A stretch of DNA of 64,000 bases from Candidatus Hydrogenedentota bacterium (lineage in GTDB: Bacteria > Hydrogenedentota > Hydrogenedentia > Hydrogenedentales > JAGMZX01): contig JAKQEQ010000037.1 in assembly GCA_029556545.1 (NCBI GenBank), forward strand, positions 10,315 to 74,314, read 5' to 3'. A program made the position numbers and the translations under genes. Below the pieces are notes generated by a model. The model was not told the DNA's origin. It did not search any database and was given only the letters and a program-made list of their open reading frames with translations. Positions 1-64,000 of this stretch are shown here, piece by piece; positions within the stretch are counted from its first letter, which is position 1, and every line of letters begins with the position of its first letter.

Positions 1-1112
1 TACCGCTGGGTCATCTGGCTCGACGCGTGGCCCAGCGCCTTCTGCACCTCGAAGAGGGTCGCGCCGGACTGCACCATGTGGGATGCGAACGTGTGCCTCA
101 AATCGTGGATGCGGAAGTCGGAGATCCGGGCGGCCTCCAGCACGGCGGCGAAGGCCCGCTGCGGCTGCATGACGGGCGTGTTCGGCATGCGCCCGGGGAA
201 CACGAACGGGTGGTCCCCGGCGCGCAGCTGGCGCATCCGCTCTATCTCCGCCCAGGCGGCGCTGGACAGGTAGACCCGGCGCGCCTTCCCCGACTTCGTC
301 CGCCTGAGGTGGATGGACCGCGTCTCGTCGTCCACGTCCTCCCAGCGGAGCGCGAAGACCTCGCGCGAGCGCAGTCCGCTGAACAGCAGCGTGCGCAGCC
401 CGGATGCCACCGGGATGTTGTCGCACGAATCGAGCGCCGCGAGGAATCGCCTCACCTCGTCCCTCGACAGGTAGCGCTCGCGGCCCTGCGGCTCCTGGAA
501 CTTCTTCACGCCGATGCAGGGGTTCCTTCCCAGCAGGTCGATCTTCACGGCCCAGTTCAGCATGGCCTTGAGAAGGACCAGATGGTGGTTGGCCGTCGCC
601 GCCGAAAGCCTCTCCCTCATCTTCGCGTGGAACTGCTGCACGTCGCGCGTGGTGATAGCGTCGATCTGCCTGTCCCTGAAATACGGCAGCGCGCCGGTGT
701 TGAGGCGGCTGATGATGACGTCCGGCCGCCGCACGGTCGCCCTGGCGTGTTCAAGGTATTGGTCCGCGAAGGCCGCGAAGGTGGGCATGCTCTCCCGCTT
801 CTCTTTCGCTTCGGCGGGATTCTCCCCACGCGCCAGCATCGCCTTCATCTCCCACGCGCGGTCGCGCGCCTGCTTCAGGTTCATGGACGGCCCGAACTCG
901 CCGAGCCGGATGATCCGCTTGTTGTTCCTCCATCGGTAGCGAAGGAACCAGAATTTCCTCCCCGTCTTCGATACGTTCAGCCTCAGACCCACGCACTCGG
1001 CGTCGCAGAGCTCCATCTGCGTGGACGAGCTCTCTGGATCATGCGGGGGCAGCGTCTCCAGCGCCTTCTGCGTGAAGCGGAAGCGGGTCGGGCTCTCGAT
1101 CATTCTCGGCAT
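1..1112 (-). CDS. Tyrosine recombinase/integrase with N-terminal arm-binding domain (P4-like); 3' end truncated by the window
   Basis: Not in the ORF track because no stop lies in the window. Manual translation gives MPRMIESPTRFRFTQKALETL...GLRLNVSKTGRKFWFLRYRW...RLGEFGPSMNLKQARDRA, ending LFEVQKALGHASSQMTQR (box II LGH..T..Y). GGAGGA RBS at 1119-1124. Confidence 0.93.
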   Translation of the reverse strand, partial: MPRMIESPTRFRFTQKALETLPPHDPESSSTQMELCDAECVGLRLNVSKTGRKFWFLRYRWRNNKRIIRLGEFGPSMNLKQARDRAWEMKAMLARGENPAEAKEKRESMPTFAAFADQYLEHARATVRRPDVIISRLNTGALPYFRDRQIDAITTRDVQQFHAKMRERLSAATANHHLVLLKAMLNWAVKIDLLGRNPCIGVKKFQEPQGRERYLSRDEVRRFLAALDSCDNIPVASGLRTLLFSGLRSREVFALRWEDVDDETRSIHLRRTKSGKARRVYLSSAAWAEIERMRQLRAGDHPFVFPGRMPNTPVMQPQRAFAAVLEAARISDFRIHDLRHTFASHMVQSGATLFEVQKALGHASSQMTQR

Positions 1113-1333
1113 GGGTATTCCTCCTTTTTGTTTCGGTTGCTTCTCGTCTGGATGCGGTTGTCTTGTGCGCCAACGTCGGCTTAGTTCGTTGCACACGGGC
1201 GCATTCCCCCTGCAATCAATAGTATGTTCACGAGACGGCCCCGGCCTGACTGTACTCAGACGGGGCACCGGGTCCCGGCGGGTGCCGCCGGGCTCGCATC
1301 TCGCCGGGCGGAGCGGACGGCTGCCAGGGGTCT

Positions 1334-1460
1334 GGCGGGGCGCGGCGCGGTGCCGCGCCTCCCCTCCCGGTGTCCCCGTGGTGGTCAGGACCCGGCGCGG
1401 TTGCACGGGTGCCACGGGTTCCGGGGGATGGGGGCACGTGACGGTGCGCCGCGCCCCGCC
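1334..1460. repeat. Long imperfect inverted repeat upstream of the integrase
   Basis: Perfect 15-bp outer arms GGCGGGGCGCGGCGC (1334-1348) / GCGCCGCGCCCCGCC (1446-1460), plus nested inner complementary blocks. Confidence 0.7.
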
Positions 1461-1508
1461 GTCGTGGAGTGAAGTCAGCATCGCGCCTGCGAACGCGGCG
1501 CGATGGGG

Positions 1509-1790
1509 CTACGCGGGCCTGCGGTCCGGATAGTCGCGGTAGTACTCTCGGTCGAGGGCGGCCTCGAAGCGGCAGCGGATGGCCCCGACATCCAGGAATG
1601 TCAAAGCCGCCACGAAGCAGCCGCCATCCTCAAGATGCAGGAGCAATCCGACGTGGTCCACCTCATTCGTCCACTCGACCGAGGCCACCCGGCGTCCCTC
1701 CAGCTTCGCCGCGAGCGAGGCGAGGTAGTCCCGCCCCTCGTCGCAGCGCAGGAAGCGCGCGATGTCGGCGTGGTCGCTGCCGTCGCCCAT
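1509..1790 (-). CDS. Hypothetical protein (93 aa)
   Basis: Last gene of a tightly packed leftward operon; normal amino-acid composition. Confidence 0.7.
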   Translation of the reverse strand: MGDGSDHADIARFLRCDEGRDYLASLAAKLEGRRVASVEWTNEVDHVGLLLHLEDGGCFVAALTFLDVGAIRCRFEAALDREYYRDYPDRRPA

Positions 1791-1791
1791 G

Positions 1792-2310
1792 TCACGCGCC
1801 CTCCAGCCGCCGCACGCCGCGCCCGTTGAGGGTGACGTACGCCGTGCGGTAGTCGCGCCCGCACCACTCCAGGAAGCGGTCGATGACGGACTGCAGCAGC
1901 AGGGGCGTGTAGTCGAGCGTGAGGCACAGCCGCTCGTGGCGGGCGTCGTGCTGGCGGAAGAGCCCGCCGGTGAAGCCCGCGTCGCGGTAGTGCGCCAGCG
2001 TGAAGCGGACGCGCCACGCGAAGATGGCGGACGGCCCGAGGCGCGGGTCGCCGCCCGTCGCGAGGCCGTGCAGGTGCCGGGCGCGCTCCAGGATGGCCTC
2101 GGGGGCCATGCCGCGCTGCGCCCAGCCGATGTACTCGCACGAGTCCAGCCCGAGGGCCTTGCTCCTGCGGTGCGTCACGATGTGCCACGCGTCCGGGGCG
2201 GCGTCGGCCCACGCGATGACCCGCGCGAGCGCGGGGTCGGTCGTGGTGACGTCCGGCCGCCGCTCCGAGCGCCAGACGGTCGTGGTCCTGCGGAATGTCG
2301 TTGCGGTCAT
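1792..2310 (-). CDS. Hypothetical protein
   Basis: Start MTATTFRR 2 nt after the upstream stop, preceded by GGAGGAG. Confidence 0.7.
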   Translation of the reverse strand: MTATTFRRTTTVWRSERRPDVTTTDPALARVIAWADAAPDAWHIVTHRRSKALGLDSCEYIGWAQRGMAPEAILERARHLHGLATGGDPRLGPSAIFAWRVRFTLAHYRDAGFTGGLFRQHDARHERLCLTLDYTPLLLQSVIDRFLEWCGRDYRTAYVTLNGRGVRRLEGA

Positions 2311-2312
2311 GG

Positions 2313-2615
2313 TCAGTACTCCTCCGGCAGCAGCAGGGTCGTGGCCTGCCGCTCGCCGGTCGCCTCGTCGATGACGGCGTCCGTGATGATCCACAGCCTG
2401 GTTTCGCCCGATATGGTGTAGCTGCTCATCAGGCGCGCGCCCGTCTTCAGCGCGGCGGCGTTCGCCCGCTTGTCCTCGTCGCAGAGCTCGCCCCAGTCGC
2501 CACGGGCGTGGCGCTGGAGGAACTCGATGGGCAGTTGGCCCGCGTCCTCCAGCGCCGCCAGCGCGCCGGGCGTCGCGACGATCCGCCCGAGGGAGAAGGA
2601 AACGGCTTCGCTCAT
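2313..2615 (-). CDS. Conserved plasmid/phage-associated small protein (LGRIVATPGAL...RHARGDWGEL...LLLPEEY family)
   Basis: Recognisable motif set of a widespread mobile-element hypothetical family; GAGGAGG RBS. Confidence 0.8.
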   Translation of the reverse strand: MSEAVSFSLGRIVATPGALAALEDAGQLPIEFLQRHARGDWGELCDEDKRANAAALKTGARLMSSYTISGETRLWIITDAVIDEATGERQATTLLLPEEY

Positions 2616-2716
2616 GGAACCTCCTCGTGAGTTTGTTGATGGAAAAATGGAGGCCGGAACCGCACTGATTCCGGCCCATCCGCAAAGTGTTGTGTCGATA
2701 GCTGCGGTGCGTCGCC

Positions 2717-3196
2717 TCAGACGGCCCGCGCCTCGGGATGTGCGGCCAGCCACTCGGCCAGCGGCATGCGGCGCTCGACGGCGTACACGACCGCCTCGTT
2801 CCCCTCGAATGCGTAGGTGGAGCCCTCGCCCGCGCACTCCAATGCACGGCGAAGCCGCGCGGAGGAGGCGTCCGTCAGCTTCAGGCGAAGGCCGTATGCC
2901 CCGCGCCGCACGGCGATGCGCAGCCGCCGCGCCTCGCGCCGCTCGACGACCTCCACCTGGGAGACGCCGGTGACAACGCGCTCGGGCCGGTCGGACGCGC
3001 TCCAGTGCGGGGGGCGGGCCGGGCTGCCGTCCGTGAGGTGCACGGGCGTGAGGAACTGGCGGCCCGGGTCGGCCATGTCGAGGCAGCCCCATACGGCGAC
3101 GCCGCCGCACTCGGCGATCCAGCGCTCGACCTTGGCGGCGTCGCGCGCGCCGACCTCCAGCATGCCCGCCGCCGGAACGCAGATATCCGCGCTCAC
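2717..3196 (-). CDS. Hypothetical protein
   Basis: GTGA overlap with the upstream stop; globular composition (WIAECGGVAVWGCLDM...). Confidence 0.65.
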   Translation of the reverse strand: MSADICVPAAGMLEVGARDAAKVERWIAECGGVAVWGCLDMADPGRQFLTPVHLTDGSPARPPHWSASDRPERVVTGVSQVEVVERREARRLRIAVRRGAYGLRLKLTDASSARLRRALECAGEGSTYAFEGNEAVVYAVERRMPLAEWLAAHPEARAV

Positions 3197-3894
3197 GCTT
3201 CGGCCTCTTCGATCGGCATTTCCCCGACGGTTTCGACGGGGTCCGCATCTTCGGCGGGCTCGCGGGAAATGTCCGCAGTGGCGTCCCCCGGCGGGGCTTC
3301 GCCCTCGTCCGCGGGCTTCGCGGGCCGCTTGGCGAAGTTCGGGACCGGCTTCGGCGGATTCAGGGGCACCCGCTCCGCGTCCTTCGGCACCTTCAGCGCG
3401 AGCATGGATTCCTCCCACGCGTCGAGCGTGCCGGGCGACGCGAGTTTCATCATGCCCTTCTTCTCCGCGTCGGATACGAACACGCCCTCGGATTTCAGGA
3501 TGGCCGCGCCGAATCCCCCGTTGCAGGAGCTCTGGCCCCTCCATGCGGGCTTCAATATGAGCGTGCCCTTGAACAGGGCCGTGCCCTTCGGCAGGCCCGC
3601 GAGCGCGGCGCGGATGGCCGCCACCTTGACCCACTCCTTCGAGAAGCGCCCCGAGGACTCGTTGGCGTGGATCTGGACCAGGATCTCGTCGCCCATGCGC
3701 CCGACCCGGTAGGTCAGCAGCCCGTCGCCCTTGGGCGAGAGCTTCGACGCGGTGGCGGTCTTCAGCACCGTCACCATCGGCCCCGCCGCTGCGGTATCGG
3801 CCCGGCTGGTCGCGGCATCAGCGCCGCTGTCTTCCGCCGCCTGCGGGGCGGCCTCCGGCGCGGCGTCACCGCGCTTCGTTTTCTTCTTCGTCAT
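3193..3894 (-). CDS. Hypothetical island protein; apparent paralog of 22248-22772
   Basis: 233-aa ORF with core VLKTATAS...LTYRVG...FSKEWV...AAILKSEG and low-complexity termini; ATGA coupling. Confidence 0.75.
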   Translation of the reverse strand: MTKKKTKRGDAAPEAAPQAAEDSGADAATSRADTAAAGPMVTVLKTATASKLSPKGDGLLTYRVGRMGDEILVQIHANESSGRFSKEWVKVAAIRAALAGLPKGTALFKGTLILKPAWRGQSSCNGGFGAAILKSEGVFVSDAEKKGMMKLASPGTLDAWEESMLALKVPKDAERVPLNPPKPVPNFAKRPAKPADEGEAPPGDATADISREPAEDADPVETVGEMPIEEAEA

Positions 3895-4541
3895 GGTTCG
3901 TTGTCCCTTTCCTTTGGTTGCGATTCCCTGATGGCTTCGCCGTCTTTGATCTCCTGGGCCGGGACGGGTTCGCCCGCCCCCCGCCCGCGCTCCACGGGCG
4001 CGGCCCCGCGACGCACGCCAGAACGGCGGGCATCGCCAGCGCCGCGATTCGGAGGGGCAGCGGCCTTCCGGCCGCCGCGCCCCCGCTCCGCTGCTTCCTC
4101 GTCTTCGTCATGGTTCGTTGCTCCTTGCCGCCGCCTGTGTCTCGCGGGCGGCTTCCTTGTCCTTGGCCTTCCCGATTCGACCGGCCCGTCCGCTCCCCTT
4201 CCCCCGCCCCACGGCAGCAGGCCCCGCGCGCGCGCCTCGACCGAGGGCGTCACGTAGGCCGCGAGCCGATGCAGCACCAGCCCGATGGCCGCCGCGTCGT
4301 CCAATAGCCCAATGCCCGGCAGGGCATCGGGCACGGCGTCGAAGGGGTTCACTAGGTACACGAGCGCGGCGGCGATCAGCGCGCGCACCCACGCGGGGGT
4401 CGATTTGTCGGTGAGCAGGCAGTAGAGAACCAGCGACTGGTGGATGAGGCGCGAACTGGCCCTTCCGGGCAGCCGCGCGATCTTCCTCCAGAACGCGTCC
4501 TCCTTGAAGCCCGCCCCTTTGGTGCTTCCCCCGCGCGTCAT
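3891..4541 (-). CDS. YkvA/DUF1232 family membrane protein with low-complexity C-terminal extension
   Basis: Motif ALVYLVNPFDAVPDALPGIGLLDD; ATGA overlaps at both ends. Confidence 0.8.
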   Translation of the reverse strand: MTRGGSTKGAGFKEDAFWRKIARLPGRASSRLIHQSLVLYCLLTDKSTPAWVRALIAAALVYLVNPFDAVPDALPGIGLLDDAAAIGLVLHRLAAYVTPSVEARARGLLPWGGGRGADGPVESGRPRTRKPPARHRRRQGATNHDEDEEAAERGRGGRKAAAPPNRGAGDARRSGVRRGAAPVERGRGAGEPVPAQEIKDGEAIRESQPKERDNEP

Positions 4542-4912
4542 GACGGCACCTCCGCGTCGCACTCCTCTAGCAGCCTCGCGCGGATCGCCGGGTCGAGCGC
4601 CGGGGAATCGACGACGATCCACGAGATGCCGTACTGGTTGTTGTGCAGGGTGCAGGTGACGAAGCAGCTGTCCTCGCGGTAGCCGCCCTCGAACAGCGCC
4701 TTGCGCAGGCCGTAGCCGACCTCCGCCTCGATCTCCGTCTCGCTCTCGCCGCCCTCGACGAGGATGGCGTAGCCGTCGTCGTCCGGGTCGTAGGTCTCGC
4801 CGTATTCCGCGTACGCCTCGATGAGGCCCTTCACCACGCGGCGCACCGCGTCGCGCACCGGCGGAGACAGGTCCGCCGCCTCCACGTCCGCCAGACTCTT
4901 GAACGTCTTCAT
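4538..4912 (-). CDS. Hypothetical acidic protein
   Basis: MKTFKSLAD... with AAGGAGA RBS; first gene of the leftward operon. Confidence 0.75.
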   Translation of the reverse strand: MKTFKSLADVEAADLSPPVRDAVRRVVKGLIEAYAEYGETYDPDDDGYAILVEGGESETEIEAEVGYGLRKALFEGGYREDSCFVTCTLHNNQYGISWIVVDSPALDPAIRARLLEECDAEVPS

Positions 4913-5195
4913 GGGCAAAATCTCCTTGGCAGCCAGGTCCTGACCAAGGAGATGATTTGTGTCCGAGGGGCGCTTCGATACGGACGGAAGGGGCAAACCG
5001 TGTGGAAAGGGAGTGTCGGTCTTTCACCTCACGTGCGCAGTATTCCTTTTTGCGCATGGCATTGGGTTACCGCTCACAGCCGGGCGGCGGCCCCTTTCTT
5101 GGGAGAGGCGGCGCTCGCTCTTCGCGCGACGCGCCGGAGCCGGAAACCGGTGGCAAGGGGAAACTGCATGCCAAGCGTCTCGAAGGGAAGGTGGA

Positions 5196-5257
5196 ACCCC
5201 ACCCACCCCAACACCCCACCTACGGCCACCAGGTTGAGGTGTTGGGGTGGGTGGGGT
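5196..5257. repeat. Perfect 20-bp inverted repeat of C/G tracts
   Basis: ACCCCACCCACCCCAACACC (5196-5215) / GGTGTTGGGGTGGGTGGGGT (5238-5257). Confidence 0.85.
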
Positions 5258-5470
5258 GGTCCTGTCCCCTGGAACTCATAGCGGTTGACTTGAATGAAGG
5301 ATCTCAAAGACCGTAGGATGACAATGACGAAAGTGATCAAGACACCCGAAAATGGGGACTATTCCTTGACAGATTGTAACTCTTGATAAGGCAAGGACTA
5401 ACGAGTATCGCGCAGAAAGCGGGAACAGTCTGGCAGGGAATAGCTCTCTCGGGGGGACCTGCAAACGGAG

Positions 5471-8293
5471 ATGACACCGTATCACAGCCAATACTGGGCA
5501 CATGCGCTGACACTGCAAAGCGCCGCCGGTAGCATCGAGACGCTCTCCCGGTCGATCTCGAATGCGCGTGTCGATCTCAATCCGCATCAGGTCGATGCGG
5601 CCCTTTTCGCGCTACGATCCCCGCTGTCCAAGGGTGTTCTTCTCGCCGATGAAGTGGGGCTGGGCAAGACCATCGAGGCGGGCATCGTCATTGCCCAGCG
5701 CTGGGCCGAGCGCCGCAGGCGCATCCTGCTGATCGTACCGGCCACGCTCAGAAAGCAGTGGCAGCAGGAGCTCGAAGAGAAGTTCTACCTGCCGACCGTC
5801 GTGCTGGAATCGAGGTCGTGTGCGCTGATGGAGCGGGAAGGCGTCGCAAACCCGTTCCAGCAGCACGACAGGATCGTCATCTGCTCGTACCAGTTCGCCG
5901 CTGCCAAGGCCCAGGAGGTCGCGCACACCCCGTGGGACCTCGTGGTGATCGACGAGGCGCACCGGCTGCGCAACGCGTACAAGACGTCCAGCCGCATGGC
6001 CCGCACGGTCGCCTTCGCCTTAGGCCAATCGCCGAAACTGCTCCTCACGGCAACGCCGCTCCAAAACACCCTCATGGAACTGTACGGCCTGGTCAGCGTC
6101 ATCGACGAGCACGTCTTCGGCGACGCCGCGTCGTTCCGGGAGCAGTTCACGCGCGCGATAGACGAGCAGAGCCGGAATTTCATGCTCCGCGAGCGCCTTC
6201 GCTCCGTGTGCATCCGCACGCTGCGCAAGCAGGTGGTCGAGTACATCCCGTTCACGCGGCGCACACCCATCACGCAGGACTTCCACCCAAGAGACGATGA
6301 ACACGCCCTCTACGAGGCGATTTCCACCTACCTGCAACGGGAGACCCTCATCGCGCTTCCGGCCAGCCAGCGCATGCTCATCACGCTCGTGCTGCGCAAG
6401 CTGCTGGCATCGTCCACCTTCGCCATCGCGGGCACGCTGCGCAGCCTGATCGCCCGGCTGGAGGATGTTTCCGCTTCCATCGGGTTCACCGAAGAGGATT
6501 TGGAGGAAATCGGCGAACTGGAAGAGGAATGGGCCTCCGACGAGGAAGAAACCGCCGAAGGTGAATTCGATATCGACCCCAAGCTCCTGAAGGAGGAGCT
6601 TGGGGAACTGCGCCGCTTCGCGGCCATGGCCGATGCCATCCGCGTCAACGCCAAGGGCGAGGCCCTTCTCCCGGCGCTGAAGATGGCTTTTTCCAGGGCC
6701 GAGTCTCTTGGCGCACAGCGCAAGGCCGTCATCTTCACCGAATCCCGGCGCACGCAGCAATACCTCTTCGACCTGCTCTCCGAGAACGGGTACGCCGGAC
6801 GGCTCGTGATGATGAACGGCTCCAACAACGACCCTGCTTCCAAGGAGATCTACGGCCAGTGGGTCGAGCGCCACAAGGGGCAGGATGTCGTATCCGGATC
6901 GCGCGCCGTGGATGTCAAGGCCGCCATCGTCGAGCACTTCCGCGACACCGCCGCCATCATGGTCGCCACCGAGGCCGCCGCCGAGGGCGTCAACCTCCAG
7001 TTCTGCTCGCTCGTGGTCAACTACGACCTCCCGTGGAACCCCCAGCGCATCGAGCAGCGCATTGGCCGCTGCCACCGCTACGGCCAGAAACACGACGTGG
7101 TCGTGCTCAATTTCCTCAACCGGCGCAACGAGGCGGACCAGCGGGTATTCCAACTGCTGAGCGACAAGTTCCGGCTCTTCGACGGCGTGTTCGGCGCGAG
7201 CGACGAGGTCTTGGGCGCGCTGGAGTCCGGTGTGGACATTGAGCGCCGCATCGCCCAGGTCTACCAGAGTTGCCGCACGCCGGAGGAAATCGCCGCCGCG
7301 TTCGACGCCCTGCAGGGCGAACTCGACCTGCAGATCCAGGCCCGCATGGCCGAAACGCGCCAGATGCTGTTGGAGAATTTCGATGAGGATGTCAGCGAGC
7401 GGCTCCGGGTGCACAAGGACAAGACGCTCGAAAGCCTGTCGGAGCGCGAGCGCTGGCTCCTTGGCCTCACGCGGACGGAACTCAACGGGCACGCGGAATT
7501 CGATGCAACGCAGCCGCGCTTCCGCTATTCCGGCGACGCCGCGCCCAGGGGCTGGTATCATTTCGACTGGAAAAGGGCGGAGCAGAACGGCGATATCTTC
7601 TACCGCCAGGGGCATCCGCTGGCCGTCCACATCATCGAAACCGCGCTGGGCCGCACTCTGCCGCCCGTGTCGCTCACGTTCCACTACACAGGCTACGGAG
7701 CCGTCATCAGCATCCTGAAGCCGCTGGTCGGCCAGTCAGGATGGCTCGAACTCTCCAAGCTCACCGTCGAATCCTTCGACACGGAAGAATTCCTCGTCTT
7801 CGCGGCGTGCACGGACGCCGGAGACGCCCTGGACGCCGAAATGTGCCGCAAGATGCTAGCGCTCCCGGCCACGGTGGACCCCATCCACCCCACCCAACCC
7901 AGTCTGGATGGTGTGCGCCAATCGGAAATTGACCGGCACCTCAAAGTAGTCGAGGATCGCAACGCCCGCTTTTTCGATGAGGAGGTCATCAAGCTGGACC
8001 GCTGGTCCGATGACCTCAAGCAGGGGCTGGAACGCGAGATCAAAGAGTTGGACAAGGCCATCCGCGAGGCGCGCAAGGTCTCCGCGCTCGCCGCCTCTCT
8101 AGCGGAGAAACTCGACGCACAGAAACGGATGAAAGCCCTCGAATCGGAGCGCAGCCACAAACGCCGCGAACTCTTTGACGCGCAGGACAAGATAGACGCC
8201 CAGCGTGATGAACTCATCGGCAAGATCGAGATGCAGATGAAGCAGAAACAGATGTGCCGCCAAGTATTCACTGTCCGGTGGCGGGTGGAATAG
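5471..8293 (+). CDS. SNF2-family helicase associated with type III R-M
   Basis: LLADEVGLGKT, DEAH, LTATP, EGVNLQ, NYDLPWNPQRIEQRIGRCHRYGQ motifs; coiled-coil C-terminus. Confidence 0.92.
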   Translation: MTPYHSQYWAHALTLQSAAGSIETLSRSISNARVDLNPHQVDAALFALRSPLSKGVLLADEVGLGKTIEAGIVIAQRWAERRRRILLIVPATLRKQWQQELEEKFYLPTVVLESRSCALMEREGVANPFQQHDRIVICSYQFAAAKAQEVAHTPWDLVVIDEAHRLRNAYKTSSRMARTVAFALGQSPKLLLTATPLQNTLMELYGLVSVIDEHVFGDAASFREQFTRAIDEQSRNFMLRERLRSVCIRTLRKQVVEYIPFTRRTPITQDFHPRDDEHALYEAISTYLQRETLIALPASQRMLITLVLRKLLASSTFAIAGTLRSLIARLEDVSASIGFTEEDLEEIGELEEEWASDEEETAEGEFDIDPKLLKEELGELRRFAAMADAIRVNAKGEALLPALKMAFSRAESLGAQRKAVIFTESRRTQQYLFDLLSENGYAGRLVMMNGSNNDPASKEIYGQWVERHKGQDVVSGSRAVDVKAAIVEHFRDTAAIMVATEAAAEGVNLQFCSLVVNYDLPWNPQRIEQRIGRCHRYGQKHDVVVLNFLNRRNEADQRVFQLLSDKFRLFDGVFGASDEVLGALESGVDIERRIAQVYQSCRTPEEIAAAFDALQGELDLQIQARMAETRQMLLENFDEDVSERLRVHKDKTLESLSERERWLLGLTRTELNGHAEFDATQPRFRYSGDAAPRGWYHFDWKRAEQNGDIFYRQGHPLAVHIIETALGRTLPPVSLTFHYTGYGAVISILKPLVGQSGWLELSKLTVESFDTEEFLVFAACTDAGDALDAEMCRKMLALPATVDPIHPTQPSLDGVRQSEIDRHLKVVEDRNARFFDEEVIKLDRWSDDLKQGLEREIKELDKAIREARKVSALAASLAEKLDAQKRMKALESERSHKRRELFDAQDKIDAQRDELIGKIEMQMKQKQMCRQVFTVRWRVE

Positions 8294-8426
8294 GGAGGAT
8301 AGGCCATGGCGCAGACTACCGAGAAGTCACCTGTCGCACAAGGGAGGACATCATGAGGCATGCTCTTTCCATGAAGCATACCGGGTTGCAGGTGGATGTA
8401 CCGGCCACAACTGGGAGAACTCTTGA

Positions 8427-10442
8427 ATGCTAACCAACGTCAAAGGCAAGGTGCAAAATACGGACGTGCCCGTGTCCAAGCCATTACTGCCTCTTTTCGA
8501 GGCCATCACGAATTCACTCCAGTCCATCGAAGACGCGGGACGGAGCCCAGGGCGAATCGACGTTACAATCCTCCGGGAACGCCAGAAACAACTTTCGGAC
8601 GATGATCGCGCCTTTGCCGAAATAGTTGGTTTCCGCGTCACGGACGACGGAATCGGATTCACAGATACGAATTACCAAGCATTCAACGAATCAGAGACAA
8701 CCTTCAAGGCAGACAGGGGTGGGAAGGGAATTGGGCGTTTCACCTGGCTTGTAGCCTTCAGTGATGTCAGCATTTCTAGCGCTTACAACGAGAGTGGGAA
8801 GAACCTGCTCCGCGTCTTTCGATTCGTACCTGTTAACGATGGAATTGCCGATGCGTCTGTCGTGCCGACAACCAATGGCCACGTTGCCACGACTATTGAG
8901 CTTCGCGGGTTCAGGGCGGCATATCAGAAACAATGTCCCAAGAAGCCGGAGACCATTGCCTCATACATTATCGAGCATTTTCTTGAGTTCTTCATTGGCC
9001 CGCGTTGTCCCGACATCTTTCTTCACGATGAAGCAGGAGGCGACCCCCTGGATCTGCGTCAAGTATTTGAGCACGAGATGGTGTCGAAATCACAGCCCGA
9101 GGGTATTCTCGTGGGTGAGACAGAGTTCACTATTCTTCACGTGCGACTCAACTCGACACATATCAAAGACCATGCCCTGCACTTCTGCGCAAATCACCGC
9201 GTGGTGTACTCCGAGAAGCTCGGGCGACAGATTCCCAATCTGACAGCGCGCCTTAGAGATGATAAGGAGCAGGAGTTTGTCTATGCAGGATATGTGGAAT
9301 CTGACTATCTGGATACACATGCAAGTTCTGACCGAACGGCATTCAGCATAACTGAAGATGATTCAGAACTTCTTTCGAGCGAGATCACCTGGACTGCAAT
9401 ACGCAAAGGTGTTCACGAAGCGTGCAGGGTCTTCCTAACTCCCTTTACAGAACCCGTCCGTATCCGCAAAGCCGAACGCATACAGGAGTTTGTGCGCAAT
9501 CAAGCGCCAATGTACCGACCTATTTTGGACCTGATTCCCGATGAAGTCAATTCAATCAGTCCGGATGCCTCGGATGGTGAAATGGACCTCCACTTGTATC
9601 GTGGTCTTCAGCGAATTGAACTCTCTCTGAAAGAGGAAGGGCAGAAATTGCTGAATACCACCAGTGGTGAGGAAGAGAACGTTGACGAGTATCGGGACAA
9701 AATGAAGGAATACTTCGAGAAGGTCACAAAAATAAAGGCGGCGGACCTCGCGCGCTACGTATGCCAACGCAAAGCCATTCTTGAATTCCTCAAGAAACAA
9801 CTGAGCATCGCAGATGACGGCAAGTACCCAAAGGAAGACAGGGTACACAATATCATCTTCCCAATGGGCAAAACCTCCGATGAGGTGCGCCTTGACGAAC
9901 ACAATCTATGGCTGCTTGACGAAAGGCTCGTATATCATTTCTTCCTTGCGTCTGACAAGCAGCTTCGAGTTTTGGTTCCCCTCACGAATTCCGATCACAG
10001 CGAACCAGATATCATCGTGTTCGATAAGGCGTGCGCGTTTGTTGGCTCTGAGGAACATCCGTTTTCGAGCATTACCATTATTGAGTTCAAGCGCCCAATG
10101 CGGAAGGGTTACACAGAGAACACGAATCCCTTTGTCCAAGTTCGTGAGTACATTGATGAGATTCGAGCGGGAAAAGCGCGAACCCCCGATGGGCGCGACA
10201 TCCCGATTCTAGCTGGGATGCCCTTCTACTGTTTCATTGTCTGCGATATCGACAGCACCATCGAAAAGCAGGCCTACGATTTTGAATTAACCAAGACACC
10301 AGATGGTCAGGGTTTCTTTGGGTTCAAGCGACAGTACGATGCCTATTTCGAGGTCATTTCCTATAGCAAAATGGCTATGGACGCCCAGAAGCGAAATGCT
10401 GTGTTCTTTGACAAACTAGGCCTACCCTCACGGGTGGGATGA
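8427..10442 (+). CDS. GHKL (HATPase_c) ATPase fused to a putative PD-(D/E)xK nuclease
   Basis: FEAITNS, DDGIGF, GGKGIGRF GHKL motifs; C-terminal EPDIIVF...IIEFKRP; lower GC than neighbours. Confidence 0.8.
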   Translation: MLTNVKGKVQNTDVPVSKPLLPLFEAITNSLQSIEDAGRSPGRIDVTILRERQKQLSDDDRAFAEIVGFRVTDDGIGFTDTNYQAFNESETTFKADRGGKGIGRFTWLVAFSDVSISSAYNESGKNLLRVFRFVPVNDGIADASVVPTTNGHVATTIELRGFRAAYQKQCPKKPETIASYIIEHFLEFFIGPRCPDIFLHDEAGGDPLDLRQVFEHEMVSKSQPEGILVGETEFTILHVRLNSTHIKDHALHFCANHRVVYSEKLGRQIPNLTARLRDDKEQEFVYAGYVESDYLDTHASSDRTAFSITEDDSELLSSEITWTAIRKGVHEACRVFLTPFTEPVRIRKAERIQEFVRNQAPMYRPILDLIPDEVNSISPDASDGEMDLHLYRGLQRIELSLKEEGQKLLNTTSGEEENVDEYRDKMKEYFEKVTKIKAADLARYVCQRKAILEFLKKQLSIADDGKYPKEDRVHNIIFPMGKTSDEVRLDEHNLWLLDERLVYHFFLASDKQLRVLVPLTNSDHSEPDIIVFDKACAFVGSEEHPFSSITIIEFKRPMRKGYTENTNPFVQVREYIDEIRAGKARTPDGRDIPILAGMPFYCFIVCDIDSTIEKQAYDFELTKTPDGQGFFGFKRQYDAYFEVISYSKMAMDAQKRNAVFFDKLGLPSRVG

Positions 10443-10448
10443 GGAACT

Positions 10449-12122
10449 ATGAGTAATCGAGCGAAACTAGAGTTGACCTGGATTGGCAAGGAGAACCGGC
10501 CCAAGTTGGAGCCACGCATTCTCTTGGAGGATCCGGAGAAGTCGTATCACGCCAAGAGCCGGGTGTCGGAGAGCGATATCTTCGACAATATGCTGATCTT
10601 CGGGGACAATCTGCTGGCGTTGAAGGCGTTGGAGCAGGAGTTCACAGGGAAGGTCAAGTGTATCTATATTGATCCGCCTTACAACACGGGCTCCGCTTTC
10701 ACCCACTATGATGACGGCGTTGAGCACTCACTGTGGTTATCTTTGATGAGGGACAGACTTGAGCTCTTGCGGGTTCTCCTGTCCGAAAACGGAACGATCT
10801 GGATTTCCATCGACGACAATGAGTGTCACTATCTCAAAGTGTTGTTGGATGAGATCTTCGGCAGACCGAATTTCGTCGCAACGGTGATTTGGCAAAAGAT
10901 GTTCTCGCCCAAAAGTACCGCACGCCACCTGTCAGACATGCACGATCACGTCTTGCTCTACGCGAAGAATAAGGATAAGTTTGAGCGCAATCTGCTTCCG
11001 AGGAGCGCAGAGCACAACAAGATGTACAAGAATCCAGATGATGATCCAAGGGGGCCATGGACTTCTGGCGACCTTTCTGCGCGCAATCCTTACAGCGCAG
11101 GCATTTATCCCATTACGGCCCCATCGGGAAGGATAATCTCTGGTCCACCCAAAGGGATGTACTGGCGTGTTTCAAAGGAGAAGTTCCGGGAGATGGATCG
11201 GGACAACCGGATTTGGTGGGGGGCGAAAGGGGACAATCAGCCACGAATCAAGAGGTTCCTATCCGAAGTGATGGAAGGCATTGTTCCGCAAACGATCTGG
11301 TTCCATGAAGAGGTGGGAAACACTCAGGAAGCAAAGAAAGAGGTAATGGCCGCTGTGCCATCTGAGGCGGAGGTGTTTCAGACGCCAAAACCGGAAAGGC
11401 TAATAAAACGCGTTCTTGACATCAGCACAAAACCAGGGGATCTTGTGCTTGATTCCTTTGCCGGGACTGGCACTTTGGGCGCGGTGGCGCACAAGATGGG
11501 CCGCCGCTGGATTATGGTGGAGTTGGGCGAGCATTGCCACACGCACATCATCCCGCGGTTGAAGAAGGTTATCGACGGCGAAGATCCTGGCGGCATTACG
11601 AAGGCGGTGAGTTGGGGTGGTGGGGGTGGGTTCCGCTACTACCGGCTCGCGCCGTCGCTCCTGGAGCGGGACAAGTTCGGGAACTGGGTGATCAGCAAGA
11701 AATTCAACGCGGCGATGCTGGCGGAAGCGGTGTGCAAACTCGAAGGGTTCACCTATGCGCCAAGCGATGCGGTGTATTGGCAGCAGGGACACTCAACCGA
11801 GACGGATTTCATCTACGTGACAACGCAAACGCTGACGCGGGATATGATGCAGCAATTGAGCGACGAGGTCGGCGAGAAGCGGTCGTTGCTGGTGTATTGT
11901 GGCGCGTTCCGGGGAAAGGGCGACGCATTCCCGAATCTGACGGTCAAGAAGATACCCAAGGCCGTGCTCAGGAAATGCGAATGGGGCCGCGACGACTACA
12001 GCCTCGAAATCCGCGATCTGCCCCCACCCACCCCACCACCCCAACCCGAAGGCACACCTCCTGTTTTGAGAGGCAAGGAGCGCCGTAAGAAAGAACAAGA
12101 AGGCCAGGGAGAGTTGTTTTGA
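10449..12122 (+). CDS. mod: Type III R-M adenine DNA methyltransferase (Mod)
   Basis: IYIDPPYNTG (motif IV) before DSFAGTGT (motif I), i.e. beta-class order; adjacent to Res. Confidence 0.92.
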   Translation: MSNRAKLELTWIGKENRPKLEPRILLEDPEKSYHAKSRVSESDIFDNMLIFGDNLLALKALEQEFTGKVKCIYIDPPYNTGSAFTHYDDGVEHSLWLSLMRDRLELLRVLLSENGTIWISIDDNECHYLKVLLDEIFGRPNFVATVIWQKMFSPKSTARHLSDMHDHVLLYAKNKDKFERNLLPRSAEHNKMYKNPDDDPRGPWTSGDLSARNPYSAGIYPITAPSGRIISGPPKGMYWRVSKEKFREMDRDNRIWWGAKGDNQPRIKRFLSEVMEGIVPQTIWFHEEVGNTQEAKKEVMAAVPSEAEVFQTPKPERLIKRVLDISTKPGDLVLDSFAGTGTLGAVAHKMGRRWIMVELGEHCHTHIIPRLKKVIDGEDPGGITKAVSWGGGGGFRYYRLAPSLLERDKFGNWVISKKFNAAMLAEAVCKLEGFTYAPSDAVYWQQGHSTETDFIYVTTQTLTRDMMQQLSDEVGEKRSLLVYCGAFRGKGDAFPNLTVKKIPKAVLRKCEWGRDDYSLEIRDLPPPTPPPQPEGTPPVLRGKERRKKEQEGQGELF

Positions 12123-12128
12123 TGGATG

Positions 12129-12573
12129 CACCACGAAGCCGCGAAGGACACGAAGGGAGGCGATGAATGGAGTTCGATTCGTTGTCCAACCGCGTGATCG
12201 GGTGCGCCTTGGAGGTGCATCGCCACTTGGGGCCTGGACTTTTGGAGTCCGCCTATGAGGAATGCCTTGCCTATGAGTTGCAGGTGGCGGGGCTGGCATT
12301 TTCGCGCCAGGTGGATTTGCCGGTGACCTATAAGGGTTTGCGCCTGGATTGCTGTTATCGAATGGATGTGGTTGTCGAGAATACGCTGCTGCTGGAACTC
12401 AAGAGCGTGGAGGCGTTGTTGCCGATCCACGAGGCGCAATTGTTGACCTATATGAAACTGTCCGGGCTGAAAACCGGCCTGCTCATGAACTTCAACGAAC
12501 GCTATCTGAAAGATGGACTGAAAAGGATGGTGTTATGAATTTCCTTCTTCGTGCCCTTCGCGGCTTCGTGGTG
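12129..12573. mobile_element. GxxExxY gene cassette bounded by 27-bp inverted repeats
   Basis: CACCACGAAGCCGCGAAGGACACGAAG (12129-12155) matches the reverse complement of 12547-12573 at 26/27 positions. Confidence 0.7.
12167..12538 (+). CDS. GxxExxY protein (PD-(D/E)xK nuclease superfamily)
   Basis: HRHLGPGLLESAYEECL, RMDVVVE...LLELKS, HEAQLLTYMK. Confidence 0.93.
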   Translation: MEFDSLSNRVIGCALEVHRHLGPGLLESAYEECLAYELQVAGLAFSRQVDLPVTYKGLRLDCCYRMDVVVENTLLLELKSVEALLPIHEAQLLTYMKLSGLKTGLLMNFNERYLKDGLKRMVL

Positions 12574-12590
12574 AACCAAAGGAGTGGCAT

Positions 12591-15257
12591 GTGAACCCCC
12601 AAGTAAACGCCATCAGCAACCGCCTGAGCCTGCGTCCGCCGCAGCGCGAGGCGCTGGAGATTTTGGACCGCGTGTGCGAGATCATCTCGCTGGAGAAGGG
12701 GGCGGACCTTGATCAGGCGCTGAGCGTCATCCGGTCCGAATTCCCTACGGTCGCCGATTTCGAGCGGGAGTTTCCCTCGCTGTGCTTCGCACTGGCGACG
12801 GGCGTGGGCAAGACGCGGCTCATGGGGGCCTTCATCAGCTACCTGTTCCGCGTCGAAAACATCCGGCATTTCTTCGTGCTGGCCCCTAACCTGACCATCT
12901 ACAGCAAGCTGATCGCGGACTTCACGCCGAACACGCCAAAGTACGTACTCCAAGGCATCTCGGAATTCGCCACCACCCCGCCCGTGATTATCACGGGCGA
13001 CACCTACGAGCAAGGCATCGGCGTGCGCGAGGGCTACCTGTTCGAGGCGGGCGAGGTGCACATCAACATCTTCAACATCTCGAAGATCAACTCCGAGGTG
13101 CGCGGCGGCAGCGCCCCGCGCATCAAGCGCCTGAGCGAGTACATCGGCGAGAGCTATTTCGAGTACCTGTCCAAGCTGGATGACCTGGTGCTGATCATGG
13201 ACGAGTCGCATCGGTATCGCGCGACCGCCGGGGTGCGCGCCATCAACGAACTTCGACCTATTATCGGCCTGGAACTGACGGCCACGCCCCAGATCGAACG
13301 CGGCGGCGGGGCGGACCCGTTCAAGAACGTCATCTACAGCTATCCGCTGTCGTGCGCCCTGGACGACGGCTTCGTCAAGGAGCCCGCCGTGGCCACGCGC
13401 GAGAATTTCATCGCGGACAATTACGACCGCGACGGCCTGGAGCGGCTGAAACTCGAAGACGGCGTCCGGTTCCACGAGAACACCAAGGTCGAGTTGGAGG
13501 TGTTCGCCCGCGAAAACAGCCGCCCCATCGTAAAACCGTTCATGCTGGTGGTGGCGCAGGACACGGAGCACGCCGACGCACTGGTCAAGGTCATCGAGGA
13601 TGACGCCTTCTTCGAGGGGCGGTACAGGGGGAAGGTGATCACGGTGCACTCGAACCTGCGCGGCGAGGAGAAAGACGATACCGTGCAGCAGTTGCTCTCC
13701 GTGGAGGATCCGGCCAATCCCATCGAGATCGTGGTGCACGTCAACATGCTCAAAGAGGGCTGGGACGTGACCAACCTGTACACCATCGTGCCGTTGCGCA
13801 CCGCGAACTCCCGGACGCTGGTCGAGCAGTCCATCGGGCGCGGCCTCCGCCTGCCCTACGGCAAGCGGACGGGCAATCCCGCCGTGGACCGGCTGACCAT
13901 CGTGTCGCACGACCGGTTCCAGGAAATCATCGACCACGCCAACGACCCCAACTCCATCATCCGCACGGGCATCATCATCGGGCGCGATGTCTCGGACGAA
14001 CGGACGAAGGTGGTGGTGGTGCCGCCGACCATCGAGGCGCGGATAACGGGCGATGACGCCCAGGCGGCGGGCCAGCAGGGCCTGCTGTTCGACCGGCCCG
14101 AAGAGCGCCAAATCGCCCGCACCGTGCTCAACATCATCCGCGACTACGAGCGGCTGCCGCGCTCGGGCGATCTGTTGTCGCCCGAAGTGCAGAAGGAGTT
14201 GGTGGAGAAGACGGCGGCGGTGGTGACGCCGAAGCAGTACGAGATCGAGGGCACGTCCGAAAGGGTGGACCTGGTCAGGGTCGTTCGCGAGACGGCGGCG
14301 CAGTACGTGGCGATGTCGATCGACATCCCGCGGATCGTGGTGGTGCCGACCGGCGAGGTGACCGGCGGTTTCCAGGACTTCGATTTGGACACCTCCAACG
14401 TGCATCTCCAGCCGGTGGCCAACGACCTCATTTCGCAGGGGTTGCATAAAGGCCAGCGCTACCACCTGATCAGCGGCGACGGCATCGTGCCGGAGGAGCG
14501 GCTGGAAGACTACCTTGTTCGCGGCCTGATCGACTTTGACGACATCAACTATGACGATAACGCGGACCTCTTGTACAAGTTGGCCGGACAGATGGTCCGG
14601 CACCTGCAATCGTATCTGAAAAGCGAAGACGACGTGCTGAACGTGCTGCAGTATCACCAGCAGACGCTGGTTAACCTTATCCATGCGCAGATGCTCGCTT
14701 ATTATAAGGAAGAGGCCACCGAGTACACGGCGCAGGTGACCAGGGGGTTCACCACCATCCGCGCGAACGCCTACAACGCGCCCGCCGATGAGCCCGTCCG
14801 TGACGTGCGCACGCCTGTGCCGGACTTGCAGAACATCCGTCGGATGCTGTTCGGCGGGTTCCGCAGGTGCCTGTATGGCGTGCAGAAATTCGATGCGGAT
14901 TCGGAGCGTCGCTTCGCCGTGATCCTGGATACCGACCGCGACGTGCAGAAGTGGTTCAAGCCGGTGCGCGGCGACTTTCAGATCCATTACGGCCATGACG
15001 ACGCGGCGTACAACCCCGACTTCGTGGTGGAGACGGATAAGGCCAAGTACATTTGCGAACCCAAGGCCGCCAACGAGATGACCGATGAGACGGTGCTGGC
15101 TAAGGCGCGGGCCGCCGCCGTGTGGTGCGAGCATGCTTCCAAGCATGCCCGCGACCATGACGGGAAGCCCTGGTCCTACCTCCTCATCCCCGACGACCAA
15201 ATCCGCGAAAACATGACGCTGCAAGGACTTGCAGCGGCGCACACCTTCCGGGCATGA
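12591..15257 (+). CDS. res: Type III restriction enzyme Res subunit (helicase + nuclease)
   Basis: ALATGVGKT, DESH, LTATP, LKEGWDV, QSIGRGLR; C-terminal YNPDFVVE...ICEPK. Confidence 0.9.
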   Translation: MNPQVNAISNRLSLRPPQREALEILDRVCEIISLEKGADLDQALSVIRSEFPTVADFEREFPSLCFALATGVGKTRLMGAFISYLFRVENIRHFFVLAPNLTIYSKLIADFTPNTPKYVLQGISEFATTPPVIITGDTYEQGIGVREGYLFEAGEVHINIFNISKINSEVRGGSAPRIKRLSEYIGESYFEYLSKLDDLVLIMDESHRYRATAGVRAINELRPIIGLELTATPQIERGGGADPFKNVIYSYPLSCALDDGFVKEPAVATRENFIADNYDRDGLERLKLEDGVRFHENTKVELEVFARENSRPIVKPFMLVVAQDTEHADALVKVIEDDAFFEGRYRGKVITVHSNLRGEEKDDTVQQLLSVEDPANPIEIVVHVNMLKEGWDVTNLYTIVPLRTANSRTLVEQSIGRGLRLPYGKRTGNPAVDRLTIVSHDRFQEIIDHANDPNSIIRTGIIIGRDVSDERTKVVVVPPTIEARITGDDAQAAGQQGLLFDRPEERQIARTVLNIIRDYERLPRSGDLLSPEVQKELVEKTAAVVTPKQYEIEGTSERVDLVRVVRETAAQYVAMSIDIPRIVVVPTGEVTGGFQDFDLDTSNVHLQPVANDLISQGLHKGQRYHLISGDGIVPEERLEDYLVRGLIDFDDINYDDNADLLYKLAGQMVRHLQSYLKSEDDVLNVLQYHQQTLVNLIHAQMLAYYKEEATEYTAQVTRGFTTIRANAYNAPADEPVRDVRTPVPDLQNIRRMLFGGFRRCLYGVQKFDADSERRFAVILDTDRDVQKWFKPVRGDFQIHYGHDDAAYNPDFVVETDKAKYICEPKAANEMTDETVLAKARAAAVWCEHASKHARDHDGKPWSYLLIPDDQIRENMTLQGLAAAHTFRA

Positions 15258-15284
15258 GGGTGGGGTGGGTGGGGTGGGTGGGGT
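15258..15284 (+). repeat. (GGGTGGGGT)x3 G-tract repeat, G-quadruplex-compatible
   Basis: Six G3/G4 runs separated by single T, immediately after the res stop codon. Confidence 0.85.
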
Positions 15285-15331
15285 ATTCCCCAATCCGGTT
15301 GCGCAGACGCGCCAGACCATAGGTTTAGGTA

Positions 15332-16186
15332 ATGATGAATAAAGTTGATTGGGAGAGCCTTGAGCGCCTCCAGAATAGAATCGAGAAGCGCATTCACAAG
15401 CGCCTTACACGGGAGAACCGTCCCGGACTTCAGGCATGGCTCTTGGACGAGTTTCGTCTTCGGGCTGAGGCAGAAACGGAACTCGATATCACGCTTGGCA
15501 AGGACGGATGGACGGAGCTTGAGGTTTTGAAGCTCTACCTTGACGAGCTTTCAACCGGGGAACGTGGTCTGCATGGCCGTCTCTTGCCCGATTTGATTAT
15601 GGCTCTTTTTGCCGAGTTGAGACTATTTGAGGCGGCCAAGGCGTTCGAAGACGGCAACAAACGCGCTGGAAGTGTTGCGATGTGCGACGCAGAGGCCGCG
15701 ATTGCGTTCGCGGAGAATCGTGCCAAAGAAAAGAAGAAAGGCCGACGCGCAAAGTATTTCCCCGGTCCCAAAGGCGTCCGCCTAGTGATTCCGACTGAGC
15801 CGGAGCGACGAGACAAATCGGTGCGGCGTGATTCGGTCAAGTGGGCAGCCCTTTATCATCTAATGACAAAAGCGTGGAATTCCGGTGGGTGCGAACTTCG
15901 GGGTCTGCGCAAACACCCGAGGGAACGGCTGAGCAAGGTCACTTCTCTTTGGGATTCGGTGCATCGCGAAATGGAGCAAACAGGAACTGATGTTCAAGAG
16001 TCTGTAGGCGATGAATTGCAGACCGTGCTGAACCGCTGGATGCGTAGCTTCGCCTGCCCGTCGCGTCTTTCTCCTTCGTATAGACTCTGGGCTTACGAAC
16101 ACCGAGACGCACTTCGAGACACATTCACGAATGAGTCCGATACAGGATTCGCCAAAGGTTCAAAGCAAGACCGTATGCGTTTCTAA
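15332..16186 (+). CDS. Hypothetical protein (284 aa)
   Basis: Long ORF with helical composition; no motif recognised. Confidence 0.65.
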   Translation: MMNKVDWESLERLQNRIEKRIHKRLTRENRPGLQAWLLDEFRLRAEAETELDITLGKDGWTELEVLKLYLDELSTGERGLHGRLLPDLIMALFAELRLFEAAKAFEDGNKRAGSVAMCDAEAAIAFAENRAKEKKKGRRAKYFPGPKGVRLVIPTEPERRDKSVRRDSVKWAALYHLMTKAWNSGGCELRGLRKHPRERLSKVTSLWDSVHREMEQTGTDVQESVGDELQTVLNRWMRSFACPSRLSPSYRLWAYEHRDALRDTFTNESDTGFAKGSKQDRMRF

Positions 16187-16478
16187 GCTTCTGGTTGGTG
16201 TGAGGGTACGTCACCTCTCTTGAACCGGCGCATCCTTTTCGCTGAAGTCCATTTCCCTGCGCGTTAATGAACGCTATCACACCGACACTCGATTTCTCTA
16301 CACCCCCCGATTTTGACAATCTCGCACGTGAGGGGCGGTTTTGCGCCGTCGCGCCGAACGGTAAGACCCCTCCCCTACCTCGTCTTGCTATCCACATCAC
16401 AAGGCTGCGCATCAGCAATAATTACATGGCGTAAGAACCACTTTATGCAGCAGTCAAACTACTGGAGGTTGAAGTTAC

Positions 16479-18266
16479 ATGATGAAAGACAAGTCGAAGT
16501 TAGATGTGCCGGATGAGGCCCTCATCGCTGAAATGCAGGTTGAGGTTAACGCGGAGCGTGCGGAACTGGCCAAGGGCACGGTTGAGCAAAAGTGTGATGT
16601 TACTTACGAAAGCACACCTGACGGTGTGGTCACTACTGTCTCAGACGACGTTCTCTTTGCCGATGGCCTTCCGGTGATAGAGATGGTCGACCGTGCGCGG
16701 TACGAAGTTTCTGATGATGCCCTTCGCGCGTTGGTGTTGCGGAACACGCCGCCGTGGGTGTTCACCATGCGCCGAGAACTTGTTCGCGTCGTGCAGGATG
16801 AGAATGGCGCATTCCTGGACCCATACAATATTGACAGCCTTCGAGGTGATCTTGACAGGAGCGCTCATTATACCAGGACCGCCCGCTCGCATATCGCTGT
16901 TTCCACTATCACCGAAGCTTACGTCCGCGACATCTTAGCGCGGCGGAGATTCCCTGGGTTCCCTTCGTTGCGCGGTGTCATCACCGCACCTTGCATCAGC
17001 CCTGACGGATCCCTGATTGACACGCCGGGGTATCACGAAGAGTCTGGGCTGTACTATGCGCCCGGCTCCGGACTCGAAAGCATTCGTGTCTCTGACCGTC
17101 CGACGAAAGAGGAAGTGAAGATGTCCATCGCTCTTATCAGCGAGGTCATTGTAGATTTCTGCTTTCTGGATGAAGCCAGCCGCGCAAATGCGTTTGCCCT
17201 TATCATTACACCTTTCGTACGCCCGAACATTGAAGGTCCGGTGCCGTTAGCAATCGTCTCAAGCCCGGCGCAAGGAACGGGAAAATCACTTCTAGCAGAC
17301 GTGACATCTATCCTCTATACCGGCACGCACTACAAAGGCTTGATGCTCGAATCAGAGGCCGAAACCCAGAAGCGTTTGACGACAGCGCTGATGAAAGGCC
17401 GCCCGATTATTGTCCTTGACAACCTCGTTGGCCGTGTGTCGAGCCCGAGTGTCGCGAGGGCCGTCAGCGAATCCATTTGGAGCTCTCGTCTGTTGGGGCA
17501 AAACAGGGAGGTTGAAATCCCCGTCTGGGTTACGTGGATTGGTAACGGCAACAATGTCGGCCTGAGTTCCGAGATCGTGCGCCGTTCATATCCCATTCGT
17601 CTTGATGCCAAGATGCGGCGGCCTCACACGCGCAAGGGCTTTCGTCATCCCAAACTGCTTGCTTGGGTAAAGAAGGAACGGACCAAGATCGTGTCTGCAA
17701 TTCTGACGCTGCTCAAAGCGTACTCCGTGTCTTTGGATCGGCCTCCCGTGGACGTTCCAGTCATGGGTCTGTTCGGGGAATGGGCGGAGCTTCTTGGCGG
17801 AATACTGGCCTTTGCCGAAATACCTTCGTTCTTAGGCAACCTTCAGGAATTCTGGTCGGAAGATGACGACGAAGCCCAGCAATGGGAGATTCTCTTGCTC
17901 GAAGTGTACCGAAAGTATGGTGGAAAACCGATGGAAGCGAACAAGATCGCCGCCCTGCCTGTGGAATTCTTCCCAGAGTTCCTCGCGGATTATTACGAGC
18001 GACCGTCATTTCCGGTTAGGCTCGGCAAGGCGCTGGCCAACATTAGGGACCGCGTGTTCAACGACGATGGCCTTCGTGTCGAGAAGGTGAAGTCTGTGCA
18101 TGGCAAGAGTCTGTGGCGCGTGGTTACCCCGACGGCGCATTCGGATGGGCCGAATATCGTACCGCTGCCCACCGTAGCGGCATCGCCTGCACCTCTCCCG
18201 AAAAGGTCTCAGACCAGTCAAGACGACGGAAGCCAGGTCGCCCCGAACTTGCAAGCCGGTCAATAG
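16479..18266 (+). CDS. P-loop ATPase, putative SF3-like replicative helicase of mobile elements
   Basis: Walker A SPAQGTGKS, Walker B IIVLDN, motif C-like IGNGNN, Arg-finger-like IVRRSYPIRL. Confidence 0.8.
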   Translation: MMKDKSKLDVPDEALIAEMQVEVNAERAELAKGTVEQKCDVTYESTPDGVVTTVSDDVLFADGLPVIEMVDRARYEVSDDALRALVLRNTPPWVFTMRRELVRVVQDENGAFLDPYNIDSLRGDLDRSAHYTRTARSHIAVSTITEAYVRDILARRRFPGFPSLRGVITAPCISPDGSLIDTPGYHEESGLYYAPGSGLESIRVSDRPTKEEVKMSIALISEVIVDFCFLDEASRANAFALIITPFVRPNIEGPVPLAIVSSPAQGTGKSLLADVTSILYTGTHYKGLMLESEAETQKRLTTALMKGRPIIVLDNLVGRVSSPSVARAVSESIWSSRLLGQNREVEIPVWVTWIGNGNNVGLSSEIVRRSYPIRLDAKMRRPHTRKGFRHPKLLAWVKKERTKIVSAILTLLKAYSVSLDRPPVDVPVMGLFGEWAELLGGILAFAEIPSFLGNLQEFWSEDDDEAQQWEILLLEVYRKYGGKPMEANKIAALPVEFFPEFLADYYERPSFPVRLGKALANIRDRVFNDDGLRVEKVKSVHGKSLWRVVTPTAHSDGPNIVPLPTVAASPAPLPKRSQTSQDDGSQVAPNLQAGQ

Positions 18267-18274
18267 GTGCCCCA

Positions 18275-18817
18275 ATGGATCTGCTGGATCTTCTGCTTGA
18301 GGATGGCTTCAAACCGTTGCGCAAGACGGTGAACGAATGGGCGTCGCCTTGTCCATGGTGTCCGGACCACGGGCGGGATCGGTTCATCATCAGACGGACA
18401 GGATCCGTTCTGCGGTTCTGGTGCCGTCGTTGCGGACGCCGTGGTGCGGCGTATACGTATCTCGTCGAGTTCCGGCAACTGGCTCCCGAAGCGGCACGGC
18501 GAATCCTCGGCGTGTCCGAGCAGGAAATGCGGCGGCTTCAAGGTGATTCCTCACACCCCAATTCGCGTAGCAATTCGGACGCACGCCGCCGCCCTCCACT
18601 GATTTGGCGGGAGAAGGCGTGGCTGACCGTCCTGGCGTGTGAGCGTGAGCTATGGTCCGGCTCACAGAAGACCGAGGACGTTCTTCATTGGCTCAGAGAT
18701 GAGCGCGGTCTGTCGGACGAGACAATCAAGGAATTCCGTCTCGGTTATGTGGCGCGAACTGTCTTCCGCGAGCGCGAGAGTTGGGGCCTGTCCGACTCCA
18801 GAGAGGTACGCGAATGA
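18275..18817 (+). CDS. Primase zinc-binding domain protein (N-terminal half of a DnaG/P4-alpha-like primase)
   Basis: EWASPCPWC...RDRF...FWCRRCG Cys4 finger; WLRDERGLSDETIKEFRLGY is typical of primase N-termini. Confidence 0.8.
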   Translation: MDLLDLLLEDGFKPLRKTVNEWASPCPWCPDHGRDRFIIRRTGSVLRFWCRRCGRRGAAYTYLVEFRQLAPEAARRILGVSEQEMRRLQGDSSHPNSRSNSDARRRPPLIWREKAWLTVLACERELWSGSQKTEDVLHWLRDERGLSDETIKEFRLGYVARTVFRERESWGLSDSREVRE

Positions 18818-21354
18818 GCGTGTTCGTTCTTCCAGAAGGCTTGCTGTTTCCCCACGTCGAGGCAGACGGCGTGACCGGGGAGGTCTCTGTTGGTCGCCTG
18901 AGAATACGGAAGGCCGAACAGAGCGGCTCGAAGTATCACACGGTGGCGGGTTCCAGCATGACGCCCCTCTGCATCGGCCTGCGCCGGACGTTCCCGGTTG
19001 TCGTAGTCGAATCGGATCTGGACGCGATGCTCGTGTCGCAGGAGGCTGGCGACCTTGTCGGGGTTGTCGCCTTGGGGTCCGTGACCAACCGCCCGGATGA
19101 GGAGACGTTCCGCATTCTCAGGAGGGTCCCCCTGATCATCGTGTCCTTGGATAGCGATCCTCCTGCGGCGCGGGAATCGCGGCAGTACTGGGAGCGGCAT
19201 TTCCCTCGGAGCGTACGCTGCCCCATACCGCGAAGGTTCGGGAAGGACCCCGGGGAGGCCTTCCGCAACGGCCTCGACATCCGAACGTGGGTTGTCAGCG
19301 CCCTCAAGATGGCCGATTGGTCGCTGCCAGACGAGGAAGATTTGGACGCAACGCGCCTGAGCGCCTGCGATGTGCATGGCCCATCCGATCCGCTTCCCAT
19401 TGAGGACGACAAGCCTGACGACTACGCAGCACCGGCGTGTGACGCGCCCGTTGCCGTTGCGTCCTCCGGGGAATCGCCCGCACCGGCGTGTGCGGTCGGC
19501 GAGACCCCGCCCGACGAAGGTCCAGAGGGTTCTCTTGCTCCGGTTCCGACGTTTGAGTACATCACGGACGACGACCACGCGCGGAAGGCCGTGGCGTCTC
19601 TGCTGGAGGCACCGAGCCCGTACGGGGCCGATATCGAAACAGCGAAGCACCCTGATTATGCCGGGCATCCCCAGAGCGGCCTGGACCCCCACCTCTCGCG
19701 CATCCGCTTGGTGCAGATTTGCGCAGCGGGCCTGCCCATCTATGTGTTCGACTTCTCCGGGATCGACCCGAGTATCCTAGCGCCGCTGTGGGACCGCCCG
19801 ATGGTCTTCCACAACGCCCTTTTCGATATCCGCCATATCCTTCACTCCGGCGCGAATCCGTCCAAGGTCGGCTGCACGATGCTGATGGACAATGCCCTGG
19901 CGGGGGGGATGCGCGGCCTCGCCGACCTCGCGGAGGACTATCTCGGACTCGCGGTTTCCAAGGCGGAGCAGACATCAGACTGGAATGCCCCACACCTGAC
20001 AGAAGATCAGCTTGCTTATGCCGCCCTCGATGCCTGCTTGGTTCTTCAGCTCTATCACATACTCCGGGAACGGCTCGCGGGCGAGGGGCTCGGGCGATGC
20101 TACGCGTTGATGCGCGACGCGCAGCGCGCCGTCGCCGAGACGATGCTGGCGGGGCTCGGTTTCGACGTCGCGGCGCACGCCGACGTGGTCCGCGAGTGGG
20201 AGGCTCAGCGGGACACGGCGAAGGCGAGGGTGGTCGAGGTACTTGGCCCTGACATTGACCGAAACAGCCCTACTCAGGTGGCCCGGTGGTTCGAGACCCA
20301 CCTTGACGAGGGAACGTTGCGGGAGTTGCCTCGAACGAAGACGGGGCAAATCTCCACGGCGGCGGAGTCCCTGGCCGCCATCGGTAATCATCCCGCTGTG
20401 CGTAGCTTGATCGAGTACAAAGCTGTCCAGACGCTCTTGTCCACGTTCGGCGCGCCGTACGCTCGGCATGTGAACCCCGTGACCCGCCGCCTTCACGGTG
20501 GTTTTCGTTTCTGCACCTCCACGGGTCGCATGAGATGCAAGAATCCCAATGTTCAGAACGCCCCAAGGCAGCAGTCTTTCCGCGCCCTTTTTGTGGCCAA
20601 GCCCGGTCACGTTCTTCTAAAGGCCGACTACAACCAGATGCAGCTTAGAGTGGTGGCCGAGCTTTCCCAGGACGCCACCATGCTCGAAATCTTCCGGGAG
20701 GGGCGGGACATCCACCGCCTGACCGCCGCCGCTATCACCGGCAAGATGCCGTCCGAGGTGACGAAGTCTGAGAGGAGTGCTGCCAAAAAGAGCAACTTTG
20801 GTTTCATCTTTGGAATCGGACCGAAGAGATTTCGTATGGATGTTATGGAGGAATATAGTATAGATATGACATTTGAAGAAGCAAAGCAAATTCGCAGCAT
20901 CTTCTTCAGGACCTATCCGGGCGTTGAGAGATGGCACAGGTGGCTGTCCGCACGTGCCAAGCAGACCTGGAGTGTCACGACGCCGGGCGGTCGTGTCCGC
21001 AGATTTCCGCGAAAGGGGAACCAGCCGCCCTACACGGAAGTGCTCAATACGCCCGTGCAGGGCGGCGAGGCCGAGGTCCTGCTATCGGCGCTGGCCCTGT
21101 TCCCCGAGCGGCTCGGGGGGCTGGACGCCAAACTCGTGAATGTCGTTCATGACGAGGTCCTGTTCGAGGTCGCAGAGGCGGACGTCTCCAAGGCGGTTCC
21201 CATTATCGAGGCCGTCATGGTCGAGGCCATGCAAGCCGTCTTCCCGGATTGCAGCACCAGGAATCTGGTGGATATCTCTGTAGGCAAGGACTGGGGTAAT
21301 ACGGCGAAGTACTGCGCCGACTCCGTGGCGGGCTGCGCCGGATTGGAGGGTTGA
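18814..21354 (+). CDS. Toprim primase domain fused to 3'-5' exonuclease and family A DNA polymerase
   Basis: Toprim VVVVESDLDA, LDSD, GKDPGE; Exo I ADIET, Exo II FHNALFD, Exo III YAALD; pol TGR..NPNVQN, motif A DYNQMQLR, motif B R...K..NFGFIFG, motif C VHDE. ATGA overlap with the upstream ORF. Confidence 0.9.
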   Translation: MSVFVLPEGLLFPHVEADGVTGEVSVGRLRIRKAEQSGSKYHTVAGSSMTPLCIGLRRTFPVVVVESDLDAMLVSQEAGDLVGVVALGSVTNRPDEETFRILRRVPLIIVSLDSDPPAARESRQYWERHFPRSVRCPIPRRFGKDPGEAFRNGLDIRTWVVSALKMADWSLPDEEDLDATRLSACDVHGPSDPLPIEDDKPDDYAAPACDAPVAVASSGESPAPACAVGETPPDEGPEGSLAPVPTFEYITDDDHARKAVASLLEAPSPYGADIETAKHPDYAGHPQSGLDPHLSRIRLVQICAAGLPIYVFDFSGIDPSILAPLWDRPMVFHNALFDIRHILHSGANPSKVGCTMLMDNALAGGMRGLADLAEDYLGLAVSKAEQTSDWNAPHLTEDQLAYAALDACLVLQLYHILRERLAGEGLGRCYALMRDAQRAVAETMLAGLGFDVAAHADVVREWEAQRDTAKARVVEVLGPDIDRNSPTQVARWFETHLDEGTLRELPRTKTGQISTAAESLAAIGNHPAVRSLIEYKAVQTLLSTFGAPYARHVNPVTRRLHGGFRFCTSTGRMRCKNPNVQNAPRQQSFRALFVAKPGHVLLKADYNQMQLRVVAELSQDATMLEIFREGRDIHRLTAAAITGKMPSEVTKSERSAAKKSNFGFIFGIGPKRFRMDVMEEYSIDMTFEEAKQIRSIFFRTYPGVERWHRWLSARAKQTWSVTTPGGRVRRFPRKGNQPPYTEVLNTPVQGGEAEVLLSALALFPERLGGLDAKLVNVVHDEVLFEVAEADVSKAVPIIEAVMVEAMQAVFPDCSTRNLVDISVGKDWGNTAKYCADSVAGCAGLEG

Positions 21355-21370
21355 CGTGAGAACGGAATTC
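21302..21370 (+). repeat. ~69-bp direct repeat, copy 1 (overlaps the polymerase stop)
   Basis: GACTCCGTGGyGGGCTGCGCCGGA...GTTGmCGTGAGAACGGAAT shared with 22165-22232. Confidence 0.85.
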
Positions 21371-21559
21371 AGAAGGCACAGGTTTCACTTGCGCGGCCCT
21401 CCCGCCTTCGGGGGTGGCGTTCTGCCGCGTCCGACTTGGTCCGGGCGGGGTTCGGAGGCCGCGCGAGCATGGCGTGGGCCAGCATCTGATGGGCAGAGAG
21501 AACTCCTGGCAATTGGTGCCAGGAGGAAGGCGCGAAAGGCGCATTGAGAGGAATACGAC

Positions 21560-22111
21560 ATGAGTAAGAACGGAAAGACAAACAAGTCGATTGTTCGGGA
21601 GGCCGCCGACGACAGTTCCATCTGCTACGACAACCAGGCTGCCGACGGCCTGTACGAGGTCCACGTCGACAGCACGTGGGACCAGGCGGTGCTGGAGCGG
21701 AGCGGCGAGCTCTATCACCGCGTCTGCGTCGCGATGAGTGCGCGGACGGAGGACGGCGTCGAGGTGGGACTGTTCCGCGCGTACGAGGTGCGCCGGGCAG
21801 CGGACGTGCGCGACCTGCGCTGCCTCGCGGCCCAGGTGGACCTGCCTTTGAATGACGAGCGGGACATCCCGGAGCTGATCAAGCGGCTCTGGTACGAGCG
21901 GTTCAAGGTCTTGTTGTCGACGGACGACGGCGGCCGCCGGATCGTGCACTTCATCGACAAGGCACCCGGCGACCGCGACGTTCCGGACGCACGCGACGGG
22001 GACAACATCTGGGACCATGCGTGGCATCATGAACTTCGCCGGGAGGAAGGGTTCAACAGGCACCTGAGGGAGCACGGATACGGCTACCTGCTGCCGCAGT
22101 CTGCCCGCTGA
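21560..22111 (+). CDS. Hypothetical protein (183 aa)
   Basis: GAGAGGA RBS; GC3-rich codon usage. Confidence 0.75.
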   Translation: MSKNGKTNKSIVREAADDSSICYDNQAADGLYEVHVDSTWDQAVLERSGELYHRVCVAMSARTEDGVEVGLFRAYEVRRAADVRDLRCLAAQVDLPLNDERDIPELIKRLWYERFKVLLSTDDGGRRIVHFIDKAPGDRDVPDARDGDNIWDHAWHHELRREEGFNRHLREHGYGYLLPQSAR

Positions 22112-22125
22112 ACCGCAGAAACTGT

Positions 22126-22165
22126 GGGCGATGGGGCCTGCGGAATCCCGCAGGCCCCATCGCCC
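22126..22165. repeat. Perfect 18-bp hairpin without a U-tract
   Basis: GGGCGATGGGGCCTGCGG-AATC-CCGCAGGCCCCATCGCCC. Confidence 0.8.
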
Positions 22166-22232
22166 GGCGAGTACGGCGCAGACTCCGTGGTGGGCTGCGC
22201 CGGACGAAGAAGTTGCCGTGAGAACGGAATCC
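22165..22232 (+). repeat. ~69-bp direct repeat, copy 2
   Basis: Matches 21302-21370. Confidence 0.85.
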
Positions 22233-22247
22233 GAAAAGGAGAACGAG

Positions 22248-22772
22248 ATGTCTATGCGATTGCAGATCATCAAGACTGGCGTCGCGCGGCCCGTCGCCGC
22301 GAGTTGGTATTCAAGGTGTGGGCTTACCGCGTGGAACGACTACAGCATGGGCAGGCACGACGGGGAGCTGTACATCTGCCTTAGGGGCTTCAGGGTCGGC
22401 GGCTTCGATTCGCCGGGGAAATCAACCGAGAAGTGGGTCCCCTTCTCGGTGTTCGTCCCTATTCTCGATCTGTGGCCCCGCGACAGGGCGCAGGCTTGGT
22501 CCTCGGCCATGCTGAAAGGGCTGGTCCCGCCCAACCACAACAACCAGGCCCGATTCGTAGCGGTCCTACGGGCCGAGAAACTCCTGCTCGAATGCGTGGG
22601 GGTGCCCGCGAACCCGCTCATGCCCAAGTGCGCGCGCGCCGGATACGCCAGCGTCCGCAACCGGGGCACCACTATCGCGGGCTACGTGCAGCGGATGCTC
22701 AAGAGGAGGCCGAGACGGGAGATATTCGTCGACGTGCCCGACGATATGATTTGGACGCCAAGAGGCAAGTGA
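22248..22772 (+). CDS. Hypothetical island protein; apparent paralog of 3193-3894
   Basis: AAAGGAGA RBS; LQIIKTG...YSMG...EKWV...VAVLRAEKLL. Confidence 0.7.
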   Translation: MSMRLQIIKTGVARPVAASWYSRCGLTAWNDYSMGRHDGELYICLRGFRVGGFDSPGKSTEKWVPFSVFVPILDLWPRDRAQAWSSAMLKGLVPPNHNNQARFVAVLRAEKLLLECVGVPANPLMPKCARAGYASVRNRGTTIAGYVQRMLKRRPRREIFVDVPDDMIWTPRGK

Positions 22773-22825
22773 CGGGACCGGCCGGTTGGATGGCTCGCGT
22801 GGAGATGTAAAGGCGCGTGGCGGAG

Positions 22826-23047
22826 TCCGGTTCGTCAACCGGACATCCATTCGTAGGCACGCGCCGTCCCCGACTGTCCTCCCACGGTCCACCGGCGTGA
22901 TGTGGCGCGGAGCGGGGTTCCGGCTTCCGGCGGGAAACGGGCGGGCGGTTCTGCGCTTCGGCGGCGGCGGGCGGGAGTGCAGGCGGGGCCTGCTTTCCCA
23001 TGGAAACGCTGGGGTTGGGCGCGGGGGCGGGCCGGGGGCGCGTCCGG
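22826..23047 (+). repeat. ~220-bp direct repeat, internal copy of the element's tRNA-proximal end
   Basis: CCCCGACTGTCCTCCCACGGTCCACCGGCGTGATGwGGCGCGGAGCGGGGTTCCGGCTTCCGG is near-identical to 30512 onward; weaker colinear similarity on both sides. Confidence 0.9.
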
Positions 23048-23058
23048 AGCCATCGAGC

Positions 23059-23094
23059 CTTTCCTCGCCCCACAAGGCGAGGCCCCATTGAAGC
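23059..23094 (+). CRISPR. Solitary CRISPR-like repeat unit (type I-G/I-U-like); no array and no cas genes
   Basis: 36-nt CTTTCCTCGCCCCACAAGGCGAGGCCCCATTGAAGC: 7-bp hairpin CCTCGCC/GGCGAGG followed by the CCCCATTGAAGC terminus typical of I-G repeats. Confidence 0.65.
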
Positions 23095-23488
23095 TCTGTC
23101 TCTGTCTCTGTGTGCGCTGCGGCAGCCCCCTGCTATGACGTGCTCATCTCGTGGCTTAGTATGTCTCACCGCGATATTTTCCACCGCGGTGATAGGTGGT
23201 ATCATCTCTCACGGACAGCCTGTGTAATCGTTGTGCCGCGATTCCGGCGTCAAGGCTTGGCTGCCCTCAATGATAATCAAAAGGAAATCATCTGCCACCT
23301 CTGCCAAACCCTCGCTCGTCCAGAACCATCTTGGGTACCTGCGACAGAGATCTCTGGATTCGCCCGTCTGAAGGCTTACCCAGGTCGGGTGCAAGCGGAA
23401 CGACGGGCAATACCACTACGAATATGACCGGATTCGCGCCATGCGGAGATCTATTGACAACTCCGAACAGACCTCTGCAGGCGATGCA

Positions 23489-26400
23489 CTACACACCGCG
23501 CCTCTCCGACACCATCGCCCGCAGGTCGATGGCATGGCTTTGGACGAAGCGGATGGTTGCAGATTCCTCGCCAAGCGTGACGGGCAACTCCAGGGCGTCG
23601 CCGATTTGGGCAAAGGCATCCCGGAGTGTGTCTCGCGCATCGTCTGATCCATGGAACACGAACTCATCGTACTTAGCCGCGCAGACCGGGCAAAGGGCAA
23701 GGTAGTTGGCGTCAAGTTCCTTCGGCAAATCGAAGGCTTCGACCTTCTCGAAGTAGTGCTTGCCGTTCTTCTCTCGGAAGGGCATCTCGTCCTGGCAGAT
23801 CTGGCAAATCAGCTGATCATCGTCATTCGTGTAGAGATCTCGAAGGTACGCTTCCACTTCGGCTTTGCCTTGCGTGCGGCTGGTTCGGACGCTTCGCTCC
23901 CGCTTCTCGTGCTGCTTATCGGGTGCGCCAGCCGCTTTCTCCTTAGCCTTTCTTTTGCGCCGTTCTGGATCAGCGGAGGTCCGCTCCGGGAACGCGGGTT
24001 GCGCTTGCCGGCTTTCCCGCCACCTCTGAAACCCCTCGGGATCCTCTTTCTTCAGCCTGGCCATTTCCTTAGCTTCTTCCAATGAATCGAAGCCGACATC
24101 TTTTATCGCAGCATCTATGTCTTGCTGCTCAGAAAGCATCACTCCTAGAGCCCTTGCCAGTTGTTCGTTTCTGTTCCAATCTTCAGGAAGGTCGTGATAG
24201 CGCACATCGTTAGGTCTGCGAAATCCACCGGTGCCGTCCGGAATCCACTCCGTGTGATGCAGCAACTGGCCTGCCTTAGAAAACTGCTCTTCGCGTTTCT
24301 GTGGAATGAAATCCTTTGTCACGTACTTGCCATATGTATTGCATTCTTCAACTGTCCCTTTGATGAAACGCAAACGGTTTAAGAGAAGCTCATTCCAGAT
24401 GTATGCGCTCTTCTCCATTGAGGCCGGGAGCTCACTCAAAGCAGTTTTCAGATGCTCGATGTCAAAATCTGGATGGAACCCATCAAGGCATCGAAGTTTG
24501 TGAGAATAGGATCGTTCAATGCGAACGAGTTGACCTGCCTTTCCGTCTCCATGGTAAGTCTTCGGGGATGATTGCACACTCATCTGGCCCAACGCAGACC
24601 CAAGAACTTCAATGACATCTTCGTGTACGAGCCACACTTTTTCATTCCCGTGCAGATAAGCCAGGAGCCCGTCGTCTTCTGGAAGCCAGACATCGCCGGG
24701 TTTCTTTAGAGCCAATTGCATGTTGCCAGCATTCTCAGCCTTTATGAATGGCGTCTTACGGCACTCCGTAAGTAAGCGCTCAGTCTTCTCCTTAGAGTCA
24801 CTTAACAGTGCGCTGACTATACGTTTGAGCTCTGCGGAAGTAGGAAAATCTACGGTTTCAAGATCGGGAGCAGTCTGATACTTTGAGAGGATGGTCCTGA
24901 TTACGCGTTCAATCCTATCAAGCTCTTGTACTCCTACTTCGCTCAGAAACGTCTTGGCTTTCTCCTTCTGACTGTCATCGCTTCCACTAGAATAGACGCC
25001 GCTCGCGACTCGGGGAAACTCGTCTTCGTGCTCAACCCCGTCGGTCGGGAAGAAGCATTCGCTTCCCTTGCGATAAGTCTCATCACTGCATCGAACAAGA
25101 GCAAGATTCTTAATAGTCGTTGTTCTTTCCGTCTTTGCATAGCTAGGAGGCGCATTCAGGTACTCATTCAACATGGAATATAGCGCTTGATGCCATCTTT
25201 CATCCTTGCTACCCATCCATTGCCCCAGGGCATCCTTGTTCAGCCTGCCCAATGCTTTCACGACTGCGGCTGTGTCCCATTGCTCAATACCGAGCATCGA
25301 CGAAAAGTTGTCCTCACGCTGATTGCGCTGGGGGGGATTGGAAGCCCATATCGGAGCAACATAGTTGTCACCCAAGAGCGTGAGCATATCGTCATCATCA
25401 ATAAGGTCCGAGAGTGCCTTCGTGCCCCGAAAGATGCCGTCGGCCGCGGCGTGGCTGCCGCGCTTCATGGGGACAAGATCCTCTTCCTTGAATTCCGTAA
25501 CTAGCCGTCCCATTAGCGGCACGTAGAACTCCGACAGATTGTCCCTGTCGTTGGGAAGTACCGCCAAGGCTCGTACGGTCAGCAAGCCTTGATCGCGGAT
25601 CGCGGACATCGATTCGGCCAGCAGCTCGGCCAGGTGATCGCGCAACACATTGTTTCCCGCACAATCGCGGACACTGTCGCGCGCGACCGTTGAGGCGAAC
25701 GGCGCATGGAGATGGAAACGCAGATTGGAGGTTTCTTTGTCCGCCGGGAAATAGATGCATACGCGTCCCGGCTCCATCGCCGCGAGTTCCCACTCGGGGG
25801 TGGCAACCGCGTCGTCGCCTTTCTTTTCCTTGGCACCCGCCTTCGCTGCAACTGGCGACAATCCGAAGGCCACGGCGATGCGGCAGAGCTTTGTTTTCTC
25901 GTCTTCCTTTTCAGACTCTTCGTCTTCAACCTCCACTTCCTTATCGAACTTCAAGAACCAGGTCGATGAAGGGGCAAGTTCGTTCGGTTGTTGGACGCGA
26001 ATCTCGTAGCGGTTGTAACCAATGTCGATTCGTTCAATGTAACCGAGCGATGAATCAGGGAGAAGATACTCTATCTTGCGGATGTGCGTAAGGAAGAGCA
26101 AGGTTGTCGCGCCGAGCGCCTTTAACAGTCTTTCGATCTCGCCCTTTGCCTGCTCCGGTCCCTTTTTGTGGTTATCAAACGGCAAGATGAATCGCGTTTG
26201 CTTGTCCCCCAATTGGCTTCTTGAACGCCCGTTCGGTTCTGGAACCACCATATCACGAATTCTGAAATGAAACTCACCAGATTCGACTTCCGGTGTTTCA
26301 GTGTAGGCAAACACGGCTTTGAATCCAACGCCGAATTGACCGATACTGGTTGCGTCATCGCGTTTGGTGCTGAACCCGATGCTGGTAATGGCATCCACGT

Positions 26401-26656
26401 TATCGATAGAAAAAAGTCGCTCGCCGTCGTGCTCGAATTCGATGCGATCCTCATGCAGGATAAACCGCACCTCTTGAGCTCGTGCGTCCTCGGCATTCTG
26501 AAGCAATTCATAAATGAAATGGGCATTGTCCGGATAGAGGTCCGTGAGCAGGCGCTTGAGACCTGCTTCAAATCCGTTCTCTCGGTTTGCGTCAACCCAT
26601 TTTCGGCGTTTCAAGGCGATGGACTCGATCGTTTCAGGCATGGCTTCACTATCCAT
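23489..26656 (-). CDS. Sacsin/NOV-like GHKL ATPase with C-terminal Zn-binding HNH-like domain
   Basis: HFIYELLQNAEDA, EHDG, IGQFGVGFKAVF, FHLHAPF; C-terminal ICQICQDEMPF...LALCPVCAAKY. Start could alternatively be 26641. Confidence 0.85.
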   Translation of the reverse strand: MDSEAMPETIESIALKRRKWVDANRENGFEAGLKRLLTDLYPDNAHFIYELLQNAEDARAQEVRFILHEDRIEFEHDGERLFSIDNVDAITSIGFSTKRDDATSIGQFGVGFKAVFAYTETPEVESGEFHFRIRDMVVPEPNGRSRSQLGDKQTRFILPFDNHKKGPEQAKGEIERLLKALGATTLLFLTHIRKIEYLLPDSSLGYIERIDIGYNRYEIRVQQPNELAPSSTWFLKFDKEVEVEDEESEKEDEKTKLCRIAVAFGLSPVAAKAGAKEKKGDDAVATPEWELAAMEPGRVCIYFPADKETSNLRFHLHAPFASTVARDSVRDCAGNNVLRDHLAELLAESMSAIRDQGLLTVRALAVLPNDRDNLSEFYVPLMGRLVTEFKEEDLVPMKRGSHAAADGIFRGTKALSDLIDDDDMLTLLGDNYVAPIWASNPPQRNQREDNFSSMLGIEQWDTAAVVKALGRLNKDALGQWMGSKDERWHQALYSMLNEYLNAPPSYAKTERTTTIKNLALVRCSDETYRKGSECFFPTDGVEHEDEFPRVASGVYSSGSDDSQKEKAKTFLSEVGVQELDRIERVIRTILSKYQTAPDLETVDFPTSAELKRIVSALLSDSKEKTERLLTECRKTPFIKAENAGNMQLALKKPGDVWLPEDDGLLAYLHGNEKVWLVHEDVIEVLGSALGQMSVQSSPKTYHGDGKAGQLVRIERSYSHKLRCLDGFHPDFDIEHLKTALSELPASMEKSAYIWNELLLNRLRFIKGTVEECNTYGKYVTKDFIPQKREEQFSKAGQLLHHTEWIPDGTGGFRRPNDVRYHDLPEDWNRNEQLARALGVMLSEQQDIDAAIKDVGFDSLEEAKEMARLKKEDPEGFQRWRESRQAQPAFPERTSADPERRKRKAKEKAAGAPDKQHEKRERSVRTSRTQGKAEVEAYLRDLYTNDDDQLICQICQDEMPFREKNGKHYFEKVEAFDLPKELDANYLALCPVCAAKYDEFVFHGSDDARDTLRDAFAQIGDALELPVTLGEESATIRFVQSHAIDLRAMVSERRGV

Positions 26657-29600
26657 TGGCGGTTCTCTCTACCCGCAGCATCCCCCATCCAACGGGGCGG
26701 GTGGTGATGTCGGCTTTCTGTGTGGCTTCCTCAATTTCGCTGATGTGGCGGTCGAAGTCGGCTTGAGCGTTTTCCTTCTGACGTGATTTCATGGTGCGGA
26801 TCTTGTCGTTTCGGGCCTCGGCCAGTTGGGAGTCAAGGACCGCCATGCGGGCCTTGTGGCTGGTATCAAGACTGGAGCGGCGAAACTCGGCAACGCGCTG
26901 AGTGTTCTCGATATGTCCCGCGCGGGCATCGGACCAGGCTTCGTAGTGGCGGCTTTCGAGCGCGTTGCGCGTTTCCTCGGTAATCCTGTCGGAAGCAACC
27001 TCGAACCCCTCGGCGTCGGCCAGCAACCGCAGGAACTCGCCGGTGAGGGCCGGATTAGTCGTGACGGGCCGGAACTCGACATCGTCGCGGATGCCGTGGT
27101 ACTGCCACTGATAGACGGCGAAGGGATAGTCGCCCGGTGAGACGGCGTCGGTAGAGACACGAATGCCAACGACGGGCACGCCGTCACCGGCTCCTCCGAC
27201 GGTACGGGCAGCTTGTACGGCCAACGGGTGAATGGGCGTGATGAGACAGATGGTCCGATCCTCGACTGCGCAGGCCGAATCGAAGGTGACGGCCAAGTTT
27301 GGCTCATTGCCCTTAAGCCATGTTTCCCACTCCCGGGCGATGGGAGAAGTACGGTTCTCGATCGCCGCAAAATCCTTTAGCAGCGCCTCGCGGACCTCGC
27401 GGGCCAGACGCAGGCGTTTCTTCGGGCCATCTCCGCTAAGGGGGGATTCCTCCTTTCCGGCGCGGCCGCGCAAGTATTCCACGACCAGGCGTTCGAGCGA
27501 GGTGGCGGAGAGCCAGTAGCTGGAAGCGTCCTCGATATCCTGCTTGAACTGATCGGCGGGCATGCGCAGGCCGAACAATTCAGTCTGGCGCGTTTCAAGA
27601 TCCTGTTGTTCCTTGACAAGCCGAATGCTGTTGTCAGCGAGTTGTTCCAGTTTGGCCTGACGTTCCGCCGGCGACAGGGAGAGGTTTTCGGCAACGCTTG
27701 TGATCTCGCGGGTGACTTCGCCCAGGATCGCCTCGTTGGCCCCAAGCGCGCGTTCGAAGACGCCGATGCGCAGCAGACAGCGTTCGTAGATTTCGGCGTC
27801 GATGGTGTCCGGGGTGATGAGGTTGTAGATCGCCACGGCCTCGCTGGTCTGCCCCCAGCGGTCAATACGACCGATGCGCTGGTCGATGCGCATAGGGTTC
27901 CAGGGCAGGTCATAATTCACCATGCAGTCGCAGAACTGATAATCAAGCCCCTCGCAACCGACCTCGGAGAAGAGGAGCACATCGAGGGCTTCGGCATCGT
28001 CACGGTTCGTTTCGAATCGCGCGCGAAGCGCGACGCGTTCGTCGTCGCCTACGCCGCCATGGATCAGACCAACGCGGAAACCTTCATCCTGAAGCGCCTT
28101 GTAGAGGTAGGCGAGCGTGTGGCGGAAACTGCTGAACAGCATGACTTTGTTATTCGGGAGCGCCTGTTTGTCTTCGAGAATGCCTTTCAGGGCAAGGAAC
28201 TTGGGGTCGGCGTCGGGATCGCATGGCAGGGTTTCAGCCTGACGCAGGGCATCGTCGATGAGTTGCCGAACCGTCGGCGCCGCGCGGTCGATGTCGAGGT
28301 CAATCCCGTCGTCCTCGCCCTCCTCCACACTCAGGCAGTCGAGTTCGTCAAATCGGCGCGAGAGGATGTCCTGGAGGAACGGTGCCAGCGCCTGGATACA
28401 GCTCGCCGCCTGTCGGCGAATGGTCGTGAGGAGAAACCGGACCGATTGAACGCCATGCAGTTCGGCATAGACGGCGGCCTGGGCGGCGATGACGGCATCG
28501 TGCAGACTCTTCTGCTCGGGGGTGAACTCGACTGTCACCGTCTGGGGTTTGCGTTGGGTGAATTCGCCAATGTCGCGGCGCAGAGTACGGTTCATCAGGC
28601 CGGACAGCGTGTGCAACTGCTCAATGCTTCGAATCGCATGAACGCGCACAGCCCGGTCGTCCCCGGCATGGGCGAGGGAATCAAAGACCTCCTGAAAGCG
28701 TGGGTCATTCCGCAGCACTGACCGGCCCCAGGGCGTTCCGGCGGCCTCCGTCAAGGCTTCACGCGCTTCTTCGGCCCAGCCAGGGCCACCCTTGCGTGCG
28801 CAGAGAGCGGCCTGGTTGATGTGTGCGTTCGGTTCTGTGATGGCCCCATAACTGGCCTTGTCGATGATGATGTCGGGACGCAAGGTGTTCAGAAGCACGA
28901 AAAGATCGTTATCGCTCATCTGAATCGGTGTCGCGGTGAGAAAAACGACGGCTTCGGCGTTTTCGCAGAAGAATCGAATGGCCTCGTGGCGCTGCGTATT
29001 CGTGTTGCGGATGTGGTGCGCCTCGTCAACGACCACAAGGTCGAACTGCGGCGGCGGGTCGAGTTGGAGCAGGCCCTTCCGGCGCTTGCCGCTCCCATGC
29101 AGGACTTCGTCGGTCAGGAGCGAGAAGGGGAGGATGGCCTTCTCGTAGCGCTGCGGCCATTCGCCGTCGAGGTCCATTTCGGAGATGCAATGGCGTAATT
29201 TGGGGCCGTCGAGATGTTCGAAACGCTCATCGAATCGCTTCATTTCCCGTCGCCATTTCTCCTCCGTAACAAGTGGGCGGGGACAGGCGATGAGCACGCG
29301 CCGGATATCGCGGCGGGCCTGGAGTTCGCGAAGAATCAGCCCGGCCTCGATCGTCTTTCCAACGCCGACACTATCGGCGATCAGTAAGCGCGGCCGGTCG
29401 GAGCGGATGAACTTCAGTACGGGACGGAACTGATAGGGGATCAGTTCGATGCGCGCGGCGTGGAGCGAGTAAAGATTTGATATGCCCGGGTGTAGCAGTT
29501 GCAGGGCCGTCAGGTGGGCATGGAATTCACGCAGAGACGCAACAGTCATCGACTCGTCTTTGAAGTCGCCCGGCATGAGTTGGCTTTCGTAATAAGAGGC

Positions 29601-30245
29601 CTTCCCGCCGTCGAGGAAGACGTGGTAGCGGGTTTCCTTTTCGCCTGGCATCGCGGCGATAACCGCGCCGGATTTTGAGGGATTGGCGCGCAGCCGAACG
29701 ACGTCGCCGGGGGCGTATGTCGTCTGCCGCTCTGGTTGCGAAGCGGCCTGCTGCTGGAGCGCAGTTTCAGGGTATGGAGATGGTGGCTTGCTCAAAACGG
29801 TTTCCTTTGCTTCCCGAATCTCCGATAGAAGCGGGTCGTCGGGGGCAAGGAGAATCAGGAAACGCTGAAGCGTATCCAGATCACGATAGATGTCTTCGCC
29901 CGATGGAGCCGCCACCTGCGCGTGCGCCCAGCGGTTGCGGACCGTCTGCATCTCCTTGACGAAATTGCGACTCTCGTAGGGCCAGTTCCGTGATTGCACG
30001 AGCTCGAACCAGTTTTGATCCAGAACGCGTAGCAGCGCGGCAAGGTCGAGTTGTTCCAGATGGTCGATGCCTTGACGTTCCACGGCCTCCTGTTGCCGAA
30101 ACGAGAGTTTGCCATAGACCCGCTGGCCCCACCAATCCGAGCCGAGAATGGGCAACATCTCTTCCAGAGCATGGCAGAGTGAATGGGCTGCTTTCTGCAG
30201 CAGACCTTGCATGCTTACTAGGTGGGGGTTGACGTCTGTATCCAT
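26649..30245 (-). CDS. Swt1-like HEPN domain fused to a SNF2-family helicase
   Basis: LDLAALLRVLDQNW...VRNRWAH (HEPN RxxxxH); LIADSVGVGKT, DEAHH, LTATP, NYDLPWNPMRIDQRIGRIDRWGQ. Start approximate. Confidence 0.88.
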   Translation of the reverse strand: MDTDVNPHLVSMQGLLQKAAHSLCHALEEMLPILGSDWWGQRVYGKLSFRQQEAVERQGIDHLEQLDLAALLRVLDQNWFELVQSRNWPYESRNFVKEMQTVRNRWAHAQVAAPSGEDIYRDLDTLQRFLILLAPDDPLLSEIREAKETVLSKPPSPYPETALQQQAASQPERQTTYAPGDVVRLRANPSKSGAVIAAMPGEKETRYHVFLDGGKASYYESQLMPGDFKDESMTVASLREFHAHLTALQLLHPGISNLYSLHAARIELIPYQFRPVLKFIRSDRPRLLIADSVGVGKTIEAGLILRELQARRDIRRVLIACPRPLVTEEKWRREMKRFDERFEHLDGPKLRHCISEMDLDGEWPQRYEKAILPFSLLTDEVLHGSGKRRKGLLQLDPPPQFDLVVVDEAHHIRNTNTQRHEAIRFFCENAEAVVFLTATPIQMSDNDLFVLLNTLRPDIIIDKASYGAITEPNAHINQAALCARKGGPGWAEEAREALTEAAGTPWGRSVLRNDPRFQEVFDSLAHAGDDRAVRVHAIRSIEQLHTLSGLMNRTLRRDIGEFTQRKPQTVTVEFTPEQKSLHDAVIAAQAAVYAELHGVQSVRFLLTTIRRQAASCIQALAPFLQDILSRRFDELDCLSVEEGEDDGIDLDIDRAAPTVRQLIDDALRQAETLPCDPDADPKFLALKGILEDKQALPNNKVMLFSSFRHTLAYLYKALQDEGFRVGLIHGGVGDDERVALRARFETNRDDAEALDVLLFSEVGCEGLDYQFCDCMVNYDLPWNPMRIDQRIGRIDRWGQTSEAVAIYNLITPDTIDAEIYERCLLRIGVFERALGANEAILGEVTREITSVAENLSLSPAERQAKLEQLADNSIRLVKEQQDLETRQTELFGLRMPADQFKQDIEDASSYWLSATSLERLVVEYLRGRAGKEESPLSGDGPKKRLRLAREVREALLKDFAAIENRTSPIAREWETWLKGNEPNLAVTFDSACAVEDRTICLITPIHPLAVQAARTVGGAGDGVPVVGIRVSTDAVSPGDYPFAVYQWQYHGIRDDVEFRPVTTNPALTGEFLRLLADAEGFEVASDRITEETRNALESRHYEAWSDARAGHIENTQRVAEFRRSSLDTSHKARMAVLDSQLAEARNDKIRTMKSRQKENAQADFDRHISEIEEATQKADITTRPVGWGMLRVERTANG

Positions 30246-30469
30246 CCTGGCTTTCGTCCTCTCATGTGGTCTCCATGATCCATTGCGGTGCTGGGCGAGG
30301 TCTCGGTTCGATTGCAGCCCTCTGGCGACGGCGAGTTCGCGTGCGCGTATTCGACTCGTGAGTACATGTTCTGTGGCCGCGTGCACTATATTCTACAGTT
30401 ACACCACATGCCTGCTCAATTTGGAACCGCTGGGTTCAACAGCAGTCTTTGCCGTTACTGATTCTCGTT

Positions 30470-30692
30470 TCGGGTTCGTTACCCAACGATGCGTTCCCGG
30501 CCGTCCAGGAGCCCCGACTGTCCTCCCACGGTCCACCGGCGTGATGAGGCGCGGAGCGGGGTTCCGGCTTCCGGAGCGAAAGGGCCGCACGGTTCTGCCG
30601 TTCGGCGGCGGCGGGCGGGATCGCAGGCGGGGCCTGAATTCCTCATGGAATCGCTGGGCTTGGCGCGGGGGGCGGGCCAGGGGCGCACCCGG
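30470..30692 (+). repeat. ~220-bp direct repeat, tRNA-proximal copy (probable att arm region)
   Basis: Matches 22826-23047; ends 15 nt from the tRNA CCA end. Confidence 0.9.
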
Positions 30693-30707
30693 AAAAGTGC
30701 AGGAAAA

Positions 30708-30797
30708 TGGCGGAGAGGCAGGGATTCGAACCCTGGTTACGGTAAACCGTAAAACGGCTTTCGAGGCCGCCGCCTTCAACCACTCGGCCACCTCTCC
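30708..30797 (-). tRNA. tRNA-Ser (anticodon CGA)
   Basis: GGAGAGGTGGCCGAGTGGTTGAAGGCGGCGGCCT-CGA-AAGCCGT, long variable arm, GGTTCGAATCCC T-arm, encoded CCA; 90 nt. Confidence 0.97.
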
Positions 30798-30905
30798 GCG
30801 GTAAGTCGCCGGTTGATGTGAGGAATGTACACGCTGTTACCCGGAAGGATAGCAAACGTCGCGCGGGTCGTTCCACATAGGAGCGCGTTCGCGGGTACGT
30901 CGGGA

Positions 30906-30928
30906 CATGGGCAAGATGCCCATGCCAC
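30906..30928 (-). repeat. REP-like palindrome (GTGG-headed)
   Basis: Minus strand GTGG-CATGGGCA-TCT-TGCCCATG. Confidence 0.65.
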
Positions 30929-31037
30929 GGAAGAAGCTGCCCGCGCGCGGGGCGCCGGAGGGCGCGGGAACAAGGCAACGCCCCCGCGGGCAACCGCGAG
31001 GGCGTTGTAATGATCAGGTAGTCGCGCTTCGAGAAGA

Positions 31038-32372
31038 CTAGAAGCGGATCTCCGTCTCAAGGAACAGATAGTCGATGTCTTCGTCCTCATCCGCGACGAG
31101 AGGCGCCAGGCCGTTCAGACCGACCAGGTTGCCTTCTTCGATGCCGTCGTCGGCGAACAGATGAGCCCACCCGGCACGGAAGACGAGGTCTTCGCTGTAC
31201 TGGTAGTTGGCATAGAGACCGACTTCAAGACCCAGGTCTTCGTCGGCCGTCCAGCGCCAGAACCACCAGCCGCCTTCCAGTTCCTCGTCCACTTCCAGGT
31301 AGGTCAGGGCGAGGGCGAGGTCAAGGCTCTCGGTCGGCTTGACACTCAGGCCGGCGCGATAGATGAACACGTTCGACAGGTTGGCCGCCGACACGTTGTC
31401 CAGGACTTCGGTGTACTCCCAGTCGGAGAACAGGCGATTGAAGGCCAGATCATCGTCGTCGTTCCACCAGCCCCAGCCGTTGTCCTGGTCGCCGCCTTCG
31501 AACCAGGCGGCACCCAAGTAAATACGGGGCTGCCAGCTGGCGTCGAAGGTGTAACCGAGTTCAAGGTTGACGCCGAACGCGTCGATGTCCGCATCGTTGT
31601 CCCACCACAGGAATCCGGGCAGGTCCCATTCGCCGAACTGATAAGCCACTTCGGCTTCGAAGTCAAACGCACCGATTTCGCCAGCTCCGCGGAGGCCGAT
31701 GGTGTGGAGGTCGATGTCGGCGTTCGTCAGCGACTCGTCATCGCGGATGAACAGCCAGTAGGCGTCGATGACAACGTCCTCGAGGCCGAGGTAGCTGCCG
31801 TAGATGCCGTACAGGTCGACGTCGTCATCGCCGAAGTCCGAGAAGGTCTCGTTCAGCTTGGCCGCGAAGGCGCTGATGCTGACGATATCCGTCCCGTAGT
31901 TCAGCAAGAGGGCGTCATAGGACAGGCCGCGGAACAGGGCGCTGGTGTCGTTGTTGCCGAGCAGCCACTCGCTCCCGAACTGCAGTTCCTGGCGGCCGAC
32001 GCGCATCATCAGCGGGGTGTCCCACATCTCGCTCGCTTCGATGTACGCCTGGTAGACTTCCACATCATCGCCGCTGGCGGCACGGCCGTCGACGCCGGTG
32101 ATGTAATTGGAGCGGAAGTCTTCGCCCCAGATGTCATAGCTGTCGAGCTCGATGAGCGCGCTGACGTTGTCGGTGAAGTCGGCCTTCACGCTCAGACGGG
32201 TGCGTTGTTCGACGAATGCCGTGTCGAGCACGTCCGCTTCGTCCGCTTCCCACACGTTGCCGCGAATGCGGATGTTGCCGCCGACTGAGACATTCTGCAG
32301 TTCGGCGTAGGCGCCGACGCCCATGCACACCACGAGCGCGGCCAGAACGGTTACTTTCATCAGAGAATGCAT
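31038..32372 (-). CDS. Alginate export family outer-membrane beta-barrel protein
   Basis: Signal peptide; VEQRTRL, YQAYIE, RVGRQEL.FGSEWLLG; C-terminal Phe (ETEIRF). Confidence 0.85.
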   Translation of the reverse strand: MHSLMKVTVLAALVVCMGVGAYAELQNVSVGGNIRIRGNVWEADEADVLDTAFVEQRTRLSVKADFTDNVSALIELDSYDIWGEDFRSNYITGVDGRAASGDDVEVYQAYIEASEMWDTPLMMRVGRQELQFGSEWLLGNNDTSALFRGLSYDALLLNYGTDIVSISAFAAKLNETFSDFGDDDVDLYGIYGSYLGLEDVVIDAYWLFIRDDESLTNADIDLHTIGLRGAGEIGAFDFEAEVAYQFGEWDLPGFLWWDNDADIDAFGVNLELGYTFDASWQPRIYLGAAWFEGGDQDNGWGWWNDDDDLAFNRLFSDWEYTEVLDNVSAANLSNVFIYRAGLSVKPTESLDLALALTYLEVDEELEGGWWFWRWTADEDLGLEVGLYANYQYSEDLVFRAGWAHLFADDGIEEGNLVGLNGLAPLVADEDEDIDYLFLETEIRF

Positions 32373-32659
32373 GATGCGAAATCTCCTTCGCTTATGCTTA
32401 CCGCCTTTCGGCGGTCACACCATGGCGCGCTTTCCAAGGGTCGCCCCACTATATTGGCAACCTCACGCGCCACGCCACTATATATGGCCACATCCCTTTC
32501 CCCGACGCACTGGGAGCAAGCCTTACGCTCGCTGGGGTTTCATCCCTCCTTTCCTCTCCAGTCTGTACGTCGGGCCGGATGCGAAAAAGCGCTTCTCAGC
32601 TCCTTTTTATACAGGGAAACTCACTCAGGAAGGCCCGAGCTTTCCCCTCGCCGACCCGG

Positions 32660-32688
32660 ATGCTAGCATATCGTCGAAGCCATGTCAA
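32660..32688 (-). promoter_or_regulatory. Sigma70-type promoter for the porin gene
   Basis: TTGACA-17 bp-TAGCAT with extended TG. Confidence 0.6.
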
Positions 32689-32831
32689 GCGTTTGATCGA
32701 TCGAAATTTGCTCTGTGGCCGCCGGTTCGGCGCCCCCTTGGCGGGGGGATATTCCGGGTGTTTGCGCCGCGCCTGACACGGCGGAGCGTTATCTGTTACC
32801 CTTGGCGGGAGGCGATGCACGCTTGGGAGGT

Positions 32832-35426
32832 ATGACCATGCCGTGGGTGAAAAAGTGGGTGTTCTTGCTGCCGTTGCCGGCCTTGGCTGGGCTTCCAGCG
32901 TCTTCCGGGCCGTATTGGCTTGGGGCGCACGAATACGGCGAGGTGGAGGTCGTGGTGGCGGAGGCGGCCTCGCCTTCGGAGCATTATGCGGCGCGGGAGT
33001 TCCAGAGGTACTGGGCGCTGTGCACGGGTCACGAGCCGCCGATCCGGGATGTGGCCACGCCCGGCGTGACGACGGTCTGGATTGGGCGGCTGGGGATGCG
33101 CCTGGCGGAGCGGCTGAAGCTCGACGGTCTCGGCGACGATGGTTTCCACCTGCGGACGGCGGTCTTCGAGCAGGAACCGAAAGTCCCATACCTGACCTTC
33201 CGCCACAAGACGCGCTTCCCGTTGCAGGCGCGGCATCTACTAATCGCCGGCGGGTCGCAGCGGGGCACGCTTTACGGGGTGCACCAGTTTTTCCATGACT
33301 ATTTCGGCGTGCGGTGGCTCACGCCGGAGACGACCCACGTGCCGCCCGCGCCAGAGGGCGTTCCGGAGATCAACTATCGCTATGCGCCGCCGATCCCGTA
33401 TCGGGACACGAATTACTGGGTGTTCACGCGACACCCGGAGTTTGCCGTCGCGCACCGGCTCAACGGCAACAGTGTGGCCGCAATCCCTGAGGAAATGGGC
33501 GGGTTCATGGGCTATGCGGGCGGGTTCTGCCACACGTTTTACGGTCTGGTTGATCCCGACAAGTACTTCGAGACGCATCCCGAGTACTTCTCCGAGGTCA
33601 ACGGGAAGCGGATGCGGCAGTCGCAACTCTGCCTCACTAACCCGGAGGTGGTCCGCATCGCGACGAACAGCGTGCGCGAGCACCTGCGGAACAATCCGCC
33701 GAATCGGCGCATCGTCAGCGTGACCCAGATGGACTGGCCGTTCTGGTGCGAGTGCGCCGATTGCGCCGCCGTGGACGCGCGGGAGGGATCGCAGGCGGGC
33801 ACGATGATTCGCTTCGTGAATGCGATCGCCGAGGCCATCGCGGACGAGTTCCCCGAGGCGTTCATCGACACCTTCGCGTACACGTACACGCGCAAGCCGC
33901 CGAAACACGCGCGGCCACGGGACAACGTCATCGTGCGGCTGTGCTCGATCGAGTGCGATTTCGCGCGGCCGCTCGGGGACCGTTCGAGCGCCGACAACCG
34001 GGCGTTCCAGGAGGATATCCGCCGTTGGCGCCGCATCGCGAAGCATCTTTACATCTGGGACTACACGCAGAATTGGCACGCCTTCCAGGGGCCGCACCCG
34101 AATTTCCAGGTGTTGCAGCCGAACGTGAAGTTCTTCGTCGACAATGGGGTCAGCGGGGTCTTCGAGCAGGCGGCGCACTCGCCGGGGGCCGATTTCGAGT
34201 ATCTGAAGGCGTACATCCTCGCGCAGGCGCTGTGGAACCCGGAGGTCGACTGGCGCGCGCTGTACGACGAGTTCCTCGCGTTGTATTACCGGGAGGCCGC
34301 GCCGTTCATCCGCGAGTATCATCGGCTAATCACGGACAAGGTCTTCGCGGACGACTATGTGTTGGGCATCTTCACGAAGATGGAGTGGATGGACCACACG
34401 ACGGTCGAGCGGGCGGAGGCCGTTTTTCAGCGGGCCTTCGCGGCGGTTACGGACCCGGAGATCGTCGAGCGCCTCCGGCGCGCGCACTTGCCGGTCCAGT
34501 ACGCCGCGCTGGTCTGCCCGCCGGAGATCGAGATCGCGGAGGACCACTATGTGCTGCGCCGTCCGCCGAGTCTCAGTTTCGATGAGTACTGGGGCGTGCT
34601 CGCGGGCCACGGGGTGACCCACCTCGGCGACCCGGACATAGAGGCGTTCCGCGAGCGGCTCGAAGGGCGGACGCCGCCGCGCTACCAGGAAATCCCGTTT
34701 GCGCGCCTCGAAAACAAGCGCTACGAGGTGTGGGTCGTTCCCGAGGTCGGCGGATCGGTCGTCCGTTTTCGCGACAAGGAGCGCGATCACGAATTGTTGC
34801 GGGGGTACGCCGCGTTGAGCGCCGGCAACGGCATGATCCAGGACTGGCGCATCATGGACGCGGACGCGCCGGAAATCGAGAGGCGAGTCGCGGACCGTTA
34901 CGAGACGGTCGCGCAGGCGGAGAACAGCGTTTTTGTGCGGGCCGCGCTGGCAAACGGCCTCGTGGTCTCGCGGCAGGTGTCGTTGGACGACGAGGGATTG
35001 CGCGTCACGCTCGAAGTGAGCAACCACGGCGGGGAATTGGTGGCGCCGCGGGTGAAGTTGCACCCGGAGTTTACTTACGAGGGCAAGAACTTGCCGGAAA
35101 TCTGGATCGAGCGCGACGGGATATGGGCGCGGCAGCCGCTACGCTTCGTCACGGGAGACACCGTCGCCTTCGACCGGATCGAGGCCTCGGGGGTAACGCG
35201 CTGGGGTCTGCGCCTGCCGGGGAAGAAGGGTTTTCTCGTCAACGAAGTCGACGCGGACCAATTGGAAGCACTGTTCTATTTCTGTAATCGTGCCACGGGC
35301 ATGGTTAATCTGGAACTGTATCCGAGTCAAGCGCCACTCGAACCCGGCGAGTCTTGCGTCGTGGCGACGGGCTACCGCGTCGAAAACCGCCATAAACCGC
35401 CGAATCCATCCCATAAGACGCCATAA
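32832..35426 (+). CDS. DUF4838-like glycoside hydrolase-fold protein
   Basis: GH67-type N-terminus (GTLYGVHQF), HTFY, HPEYFS, QLCLTNPEV, CECADC, LYIWDY. Confidence 0.8.
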   Translation: MTMPWVKKWVFLLPLPALAGLPASSGPYWLGAHEYGEVEVVVAEAASPSEHYAAREFQRYWALCTGHEPPIRDVATPGVTTVWIGRLGMRLAERLKLDGLGDDGFHLRTAVFEQEPKVPYLTFRHKTRFPLQARHLLIAGGSQRGTLYGVHQFFHDYFGVRWLTPETTHVPPAPEGVPEINYRYAPPIPYRDTNYWVFTRHPEFAVAHRLNGNSVAAIPEEMGGFMGYAGGFCHTFYGLVDPDKYFETHPEYFSEVNGKRMRQSQLCLTNPEVVRIATNSVREHLRNNPPNRRIVSVTQMDWPFWCECADCAAVDAREGSQAGTMIRFVNAIAEAIADEFPEAFIDTFAYTYTRKPPKHARPRDNVIVRLCSIECDFARPLGDRSSADNRAFQEDIRRWRRIAKHLYIWDYTQNWHAFQGPHPNFQVLQPNVKFFVDNGVSGVFEQAAHSPGADFEYLKAYILAQALWNPEVDWRALYDEFLALYYREAAPFIREYHRLITDKVFADDYVLGIFTKMEWMDHTTVERAEAVFQRAFAAVTDPEIVERLRRAHLPVQYAALVCPPEIEIAEDHYVLRRPPSLSFDEYWGVLAGHGVTHLGDPDIEAFRERLEGRTPPRYQEIPFARLENKRYEVWVVPEVGGSVVRFRDKERDHELLRGYAALSAGNGMIQDWRIMDADAPEIERRVADRYETVAQAENSVFVRAALANGLVVSRQVSLDDEGLRVTLEVSNHGGELVAPRVKLHPEFTYEGKNLPEIWIERDGIWARQPLRFVTGDTVAFDRIEASGVTRWGLRLPGKKGFLVNEVDADQLEALFYFCNRATGMVNLELYPSQAPLEPGESCVVATGYRVENRHKPPNPSHKTP

Positions 35427-35440
35427 AACCACCAAAGCGA

Positions 35441-37165
35441 ATGAAAATCAACAGATCGAAGATCGCGAGGGCGCGCGGCATGAGTGCAACGTGCTGGTGT
35501 GCGATCATGGGCATATCGGTCGCGCGCGTGGCCGTCGCCGGGCCACCTGAGCGGCTTTTCCCGCCGTGTTCGCCCGTTGCGGCTTCCGTGGACGTAGTCG
35601 ATTTCCGGGATGCGCCGCCGTCGCGGCGGTTGGCGGCAACCACGCTTCAGGGTCTGGTCAATGGGGGCGCGGAGGCGCGCGTGTACCTGCTGCTGCTGCC
35701 CACGGATGCGTTCTGGCTGGACCGCATGGTGGAGAAGGGCCAGATTCGCCAAGTGCGCCGGTTGGCGCCGGAGGCGTTCTTCGCAGAATACGCGCCGCTG
35801 GTGCAGCGGGTTTACGCTTACGACGGGGCCCTGCCGGCGACAATCAATGTCGCCACGATGCTGGCCGCGCTCGAAAACGGGGTCGTGGCCGATCCGGGGG
35901 ACGCGGGGGCGCTGATGCCGGGCAAGCCGATCGAGCACCTCAGTGGCCGCTGGGCGGATGCGGCCTCCACTTATGAATGGGCCTTCATTGAACTGTGGCC
36001 GCGGCTGCGCCATGACGTCCTGGCCTGTTACCACCCGAGCGCGAAGATGACGGGGCTCCGGGATTACCTGGTCCGGCAGCGGGTCTTCACGTTCTGGGTT
36101 TCGGCGCCGGGTGATGAGGGCGCGCCGAATCCGGGGCACGCACGGGAGCGCGCGCTGGCGGAGCGCGTGCTGGCGGCGGCGCCGCCTAATACGGCAATAC
36201 TCGGATTCTGGTACAGTGGTATTGACTCGGGGATCGGCGAATACGACGGGGTGGGGTTGGCGGGGGAATACGGCAAGATCACGGTGGTCTCCGACTGGAG
36301 CACGAACCTCAGTTTTCTGGGCGGCGTATCCGTGGATTTCGCGCCCATCGCGAAGGCGCAACAGGCGCGCCAGGACATTCAAGAGCCCGCGTTCGACCCG
36401 GAGAAAGTCTACATCGGGTTCAACGTCGTCGAGTCGGGCGACGCCCCCTGCTACCTGCAAACGCGGCAGACGGCGGTGTGGGCCGATCCTGACCGGGGGC
36501 GGATCCCCATCGGCTGGGGCATGGGCTTGGGGGCGCTCGAATTGATGCCGCCCGTGGCCGCCCATTTCCTGGAGACGGCCACGCCGAACGATCATTGGTT
36601 CGCGGCGATCTCGGGGGCGGGATATGTCCACCCGTATCGGCGTTTCATGAGCCGCGTCGCAGACCCCGGGGCGGGCTGGTCGGCGTATCTGCGCTTGACC
36701 GAGACCCTGATGGGGCGGGCGGGCTTCGCGGAACTGGGGCTTTACACCGACGCCTGGAAGCCGTATGAGCGGGGCGTGATGGACCCGGTCACGCTTCGGT
36801 TCGCGGAGGGCGTGCCGTCCGCCGCGCTGCTGCTGCTGGGCATGGGCCGGGACGAAGGGGTCACGGCGGCGAACGGGGTTTACACGATTGGCGAACGCGG
36901 CGTGACGGCGGCGCACATCCTGACGCGCTGGCCCACGGACTACGCCGCGCTGGACCGGGAGACGCGCGTTGCGCGGCTGCTTGGCGAAATTCGGGAGCAG
37001 ACGCCGCCCGCGCGCCCGGCCTTCATGCAGGTAATGGCGCTGAGTTGGGCCTATGGTCCGGGCGAGATCGCCGAGGTCGCCGAGGCGCTCGGGCCGGAAT
37101 ATGAGGCGGTGTCCCTGCCGCAGTTCCGCCGCCTGTGGCGCGCGGCTGCCAGTGTTGGCCGCTGA
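35441..37165 (+). CDS. GxGYxYP-domain putative glycoside hydrolase
   Basis: TTLQGLVN, LRDYLV, SGAGYVHP motif; start uncertain. Confidence 0.8.
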   Translation: MKINRSKIARARGMSATCWCAIMGISVARVAVAGPPERLFPPCSPVAASVDVVDFRDAPPSRRLAATTLQGLVNGGAEARVYLLLLPTDAFWLDRMVEKGQIRQVRRLAPEAFFAEYAPLVQRVYAYDGALPATINVATMLAALENGVVADPGDAGALMPGKPIEHLSGRWADAASTYEWAFIELWPRLRHDVLACYHPSAKMTGLRDYLVRQRVFTFWVSAPGDEGAPNPGHARERALAERVLAAAPPNTAILGFWYSGIDSGIGEYDGVGLAGEYGKITVVSDWSTNLSFLGGVSVDFAPIAKAQQARQDIQEPAFDPEKVYIGFNVVESGDAPCYLQTRQTAVWADPDRGRIPIGWGMGLGALELMPPVAAHFLETATPNDHWFAAISGAGYVHPYRRFMSRVADPGAGWSAYLRLTETLMGRAGFAELGLYTDAWKPYERGVMDPVTLRFAEGVPSAALLLLGMGRDEGVTAANGVYTIGERGVTAAHILTRWPTDYAALDRETRVARLLGEIREQTPPARPAFMQVMALSWAYGPGEIAEVAEALGPEYEAVSLPQFRRLWRAAASVGR

Positions 37166-37224
37166 CGCGCGGCCAGGGCTTGCGTGAGCTTCGAATATCG
37201 ACGCATTGCCGGAGCGGGGTTGGG

Positions 37225-38310
37225 TCAGCGTTCCGCTTCGAGCGCGCGCCGCTGCACGCTGATGTCGCGCCGGAACCGCGCGACGGCGCGGTTGTGTTCG
37301 TCGAGGGTGCTGCTGAAGGTGTGGGTGCGTCCGTCGGCATTCGAGACGAAGTAGCGGTAGCTGACGTTGGCGGGCTGCAACGCGGCGCGGAGGCTGGCGC
37401 CGCCGGGATTGGCGATGGGACCGGGCGGCAGTCCCGCGTAGCGGTAGGTGTTGTAAGGCGAGTCCGCCTGCTTGTCCGCTTCGAGCAAGCGTTGGCCGTA
37501 CTTCCCGAGGGCGTATTGCAGCGTCGCGTCGATTTGGAGCGGCATCCCGGCGTCGATCCGGTTATAGATGACCGCCGCGATGAGGGGGCGTTCCTCGTCT
37601 ATCTTGGCTTCCTCCTCGACGAGCGAGGCGACCGTGACCACCGTGAGCGGGTTGACGGCGGGCACATCGCGCGCGAGCCGGACGTATTCCGCCTGAAACT
37701 GGCGGAACATGCGCTCGACCAGGTCGCGGGCCGTCGGCTCCCGGTCGAAGAAATACGTGTTGGGCATGAGGAACCCTTCGAGGGACTCGACCTTGAGGCC
37801 GAGTTCCGCGATGAGATCGGGGTCGCGCGCCGCTTCGAGAAACGCATCGGGGTCCTCGAAGAGGGCGGCGGTCTGCGCGAGGGACAGTCCCTCCGGTATG
37901 GTGACGCGGAACCGGTCCACGTCGATGGGGCGGAGCGGGCCTTCATAGAGCGCGTGCAGCAGTTGCAGGGCGCTGAGGCCGTGGGGGAGTTCGTAGACGC
38001 CGTGACGGATGGGCGTGTTCGCCCCGTCGTACTTGAGGGCGATGCGGAAGAAGAATTCGTGGTCGATGAGCCCGGCGTCGGCAAGCAATTCGCCGACTTT
38101 CTGCGCCGGCACGCCTTCCGGCACGATGAACGTGACGGGCGGCCCCGCCACGCCGGGCTGGAGCGCGTGTTCGTAAATGAGCAACGCGACAAAGCCGACG
38201 GCGATCCCGAGCAGGCCCACCACCACCCAGGCAAGCAATACGGCGCGCACCAGCCACAGCGAAAACCGTGACCGCCTGCGCGGCGCCTGCGCATCCTTTG
38301 CGTTCGTCAC
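37225..38310 (-). CDS. mltG: Endolytic transglycosylase MltG
   Basis: N-terminal TM, VTIPEGL, LEGFLMPNTY, ASLVEEEA, LQIDAT, SPYNTY...GLPPGPIANPG; GTG start inferred. Confidence 0.92.
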   Translation of the reverse strand: MTNAKDAQAPRRRSRFSLWLVRAVLLAWVVVGLLGIAVGFVALLIYEHALQPGVAGPPVTFIVPEGVPAQKVGELLADAGLIDHEFFFRIALKYDGANTPIRHGVYELPHGLSALQLLHALYEGPLRPIDVDRFRVTIPEGLSLAQTAALFEDPDAFLEAARDPDLIAELGLKVESLEGFLMPNTYFFDREPTARDLVERMFRQFQAEYVRLARDVPAVNPLTVVTVASLVEEEAKIDEERPLIAAVIYNRIDAGMPLQIDATLQYALGKYGQRLLEADKQADSPYNTYRYAGLPPGPIANPGGASLRAALQPANVSYRYFVSNADGRTHTFSSTLDEHNRAVARFRRDISVQRRALEAER

Positions 38311-38360
38311 TTCTTCCGCGTCCTCCGCGTCCTCCGCGTGTCGCGCGCGTTTCGCGTCGC

Positions 38361-38816
38361 CTACGTTTCTTCCGCCCTCTTCGCGGCCGCAAGGCGGTCC
38401 AGGAACGAGCGCAGAATCTCGGCGGCCGCGACTTGATCGATCACCTTGCGGCGTTTGCGGCCGCGGACCTCCGCCATGCGCAGGGAGCGCTCCGCCCCGG
38501 CCGTGGTGAACCGCTCGTCCACGGTCTCGACCGGTATATCCAGCGCCGCGCGCAGTTGTTCCACGAAGGCGAGCACCTTTTCCGCCTGCGGGCCGGGTTT
38601 GCCCTCGCGGTCGTAGGGCACGCCCACGACGACGCAGACGGCCTCCGTCTCGGCGACGGCGCGACGTACCGCCTCGATATTGGCCGCCGGGGCGGCCATG
38701 GCGATGGTGTCGCGCGGCGACGCGATCATGCGCATGGGGTCGCTGACCGCGACGCCCGTGCGCACTTCGCCCACGTCCAACGCGAGGACGCGGCCCATTT
38801 CCGGCAGAGAGATCAT
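38361..38816 (-). CDS. ruvX: Holliday junction resolvase-like RuvX/YqgF
   Basis: LALDVGEVRTGVAVSD, VVGVP, VDERFTT, IDQVAAAEIL; upstream of mltG as usual. Confidence 0.93.
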   Translation of the reverse strand: MISLPEMGRVLALDVGEVRTGVAVSDPMRMIASPRDTIAMAAPAANIEAVRRAVAETEAVCVVVGVPYDREGKPGPQAEKVLAFVEQLRAALDIPVETVDERFTTAGAERSLRMAEVRGRKRRKVIDQVAAAEILRSFLDRLAAAKRAEET

Positions 38817-38952
38817 GGTGTGATTCCGTTTCGTCTCGTGGTCGGGCGCTTACTATACCATCCGCGTCGGTCGGGGGCATCTCACGGGCCAGCGCGGCAT
38901 TTTTGCCGCGACCAGAATCTTGCGTCGGCGAGTGCAGTAAGTGACACACCTG

Positions 38953-39089
38953 GGCCGAAAGGACCAAAAGGACCAAGAGGACCAAAAGGACGGAAAGAAG
39001 GACTTGGTTCGGGCACACGCTTTGCAGGCTTTGCGTCTTGGCGTGAGGGTTCTTCTCTTGCGTCACGCAAGGACACCAAGGTCGCAAAG
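38953..39089. repeat. 9-bp periodic GGACCAAAA tandem followed by an imperfect inverted pair
   Basis: GGACCAAAA GGACCAAGA GGACCAAAA GGACGGAAA; then CTTTGCAGGCTTTGCGTCTTGGCGTGA ... TCACGCAAGGACACCAAGGTCGCAAAG. Confidence 0.75.
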
Positions 39090-39124
39090 AATGCCCCTCC
39101 GCGTGGGAATGGGCGAGGGTTCAT

Positions 39125-39985
39125 CTACCGCGGCTGATCTCCCGACGGCGACTCCGCGTGCGCCCGATCCCGTCGTGCGCGGCGCACCTCGTCCATGAAG
39201 CGCGCGAACAGCGCGTCGAACCGGGCGTCCTTCGCGCGCAGCCGCTCGGGGTGGAACTGGACGCCGAGCATGAACGGCGGTTCCCGGCGCTCGATGGCCT
39301 CGACGAGGCCGTCCTCGGTTCGCGCGGACACGACGAACCCGTCCGCGAGCCGCTTCACCGCTTGATGATGATACGTATTCACGACCAGCCGCGTGACGCC
39401 GAAAACCTCGTGCAGCACCGTGCCTTCCTCGATCACGATGGGATGCTCCCGCCGTTCCTTGCTCGATAACGGGAACCGGTGCGCGACCGGCGGGTTCCCC
39501 TCGAAATGCGACGGGATGTCCTGGGTGAGCGACCCGCCGAAATGGACGTTCATCACCTGGTGCCCGCGACAAATCCCGAGCACCGGCAGCCCGCGCTCGA
39601 TCGCGTAGTCAAGCGCCGTGAATTCGAGTTCGTCCAGCGCCGCATCCGTCTCCTCGAGCTTGTCATGCCGATCCTCGCCGTAGAACTTCGGGTCCACGTC
39701 GATCCCGCCCGGCAACAACACCCCGTCCAACGACGCGAGCGCCGCGTCGAGCGCCGCCCGATCAAACGACTGCGCCAACACGGCCACCGCGCCGCCGTTC
39801 TCCTCGATGGCCGCGCGATACCGCCGCAGGTCGTCCTTGCCCTCCCGTTCGAGCCGATCGTGCTGCGCCGTCGTATACACCACGCCGATGACCGGCGTTT
39901 CCGCCGCAGCCCACGCGAGAGCCAGACACAACGACAAGACCGCGAAGATAACGCGCTTGCACCTTGAATGCTTCCTGTCCCGCAT
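39125..39985 (-). CDS. Gamma-glutamyl-gamma-aminobutyrate hydrolase family (peptidase C26) protein, exported
   Basis: LLPGGIDVDP, LGICRGHQ, YHHQAV, GVQFHPE. Confidence 0.9.
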   Translation of the reverse strand: MRDRKHSRCKRVIFAVLSLCLALAWAAAETPVIGVVYTTAQHDRLEREGKDDLRRYRAAIEENGGAVAVLAQSFDRAALDAALASLDGVLLPGGIDVDPKFYGEDRHDKLEETDAALDELEFTALDYAIERGLPVLGICRGHQVMNVHFGGSLTQDIPSHFEGNPPVAHRFPLSSKERREHPIVIEEGTVLHEVFGVTRLVVNTYHHQAVKRLADGFVVSARTEDGLVEAIERREPPFMLGVQFHPERLRAKDARFDALFARFMDEVRRARRDRAHAESPSGDQPR

Positions 39986-40013
39986 CGTTGCTCCTCTGTT
40001 CGCGCCCTACGCC

Positions 40014-40086
40014 GTGGCATAGGCGACCCGCCCATGATTCAGGGGTCGCCCTCGGAAGTCAATCACGGGCGAGACGCCTGTGCAGC
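40014..40086. repeat. Degenerate inverted REP doublet
   Basis: GTGGCATAGGCGACCCGCCCATG and the opposed CACGGGCGAGACGCCTGTGCAGC. Confidence 0.55.
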
Positions 40087-41601
40087 CGCGGGACTATTCG
40101 GCGCGATGCGCGCCTGGAGGTAGCGGAGGGTGTTGCCGACCTGGCCGAGGAGGTCGATGGTGTTGGAGGGGGCGTTTCCGGCGCGGACGCCGGCGAGGCA
40201 GAAGGACGGTAGCGGGGCTTGGGCGGGAATGGGGATGAGGGGCGGGTTCTCGACGGGGGGATGGACCTGGAGGAGCTTGTTGCCGGGGTCGGGTCCGGTG
40301 ACGTAGAGGACGGCGTAGAGAGTGCCATCGGCGGCGACGTGGAGCCGGGCGCAGCCGGGTTGGGTGTTTTCGTCGCCGGGGTAGAGGAGGCGGCGCGCGA
40401 TGACCGCGCCGGCGTCGGCGGCCGCGGCAGCCGCTTCGTCGGACTTATCGGACAGATCGGACTGATCGGACGGATCGGACGGATCGGACCGATCGGACCG
40501 ATCAGACCGATCAGACCTATCGGGCTTATCGGTTTTGTCGCAGTTGTCCATGTCGTCCGTAGCGGGGCCCTCGGGCGCCGGGCCGCCGCTCACGATGGCG
40601 AGGCGCAGCGAGGCGATGATGGACTTTCCGGGGAAGAACTTGTCGCGCAGGAGGGCGGAGGCCACTTCGCGCTCGGTGTAGAGGATGTAGGCGTCGCCGT
40701 CGGGGCTGATCCAGAGGTCCTGGTTCGAGATGTGGCCGCCGGTGGCGTCGACGTTGGCGATGTCGAGGGGCGCGGCGAAGGCCGACTTGGCGATGTCGTG
40801 CGTTCGGGTGTAGTAGAGGATGCGGAAGACGTAGTCCCACGCGCTTTGGGTCTGATCGAACTTGTAGGTCCGCCACTCGGGGATCGGCTCGACGATGTCG
40901 CCGATGGCCAGGACGTGAACGGCGTTCCCGCGCAGCGCGACCTGGGGGTAGCAGGCGCGAATCGGGAAGCTGACGGACGCCGTGCCGACGGTCTCCCCGT
41001 CGGCGGTCATGAGGCAGGCGTTCTGCTCGCTGGTGTTCGCGTCGATGTTGAGCAGGACCACTTTGCCCGCGGGCGGGTCCGCCGCGAAGCCGCGGTAGCT
41101 GTGGTCGGTGAAGGTGTGTTGTTTGGCCCAGGCGGGTGAGAGCTTGGCGCGCGCGACCTCGCCGTCCGTGAACGTGAAACGGAGCACGTGAGGCTCGCAG
41201 TTGCCGTACTTCGTGCCGGGGGGCTGGGTCGAGTCGTTCACGGACAGGAAAAGCGTGTCGCCGATGACGGCGAGCGGGCACGGCTCGCGTTGGACGAAGC
41301 GGTCGGCCTCGGCGACGGCCACCCAGCCCGCGTCACGGCGTTCGAGGAGGCGCCAGCGGGTGTTGCTGAGCGGCGGGACGCCTTCGCCGGTCTCCATCTG
41401 GCAGACGAAGACGCGGTCGTCGGCGCGGGCGATCTCGGTGCTGCCGTAGGCCCACATGGGCCCGGACCCGTTGTCGGGGCTCACGAAGGCGTAGACTTCT
41501 TCTTCGGCGAGCACCTGGACCTCGACGGCACCGGCGACGCACGTCAGGCAGGTGAGGAACACGAGGAGCAGTAGTCCGCGCTTGTTCGTGGAGTCTTGCA
41601 T
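40063..41601 (-). CDS. Exported hypothetical protein (probable beta-propeller) with an in-frame repeat insert
   Basis: Signal peptide; beta-rich; internal (D-x-S)n tract. Confidence 0.75.
   Translation of the reverse strand: MQDSTNKRGLLLLVFLTCLTCVAGAVEVQVLAEEEVYAFVSPDNGSGPMWAYGSTEIARADDRVFVCQMETGEGVPPLSNTRWRLLERRDAGWVAVAEADRFVQREPCPLAVIGDTLFLSVNDSTQPPGTKYGNCEPHVLRFTFTDGEVARAKLSPAWAKQHTFTDHSYRGFAADPPAGKVVLLNIDANTSEQNACLMTADGETVGTASVSFPIRACYPQVALRGNAVHVLAIGDIVEPIPEWRTYKFDQTQSAWDYVFRILYYTRTHDIAKSAFAAPLDIANVDATGGHISNQDLWISPDGDAYILYTEREVASALLRDKFFPGKSIIASLRLAIVSGGPAPEGPATDDMDNCDKTDKPDRSDRSDRSDRSDPSDPSDQSDLSDKSDEAAAAAADAGAVIARRLLYPGDENTQPGCARLHVAADGTLYAVLYVTGPDPGNKLLQVHPPVENPPLIPIPAQAPLPSFCLAGVRAGNAPSNTIDLLGQVGNTLRYLQARIAPNSPAAAQASRP
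40437..40559. repeat. 9-bp periodic tandem (TCGGACCGA-like) inside the CDS
   Basis: About 13 degenerate units encoding DKTDKPDRSDRSDRSDRSDPSDPSDQSDLSDKSD. Confidence 0.85.
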
Positions 41602-41635
41602 GATTTTTCAGCCTCTTCTGACGTCTGGTTAGGTG

Positions 41636-43297
41636 CTATTCTTGTGTTTCTGGGTTCCCGCTTTCGCGGGAATGACGGATAGGAGCGCCGCTTTCCTCGG
41701 GTATGTACCGGCCCGGCGCGAGGATGCCGGCGGGATCGAGGGCGCGCTTGAGGTCGCGGAGCAGGTCTTGGAAGGTATCGTCGTCGCGCCAGAGTCGGGC
41801 CATGCCGTGGACGGCCACCCGGTAAGGGGGATAGCCCGCGTCGAGGAGGGCGTCCATGACGGCGTGGTAGCAGCGGGCGGCGGCGGCGCATTCTTCAGAG
41901 AGCGTCTTGTCGAAGGAGATGTTGAAGATGCCGATCATGGCGCGCTCGTTGATGAAGGTGAAGGTGGCGAGCAGGTCGAAGCCGGCCTCGTGGAAGCGCG
42001 GCGCGACGATATCGAGGACGGCGCGGGCGTCTTCGCCTGTGGCGGGGACGACGGGGGATATCCAAAGCAGGCCGCAGGCTGCGGCGAGGGGATCGTCCCA
42101 TTGCGCAGGGGCTTTCCGCAGCCGCCAGGCGAGGGCCTGCAACGGGAAGTCCGTGGGGATGCCCTTCAGGAGGCCGTAGTTTGGGCGGAGGGCTTCGAGT
42201 TGCCGCCGCAAGCGCGCGCCGAGCCCGAATCGCCCGAGCGCGCCCGCGACCCAATTGCCCAGGGCAAGGCGGGCGTCGTCGACGAAGACGACGCGGCCGA
42301 GGCCGCGCATGGCGCGCTTGAGCATGCGGCGCGCGCCGCGCACCTGATCGCGCGTCCCGGTCAGACTGCCGGACACGTTCCATGCGCCGACGCCCCAGCG
42401 CGCCCGGAGCGCCGCGCGCACGGGATCGGGCAGGGGCGTGCGCCCGTCTGCGGCCTCCCAGGGATATTGCTGCTGGCTGCTGACAATGCGGAGGTCGTTG
42501 CCGACGTGTACGGCGCTGTTCAACACGCCGTCCATGCGGAGGGCGCGCAGGCGATCGATGACCGGTTCGAGGGCGGCATCGCGGTCGACTTTGACGTAGA
42601 AGAAGGTGAATGCGCGGGGCGCGGGCTGGAGCCAGAGACCGAGTTTCGTGACGATGCCGAGGTTGGACTGCATGAACAGGCCGTCGACCGCGGGCCCGAC
42701 GCCGTAGGGGTAGACGTGGACGGTCCGCGCGTTCGCATGATGGCCGAAGCCGGTGAGGACCGCGCGCCCGTTCGGCAGGACGACCTCGATGCCGCAGGTG
42801 GTGCGCACGTGGTCGCCATAGGGGGTGTGGCCGAAGCCGCGTTCGAGCGCGTTGCCCACGATGCTCGCGTCGGGCCCCGCGCCGGTGGCGTCCATCCAAT
42901 AATCGGGGGCGTGGCGCCGGAGGTGATCGAAGAGTTGTTGTTGCGTGACGCCCGGCTCGATGACGACGTAGCCGAGGCGCGTGTCCAATTCGAGGATGCG
43001 GTTCATGCGGCCGAGATCGAGGATGACCGCGCCTTCCGTCGGGGCGCAGGCGTCGCCGTAGCCCAGGTTGCGTCCGCGCGAAATGGGATACAACGCGACC
43101 CGGTGATCATTCGCGAGGCGGACAATCGCGGCGACCTCTTCCGTCGTCGCCGGGAAAAGGACGGCGGCGGGCCGCGTGCCCGCGGGTTGCGTCGTGCGCG
43201 CGTAGCGGTCGCGGGCGGTCGCATCGGCGCACACCGCGTCGTCCGGCAGGACCTCGCGCATGGCGCGCAGAAACGCCTCGATATCGGGCGTGCTCAT
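41636..43297 (-). CDS. FAD-binding oxidoreductase, VAO/p-cresol methylhydroxylase flavoprotein family
   Basis: PISRGRNLGYG, VIEPGVT, GNALERGFGHTPYGDH, QSNLGIVT, LDPAGILAPGRY. Confidence 0.9.
   Translation of the reverse strand: MSTPDIEAFLRAMREVLPDDAVCADATARDRYARTTQPAGTRPAAVLFPATTEEVAAIVRLANDHRVALYPISRGRNLGYGDACAPTEGAVILDLGRMNRILELDTRLGYVVIEPGVTQQQLFDHLRRHAPDYWMDATGAGPDASIVGNALERGFGHTPYGDHVRTTCGIEVVLPNGRAVLTGFGHHANARTVHVYPYGVGPAVDGLFMQSNLGIVTKLGLWLQPAPRAFTFFYVKVDRDAALEPVIDRLRALRMDGVLNSAVHVGNDLRIVSSQQQYPWEAADGRTPLPDPVRAALRARWGVGAWNVSGSLTGTRDQVRGARRMLKRAMRGLGRVVFVDDARLALGNWVAGALGRFGLGARLRRQLEALRPNYGLLKGIPTDFPLQALAWRLRKAPAQWDDPLAAACGLLWISPVVPATGEDARAVLDIVAPRFHEAGFDLLATFTFINERAMIGIFNISFDKTLSEECAAAARCYHAVMDALLDAGYPPYRVAVHGMARLWRDDDTFQDLLRDLKRALDPAGILAPGRYIPEESGAPIRHSRESGNPETQE
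41650..41678. repeat. Short palindromic dispersed repeat (TTCCC-N8-GGGAAT type)
   Basis: GGTTCCCGCTTTCGCGGGAATGAC overlapping the CDS end. Confidence 0.55.
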
Positions 43298-43543
43298 GGC
43301 GGCGACTCCTCCCGCGCGAGTGTAGCATGGGCTTGCGCGGCGGCGCGAAGGAAGCAGGCGAGGCGAACCCTCCGGCGCACGTAAACTCCTTGGACAATTG
43401 GCGGTGTAACGTGCAAGAATCCCTAACGAGTAATCTGGCGTTTCGGCGCGGCGCTTCGGGGCGCGCGCGGACGTCATCGAAGTTGCGGGTTGGACGTCAG
43501 ACATGACAGGCCCGTCTTGAAATCAGACACGGAACGGAGCCAC

Positions 43544-44641
43544 GTGGAAACAACCGTACTTAACGTCGCGCTCGGCGCGCGGTCCTACCCGATCCATATC
43601 GGGGAGGACACGCTGGACAGGCTGCCGGAAGTCCTGCGCGGTGTAGGCGCGCGCGGGGCGGTGGGTCTCGTGACGGACACGCAGGTGGGCCTGCTCCATG
43701 GGGCGCGGGTCGAGGCGCTGGTGGCGGCGGCGGGCTTCCGTTGCGTGACGTACACGATGCCAGCGGGGGAAGAGCACAAGCGGCTCGATGAAATCGAGAA
43801 GATGTGCGGCTGCTTTCTCGATGGGGGGCTTGACCGGTCGAGCCTGATCATCGCGCTTGGCGGCGGGGTACCGGGCGACATGGCGGGGTTCGCGGCGGCG
43901 GTCTTCATGCGCGGGGTGCCGTTTGTGCAGATTCCGACGACGATCGTGGCGCAGGTCGATTCGAGCGTGGGCGGGAAGACGGGGGTGAACCATCCGCTGA
44001 GCAAGAACAGCATCGGCGCGTTCCACCAGCCGCGGGCGGTGATCATCGATATGGCGCTGCTGCGCACGCTGCCGGAGCGGGAACTGCGCGCGGGTCTGGC
44101 CGAGGTCATCAAGCACGGCGTCATCGCGGACGCGGCGCTGTTCGCCTATATGGAGGAGCGTCGGGACGCGGTATTGGGCATGGACCTCGAGGCGCTGCGT
44201 GTTCCGATAGTGCGGTCGTGCGAGATCAAATCGGTCATCGTGGCCGAGGACGAGACGGAGCAGGGCCGGCGCGCGAATTTGAACTACGGGCATACGTTCG
44301 GGCACGCCATCGAGGTGGTAACGGATTTTGCGCGTTTCCTGCACGGCGAGGCGGTGGCGCTGGGCATGTGCGCGGCGGCGGCGCTCGCGCGGGACCTTGG
44401 CATGGTGGATGACGGGTTTGTCGCGCGGCAGCGCCGGTGCCTCGCTGCGTACGGCCTGCCTACGGCGTGGGCGGAGTTGCCCGTCGAGGACACGCTGCGC
44501 GCGATGCGCAAGGACAAGAAGGTGCGGGCCGGAACGATGAAGTTTATCCTGCCGACGGCGCTGGGCGTTGTCGTGCAGCGGACGGACGTGGACGAGGCGC
44601 AGGCGCGGGCCGCGCTCGAGGCGCTGCGGTCGGGCGCATAA
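43544..44641 (+). CDS. aroB: 3-dehydroquinate synthase
   Basis: ALGGGVPGD, QIPTT, DSSVGGKTGVN, NLNYGHTFGHAIE, LHGEAV. Confidence 0.96.
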   Translation: METTVLNVALGARSYPIHIGEDTLDRLPEVLRGVGARGAVGLVTDTQVGLLHGARVEALVAAAGFRCVTYTMPAGEEHKRLDEIEKMCGCFLDGGLDRSSLIIALGGGVPGDMAGFAAAVFMRGVPFVQIPTTIVAQVDSSVGGKTGVNHPLSKNSIGAFHQPRAVIIDMALLRTLPERELRAGLAEVIKHGVIADAALFAYMEERRDAVLGMDLEALRVPIVRSCEIKSVIVAEDETEQGRRANLNYGHTFGHAIEVVTDFARFLHGEAVALGMCAAAALARDLGMVDDGFVARQRRCLAAYGLPTAWAELPVEDTLRAMRKDKKVRAGTMKFILPTALGVVVQRTDVDEAQARAALEALRSGA

Positions 44642-44653
44642 GAGGAGTATCCG

Positions 44654-45496
44654 ATGGCTTTCGGAGGCGAAAGTGCGGAGAGTTACTATGACGAGGGGCT
44701 GACCGCCGCTATGAAGGGCGACGTCGAGCAGGCCATTGCGCTATTCAAGCAGGCGGTGCAGCTCGACAGTTCCTTCCTTGCCGCGTTCCACCAACTCGCG
44801 CGGTGCTACCTGCGCACGGGCCAGTCGGAGAAGGCGGCGGAGCTGCTGCGTCGGGTGCTGGCGATCAACCCGAGGCTTGTCCCGCCGCGCGTGGATTTGG
44901 GTTTCGCGCTGCTCGAGCTTGGTCACGCGGAGGAAGCGCGCAAGCACTTCAGCGACGCCATCGCGATCAAGGAGAATGATGCTCGCGCCCATCTCGGCCT
45001 TTCCCAATGCGCTTATGACGAGTGCCAATGGGACGCCGCGACGGAGTTGGCGCGGGCGGCGGTGAATTTGGGCGGCGCCAATTTCGCGGGGCTGTTCCTG
45101 CTGGGTCGGGCGGCGCGTCTGGCGGGGTTTCTCGAGGACGCCGCCGAGGCCCTCACCCGAGCGGACGCACTCCTCGAGAAGTCCATCGAATCGAGTCCGG
45201 AGGCGCCCGAGGCGTATTATCTTCGGGGAGAGGTCTGCTTCGTGAAGGAGGACTACACGAAGGCGCTGGACTTCTTCCGCGCGGCGGAGGACCGCGCCGA
45301 GCCGGGACGCCGCTACACGAGCTACGGCGAGACGTTCACGCGCGCGGACGTGCTCGCGAAGCGCGGGCTCTGCCTGCAACATCTGGGCCGCATCGAGAAC
45401 GCGCGCGAACTGGGCGAACAGATTCTTCTCCTTGATCCGAATCATCGTCTCGGCGCGGCGCTGGCCGACCTCGGCAAGGAAGGCGGTGAGCCATGA
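44654..45496 (+). CDS. Tetratricopeptide repeat protein
   Basis: Repeated TPR-like helices (A..F..A..LD, PEAYYLRG). Confidence 0.85.
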   Translation: MAFGGESAESYYDEGLTAAMKGDVEQAIALFKQAVQLDSSFLAAFHQLARCYLRTGQSEKAAELLRRVLAINPRLVPPRVDLGFALLELGHAEEARKHFSDAIAIKENDARAHLGLSQCAYDECQWDAATELARAAVNLGGANFAGLFLLGRAARLAGFLEDAAEALTRADALLEKSIESSPEAPEAYYLRGEVCFVKEDYTKALDFFRAAEDRAEPGRRYTSYGETFTRADVLAKRGLCLQHLGRIENARELGEQILLLDPNHRLGAALADLGKEGGEP

Positions 45497-46140
45497 GCGA
45501 CATCAACGTGCAATTGGCCCGGGAATGCTTCGAGTTGAACTTGTTCCAGGTATTGCCTTATTGGCGGCACGCCCAGCCCGCCTCCGTGAGCGCTTTGCCC
45601 GCTCTGGCCGGCGACGCCCCGCTGCTTCTTTTCGTCGAGAACTCGCGGCCCGAGGCCGTGCGGCCCGTGGACTTTCTGATCGAGCCGGGCGACGTCGCGG
45701 GATTGCAGCGGGCCGTGGTCGAGGTTCGCGCGTGGCATGCGGACCGGTTCTACGCGTCGGTCATCGAGGCGAATCCGGTGCTGGGCCACGTCGCCTACGA
45801 GGAGACGCGCCAATTGGCGCGACAGGTCTTCGGCGGGCGCGAGTTCGCGACGGTATTGGTCATTTCGGAGCTGCCCGCGTCGCCGGATGCGCGGGACCGG
45901 GCGCTACGCTTGCTGCGCGACCTCGATATTGATCATGTCATCGAGTTCCCGACCCTGCTCGAAGAAGTGCTGTTCAAGGTCAGCGCCTACGGCCAGTACG
46001 CGCCCTCGGCGACGCTGCAGACGCTGCGCCTCCTCAAGCGCTACAGCCTGATACGGCGCCTGCAACTCGAATTCGCGTTCGCGACCGAGCCGCCGCCGCC
46101 GCCCGCCGAAGCGCAGGACGCGCTTGCCCAAAGGACGTAA
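45493..46140 (+). CDS. Hypothetical protein
   Basis: ATGA-coupled to the TPR gene. Confidence 0.75.
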   Translation: MSDINVQLARECFELNLFQVLPYWRHAQPASVSALPALAGDAPLLLFVENSRPEAVRPVDFLIEPGDVAGLQRAVVEVRAWHADRFYASVIEANPVLGHVAYEETRQLARQVFGGREFATVLVISELPASPDARDRALRLLRDLDIDHVIEFPTLLEEVLFKVSAYGQYAPSATLQTLRLLKRYSLIRRLQLEFAFATEPPPPPAEAQDALAQRT

Positions 46141-46262
46141 GGGACGCAAGGGACGTAACGGATAAAGACGGGGCCCGGGTATCGGACGACGCGAGAGTCG
46201 CCCCCGGCGCCCGAGGTTGAGGCGATCCAGGGGGTCATTGCGGCGCTGCGACGGCCCGCGGA

Positions 46263-46709
46263 TCAAAGGTCCTGGAGCCCTCGAACCAAGCGCTTTTCTT
46301 CTTCTCGCTCCATTTCGAGGATGGCGTCGATCGCGGCGCGGAGGTCGCCGGGAAGGGCCTGTTCCGCGAGGCGCTGATAGAATGCGATGAGCGCCTCGTC
46401 AAATCGGATGGCGAGGCCCAGGACTTCCTCGACGGACATTTCGGGATTCACGCGCTTCTCGCGCAGCCCGTCCGGATATTGGAAATCGGGCGGGTTCTTG
46501 AGCCACGCCTGGGTCACGGGCTTAGGCGCGGCGACTTCATAGTCATGAAAGCACAGTTGCAGGCACCGCTCGTGGTGGGCCATGTAATCGAGCGCTTGCC
46601 GAACGTCCTCGCGGCGCATCTCGTGGCCCAGGCGCTCGTAATAGTCGGCGAGGTCCTTGTGGAATTGTTCGGTAAATCGCAGCAGGTCGATCATCTGATG
46701 CGCGGCCAT
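46263..46709 (-). CDS. Ferritin-like/rubrerythrin-like four-helix protein
   Basis: Two helical hairpins with AI.FDE...FY and E.EE motifs; AAGGAGG RBS. Confidence 0.7.
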   Translation of the reverse strand: MAAHQMIDLLRFTEQFHKDLADYYERLGHEMRREDVRQALDYMAHHERCLQLCFHDYEVAAPKPVTQAWLKNPPDFQYPDGLREKRVNPEMSVEEVLGLAIRFDEALIAFYQRLAEQALPGDLRAAIDAILEMEREEEKRLVRGLQDL

Positions 46710-46845
46710 GACCAGCCCTCCTTCGTTTATGTGCCCTCTTATATGATACGCTCTTTGGCGGTGCTGTCAAGGCTTTTGTTGGCGCGAGGCAGGGTCTCCG
46801 CGCATGGCCGCCAAGACGGCGGGTATGGTTCTCGTCGAATTTTCC

Positions 46846-46874
46846 TTGATTTTTCGGCACGGGGCTGCTAGACT
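46846..46874 (+). promoter_or_regulatory. Sigma70-type promoter for the cold-shock gene
   Basis: TTGATT-17 bp-TAGACT with extended TG. Confidence 0.55.
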
Positions 46875-46998
46875 ACGTGCCCGGGATGTAAGGGTTCGCC
46901 TTTGTCCCTCGTAGTGTGTGCGAAACGCCACATATATTCCCCGAGTCGCAGACAAGAGTGCACCGTGCTCGGGCCGTATGCGGCAGGAGGATGTGTTT

Positions 46999-47199
46999 GT
47001 GGCTACGGGTACGGTGAAGTTCTTTAGTGATCAAAAGGGTTACGGTTTTATTACGGCGGACAGCGACGGCAAGGATTTGTTCGTCCACCGCTCGAACATC
47101 GAGGGCGCCGATCAGAGTTTGATCGATGGTCAGCGCGTCGAGTTTGAGGTTGGCCAGGGCCGAAAGGGACTGGAAGCACGGAACGTGCGCGTTTTGTAA
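46999..47199 (+). CDS. Cold-shock protein (CspA family)
   Basis: GTG start after AGGAGG; TGTVKFF, KGYGFI (RNP1), LFVH (RNP2). Confidence 0.95.
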   Translation: MATGTVKFFSDQKGYGFITADSDGKDLFVHRSNIEGADQSLIDGQRVEFEVGQGRKGLEARNVRVL

Positions 47200-47246
47200 C
47201 GGCACGACCGTAAGTCCGGCGTCCTCATAGCGGGAAGTAGTGTATC

Positions 47247-47471
47247 ATGATGAAGCCTAAGCGATGCGACGCACCGACGGGACGGCATGACTCGGCGGCG
47301 ACCCGGCGCGAGCAGGCGCTGTGCAAAGCGGCGCTCGAGTCGGGCGATTGTGACGCTATGTCCGATGACGAATGGGTCGCGCTGTGCGAGGCTGTCGCCG
47401 GGGCGGCCGGCACGGATTCGTCCGAGGGAGAGTACGTGCAATCCGGGTCGGGGGCCAAATCGGCGTTCTGA
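47247..47471 (+). CDS. Possible small hypothetical protein
   Basis: Fills the gap between genes; no motif recognised. Confidence 0.3.
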   Translation: MMKPKRCDAPTGRHDSAATRREQALCKAALESGDCDAMSDDEWVALCEAVAGAAGTDSSEGEYVQSGSGAKSAF

Positions 47472-47666
47472 CCGCGTTATCAGCGCTTCGTTCCACGCTT
47501 CACCCGCAAGTTCATCCCTTCGGCGCGTGTTAAGAGCTTGGCCGTTACGTCGTGCGCGCGTCTCGTTGAGGACCTGCATCACCGCCGGGAAACGCCTCGT
47601 TTGGCGCGAGGCGGACTTGTGTCGGGGATGCGTGCGCCGGCAGACAGCACACGGGGAGGTTCGGCG

Positions 47667-49616
47667 ATGTTACACGGTGCGTGCGCGTATCCAATGCCGG
47701 TTATGGGGCTCGTGTTGCCGCTGTTGACCGCAGGGGCACTGTGTCATCCCGCAGCGGGGACCGTACTGCGCGTCGAGACCGACGCGGACCATGCGGCGAT
47801 CACCGCGTTGAGTTGGGACACCGCGGGCGGCGACCGCGCCAAGAACAATCTCCTGCGCGCGCCGGTCGGGCCGCAACTCCGAGCCGCGGGAGAATGGCGC
47901 GACGGGGTTGGCGAAAGGGTATCGGCGGACGCGGCGCGCGTCATCTACCGGGTCCGTTCGGGTGAATCCGCCACGTTGGTGTGGACGATTGGTCTTAATG
48001 ACGCAATTATGACCATGGGTTTCAAGGGGAGCGGCTGCGACCGGGTCCGACTCGTGTTTCCCTTCGATGCGCGCATGGCCGCGACCACCGTATTCCCTGC
48101 CTCATGGACCGCAGACGGCAGCCTGCGGCTGCCCGCAGTCCTGAGCGCGCCGGATTTCGGCCAGGTGCTCGTGACCTCGGACGAAAGCGCTGATATCGCG
48201 GGCGAGCTTGTGGGCAGCCGTAAGCAACACACGGTGGATTTCGTTCTCGACCTGCCAGCCGTCTGTTCCCTCCGATTCACACCGCTGTTGCTGGGCATGC
48301 CGGAGGGATTCCACGACACGGCCCGCTGGCGCGACGCGCGGCGCGGCTGGTTCAACATCTGGCAACCGAGCGCGCGCTGGGGCGATCAAGGGCATCCGTT
48401 CAGCGCGCCACCCGGCATCCTCTCGAATAATGTCATCAGCGATCCGGTCAGTTGCCTTATCCACCTCTACGCGGACCAGGCGTTTTTCACGCCGGAAATC
48501 GCGCCGGGCGTCTCCATCGCGGCGCATGTCCGGCGGACGGTGGACTACTGGATCATGGAGAAGACGCGCTCCACAGGCGAGGTGGTGGCCTACTGGGACT
48601 ATGGCGACATGTTGGACGCGAACGCGAGTCCGATCATCGCCGCGTGGGATTACGTGGAGTCGACGGGCAACGCCGACTGGCTGGAAGGGCGGATCGAGCG
48701 TCTGGAGTTCGTGGCGGACTACCTCGCGGGACGCGACGTGGACGGGGACGGTCTCGTGGAGTGCACGCACAGCGGCAATTACGGGACGCTGTTCGATCCG
48801 GCGCGCAGCGCGTCGGCTTATGACACGATCAATGCGGGGCACAAGGACGCCTACAGCAACGTGTTGACGTATCGCGCATGGCGGTGCCTCGCGGACCTGG
48901 AGGCGAAACTGGGCCGCGAGGAGCAGCGCGCCCGCTACACGCTGCTGGCGGACCGTCTGAAACAACGGTACTTCCCCACGCTGTTCGACCCGGCAACCGG
49001 CTGGGTTGCGTGGTGGAAGAGCGAGGATGGGGAATTGCACAACCTGGGGTCGCCCATGATCAATGCCCTTGCAATCGTGTACGGGCTGGTCCCGGCGGAC
49101 ACCGCCCGCGATATTCTGCTTCGCCTGTGGGCGAAGATCGAGGAGGCGGGTTTCACGCGCTTTGACTTGGGTGTTCCGCTCACGCTCACGCCCGTCCGCC
49201 GGGGGGACTACCTCCAGCCGAAGCCCGGCAATCCGGCGGCCTCGATTTGCGGCGCGCCGGAACGCGAGGACGGCACAGACACTTTCGGCAAGTATCTGAA
49301 CGGGGGCTGTTGTGTGAGCGACGCGGTGCACTTCATGACCGCGCTGTATATGACGGGCGAGCGTGAAAAGGGCGACCTCATCTTGAACGCCATGCTTGAG
49401 CGCCAGCGGCGCGGTGTTTTCCCCAATGGCGGCGCCTTCCAGAACGGCATTGTGGATCAATATCCGCGCGGCGCGGAATTCTTCGACTGGCAAGGCAATA
49501 CGTGCGGGTATGAAGGCCACCTCACGTACAGCTTCTCGTTTTTGCAAGCCGTTCTCTTGCGTGAGCCGGAGTTTCGCGAGCGGTTGCTCCGCCCGCTTCG
49601 GTCCGCGGACGAGTAG
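47667..49616 (+). CDS. Six-hairpin glycoside hydrolase-like protein
   Basis: AAWDYVESTG..WL, RDVDGDGLVE, DAYSNVLTYRAW helical repeats; start uncertain. Confidence 0.7.
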   Translation: MLHGACAYPMPVMGLVLPLLTAGALCHPAAGTVLRVETDADHAAITALSWDTAGGDRAKNNLLRAPVGPQLRAAGEWRDGVGERVSADAARVIYRVRSGESATLVWTIGLNDAIMTMGFKGSGCDRVRLVFPFDARMAATTVFPASWTADGSLRLPAVLSAPDFGQVLVTSDESADIAGELVGSRKQHTVDFVLDLPAVCSLRFTPLLLGMPEGFHDTARWRDARRGWFNIWQPSARWGDQGHPFSAPPGILSNNVISDPVSCLIHLYADQAFFTPEIAPGVSIAAHVRRTVDYWIMEKTRSTGEVVAYWDYGDMLDANASPIIAAWDYVESTGNADWLEGRIERLEFVADYLAGRDVDGDGLVECTHSGNYGTLFDPARSASAYDTINAGHKDAYSNVLTYRAWRCLADLEAKLGREEQRARYTLLADRLKQRYFPTLFDPATGWVAWWKSEDGELHNLGSPMINALAIVYGLVPADTARDILLRLWAKIEEAGFTRFDLGVPLTLTPVRRGDYLQPKPGNPAASICGAPEREDGTDTFGKYLNGGCCVSDAVHFMTALYMTGEREKGDLILNAMLERQRRGVFPNGGAFQNGIVDQYPRGAEFFDWQGNTCGYEGHLTYSFSFLQAVLLREPEFRERLLRPLRSADE

Positions 49617-49873
49617 CGACCTGGACGGGACCGTCTGCCGCCGGAACGCCGGAAAGGAATAGGGCAGTTGATTCAGGACGGGGCATGCCGAACGTGAAGA
49701 TGCGCTCGATTCGCGCACTTGACGAATTGCGCGCCTTCAGATATTGTAGTCTCATTGGCTGTTTGGCGCCGGGGGTGATGGAGCTGCGGAATTCTGGTGT
49801 ATGAGGCCGACTCGGGGCGAGACCTACAGCCCCGGTCAGGGAATGGCTATAGGCCCAAGTAGGAGGAATCGTC

Positions 49874-50287
49874 ATGCGGCGTCTTATTCGATTGGCGTTG
49901 TATTCCGCCGTGCCCGCGCTAATCGCGCTGGGCGCGTTTGTCCTGGGGGGCAGTGACACGCCGCTTCCCGCGGACGGGGAGATCGCGGCAACGCCCGCCT
50001 CCCCGTCGATGCCCGGCGTCGAAACCGGACCGGCCGTCCAGGCGTATGTGGACGAGGCGGGCAACCTGGTCGCGCCGCCGGCGGGCGCGCTTCCGAAAAA
50101 GCCGGGCGTAACGCGGTCGTTCAGCCGATTCACCATGGAGCAGACGGACCGAGGCGGCGTGCTGGTGAATTTCAACGACGGCTGGCAGAACGCGGCCATT
50201 GCGCACGTGGGCCCGGACGGGAAGGTGCACGTTGAGTGCGTCCCTGTCGGCGATGCCGCGCCAGGGACCGCCGAGGGGGAGGAATAG
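49874..50287 (+). CDS. Small exported protein upstream of the metalloprotease-like gene
   Basis: AGGAGG RBS, signal peptide; stop 2 nt before the next start. Confidence 0.7.
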   Translation: MRRLIRLALYSAVPALIALGAFVLGGSDTPLPADGEIAATPASPSMPGVETGPAVQAYVDEAGNLVAPPAGALPKKPGVTRSFSRFTMEQTDRGGVLVNFNDGWQNAAIAHVGPDGKVHVECVPVGDAAPGTAEGEE

Positions 50288-50289
50288 TC

Positions 50290-52413
50290 ATGCGTACCCG
50301 CACCCTATTCACTTGCTCCGCAGTCCTGGGGCTCTTGATCGCGCCCGCAGCCGGAGCGGCGTTCAACGTGAACATCACGTATGCGGACAGCGCGGGCGAA
50401 GGCTTCAACGACGCCACGCTGGGCGCGCCGCGCCGCGCGGCGCTGGAACACGCCGTCGCCGTGTGGACCAGTCAGCTCGATGGCGCCATCGACCTCGAAC
50501 TCAAGGCAACTTTCGATCCGCTCGGCGGCGACGCAAGCTCCGCGGTGCTCGGTCAGGCGGGCTCGACGGCGAGCGTGCGCGACGATCCCGCTCTACCGCT
50601 CGCGGGGACGTGGTATCCGGTGCCGCTTGCCAGCCAGCTCATCGGGGTCAGCATCCCGTCTTCGAGCGGCCCGAACGCGGGTTTCCACATGGCGGCGGTG
50701 TTCAATTCGGACGTGGACGGGCCGGTGGTGCTGGGGTCGACGACGTTCTATTACGGTACGGACGGCAACCCGCCCGGGGGAACGGTGGATTTCGTTTCGG
50801 TAGCGTTGCATGAGTTCGGCCATGCTTTCGGTTTCTTCGACATGATCGATCCGGTGACAGGCGGCTTTTTCAATGGGTTTCCGGACGCCTACGCGGTGAA
50901 CCTGAGACGCACGGGGGCCGTGAACAAGAACTTCACCGATATGACGAACACGGAGCGGCTGGCGGCGCTCACAAGCGGCGAGGTGTACTGGAAGGGGTCG
51001 AGCATCATGGGCGCGGGCATTTCGAGTCCCGCCCCGTTCGTCAACGCCCAGGGCGAAGTCGAGATTTTCGCGCCGGGAACGTATCAAGCGGGATCGAGCA
51101 TTTCGCACTGGGAATCGGGTCATACGCCGGACTTGCTCATGGAGCCCGTGCTCACGAGCGTTTTCAGCGGCATCGACGTCACGGGCGCGGCTTTGAACGA
51201 CATGGGCTGGAACCTTCAGGCAAGCGAGGGCGAGGGAGAAGGCGAGGGCGAGGGAGAAGGTGAAGGTGAGGGAGAAGGTGAAGGAGAAGGCGAGTGTCTC
51301 GTTTATGCGAGCACCGATGTGCCGCGCCTCATCGATTACATCGTGTTCCCGGTAACTGAATCGACGCTGGTGGTTCCGGGGCCCCTCGTTGTGAGCGACC
51401 TGAACGTCAAACTCAACATCACGTATCCCTTCGACGTGGACCTCACCGTCAATTTGCGATCGCCCATCGGCACCGAGATCACGCTGTTCACCGGCGTGGG
51501 CGGCGGCGGCAGCAACTTCACGGACACCGTGCTGGACGACCAAGCCGCGACGCACCTCAGCGCGGGTGTGGCGCCGTTCACCGGCTGTTTCCGGCCGCAG
51601 TCCAACCTATCGGCCTTCACCGGCGTGAATGCGGCGGGCACGTGGCGGCTGAGGATTCAGACGAGCGACTTCTTCGAGACCGGATCGCTCACGGGCTGGG
51701 AACTGCATTTCGGGTGTCAATGCCCGCTGAGCAGCGAAGGCGAGGGAGAAGGAGAAGGAGAAGGAGAGGGCGAGGGAGAGGGCGAGGGAGAGACGTGCCC
51801 GTGGACCGGACCGTGCCCGGATTTCGACGCGGAAGGCGCGGCGGTATACGGCTTGTTGAGTCTAGACTGGAATACAACCGACCTCGACCTGACCGGTATC
51901 ATCGACAGTTGGGAGGTGGCCCTGTTCAGCGAAGTGTTGTGCAAGCGATCCGGCCCCTTGCGCAATGCCGCGGCCTGCGCGTTCCTCCACAACCTTGAGA
52001 CGCTGCGGGCGGAACCGGGCTACGCGCTTGCCGCGCCGTACGAGAACGTGGCGGCGGCGCTTCTGGCGGTCAGCACGGAACTGCAACAGACCATCGTCGC
52101 CAGCCTGTCGCTGACGGGTACGTATCGCGTCGCGGGCGGCGCCGCCAAGGCCTGGGGCGAACCGCTGGCGCCGCAAGGCGATCCGGACGTCGACAGCCTC
52201 ACCAACGCGCAAGAATACTTGAACACCGTAAGTGCCAGCCTGGACCGCGCGGATTACGTTATCGCGGCACTGAATCCGCTTCTGGACGGGAGTGTCGGGG
52301 CATCGGCCCTGCCGTTGCTGGGAGGGCTGGGCCTGTGCGGGCTTCTGGCATGCGTGACGGCGTTGGGCACGGCCGGGCTTGCCCGGCGGCGGGGGGCGCG
52401 CGACGCGGAGTAG
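50290..52413 (+). CDS. Surface Zn-metalloprotease-like protein with proprotein-convertase P domain, EG linkers and C-terminal anchor
   Basis: LHEFGHAFGF (HExxH), GSSISHW; P-domain DL.V.L.SP.GT...GTWRL; two (EG)n tracts; TM plus RRR tail. Confidence 0.85.
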   Translation: MRTRTLFTCSAVLGLLIAPAAGAAFNVNITYADSAGEGFNDATLGAPRRAALEHAVAVWTSQLDGAIDLELKATFDPLGGDASSAVLGQAGSTASVRDDPALPLAGTWYPVPLASQLIGVSIPSSSGPNAGFHMAAVFNSDVDGPVVLGSTTFYYGTDGNPPGGTVDFVSVALHEFGHAFGFFDMIDPVTGGFFNGFPDAYAVNLRRTGAVNKNFTDMTNTERLAALTSGEVYWKGSSIMGAGISSPAPFVNAQGEVEIFAPGTYQAGSSISHWESGHTPDLLMEPVLTSVFSGIDVTGAALNDMGWNLQASEGEGEGEGEGEGEGEGEGEGEGECLVYASTDVPRLIDYIVFPVTESTLVVPGPLVVSDLNVKLNITYPFDVDLTVNLRSPIGTEITLFTGVGGGGSNFTDTVLDDQAATHLSAGVAPFTGCFRPQSNLSAFTGVNAAGTWRLRIQTSDFFETGSLTGWELHFGCQCPLSSEGEGEGEGEGEGEGEGEGETCPWTGPCPDFDAEGAAVYGLLSLDWNTTDLDLTGIIDSWEVALFSEVLCKRSGPLRNAAACAFLHNLETLRAEPGYALAAPYENVAAALLAVSTELQQTIVASLSLTGTYRVAGGAAKAWGEPLAPQGDPDVDSLTNAQEYLNTVSASLDRADYVIAALNPLLDGSVGASALPLLGGLGLCGLLACVTALGTAGLARRRGARDAE

Positions 52414-52434
52414 AAGATCGCAACCGCATATGAT

Positions 52435-52468
52435 GCGCCCCGGCGCTCGCAACGAGCGGCCGGGGCGC
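52435..52468. terminator. Hairpin between convergent genes
   Basis: GCGCCCCGGCGCTCG-CAA-CGAGCGGCCGGGGCGC. Confidence 0.55.
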
Positions 52469-52491
52469 TTGCTTATCAACCGTCTGCGCGA

Positions 52492-53886
52492 TCAGCCGAC
52501 CTGATAGGGCGCTTTCAGACACCAGCCGTTCAGATACGGCCGATACGCCCATGCATTGCCTTTCTTCGCGGTCTCGTCCTCGCCCTTGAACCGCTCCGTT
52601 TCGAGGTCCCAGTAGAGCCTGCCGCCGGCCACGTACGAGCAGGTGCCCATGTGGCAGGTGCGCGTCGTGTTGTGGAGGAGTTCGACGGTCGAGATGGGAT
52701 CTTTGCGTTCGCGGACGCACTGGCAGAAATTCTCCCAGTGCGGCTCGTTGATCGGGCTTCCGCCGCGCTTCTTTGGTTCGCACCCGCCGTTGTTCGGCAC
52801 GGGATAGACCTCGTAGCCGCCGCGGTCGACCCGCAGCGTGCCCAGCGGCCCGTGAAAGAGGACGCCGTGGCTTTGGAATCCCTGCGGCAGGAACTGGTTC
52901 CAAACGCGGTTGGAGAACTTGAGGGTGAAGGTGTCGTACTCCCAGACGACATCGAGCGTGTCGGGCGTGGTACGGTTGTCGTTGACGACGTACTTGCCGC
53001 CCATGGCGCAGGCGGAGATCGGTTGCTTCTCGGCGTCGCCCATGCCCCAGAGCGCGACGTCGATGAGGTGCGCGCCCCAATCCGTGATCTTGCCGCCGGA
53101 GTAATCGAGGAACCAACGGAAATTGTAAATCCAGCGGTTTGTATTGAAGGGGCGGTGTTCGACCCAGCCCTGATGGAATTCCCAATCCAGCCCCTCCTTC
53201 TCCCACTTGGCCTGATCGTCATCGCCCATGCCGATGCCGTCCGTGGTTTCCTCGTCGTGGATATACGCCTCGACGCTTCCGACGGGGCCGATGTAGCCGT
53301 CGCGCACGAGCGCCATGGCCTCCTGAAAATGGGCGCCGCTCCGTTGCATGTTGCCGCCCTGGAACACCACCTTGTTCCGCCGCACCGTCTCAATCATGAC
53401 GCGGCCTTCCTCAATGGTGGTGGAAAGCGGCTTCTCGCAATAGATGTCCTTTCCCGCGTCCGCGGCATAGAGCGTGCAGAGGCAATGCCAGTGGTCCGGG
53501 GTCGCGATAACGACCGCATCGATGTCCTTGTTTTCAAGCAGTTCGCGGAAATCGTGGTGCTTCGTGATGTTCGGAAATTTCTGCGAAGCCATCTGCGCGC
53601 CCCGCTCGAGGTTCTTGCGATAGAGGTCGCAGACCGCCACGATCTCCATGTCGTCGCGCTGCATGACGAAGCCGAGATTGGCCCGGCCCATGCCGCCCGT
53701 GCCGATGTGGCCGGTGTAGATCTTCTCGTTCGCGCCGATGATGCTCTGCGGCAGAATCGACTTGTAAACGTGCGCGCCCGCGTGCGCCGCAGCGGCGCCG
53801 CCGAGCGCCGCGCCCGCGGCCGCCTGCGCCGACCGCCGCATGAAGTCCCGCCGACTCACCTGTCCCCGCGAAGGTTCTGTTGCCAT
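52492..53886 (-). CDS. Gfo/Idh/MocA family oxidoreductase with Tat signal
   Basis: SRRDFM, IGTGGMG, IATPDHWH, YCEKPL, DWGAHLID. Confidence 0.92.
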   Translation of the reverse strand: MATEPSRGQVSRRDFMRRSAQAAAGAALGGAAAAHAGAHVYKSILPQSIIGANEKIYTGHIGTGGMGRANLGFVMQRDDMEIVAVCDLYRKNLERGAQMASQKFPNITKHHDFRELLENKDIDAVVIATPDHWHCLCTLYAADAGKDIYCEKPLSTTIEEGRVMIETVRRNKVVFQGGNMQRSGAHFQEAMALVRDGYIGPVGSVEAYIHDEETTDGIGMGDDDQAKWEKEGLDWEFHQGWVEHRPFNTNRWIYNFRWFLDYSGGKITDWGAHLIDVALWGMGDAEKQPISACAMGGKYVVNDNRTTPDTLDVVWEYDTFTLKFSNRVWNQFLPQGFQSHGVLFHGPLGTLRVDRGGYEVYPVPNNGGCEPKKRGGSPINEPHWENFCQCVRERKDPISTVELLHNTTRTCHMGTCSYVAGGRLYWDLETERFKGEDETAKKGNAWAYRPYLNGWCLKAPYQVG

Positions 53887-54057
53887 GTTCGAATCTCCTT
53901 GGATGCAACTCCGTTGAATGCGGCATCAAACTCCAGAAAATCCATAATACCCTTCAGGGGATGGCGCATGCAACGGCTTCTGGCAGCGGGGTGGCGCGGC
54001 CTTTGGCCGCGATCAAGGTACGACTTGCATCGGCGGGTGCAGCTAGTGACACAACGG

Positions 54058-54106
54058 GGGCAAAAGGACCAAAGCGACCAAAAGGACCAAAGCGATCAGA
54101 AGGTCC
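54058..54106 (+). repeat. 9-bp periodic GGACCAAAA/CGACCAAAA tandem
   Basis: Same unit as at 38953; intergenic. Confidence 0.75.
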
Positions 54107-54212
54107 GTTGGGTAAGCGCGAACGGCCGGATGAAGGAGCCGAGGAATGACCAGCAATCATCGAATGAGCGGACGGGCGTTCTTTGAGGCCGCGGGCGTGG
54201 GAGTGTCCGCGT

Positions 54213-55796
54213 CTATGTCCGGCGACGAGTCCTTGCGGAGGCTGTCGCGCCCGTCACCGCGGTCAGCACTGTCAAGGCGGCCAGTCCGAGGAGGCCGGCT
54301 GTGGCCGCACCGGGCAGCACAACAAGTTGCACCGCATCGGAATGGACGGACGTCCACAGGTCGGACACTACGCAGACGTAGTATCCGGCATGCGCGAACT
54401 CAATCTTCGGCAAGGTGTAACTCGGGGCATTTGCATCGGGGATCGGGATTAAGGTTTTCGTGTCGGACTCATGATACCACTGGAATGATATCGGGCCGAC
54501 GCCGCCGGATGCGCTGGTTTGAAAAGTGTGGGAAGCGCGCCGGGCGACATGTACGACGGTGTCGCCGAGAATCAGCACCCTGAGCGGCTCGCTTTCGCCT
54601 TCACCCTCGCCTTCACCCTCGCCTTCACCTTCGCCTTCACCTTCACCTTCGCCTTCGCCTTCACCCTCGCCTTCGCCCTCACCCTCACCTTCCCCTTCGC
54701 CTTCGCCCTCACCCTCGCCTTCGCCCTCGCCTTCGCCCTCGCCCTCGCCTTCGCCTTCACCCTCGCCCGGAACCCAAGTCCACAAGAAGTAAGGGTACGA
54801 GACTCCTTCCTGAATCGTCCAGACGTTCACGAAATCCCACCCGCTGTTCACGAACGTTGCCTGCTGCATCATCTGCGCGGTAGGCAGGCCCGTTCCGCCG
54901 CCCGAGGACTGCGTCTGGCCGGTCGTCGCAATGTCCCAGAACGCACTCGCCAGGGACCCTTGCGACAGCCCTACCAGGCCGCCGGTATAGCCGGAGCCTG
55001 TTACCCGCCCAGTCGCGTAGCATTCCGCCACTGTGGTGTTCGTGGTGCTTGTTCCGATCAGGCCGCCGGCGCCAAGGCCGGTGGCGGTTGCGGCGCCGGT
55101 CGCGAAACAACGCGACACGGCGGCTGGCGCGTAGATGTTTCCAATGAGGCCGCCGATAAGCATGTTGCCCGCGGCGGCGCCGGTCGCGTACGAGCGGGTG
55201 ATGATGTGGGTGTTGCGTCCGGCGAGGCCGCCGACGTAGAGGTCGCCCGTGGCGTGGCCCGCCGCACGGCAACGTTGTATCTGCCCGTGATTGACGCCGA
55301 CGAGGCCGCCCACTTCTTCGACGCCGCTCACGTCGCCTGTGGCGTAGCAGAGCGTGATCGCGCCATACGTTCTTCCGGCCAGGTGCCCGACGAAGTCTTC
55401 TCCCGACACGGCGCCGCCCTCAAGCCCCAACCGCTCGATTATGCCTGCGGCGGCGACGTATCCGAAGAGGCCGACGTTGTCGGTTGTGGGGCGGTTGATG
55501 AAAAGGCCTTGAACGACGTGCCCGGCCCCGTCGAAGTGGCCAGTGAACGGCGCGACCGCGTTGCCGATGGGGTTGAAGCCCGCGCCGGCGTTCCATGCGG
55601 CGGTGGCCGATGCATCAATGTCTTGCGTAAGGAGGTAGGCGGCGTCGAGTGGATAGTCGAGGTGATTTCCGATTTGCTGCAGTTCGACGATGGAAGTTAT
55701 GGGAATGGACTGTTTGGCTTCCTGGGCCGGGGCGCGAACGGCGAGGATGATGAGAAAGCACGAGATAAGCGCGGGGGCCGTCAGGGTGTTCTTCAC
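54213..55796 (-). CDS. GLUG-repeat surface protein with long EG linker, Ig-like domain and C-terminal anchor
   Basis: FTGHFDGAGH, repeated VGGLVG.N; (GE)n tract; FQWY...AGYYVCVV; TM plus RRR tail. Confidence 0.88.
   Translation of the reverse strand: MKNTLTAPALISCFLIILAVRAPAQEAKQSIPITSIVELQQIGNHLDYPLDAAYLLTQDIDASATAAWNAGAGFNPIGNAVAPFTGHFDGAGHVVQGLFINRPTTDNVGLFGYVAAAGIIERLGLEGGAVSGEDFVGHLAGRTYGAITLCYATGDVSGVEEVGGLVGVNHGQIQRCRAAGHATGDLYVGGLAGRNTHIITRSYATGAAAGNMLIGGLIGNIYAPAAVSRCFATGAATATGLGAGGLIGTSTTNTTVAECYATGRVTGSGYTGGLVGLSQGSLASAFWDIATTGQTQSSGGGTGLPTAQMMQQATFVNSGWDFVNVWTIQEGVSYPYFLWTWVPGEGEGEGEGEGEGEGEGEGEGEGEGEGEGEGEGEGEGEGEGEGEGEGEGEGEGEGEGESEPLRVLILGDTVVHVARRASHTFQTSASGGVGPISFQWYHESDTKTLIPIPDANAPSYTLPKIEFAHAGYYVCVVSDLWTSVHSDAVQLVVLPGAATAGLLGLAALTVLTAVTGATASARTRRRT
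54594..54767 (-). repeat. Coding (Gly-Glu)n hexamer repeat
   Basis: GGNGAR units; shorter copies at 51226-51294 and 51736-51792. Confidence 0.95.
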
Positions 55797-56041
55797 GTTG
55801 CATCCCTCCGTTTCGCGAGCATGGGGAATCAGACGGCAATCCCCCCGCTCGACGCCCTATTCCGTTGGTATAGCCTGACTTCTGCGGTAGTGTAACGACG
55901 GTATGCGGCGGCGGTCAACTGCTGATTTGGGACGCAGGTCCGCTGTGCGTCGTCTTGTGGCGGCGCGGCGGCGTGGGTAGAATCGAGCCCGGCGGAGAGA
56001 ACGCAAACAATAACCGAGACTGACAAGAGGGACGGGACTCC

Positions 56042-58417
56042 ATGTGTTATTTCTTCATAATCTTTGGGCTTGCCGCGGGGATCGTGGCGAGTACGGCGAG
56101 CGCGGATTCGATCGTGCCCCTCATGGGCGCGCATATCGTGACACGCGGCCCGGACGCGTCCCCGGCGGAGCAAATGGCGGCGCGGATACTCGTCGAGGAA
56201 ACGGCGAAACGGTGGCGCGGCGCGGCGACGAATGTCCCCGGCCCTTGGCAATTGGCCGAGGCATGGCCCGAAGCTCTGGAGCCGATCATCGCGCTCGTCT
56301 CGGGAGACATCGATACGTTACAGGGCATGCCGCTTCCGAATACGCAACGACCGAACAAGCCTGAGAGTTATGTTATTCATACGGATGCCTCCCGACCTGT
56401 CGTCTGGCTTATCGGGGCGGACGGGCGCGGGGTGTTGTACGCGGCGGGACGCCTCTTGCGCGAGTTGCAATGGAATGGGTCCTCCTTCAGCCTGGACCGT
56501 GGGCTCGACGTCTCCGAAGCGCCGGCGTATCCGCTGCGGGGCCATCAGTTGGGGTACCGCGCGCGGGCAAACTCGTATGACGCCTGGGACGCCCCGCAGT
56601 ATGAACAGTACATCCGCGAGTTGACGTTCTTTGGCACGAACGCGATCGAGAACATCCCGTTCGAGGACAGCGACCCGAGTCCGCACATGAAGTTGTCGCG
56701 CGAGGCGATGAACATCGAGATCGGGCTCATCTGCGCGGAATACGAACTCGAACATTGGATTTGGTCGCCGGCCACGTTCGATTTGACGGATACCGCGAAG
56801 CGCGCCGCGCTGCTGGAACAGCACGAGGCGTTTTTCGCCGCGTGCCCCCGGCTCGATGCGGTCTTCGTTCCCGGCGGCGACCCCGGCAATAACCATCCGA
56901 AGGAGGTGATGCCGTTTCTCGAAGAGATGGCCGGACTCCTGGCGGCGCATCATCCCGGCGCGAAGGTGTGGCTGTCGCTGCAAGGCTTCGACCCGGCGCG
57001 CACGGCTTATGCCTTCAAGTGGATCGAGGACCACCTGCCCGACTGGTTCGGCGGCGTGGTCGCGGGGCCGGGGAGCCCGCCCATCCCGGCGACGCGCGCG
57101 CGGCTACCGCGTCAGTACGGACTGCGGCATTACCCGGATATCACGCACACGGTGCGGTGCCAGTACCCGACGCCATGGTGGGACCCGGCGTTCGCGTTTA
57201 CGCTGGGTCGCGAGCCGGTGAATCCGGAACCCGTGCGCTACGCGGCGGTACACAACGTTTACGCGCCGTATACCTGCGGCTTTATCACCTATTCCGACGG
57301 CATCCACGACAATGTGAACAAGATCATCTGGAGCGCGCGCGGCTGGGACCCGAACGCCGACGTGCGCGACACGCTCATCGCGTACTGCCGCGTCTTCTTC
57401 GGCAGCGGCGTGGCCGAGCAGGCAGCGGACGGCATCCTCGCCCTTGAACGGAACTGGCAGGGGCCGCTGGCGCAGAACGGGGGCGTCGACGCGACCCTCG
57501 CCTTATGGCGGGAGCTTGAGGCGGCCGCGCCGGAACTCGCGGGGAACTGGCGGTGGCAGTCTCTCCTGCTGCGGGCGTATTACGACGCCTATGTGCGACA
57601 TCGGCTGCTGTACGAGACGGACTGCGAGGCCCGGGCGTATGCGGCGCTGGCTGGAGTGGCCAAGGAAAGCGCCGATGCCCGGATGGACCACGCGTTGGCC
57701 ATACTGCGGCAGGCCGACGAGGCGCCGGTCCGCGGCGAGTGGCGCACGCGGGTCGTGGATTTGTGCGAGGGGTTGTATCAATCCATCGGTCTGCAAACGA
57801 GCGTCGAGCAGTACGGGGCGAGCGGCGCGGAACGGGGCGCGGTACTCGATTATCTCGATATTCCGCTCAATAACCGTTGGTGGATCGAGGACGAGTTCGA
57901 GAAGGTCCGCGCGATGAGCGACGAAGCGGAGAAACTCGCGCGGCTCGGCGCGATCCGCCTGTGGGAAGACCCCGGACCCGGCGGGTATTATGACGACATC
58001 GGGAACGTCGCGAAGTCGGATCGCGTGATACGCGGCGAGGACGCGAACACGGACCCGAACAACGATCGCAGCCCGAGCCCGGACTGCATGTGGTGGCAGG
58101 ACGGGAAGACGCGGGCGCGACGATCGTGGGTGACGTATATGGACTGGCCGCTCGGGCTGCGCTATGAGGGCCTGGACCCGGAGGCGACGTACGTGGTCCG
58201 CACGACGGGGAACAGGGATTGCCTGTTGCGCGTGAACGGCGAACGGGTCAAGCCCGCGGTGGACGGCAAGGGCATCGGCGAGATCAAGGAGTTTCCGGTG
58301 CCGCAGAAGCTGCATAAGGACGGGCTGATCGTGTTGACGTTTGATCGACCGCTCGAACCGGGGATCAATTGGCGCGAGGCCTCCCGGCTCACGGAGGTCT
58401 GGCTGATCAAGAAGTAA
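56042..58417 (+). CDS. Exported glycoside hydrolase-like protein (GH67/GH20-type N-terminal domain)
   Basis: Signal peptide; ESYVI...IGADGRGVLYAAGRLLR, P.YPLRGHQLG. Confidence 0.7.
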   Translation: MCYFFIIFGLAAGIVASTASADSIVPLMGAHIVTRGPDASPAEQMAARILVEETAKRWRGAATNVPGPWQLAEAWPEALEPIIALVSGDIDTLQGMPLPNTQRPNKPESYVIHTDASRPVVWLIGADGRGVLYAAGRLLRELQWNGSSFSLDRGLDVSEAPAYPLRGHQLGYRARANSYDAWDAPQYEQYIRELTFFGTNAIENIPFEDSDPSPHMKLSREAMNIEIGLICAEYELEHWIWSPATFDLTDTAKRAALLEQHEAFFAACPRLDAVFVPGGDPGNNHPKEVMPFLEEMAGLLAAHHPGAKVWLSLQGFDPARTAYAFKWIEDHLPDWFGGVVAGPGSPPIPATRARLPRQYGLRHYPDITHTVRCQYPTPWWDPAFAFTLGREPVNPEPVRYAAVHNVYAPYTCGFITYSDGIHDNVNKIIWSARGWDPNADVRDTLIAYCRVFFGSGVAEQAADGILALERNWQGPLAQNGGVDATLALWRELEAAAPELAGNWRWQSLLLRAYYDAYVRHRLLYETDCEARAYAALAGVAKESADARMDHALAILRQADEAPVRGEWRTRVVDLCEGLYQSIGLQTSVEQYGASGAERGAVLDYLDIPLNNRWWIEDEFEKVRAMSDEAEKLARLGAIRLWEDPGPGGYYDDIGNVAKSDRVIRGEDANTDPNNDRSPSPDCMWWQDGKTRARRSWVTYMDWPLGLRYEGLDPEATYVVRTTGNRDCLLRVNGERVKPAVDGKGIGEIKEFPVPQKLHKDGLIVLTFDRPLEPGINWREASRLTEVWLIKK

Positions 58418-58459
58418 CGACGGCCGCGCCGATACGGTCGTACAGGATGAAGGGAACCC

Positions 58460-59455
58460 ATGATGACTGCTTCAACGACACAAGCGGGACGCATTCCGAC
58501 GCTGCACATCGTCGCGGACTCCATTCCGCAGGCCCATTTCCGGGCGATGAAGGCGGTATGGGAACACGGTCTTGCCATCCGCACCGAATATGACCGCAGG
58601 AACGACGCGGGCGAGTACATCGATCCGCCGAGCCGTGACGCGCGGGTGCTCATCGAGGTGCGCGATCCGTTCGCGCAGCCGCGGTTCCCGCCGACGTCGT
58701 TCTGCGAGATTGGCGCGTATATCGCCGAGATTATGGGCGTGAAGGACCACCTCGTGCTGCCGATGGCGACGCTCAAGACCGCGATCACGGGCGACCTGAC
58801 GGCGCAGGAGTGGCCGTACACGTACCACCAGCGGTTGTTCGCGCACCCGGACGTGGACGGCGGCACGGTGAACCAGATCGCGATGGCGGTCGAGCGCGTG
58901 GCGCAAACGCCGTACACGCGGCGCGCCGTGGCGACGACCTCCGTGCCCAACGTCGATCCGTATCTGAAGGAGGACATCCCGTGCCTGCGCGAGGTGCAGT
59001 TGCGGTGTCCGGAGGATGGCGACGGCGGGCTCGTCCTGAACATGAACACGATGTGGCGGTCGCGGGACTTGTACAAGGCGTGGCCCGACAACGTCATCGG
59101 CCTGACCTTCCTCATGCGCGAGGTTGCCGGCATGATCGAAGAGAAGAGCGGGCGTCCGGTCCGTGTCGGCAGCTACGCCGACTATGCCGCGTCGCTGCAC
59201 ATCTACGGGCAGGACTTCGGCGCGGTCGGCGGCGACGCGGCGCGCGGTTTGAAGAGCTTCTTCGACACCTTCGACGAGGAGACCTATCTCGCGCGGTCCC
59301 TGACGAGCGAGATGGCCGCGGAGATGCTGGTGCTGCCGCAACTGCGGCAACTGATGGCGCCGTCAAGCGCCGCGCAGTGGCGTTTTTCGGCGGAGGCAAT
59401 CGCGTTGGGCGAACGACTGATTCGAGCAATCGAGACGGGCGCCGTGATCGTATAG
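58460..59455 (+). CDS. thyA: Thymidylate synthase, divergent (archaeal-like) type
   Basis: YTYHQRL, TRRA, PCL, WRSRD..AWPDN, SLHIYG. Confidence 0.8.
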   Translation: MMTASTTQAGRIPTLHIVADSIPQAHFRAMKAVWEHGLAIRTEYDRRNDAGEYIDPPSRDARVLIEVRDPFAQPRFPPTSFCEIGAYIAEIMGVKDHLVLPMATLKTAITGDLTAQEWPYTYHQRLFAHPDVDGGTVNQIAMAVERVAQTPYTRRAVATTSVPNVDPYLKEDIPCLREVQLRCPEDGDGGLVLNMNTMWRSRDLYKAWPDNVIGLTFLMREVAGMIEEKSGRPVRVGSYADYAASLHIYGQDFGAVGGDAARGLKSFFDTFDEETYLARSLTSEMAAEMLVLPQLRQLMAPSSAAQWRFSAEAIALGERLIRAIETGAVIV

Positions 59456-59468
59456 CCTTGAGACGAGG

Positions 59469-62078
59469 TCACGGTCCCTGTCGGTCGATATAGCAGAGCA
59501 GCCGCTGCTTGAGGGAGTCCGCATGAACGCGGACGGGCGCGCCGGGCGAGAGGTCGGCGGCGTCGACAAGGTGGACCACGTCCTTGAAAGGCGCGGCCTC
59601 AGGCAGCAGTTCCGTCAGCCGGTTCGGGGCCTCCTCGAAGACGCCGCGGCGGAACCGTACGCCCTCATGATTCGGGAAGACGGCGAAGTAGAGAATATCC
59701 ATCTCGACGAGTTCGCCGAAGAAGTGCGTGCCGAGAGAGACGTCGGGCACGAGGTCGTCGCGCATGGCGACGATTTCGCAGAGCACGGCGACGGTGTTGA
59801 TCTCGGCGAACGAGACCGGCACCCCGAGCGACGGCGTCGTGGTGCCCCAGCGACCCGGGCCGAGCAACATGGTGACTGGGTTGTCCTGGGCGGCGTGCAG
59901 ATGGGTGAGCCGTCCGATCAGGCGCGCAACGGCATAGCGCTCGGTGAGTTGCAGGCGCGCATAGGACGCGGGGGCCACGTAGATGAAGCGTTCGATGAAG
60001 TCGGTGCGGCTTGGGCCGATAACGGGCCCGCGCGTTTCGATGAGGAGGTCGTCGTCCGGGATGTCGCGGGGCGGGGGCGTGGCGGCGGCGCTGCCGCGCA
60101 CCTGGAGAGGCCGGCATTGCACGAGGTTGATACGATAGGACCCGCCATTCTGGAAGTTGGCCGTGAATTCGGTGTCGACCGGGCTGCCGTAAGCGGCTTC
60201 GAGGGCGGACAGCAGCGCGCGCATATCCTCGACGAACGAGGTATTGGAGAGCAACTGCTCGAAGTCGAGTAGCATGGGCGGGGGGGTACGGCGGCCCATG
60301 GCGCGCGCTTCGCGGGCCATGGCGGGGTCGCGCGAGGCGAAGAGGTCGAGCGGCAGGGCGCCGCTTTGCGCGACCACGTCGGAGAAATCGGCGGTAACGA
60401 GGCGGTTCGCGTCCAGGTCGAGGATGTCCACCTTGCGCTGCACGTACCGCGCGCCGGCGCTCCCCGTGCCCTCGGGGCGGCGGTCGGGCGCGTTGAGGGC
60501 GACGACGCGGGTGTAGTCGTCGTCGGCGCGGTTGACGGCGCGGGTGCCGAGCCCGAAGACGATGCGGAGCACGCCCGCGTCGGGATCGATTTCCTCGCTC
60601 CAGACATAGGGGTTAAACGAGAAGCCGACGCCCGCCAAGTGGGGGTAGTAGAGGTTGCCGTGGGTGGCGCCGGAGACGCGCTGGACCAGGAGCGCCATCT
60701 GTTCGTCGCGTTCGAGGAGGCCGTGGCGCGCGCGGTAGGCGAGCGCCTCCTCTCCCATTGCGCTGGCGTAGACCTGCTTCACGGCGGACAGGAAGTCATC
60801 GAGGCGCTGGCGCTGGGAACCCTGGTTCGCGCAGAAGACGCTCTCGTACTTGCCCGCGAAGGAATTGCCGAAGTTGTCTTCGAGCAGACTGCTGGAACGC
60901 ACGATGATGGGCGACTGCCCGAAGTATTCGAGAATGCGAAGAAACTGTTCCTCGGTTTCCTCGGGAAAGGTGCCGGTGGTGATGCGTCGCCGCACGAGTT
61001 CCGCGCCTTCGAGAAAACGCATCGAGTCCTTTTGCCGTCGGCGCAGCCACCAGCAGCCGTTGCGCACGAGGAAGGTATAGAAGACGTCCGAGGCGATGTA
61101 GAAGCTGTCGTGCTCTTCGAGGAGCGTGCGCCAGCGCGGGTCGGTGCGCTTGAGGATGGCGCGGGCCAGCAACATGCCGACGGACTTGCCGCCGATAAGG
61201 CCGGTGCCCACGGTGCGCCGCCGCACGTCGAGGACGTCCTCGAGGGTAAGATGTTTTCGCGCAAGTTCGAGGACGCGGTCGTCGCGCGAGACGAGCATGC
61301 GCATCAGGCGGTCCGTCACGGCTTGCGCTTCTTCGCCGGTTTGTCGCTGTTCGAGCAGTTCCTCGGCGCGGAGGAAGGCGCGGTTCCAGACGTCGAGCGG
61401 GCCTCTCACGCTGTTGTTGAGGGGCGGGGCCGCGTCGGCGAAGACCTCGGAGATGGTGCAGCTATCCGTAACGGGGTCGAAGGCCTCGCGGTCCCACCGA
61501 TGCAGCATGTGCATGGTGGGGGAATAGCGCTGCTGGACCTTGAGCGGGCGCACGTAGAGCGTGTCGCGGCTGCGGTAAACGTCAAGAAACACCTGGCAGG
61601 TGTTGCGTATGGGGTCCGCGGCGTAGTGCGAACTCTCGCGCCTGACCAGCGCGAAATAGGCGACGTCGCCGCGGTCGAGGAGGTAGGGGCACGTGAGCAT
61701 GAAGAAGTTGGCGAGCATCTGGTCGCTGTGCCAGTGCACGGCCAGCTCGGAGAGGTTGTCGAATACGTAGAACGCGCCGCGATCGGTCTGCTCGATGACG
61801 CCGTGCACGTGGTCGAGCGCGATCTCGAAACCGGTTTTCGGGTCGACGACGTGTCGCGCGGCTGCCATGTCCTCCGGTAAGACGGGTTCGTGGTTGGCGA
61901 AGCGGAAGTAGATCAGCTTGCGTCCGGTGGTGACGGCGTATCGGGCATAGGGGCGCGCGAAGGCGCGATAGTCCTCCATGTCCTCGACGCGCAAGACGAC
62001 GTTGTCGCCGGGGATGACGCCGCGAATGAGCCGGTCCAGTTCCGGCAGGCCCGTACTCAGTTCCAGGTTGGTCTGCAA
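59469..62078 (-). CDS. PEP/pyruvate-binding (PPDK-N, ATP-grasp) protein with a degenerate KaiC/RecA-like N-terminus
   Basis: IGGKSVG, IIVRSSSLLED, FAGKYES, MALLVQ, GLGTRAV, VQCRP, GPGRWG; TTG start after AGGAGG. Confidence 0.85.
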   Translation of the reverse strand: MQTNLELSTGLPELDRLIRGVIPGDNVVLRVEDMEDYRAFARPYARYAVTTGRKLIYFRFANHEPVLPEDMAAARHVVDPKTGFEIALDHVHGVIEQTDRGAFYVFDNLSELAVHWHSDQMLANFFMLTCPYLLDRGDVAYFALVRRESSHYAADPIRNTCQVFLDVYRSRDTLYVRPLKVQQRYSPTMHMLHRWDREAFDPVTDSCTISEVFADAAPPLNNSVRGPLDVWNRAFLRAEELLEQRQTGEEAQAVTDRLMRMLVSRDDRVLELARKHLTLEDVLDVRRRTVGTGLIGGKSVGMLLARAILKRTDPRWRTLLEEHDSFYIASDVFYTFLVRNGCWWLRRRQKDSMRFLEGAELVRRRITTGTFPEETEEQFLRILEYFGQSPIIVRSSSLLEDNFGNSFAGKYESVFCANQGSQRQRLDDFLSAVKQVYASAMGEEALAYRARHGLLERDEQMALLVQRVSGATHGNLYYPHLAGVGFSFNPYVWSEEIDPDAGVLRIVFGLGTRAVNRADDDYTRVVALNAPDRRPEGTGSAGARYVQRKVDILDLDANRLVTADFSDVVAQSGALPLDLFASRDPAMAREARAMGRRTPPPMLLDFEQLLSNTSFVEDMRALLSALEAAYGSPVDTEFTANFQNGGSYRINLVQCRPLQVRGSAAATPPPRDIPDDDLLIETRGPVIGPSRTDFIERFIYVAPASYARLQLTERYAVARLIGRLTHLHAAQDNPVTMLLGPGRWGTTTPSLGVPVSFAEINTVAVLCEIVAMRDDLVPDVSLGTHFFGELVEMDILYFAVFPNHEGVRFRRGVFEEAPNRLTELLPEAAPFKDVVHLVDAADLSPGAPVRVHADSLKQRLLCYIDRQGP

Positions 62079-62100
62079 GGCGCGCCTCCTACGGGGACTC

Positions 62101-62152
62101 GGAGACAGGCACGTCTCCCCCGCGAAGCGCGGGGTCGCTTGTGCCAGTCCCC
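62101..62152. repeat. REP-like inverted element between gdhA and the PPDK-N gene
   Basis: GGAGACAGGCAC ... GTGCCAGTCCCC arms around an inner CCCCGCG-AAG-CGCGGGG hairpin. Confidence 0.5.
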
Positions 62153-62204
62153 ATCCATCGGGGCGGGCCGGCGCGCGGCCGGCCTTCGCCCGCACGATCC
62201 GCGA

Positions 62205-63716
<1,512 letters not shown>

Positions 63717-63914
63717 TCAAGCGACGATCAAAGCGCGCAACCACGCCGTATTTGCGATAATTATTGACTTGATCGCATCACAATGCGTGGCGAGGCCTCG
63801 ATGTTGTTCAGTATGCTATACGGCAAAACTGCCGGTTTATCTTGATTCTTGGTTGCGGGCGTGCTACGGTACCGTTCCGGAACCACAACAACGTACCAAG
63901 GGGAAGAGCGACCG

Positions 63915-64000
63915 ATGGACTTGAAGACACGACGGCGGATGGTGGCGATCCTGCGCGTGTTGCGCGATCTGGCCGGCCCGGCGGGCAGCGACCGCATCGC
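63915..64000 (+). CDS. Start of a winged-helix regulator, probably NrpR (truncated by the window)
   Basis: MDLKTRRRMVAILRVLRDLAGPAGSDRI resembles the NrpR N-terminus; context next to gdhA; only 28 codons visible. Confidence 0.6.
   Translation, partial: MDLKTRRRMVAILRVLRDLAGPAGSDRI

Follow-up and report, generated by a model that had tools for sequence, protein, structure and literature searches.

Pipolins are self-replicating integrative elements that encode piPolB. In the sections of the published account that bear on this comparison (PMC11551731), they appear as direct-repeat-flanked integrative islands with tyrosine and serine recombinases and a replicative polymerase of their own, and as elements in which a small core is combined with a large, exchangeable defence cargo. 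The island described here is similar in all of these respects. It differs in host lineage, in having a polymerase of family A instead of family B, in apparently priming by a Toprim primase domain where the pipolin polymerase primes itself (PMC11551731), and in encoding a helicase. None of the island ORFs scanned matched the PolB family.

Family A polymerases are also found in comparable settings. SCC (CcPol-MP with the Cch helicase) shares with the island site-specific integration and a core of helicase and A-family polymerase beside recombinases, and its CcPol is described, in the part of the source that covers it, as a truncated PolA acting as a primase with a small OB-fold partner (PMC10061031). 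The island, in contrast, joins a full exonuclease-polymerase to a primase of canonical Toprim type, with a zinc-ribbon primase half as the small partner. SCC and other Bacillota PolA-SSB elements also differ from it in recombinase type and host phylum. TV-Pols and the helicase-PolA polyproteins of the pyrovirus 3173 type are A-family enzymes of mobile elements and viruses, either fused to a P-loop helicase or accompanied by one. Their fused partner, where these sources describe it, is a DUF927 helicase or an AEP and not a Toprim primase (PMC7689252, PMC10061031), and pyroviruses carry capsid, portal and terminase genes (PMC7689252).

Prex and certain cyanobacterial plasmids have a PolA of the same subfamily as the island enzyme, whose best solved relatives are 8jrb (E 6.7e-60) and the Prex polymerase 5dku (E 1.4e-57). 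This subfamily is the equivalent of the 'Hot Spring 1 / Aquificae-like' cluster outlined in PMC10201439. Like the island, Prex has a T7-gp4-type Toprim primase N-terminal to the polymerase; in the same outline its helicase is fused N-terminal to the polymerase along with the primase (PMC10201439), whereas the island has a direct primase-polymerase fusion, a free-standing SF3-fold helicase and a zinc ribbon on a chain of its own. A precedent for such a pairing in a replicon is the 12.2-kb circular cyanobacterial plasmid NZ_CP149438.1, on which a DnaB-like helicase protein, two recombinases and an exonuclease-PolA of the same subfamily (32% identity) are encoded; in the plasmid, the gp4-like helicase-primase and the polymerase are two genes.

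Island structure and insertion site

Within the window (the whole stretch of 64,000 nucleotides analysed), the original prediction placed a tRNA-integrated element and surveyed 30 kb of it. The island is in fact 40.8 kb in size, reaches 10 kb beyond the left edge, and has its integrase in the middle, away from the tRNA; that of a related island (G008:C19) is likewise internal. It is bounded on either side by a directly repeated 58-bp sequence from the tRNA-Ser(CGA) 3' end. ARAGORN identified an intact tRNA-Ser(CGA) gene at 30708..30797 (minus strand), and repeat search and alignment identified its 3' 58 nt (30708-30765) as the right att repeat. The left att repeat is on contig C137:180-237, 10.1 kb beyond the window. 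The two copies share identical runs of 33 and 17 nt, and the central mismatches preserve, as judged by eye, the pairing of the variable-arm stem. Just outside the left copy is a native-looking hairpin trailer that resembles the trailer of another tRNA-Ser gene in the same genome.

The integrase (1..1481, minus strand, last 75 nt left of the window) is a P4-type tyrosine recombinase of 518 aa with Arm-DNA-bind_3 (Pfam, E 5.2e-16), SAM-like and catalytic domains (Phage_integrase, E 8.4e-32), and has a 68%-identical copy in G008:C19. Upstream of it, GC3 frame analysis revealed an operon of seven small genes (1509..4912), all on the minus strand: A0 (1509-1790), A (1792-2310), B (2313-2615), C (2717-3163), D (3193-3894), E (3891-4541) and F (4538-4912). 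The seven are colinear in G008:C19 at 36-71% identity, and some are also found in G008:C18 and G014. D belongs to phrog_28971 (function unknown) and E contains DUF1232; the others have no family match. As a lead only, the ESM Atlas has clusters named 'plasmid related protein' that are similar to B (score 0.94).

The conserved backbone consists of the integrase, the seven small genes, the helicase, the primase-polymerase and one trailing gene. The cargo differs from relative to relative while this backbone is kept. No origin, iterons or excisionase were recognised in searches of the element. Besides the integrase, the approximately 10 kb to the left of the window comprise two ParB/RepB-like genes, a serine recombinase gene, AbiE and a TOTE AEP-helicase. 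Counterparts of the serine recombinase, the ParB-like genes and AbiE are absent in relatives. A second element, nested or in tandem, may account for part of the island.

Replication genes

The three tightly packed genes predicted at 16479-21354 were confirmed as ORFs. The first (16479..18266, plus strand, 595 aa) has no assigned Pfam family and matches PHROG 10537 and 19930, the C-terminal parts of 'DNA polymerase/primase'. Its AlphaFold model (pLDDT 84.6) was matched by Foldseek to NrS-1, ASFV PrimPol, SaPI5 and the poxvirus D5/E5 helicases (best E 6e-8, prob 1.00), and so the expected SF3-like helicase, of replicative type, is borne out by its predicted structure. Residues G266, G268, D314, N358, N359, R368 and R369 are invariant among its homologues. 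Many of the 174 homologues have an N-terminal Prim-Pol, AEP-TOTE or DnaG-type primase domain fused. In mobile elements other than this one, members of the family usually make up the C-terminal half of a primase-helicase.

The second ORF (18275..18817, plus strand, 180 aa) starts at ATG 18275 and ends with TGA at 18815-18817, and since the polymerase ORF starts at ATG 18814, the two overlap in ATGA. It matches PHROG 47 'DNA primase' (E 4.1e-12) and, weakly, Pfam DNAG_N. Four cysteines, invariant or nearly so in an alignment of 30 sequences, bear out the Cys4 zinc finger proposed originally. The ORF aligns to the N-terminal ~180 residues of single-chain relatives, however, and we reject it as a separate primase: the alignment shows a T7-gp4/DnaG-type primase that has been split, with this ORF supplying the N-terminal half, namely the ribbon and the beginning of the catalytic core. 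Most relatives have all four parts joined in a single protein of roughly 900-1000 aa. The split is genuine and not an error, as shown by an ATGA overlap at the identical loop in L003, by two proteins that begin at the same split point (P0005, P0034) and by further Toprim-first proteins (P0020, P0223).

The third gene (18814..21354, plus strand) encodes 846 aa arranged as a Toprim domain (~1-170), an acidic Pro-rich linker (~171-262), a 3'-5' exonuclease and a family A polymerase, an architecture inferred correctly in the original prediction. The Toprim domain has no Pfam call; a profile of 32 sequences matches the T7 gp4 primase structure 1nui (E 2.6e-4), and the catalytic E and DxD fall in register. 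The 92 linker residues (171-262) include 22 D+E, 14 P and 4 K+R. Pfam detected DNA_pol_A (E 5.8e-74) and DNA_pol_A_exo1 (E 2.1e-23) and, as predicted, no 5'-nuclease family. Exonuclease motifs ExoI (DIE), ExoII (HNALFD) and ExoIII (YAALD) are present, as are the polymerase motifs A, B and C (VHDE).

Docking of the zinc-ribbon protein onto the Toprim half is predicted with an ipSAE of 0.86 (best control 0.00). The mark applied was reached by 58 of 80 solved complexes and by 2 of 110 mismatched pairs, counts that hold only roughly here because our own alignments were used as input. At least 87% of contacts were common to the docking runs, with a partner pLDDT of at least 82. As the partners are halves of a split gene, this result may mirror their likeness to single-chain primases.

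The steric-gate Glu, universally conserved in family A according to the passages of PMC3715850 on this residue, is replaced by Gln in the window polymerase (DYNQMQLR). Five of the 40 PolA sequences examined have Gln, all five of them Toprim-fused. Klenow with this substitution is characterised in the same passages as a slow mutator (PMC3715850). With the Glu missing, the enzyme might be impaired, or might have a role other than bulk replication.

Defence cargo and turnover

Defence genes make up about half of the island: a Type III restriction-modification system, two DrmD-like SNF2 proteins, TmtA, AbiE and TOTE. The first SNF2 helicase (5471..8293, plus strand, 940 aa; PADLOC DrmD E 4.8e-210; Pfam SNF2-rel_dom, Helicase_C) is followed on the same strand by a 671-aa protein with no Pfam, PADLOC or PHROG family (8427..10442), the Type III methyltransferase Mod (10449..12122; PADLOC MTase_III E 9.1e-227; Pfam N6_N4_Mtase) and the restriction enzyme Res (12591..15257; PADLOC REase_III E 3.4e-227; Pfam ResIII). 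A 284-aa protein (15332..16186, plus strand) upstream of the replication genes matched no Pfam, PADLOC, PHROGs or NCBIfam family.

Direct repeats of 61 bp (21308-21368 and 22170-22230, spacing 862 bp) enclose an ORF with no assigned function (21560-22111, 183 aa) and a perfect 18-nt hairpin (22126-22165). The repeat-flanked stretch 21308..22230 has the appearance of an insert that separates the polymerase gene from the backbone gene that follows, and these two genes adjoin each other in the Hydrogenedentes relative L002. The trailing gene is a 213-aa ORF (22131..22772, plus strand; no Pfam, PADLOC, PHROGs or NCBIfam family) whose true start is probably near 22233, and its product is 42% identical to the ORF directly 3' of the polymerase gene in L002.

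Direct repeats of ~150 bp (22868-23018 and 30512-30665) flank a defence cassette (22868..30665) with two minus-strand genes, one TmtA-like (23489-26656; PADLOC TmtA E 2.2e-60) and one HEPN-SNF2 (26649-30386; PADLOC DrmD E 8.9e-117; Pfam HEPN_Swt1). In run X1, a contig of 601 nt joins 22867 to 30512 with zero mismatches (376 and 225 nt on either side). An island variant without the cassette coexists in this run, demonstrating ongoing turnover of the island. No excised circle, empty site or excess in copy number was seen in the runs, which consist of contigs, a form of data blind to such signals.

Relatives and transfer genes

Toprim-PolA genes are present in 5 of 41 genomes of the same order, including that of the window, so that the fusion is supported by homologues. 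A helicase gene lies immediately upstream in six of the seven loci with upstream DNA: it is of the same family as the 595-aa helicase in the window, G008:C19 and G038, DUF3987 in G033 and G014, and D5-type in L007, with none recognised in G008:C18. G008:C19 has the integrase and the seven small genes in conserved order, and both it and G014 have att-like tRNA-Ser remnants. The polymerase and helicase genes of G014 are broken, indicating that such elements decay. No record among 50,697 deposited phages and 72,556 deposited plasmids covers at least 80% of the 846-aa protein, and among the 80 IMG/VR loci listed none matches past the Toprim domain; homologues of the fusion are thus not found in ordinary prophages.

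Virion and conjugation genes, originally noted as absent, were not found among the island ORFs scanned (Pfam, PHROGs), including those in the 10 kb beyond the window's left edge. Six marker families for such genes had no match on the element-bearing contigs of five genomes. In the Pfam scan of two related islands, the matches listed are 25 of 52 families, and transfer genes could be among the remainder.

Origin and function of the island

The trio probably, if by no means certainly, serves to replicate an integrative mobile element of 40.8 kb that is inserted in the 3' end of tRNA-Ser(CGA). The integrase would excise a circle by att x att recombination and the SF3-fold helicase would open an origin. 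Termination-reinitiation at ATGA would yield the zinc-ribbon protein, which would dock on Toprim and rebuild a T7-gp4-type primase; primers would then be passed in cis to the proofreading PolA, tethered by the flexible acidic linker that they would cross, and this polymerase would copy the element. The ParB-like genes and serine recombinase, not conserved in relatives, might serve partition or resolution of the episome.

A helper-dependent satellite of the P4/PICI type, with a backbone of ~12-13 kb, induction by a helper phage, use of helper capsids and defence genes in hotspots, is an unlikely alternative that differs mainly in transfer route and trigger. The P4 alpha protein combines primase and SF3 helicase activities, the pair encoded here, and P4-like satellites share with the island a P4-type integrase (with an arm-binding domain in the island), integration at a tRNA and hotspot defence genes. 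IMG/VR has 211 stretches with the same zinc-ribbon-Toprim primase type, many of the 80 contigs listed measure only 4-14 kb, an integrase matched at 27 of 138 loci fetched, and terminase genes are present on other contigs of the host genome (C114, C119, C66). However, no ORF scanned matched PHROGs for capsid-size redirection, packaging, head or tail, or another P4 marker; the island is about four times larger than P4-like satellites, far above typical satellite size; and the closed genome G014, whose element copy is decayed, has no match to the two terminase, capsid and portal families tried. P4 is not known to have a DNA polymerase.

It is improbable that the trio is instead a defence, counter-defence or repair device, for example one that makes aberrant or RNA-containing DNA on invading templates, with the Gln gate as an adaptation. 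The restriction of this Gln to Toprim-fused enzymes among the sequences examined would fit, as would the position amid defence systems and the TOTE AEP-helicase, a conflict system by its Pfam name that is 76% identical in G008:C19. Yet the trio moves with the integrase and backbone genes while defence cargo varies between relatives, the helicase is swapped among three families with gene order conserved, and the small plasmid NZ_CP149438.1 has a replication module built from the same activities. Equally improbable is an immobile remnant (a decayed plasmid or prophage, or tandem islands at a tRNA hotspot, with inactive replication genes), which the internal integrase, the left 10 kb without counterpart, the broken genes of G014 and the several partial and duplicated tRNA-Ser copies in G008:C19 could suggest, but against which stand the intact backbone ORFs with catalytic motifs kept apart from the clade-wide Gln, the internal integrase shared with G008:C19 and the cassette-less variant.

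For the integrative element, we infer autonomous replication; it may depend on a helper for transfer. A PolA-based, pipolin-like element, as originally proposed, is supported, since none of the counter-findings named with the proposal turned up, but it is less unprecedented than it seemed, as precedents exist in pipolins, SCC CcPol with its helicase, Prex, TV-Pols and cyanobacterial plasmids. With its insertion in tRNA-Ser, its own helicase and primase-polymerase and its neighbouring anti-phage systems, the island looks like the PolA counterpart of self-replicating defence islands.

Replication genes of the island

Three plus-strand ORFs take up the segment 16479-21354. The first (16479-18266) encodes a helicase of 595 aa, the second (ATG 18275 to TGA 18815-18817, the best start choice) a zinc-ribbon protein of 180 aa, and the third (ATG 18814 to 21354) a Toprim-exonuclease-polymerase protein of 846 aa, whose start overlaps the preceding stop as ATGA. 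The fusion of Toprim, exonuclease and PolA domains proposed in the original prediction is backed by relatives, and an identical 846-aa protein is already on record in the protein collection searched. Pfam places DNA_pol_A (PF00476, E 5.8e-74) at residues 470-839 of the longer frame and recognizes a DNA_pol_A_exo1 3'-5' exonuclease (PF01612, E 2.1e-23); no 5'-nuclease domain was detected in the 846-aa protein.

Family A polymerases are recognized by a motif A similar to DYSQIELR with its catalytic Asp, a motif B of the form RxxAKxxNFGxxY/F and the HDE of motif C, and DnaQ-like exonucleases by Exo I (DxE), Exo II (NxxxD) and Exo III (YxxxD). In the 846-aa protein these are DYNQMQLR, RSAAKKSNFGFIF and VHDE, with the Asp, Arg, Lys and HDE residues all there and Gln in place of the steric-gate Glu, and the protein is a family A polymerase. 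The exonuclease motifs DIET (274), HNALFD (334) and YAALD (403) are those of a DnaQ-like proofreading domain. By sequence, the nearest solved structures are 8jrb (E 6.7e-60) and then the polymerase of apicoplast Prex (5dku, E 1.4e-57), with Taq and Klenow behind. PMC10201439 places Prex in a 'Hot Spring 1 / Aquificae-like' cluster; the fusions known from that cluster are, in Apicomplexa, a Toprim primase with a helicase and, in some bacteria, an AEP primase-polymerase. The linker between primase and exonuclease in the island protein is weakly conserved and comprises 92 residues, of which 22 are acidic, 14 Pro and 4 basic.

The helicase has no sequence match in Pfam or PDB. It matches the C-terminal parts of PHROGs annotated as DNA polymerase/primase, and many of its 174 relatives carry an N-terminal Prim-Pol, AEP-TOTE, RepB-primase or DnaG-type domain. 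SF3 helicases are hexameric 3'-5' unwinding enzymes with an AAA+-like core, Walker A and B motifs, a motif C Asn and an Arg finger. When the protein was modeled with AlphaFold from 33 sequences (pLDDT 84.6), the fold resembled the helicase portions of NrS-1 polymerase, ASFV PrimPol, the SaPI5 primase-helicase and poxvirus D5/E5, though at low TM-scores (0.3-0.5). GTGKS, D314, N358/N359 and R368/R369 are conserved. The modeled fold points to a stand-alone form of the helicase module found in primase-helicases of mobile elements.

A primase split over two polypeptides

Primases of the T7 gp4/DnaG type consist of a Cys4 zinc ribbon followed by a catalytic core of Toprim fold with a conserved Glu and DxD. 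In alignments, the first 170 residues of the 846-aa protein, which have no Pfam match, correspond to the catalytic half of Zn-ribbon/Toprim primases. A profile built from 32 sequences of the domain matches the T7 gp4 primase (1nui, E 2.6e-4), and the catalytic Glu and DxD line up in this match; E66, D113 and D115 are invariant or nearly so, and relatives bear PF08273, PF01807 and Toprim_2. The ribbon is conserved in the neighboring ORF (C26, C29, C50, C53), and the domains of a gp4/DnaG-type primase are all found in the window, spread over two polypeptides. This bears out the Cys4 ribbon that had been predicted for the small ORF and, by alignment with single-chain relatives, revises its role from a primase zinc finger in its own right to half of a primase.

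Single-chain relatives (proteins P0028, P0026, P0030, P0037 and others) run from the Cys4 ribbon through a helical part to '...RESWGLP...', '...LPxGLxIP...' and the Toprim core. In the window the zinc-ribbon ORF stops just past 'RESWGLS' and the Toprim ORF opens with 'MSVFVLPEGLLFP'. An identical ATGA overlap is present in L003, a locus from a MAG labelled Candidatus Hydrogenedentes, and homologs P0005 and P0034 begin at the same break point. Because the break recurs in all three, the split is not an assembly error but is conserved in the clade.

In a model of the complex, the C-terminal part of the ribbon protein is docked on the first 30 Toprim residues with an ipSAE of 0.86, vs 0.00 for the highest-scoring of three controls; the docking runs had at least 87% of contacts in common, and partner pLDDT was at least 82. 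The ipSAE mark was calibrated at 58 of 80 solved complexes and 2 of 110 mismatched pairs, counts that are only rough here because our own alignments were supplied. As the partners are halves of one fold, the docking pass may just mirror their likeness to single-chain primases.

In L003 (1-3210) the split zinc-ribbon ORF, the ATGA and the Toprim domain run into the 829-aa P0034, whose C-terminal part is no polymerase and has a weak Pox_D5 match (E 0.009). The Toprim half is therefore joined to differing partners.

Island boundaries and gene content

Islands integrated at tRNA genes are flanked by copies of the tRNA 3' part in direct repeat and contain a site-specific integrase. Here the 3' 58 nt of an intact tRNA-Ser(CGA) gene (30708-30797) form the right repeat, the left copy lies at positions 180-237 of contig C137, on which the window spans 10315-74314, and a tyrosine integrase is found inside the 40.8-kb insert. 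The copies share identical runs of 33 and 17 nt, and the mismatches between these runs leave the variable-arm stem paired, as judged by eye. Within the window the 58-bp repeat has no second match (0 of 100 shuffles). A hairpin trailer outside the left copy resembles that of another tRNA-Ser gene of the same genome, as would be expected of the displaced original tRNA end. To the right of the tRNA, a sequence of 25-35 nt (~30900-30936) has copies of 94-100% identity on dozens of contigs in this genome and in G001, a genome of the same genus, and looks like a dispersed REP-like repeat.

From the left end, the island holds a 328-aa ORF, a TOTE AEP-helicase gene, AbiEii and AbiEi, a large serine recombinase, two ParB/RepB-like genes, the tyrosine integrase and seven small conserved genes on the minus strand (1509-4912). 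These are followed by a DrmD-like SNF2 gene, a 671-aa ORF, Type III Mod and Res, a 284-aa ORF, the replication genes, ORFs of 183 aa and 213 aa, a TmtA-like gene, a HEPN-SNF2 gene and the tRNA. The named defence genes, together with the 671-aa ORF between DrmD and Mod, make up ~20 of the 40.8 kb. Eleven ORFs have no family in Pfam, PADLOC, PHROGs or NCBIfam: five of the small conserved genes (A0, A, B, C and F) and the ORFs of 328, 671, 284, 183, 213 and 168 aa. No convincing iterons or tandem repeats were found near the replication genes.

Two segments are bounded by direct repeats. The TmtA/HEPN-SNF2 pair lies between repeats of ~150 bp (22868-23018 and 30512-30665, by alignment), and a 601-nt contig from an activated-sludge run joins both repeats without the cassette and without a mismatch. 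Repeats of 61 bp (21308-22230, 862 bp apart) enclose the 183-aa ORF and a perfect 18-nt hairpin; this insert separates the polymerase gene from the backbone gene that follows it, whereas in a related locus, L002, the two genes are adjacent.

The four public runs were used as Logan contigs, in which depth is no gauge of copy number. In run X1 the island (~5-9) and its flank (~6-8) are similar in depth, values that are contig-based and hence no copy-number measure. In runs X4-X6 coverage falls on the right flank (31005-40999), with next to nothing on the island, a contig gap that carries no evidence. Loose ends at 30702-30708 vary among runs, with poor agreement (0.55-0.63); as none matches the contig's left flank, they establish no empty site. 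Joints that rest on 20-26 letters at one side (e.g. 21081 to 30708) were set aside as probably due to chance or to other organisms.

Relatives and distribution

Toprim and PolA genes occur together in 5 of 41 genomes of the same order, counting that of the window: the others are G008 (two copies, on contigs C18 and C19), G033, G038 and G014, a closed genome in which the polymerase gene is broken. In the four intact relatives, ribbon, Toprim, exonuclease and polymerase form a single ORF of 926-996 aa. Upstream DNA is at hand for 7 loci, and in 6 of them the gene immediately upstream encodes a helicase. Three helicase families are involved: the window type (window, G008:C19 and G038), DUF3987 (G033 and G014, the latter copy broken) and a D5 type in L007, a locus from a deltaproteobacterial MAG. 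On G008:C18 no upstream helicase was recognized. BLASTP found no similarity between the helicases of the window and L007, which belong to separate families.

The G008:C19 island has in common with that of the window an integrase (68% identity), the TOTE gene (76%) and the seven small genes, whose order is kept; the remaining genes differ. Remnants of 58 bp of tRNA-Ser are found in both G014 and G008:C19, and in G014 the polymerase gene lies between the remnant and an intact tRNA-Ser(CGA), 33.9 kb apart. In G001, the search for an empty site gave a flanking gene at 85% identity with no tRNA in the stretch examined, and the 179-bp left flank of the island was unmatched.

An 821-aa AEP-TOTE plus SF2-helicase protein is encoded near one end of both islands (positions 1411-3876 of L001, the locus left of the window, and G008:C19:47570-49900; 76% identity). 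This gene could belong to the backbone rather than the cargo, as a second primase of the element. The region G008:C19:46000-50400 (L159) is a tRNA-Ser hotspot with two full tRNA-Ser(CGA) genes on one strand, 0.9 kb apart, and partial copies on the opposite strand, one a 39-nt 5' half; the arrangement suggests repeated integration or inversion. In L007 (4260-9202), a tRNA-Arg(CCT), a 415-aa gene and a TGT-like gene (queuine transglycosylase family) precede the helicase and primase-PolA genes, and a search over 22 kb gave no repeat of the tRNA as long as 12 nt.

By itself, the Zn-ribbon/Toprim primase occurs often on small contigs that bear an integrase, with matches at 58 genome loci and in 211 IMG/VR stretches. 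It runs into a polymerase only in L002 and L007 among the 58 genome loci, and in none of the 80 viral loci listed. None of 50,697 deposited phage records or 72,556 plasmid records covers at least 80% of the 846-aa protein. In a library of 1.84 billion cluster representatives, Toprim precedes the polymerase in 20 of the best 150 representatives, 15 of these 20 having the ribbon in the same chain as well. A metagenome scan with the whole protein gave only 3 loci, the Toprim part being in none. A quick tree of 40 polymerases places the fused forms in two well-separated groups, and its starred branches force at least two changes. From these results, the architecture is rare yet recurrent.

The steric gate of the polymerase

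In motif A of the window protein (20590-20615, DYNQMQLR) a Gln is aligned to the Glu of SQIELR in 8jrb, and the partner Tyr is replaced by Phe. Among 40 polymerases this position is Gln in 5 (window, P0005, P0006, G008:C19 and G038), Glu in 31 and Asp in 1, the motif not being found in 3; all five Gln polymerases are fused to Toprim. PMC3715850 describes the Glu at this position (E710 in Klenow) and the Tyr that partners it as universally conserved in family A, the Glu acting as a gate against ribonucleotides, and E710Q as a mutator with a low incorporation rate. On a rather unlikely reading, taken up again below, the Gln gate could permit the polymerase to begin with, or elongate, primers that contain ribonucleotides and come from its own Toprim domain. 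Under the same reading it could instead mark a deliberately low-fidelity copier of a defence-gene reservoir.

Lifestyle of the island

The evidence best supports an integrative element that brings along a module of helicase, primase and polymerase and whose defence cargo is exchangeable. The island is integrated, has a conserved backbone and the domain content described, and carries no recognizable virion or conjugation genes; as such an element it would excise, fire from an origin, hand primers from primase to polymerase and replicate as an episome.

The main alternative is a helper-dependent, satellite-like life. P4 is marked by its Psu, Sid, Delta and Alpha proteins and a cos site; none of the PHROG matches has a head or packaging function, a search that divergent analogues would escape. 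Elsewhere in the genome of the window, Terminase_6N matches lie on contigs C114, C119 and C66, possible prophages that could act as helpers.

An integrative conjugative or mobilizable element would carry a relaxase, a coupling protein and a VirB4-type ATPase, none of which was matched in the scans of island ORFs. The relaxase family searched in the genomes, PF03432, and VirB4 (PF03135) were matched in none of the five. For the G014 and G008:C19 islands together, 76 ORFs were scanned with Pfam, the straddling ORF at G008:C19:34653-35216 being left out; 25 of the 52 matched families are listed, without ORF-by-ORF assignment, and the others could include transfer genes. The families listed for these pooled islands include T2SSE (2 ORFs), T2SSF, Secretin and a heavy-metal efflux set.

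A prophage would carry capsid, portal, terminase and tail genes, and no match to these, or to relaxase or type IV secretion genes, was found among the island ORFs scanned with Pfam and PHROGs. Virion or conjugation genes just left of the window, which would have spoken against the original prediction, are likewise absent from the scanned ORFs, which include the left part of the island. In the five genomes, no element-bearing contig matched any of six virion or conjugation marker families, the four virion families searched genome-wide being TerL_ATPase, Terminase_6N, Phage_capsid and Phage_portal. The island does not fit a pipolin: the hallmark of pipolins is a primer-independent family B polymerase (piPolB), and no scanned island ORF matched PolB in Pfam, the sole polymerase being of family A.

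Comparison with known systems and significance

As far as the available accounts go, pipolins share the lifestyle of the island with a family B instead of a family A polymerase; SCC-type elements also pair a helicase with an A-family polymerase, but there the polymerase is itself the primase; and Prex and cyanobacterial plasmids have a polymerase of the island's subfamily, either linked to a gp4-type primase-helicase or located next to one. The PolA-SSB primase CcPol-MP combines a truncated PolA with a small OB-fold partner, whereas the polymerase of the island keeps its full exonuclease domain and the small neighboring ORF is by homology a zinc ribbon, not an OB fold. In the literature surveyed, which comprised parts of main texts, neither a Toprim-PolA fusion from bacteria nor an integrative defence island built on PolA was found described.

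It is conceivable, if rather unlikely, that these islands form a distinct 'self-synthesising' integrative class built on family A, with a one-chain primase-polymerase whose steric-gate Glu is naturally Gln and whose Tyr partner is Phe. The separate zinc-ribbon subunit of the window's clade would then be a means to dose or regulate priming.

The elements now called self-replicating or self-synthesising (pipolins, casposons and polintons) have a family B polymerase as their defining feature. If confirmed, an island that recurs, integrates at tRNA genes and combines defence cargo with a helicase and a primase-PolA fusion would be their family A counterpart and a bacterial relative of the Prex-type primase-polymerase arrangement. 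For enzymology, it offers a compact, naturally tethered primase, proofreading exonuclease and polymerase, and a natural test case for the effect of Gln at the family A steric gate. The island also shows defence cassettes moving in and out of an element of this kind inside a single microbial community.
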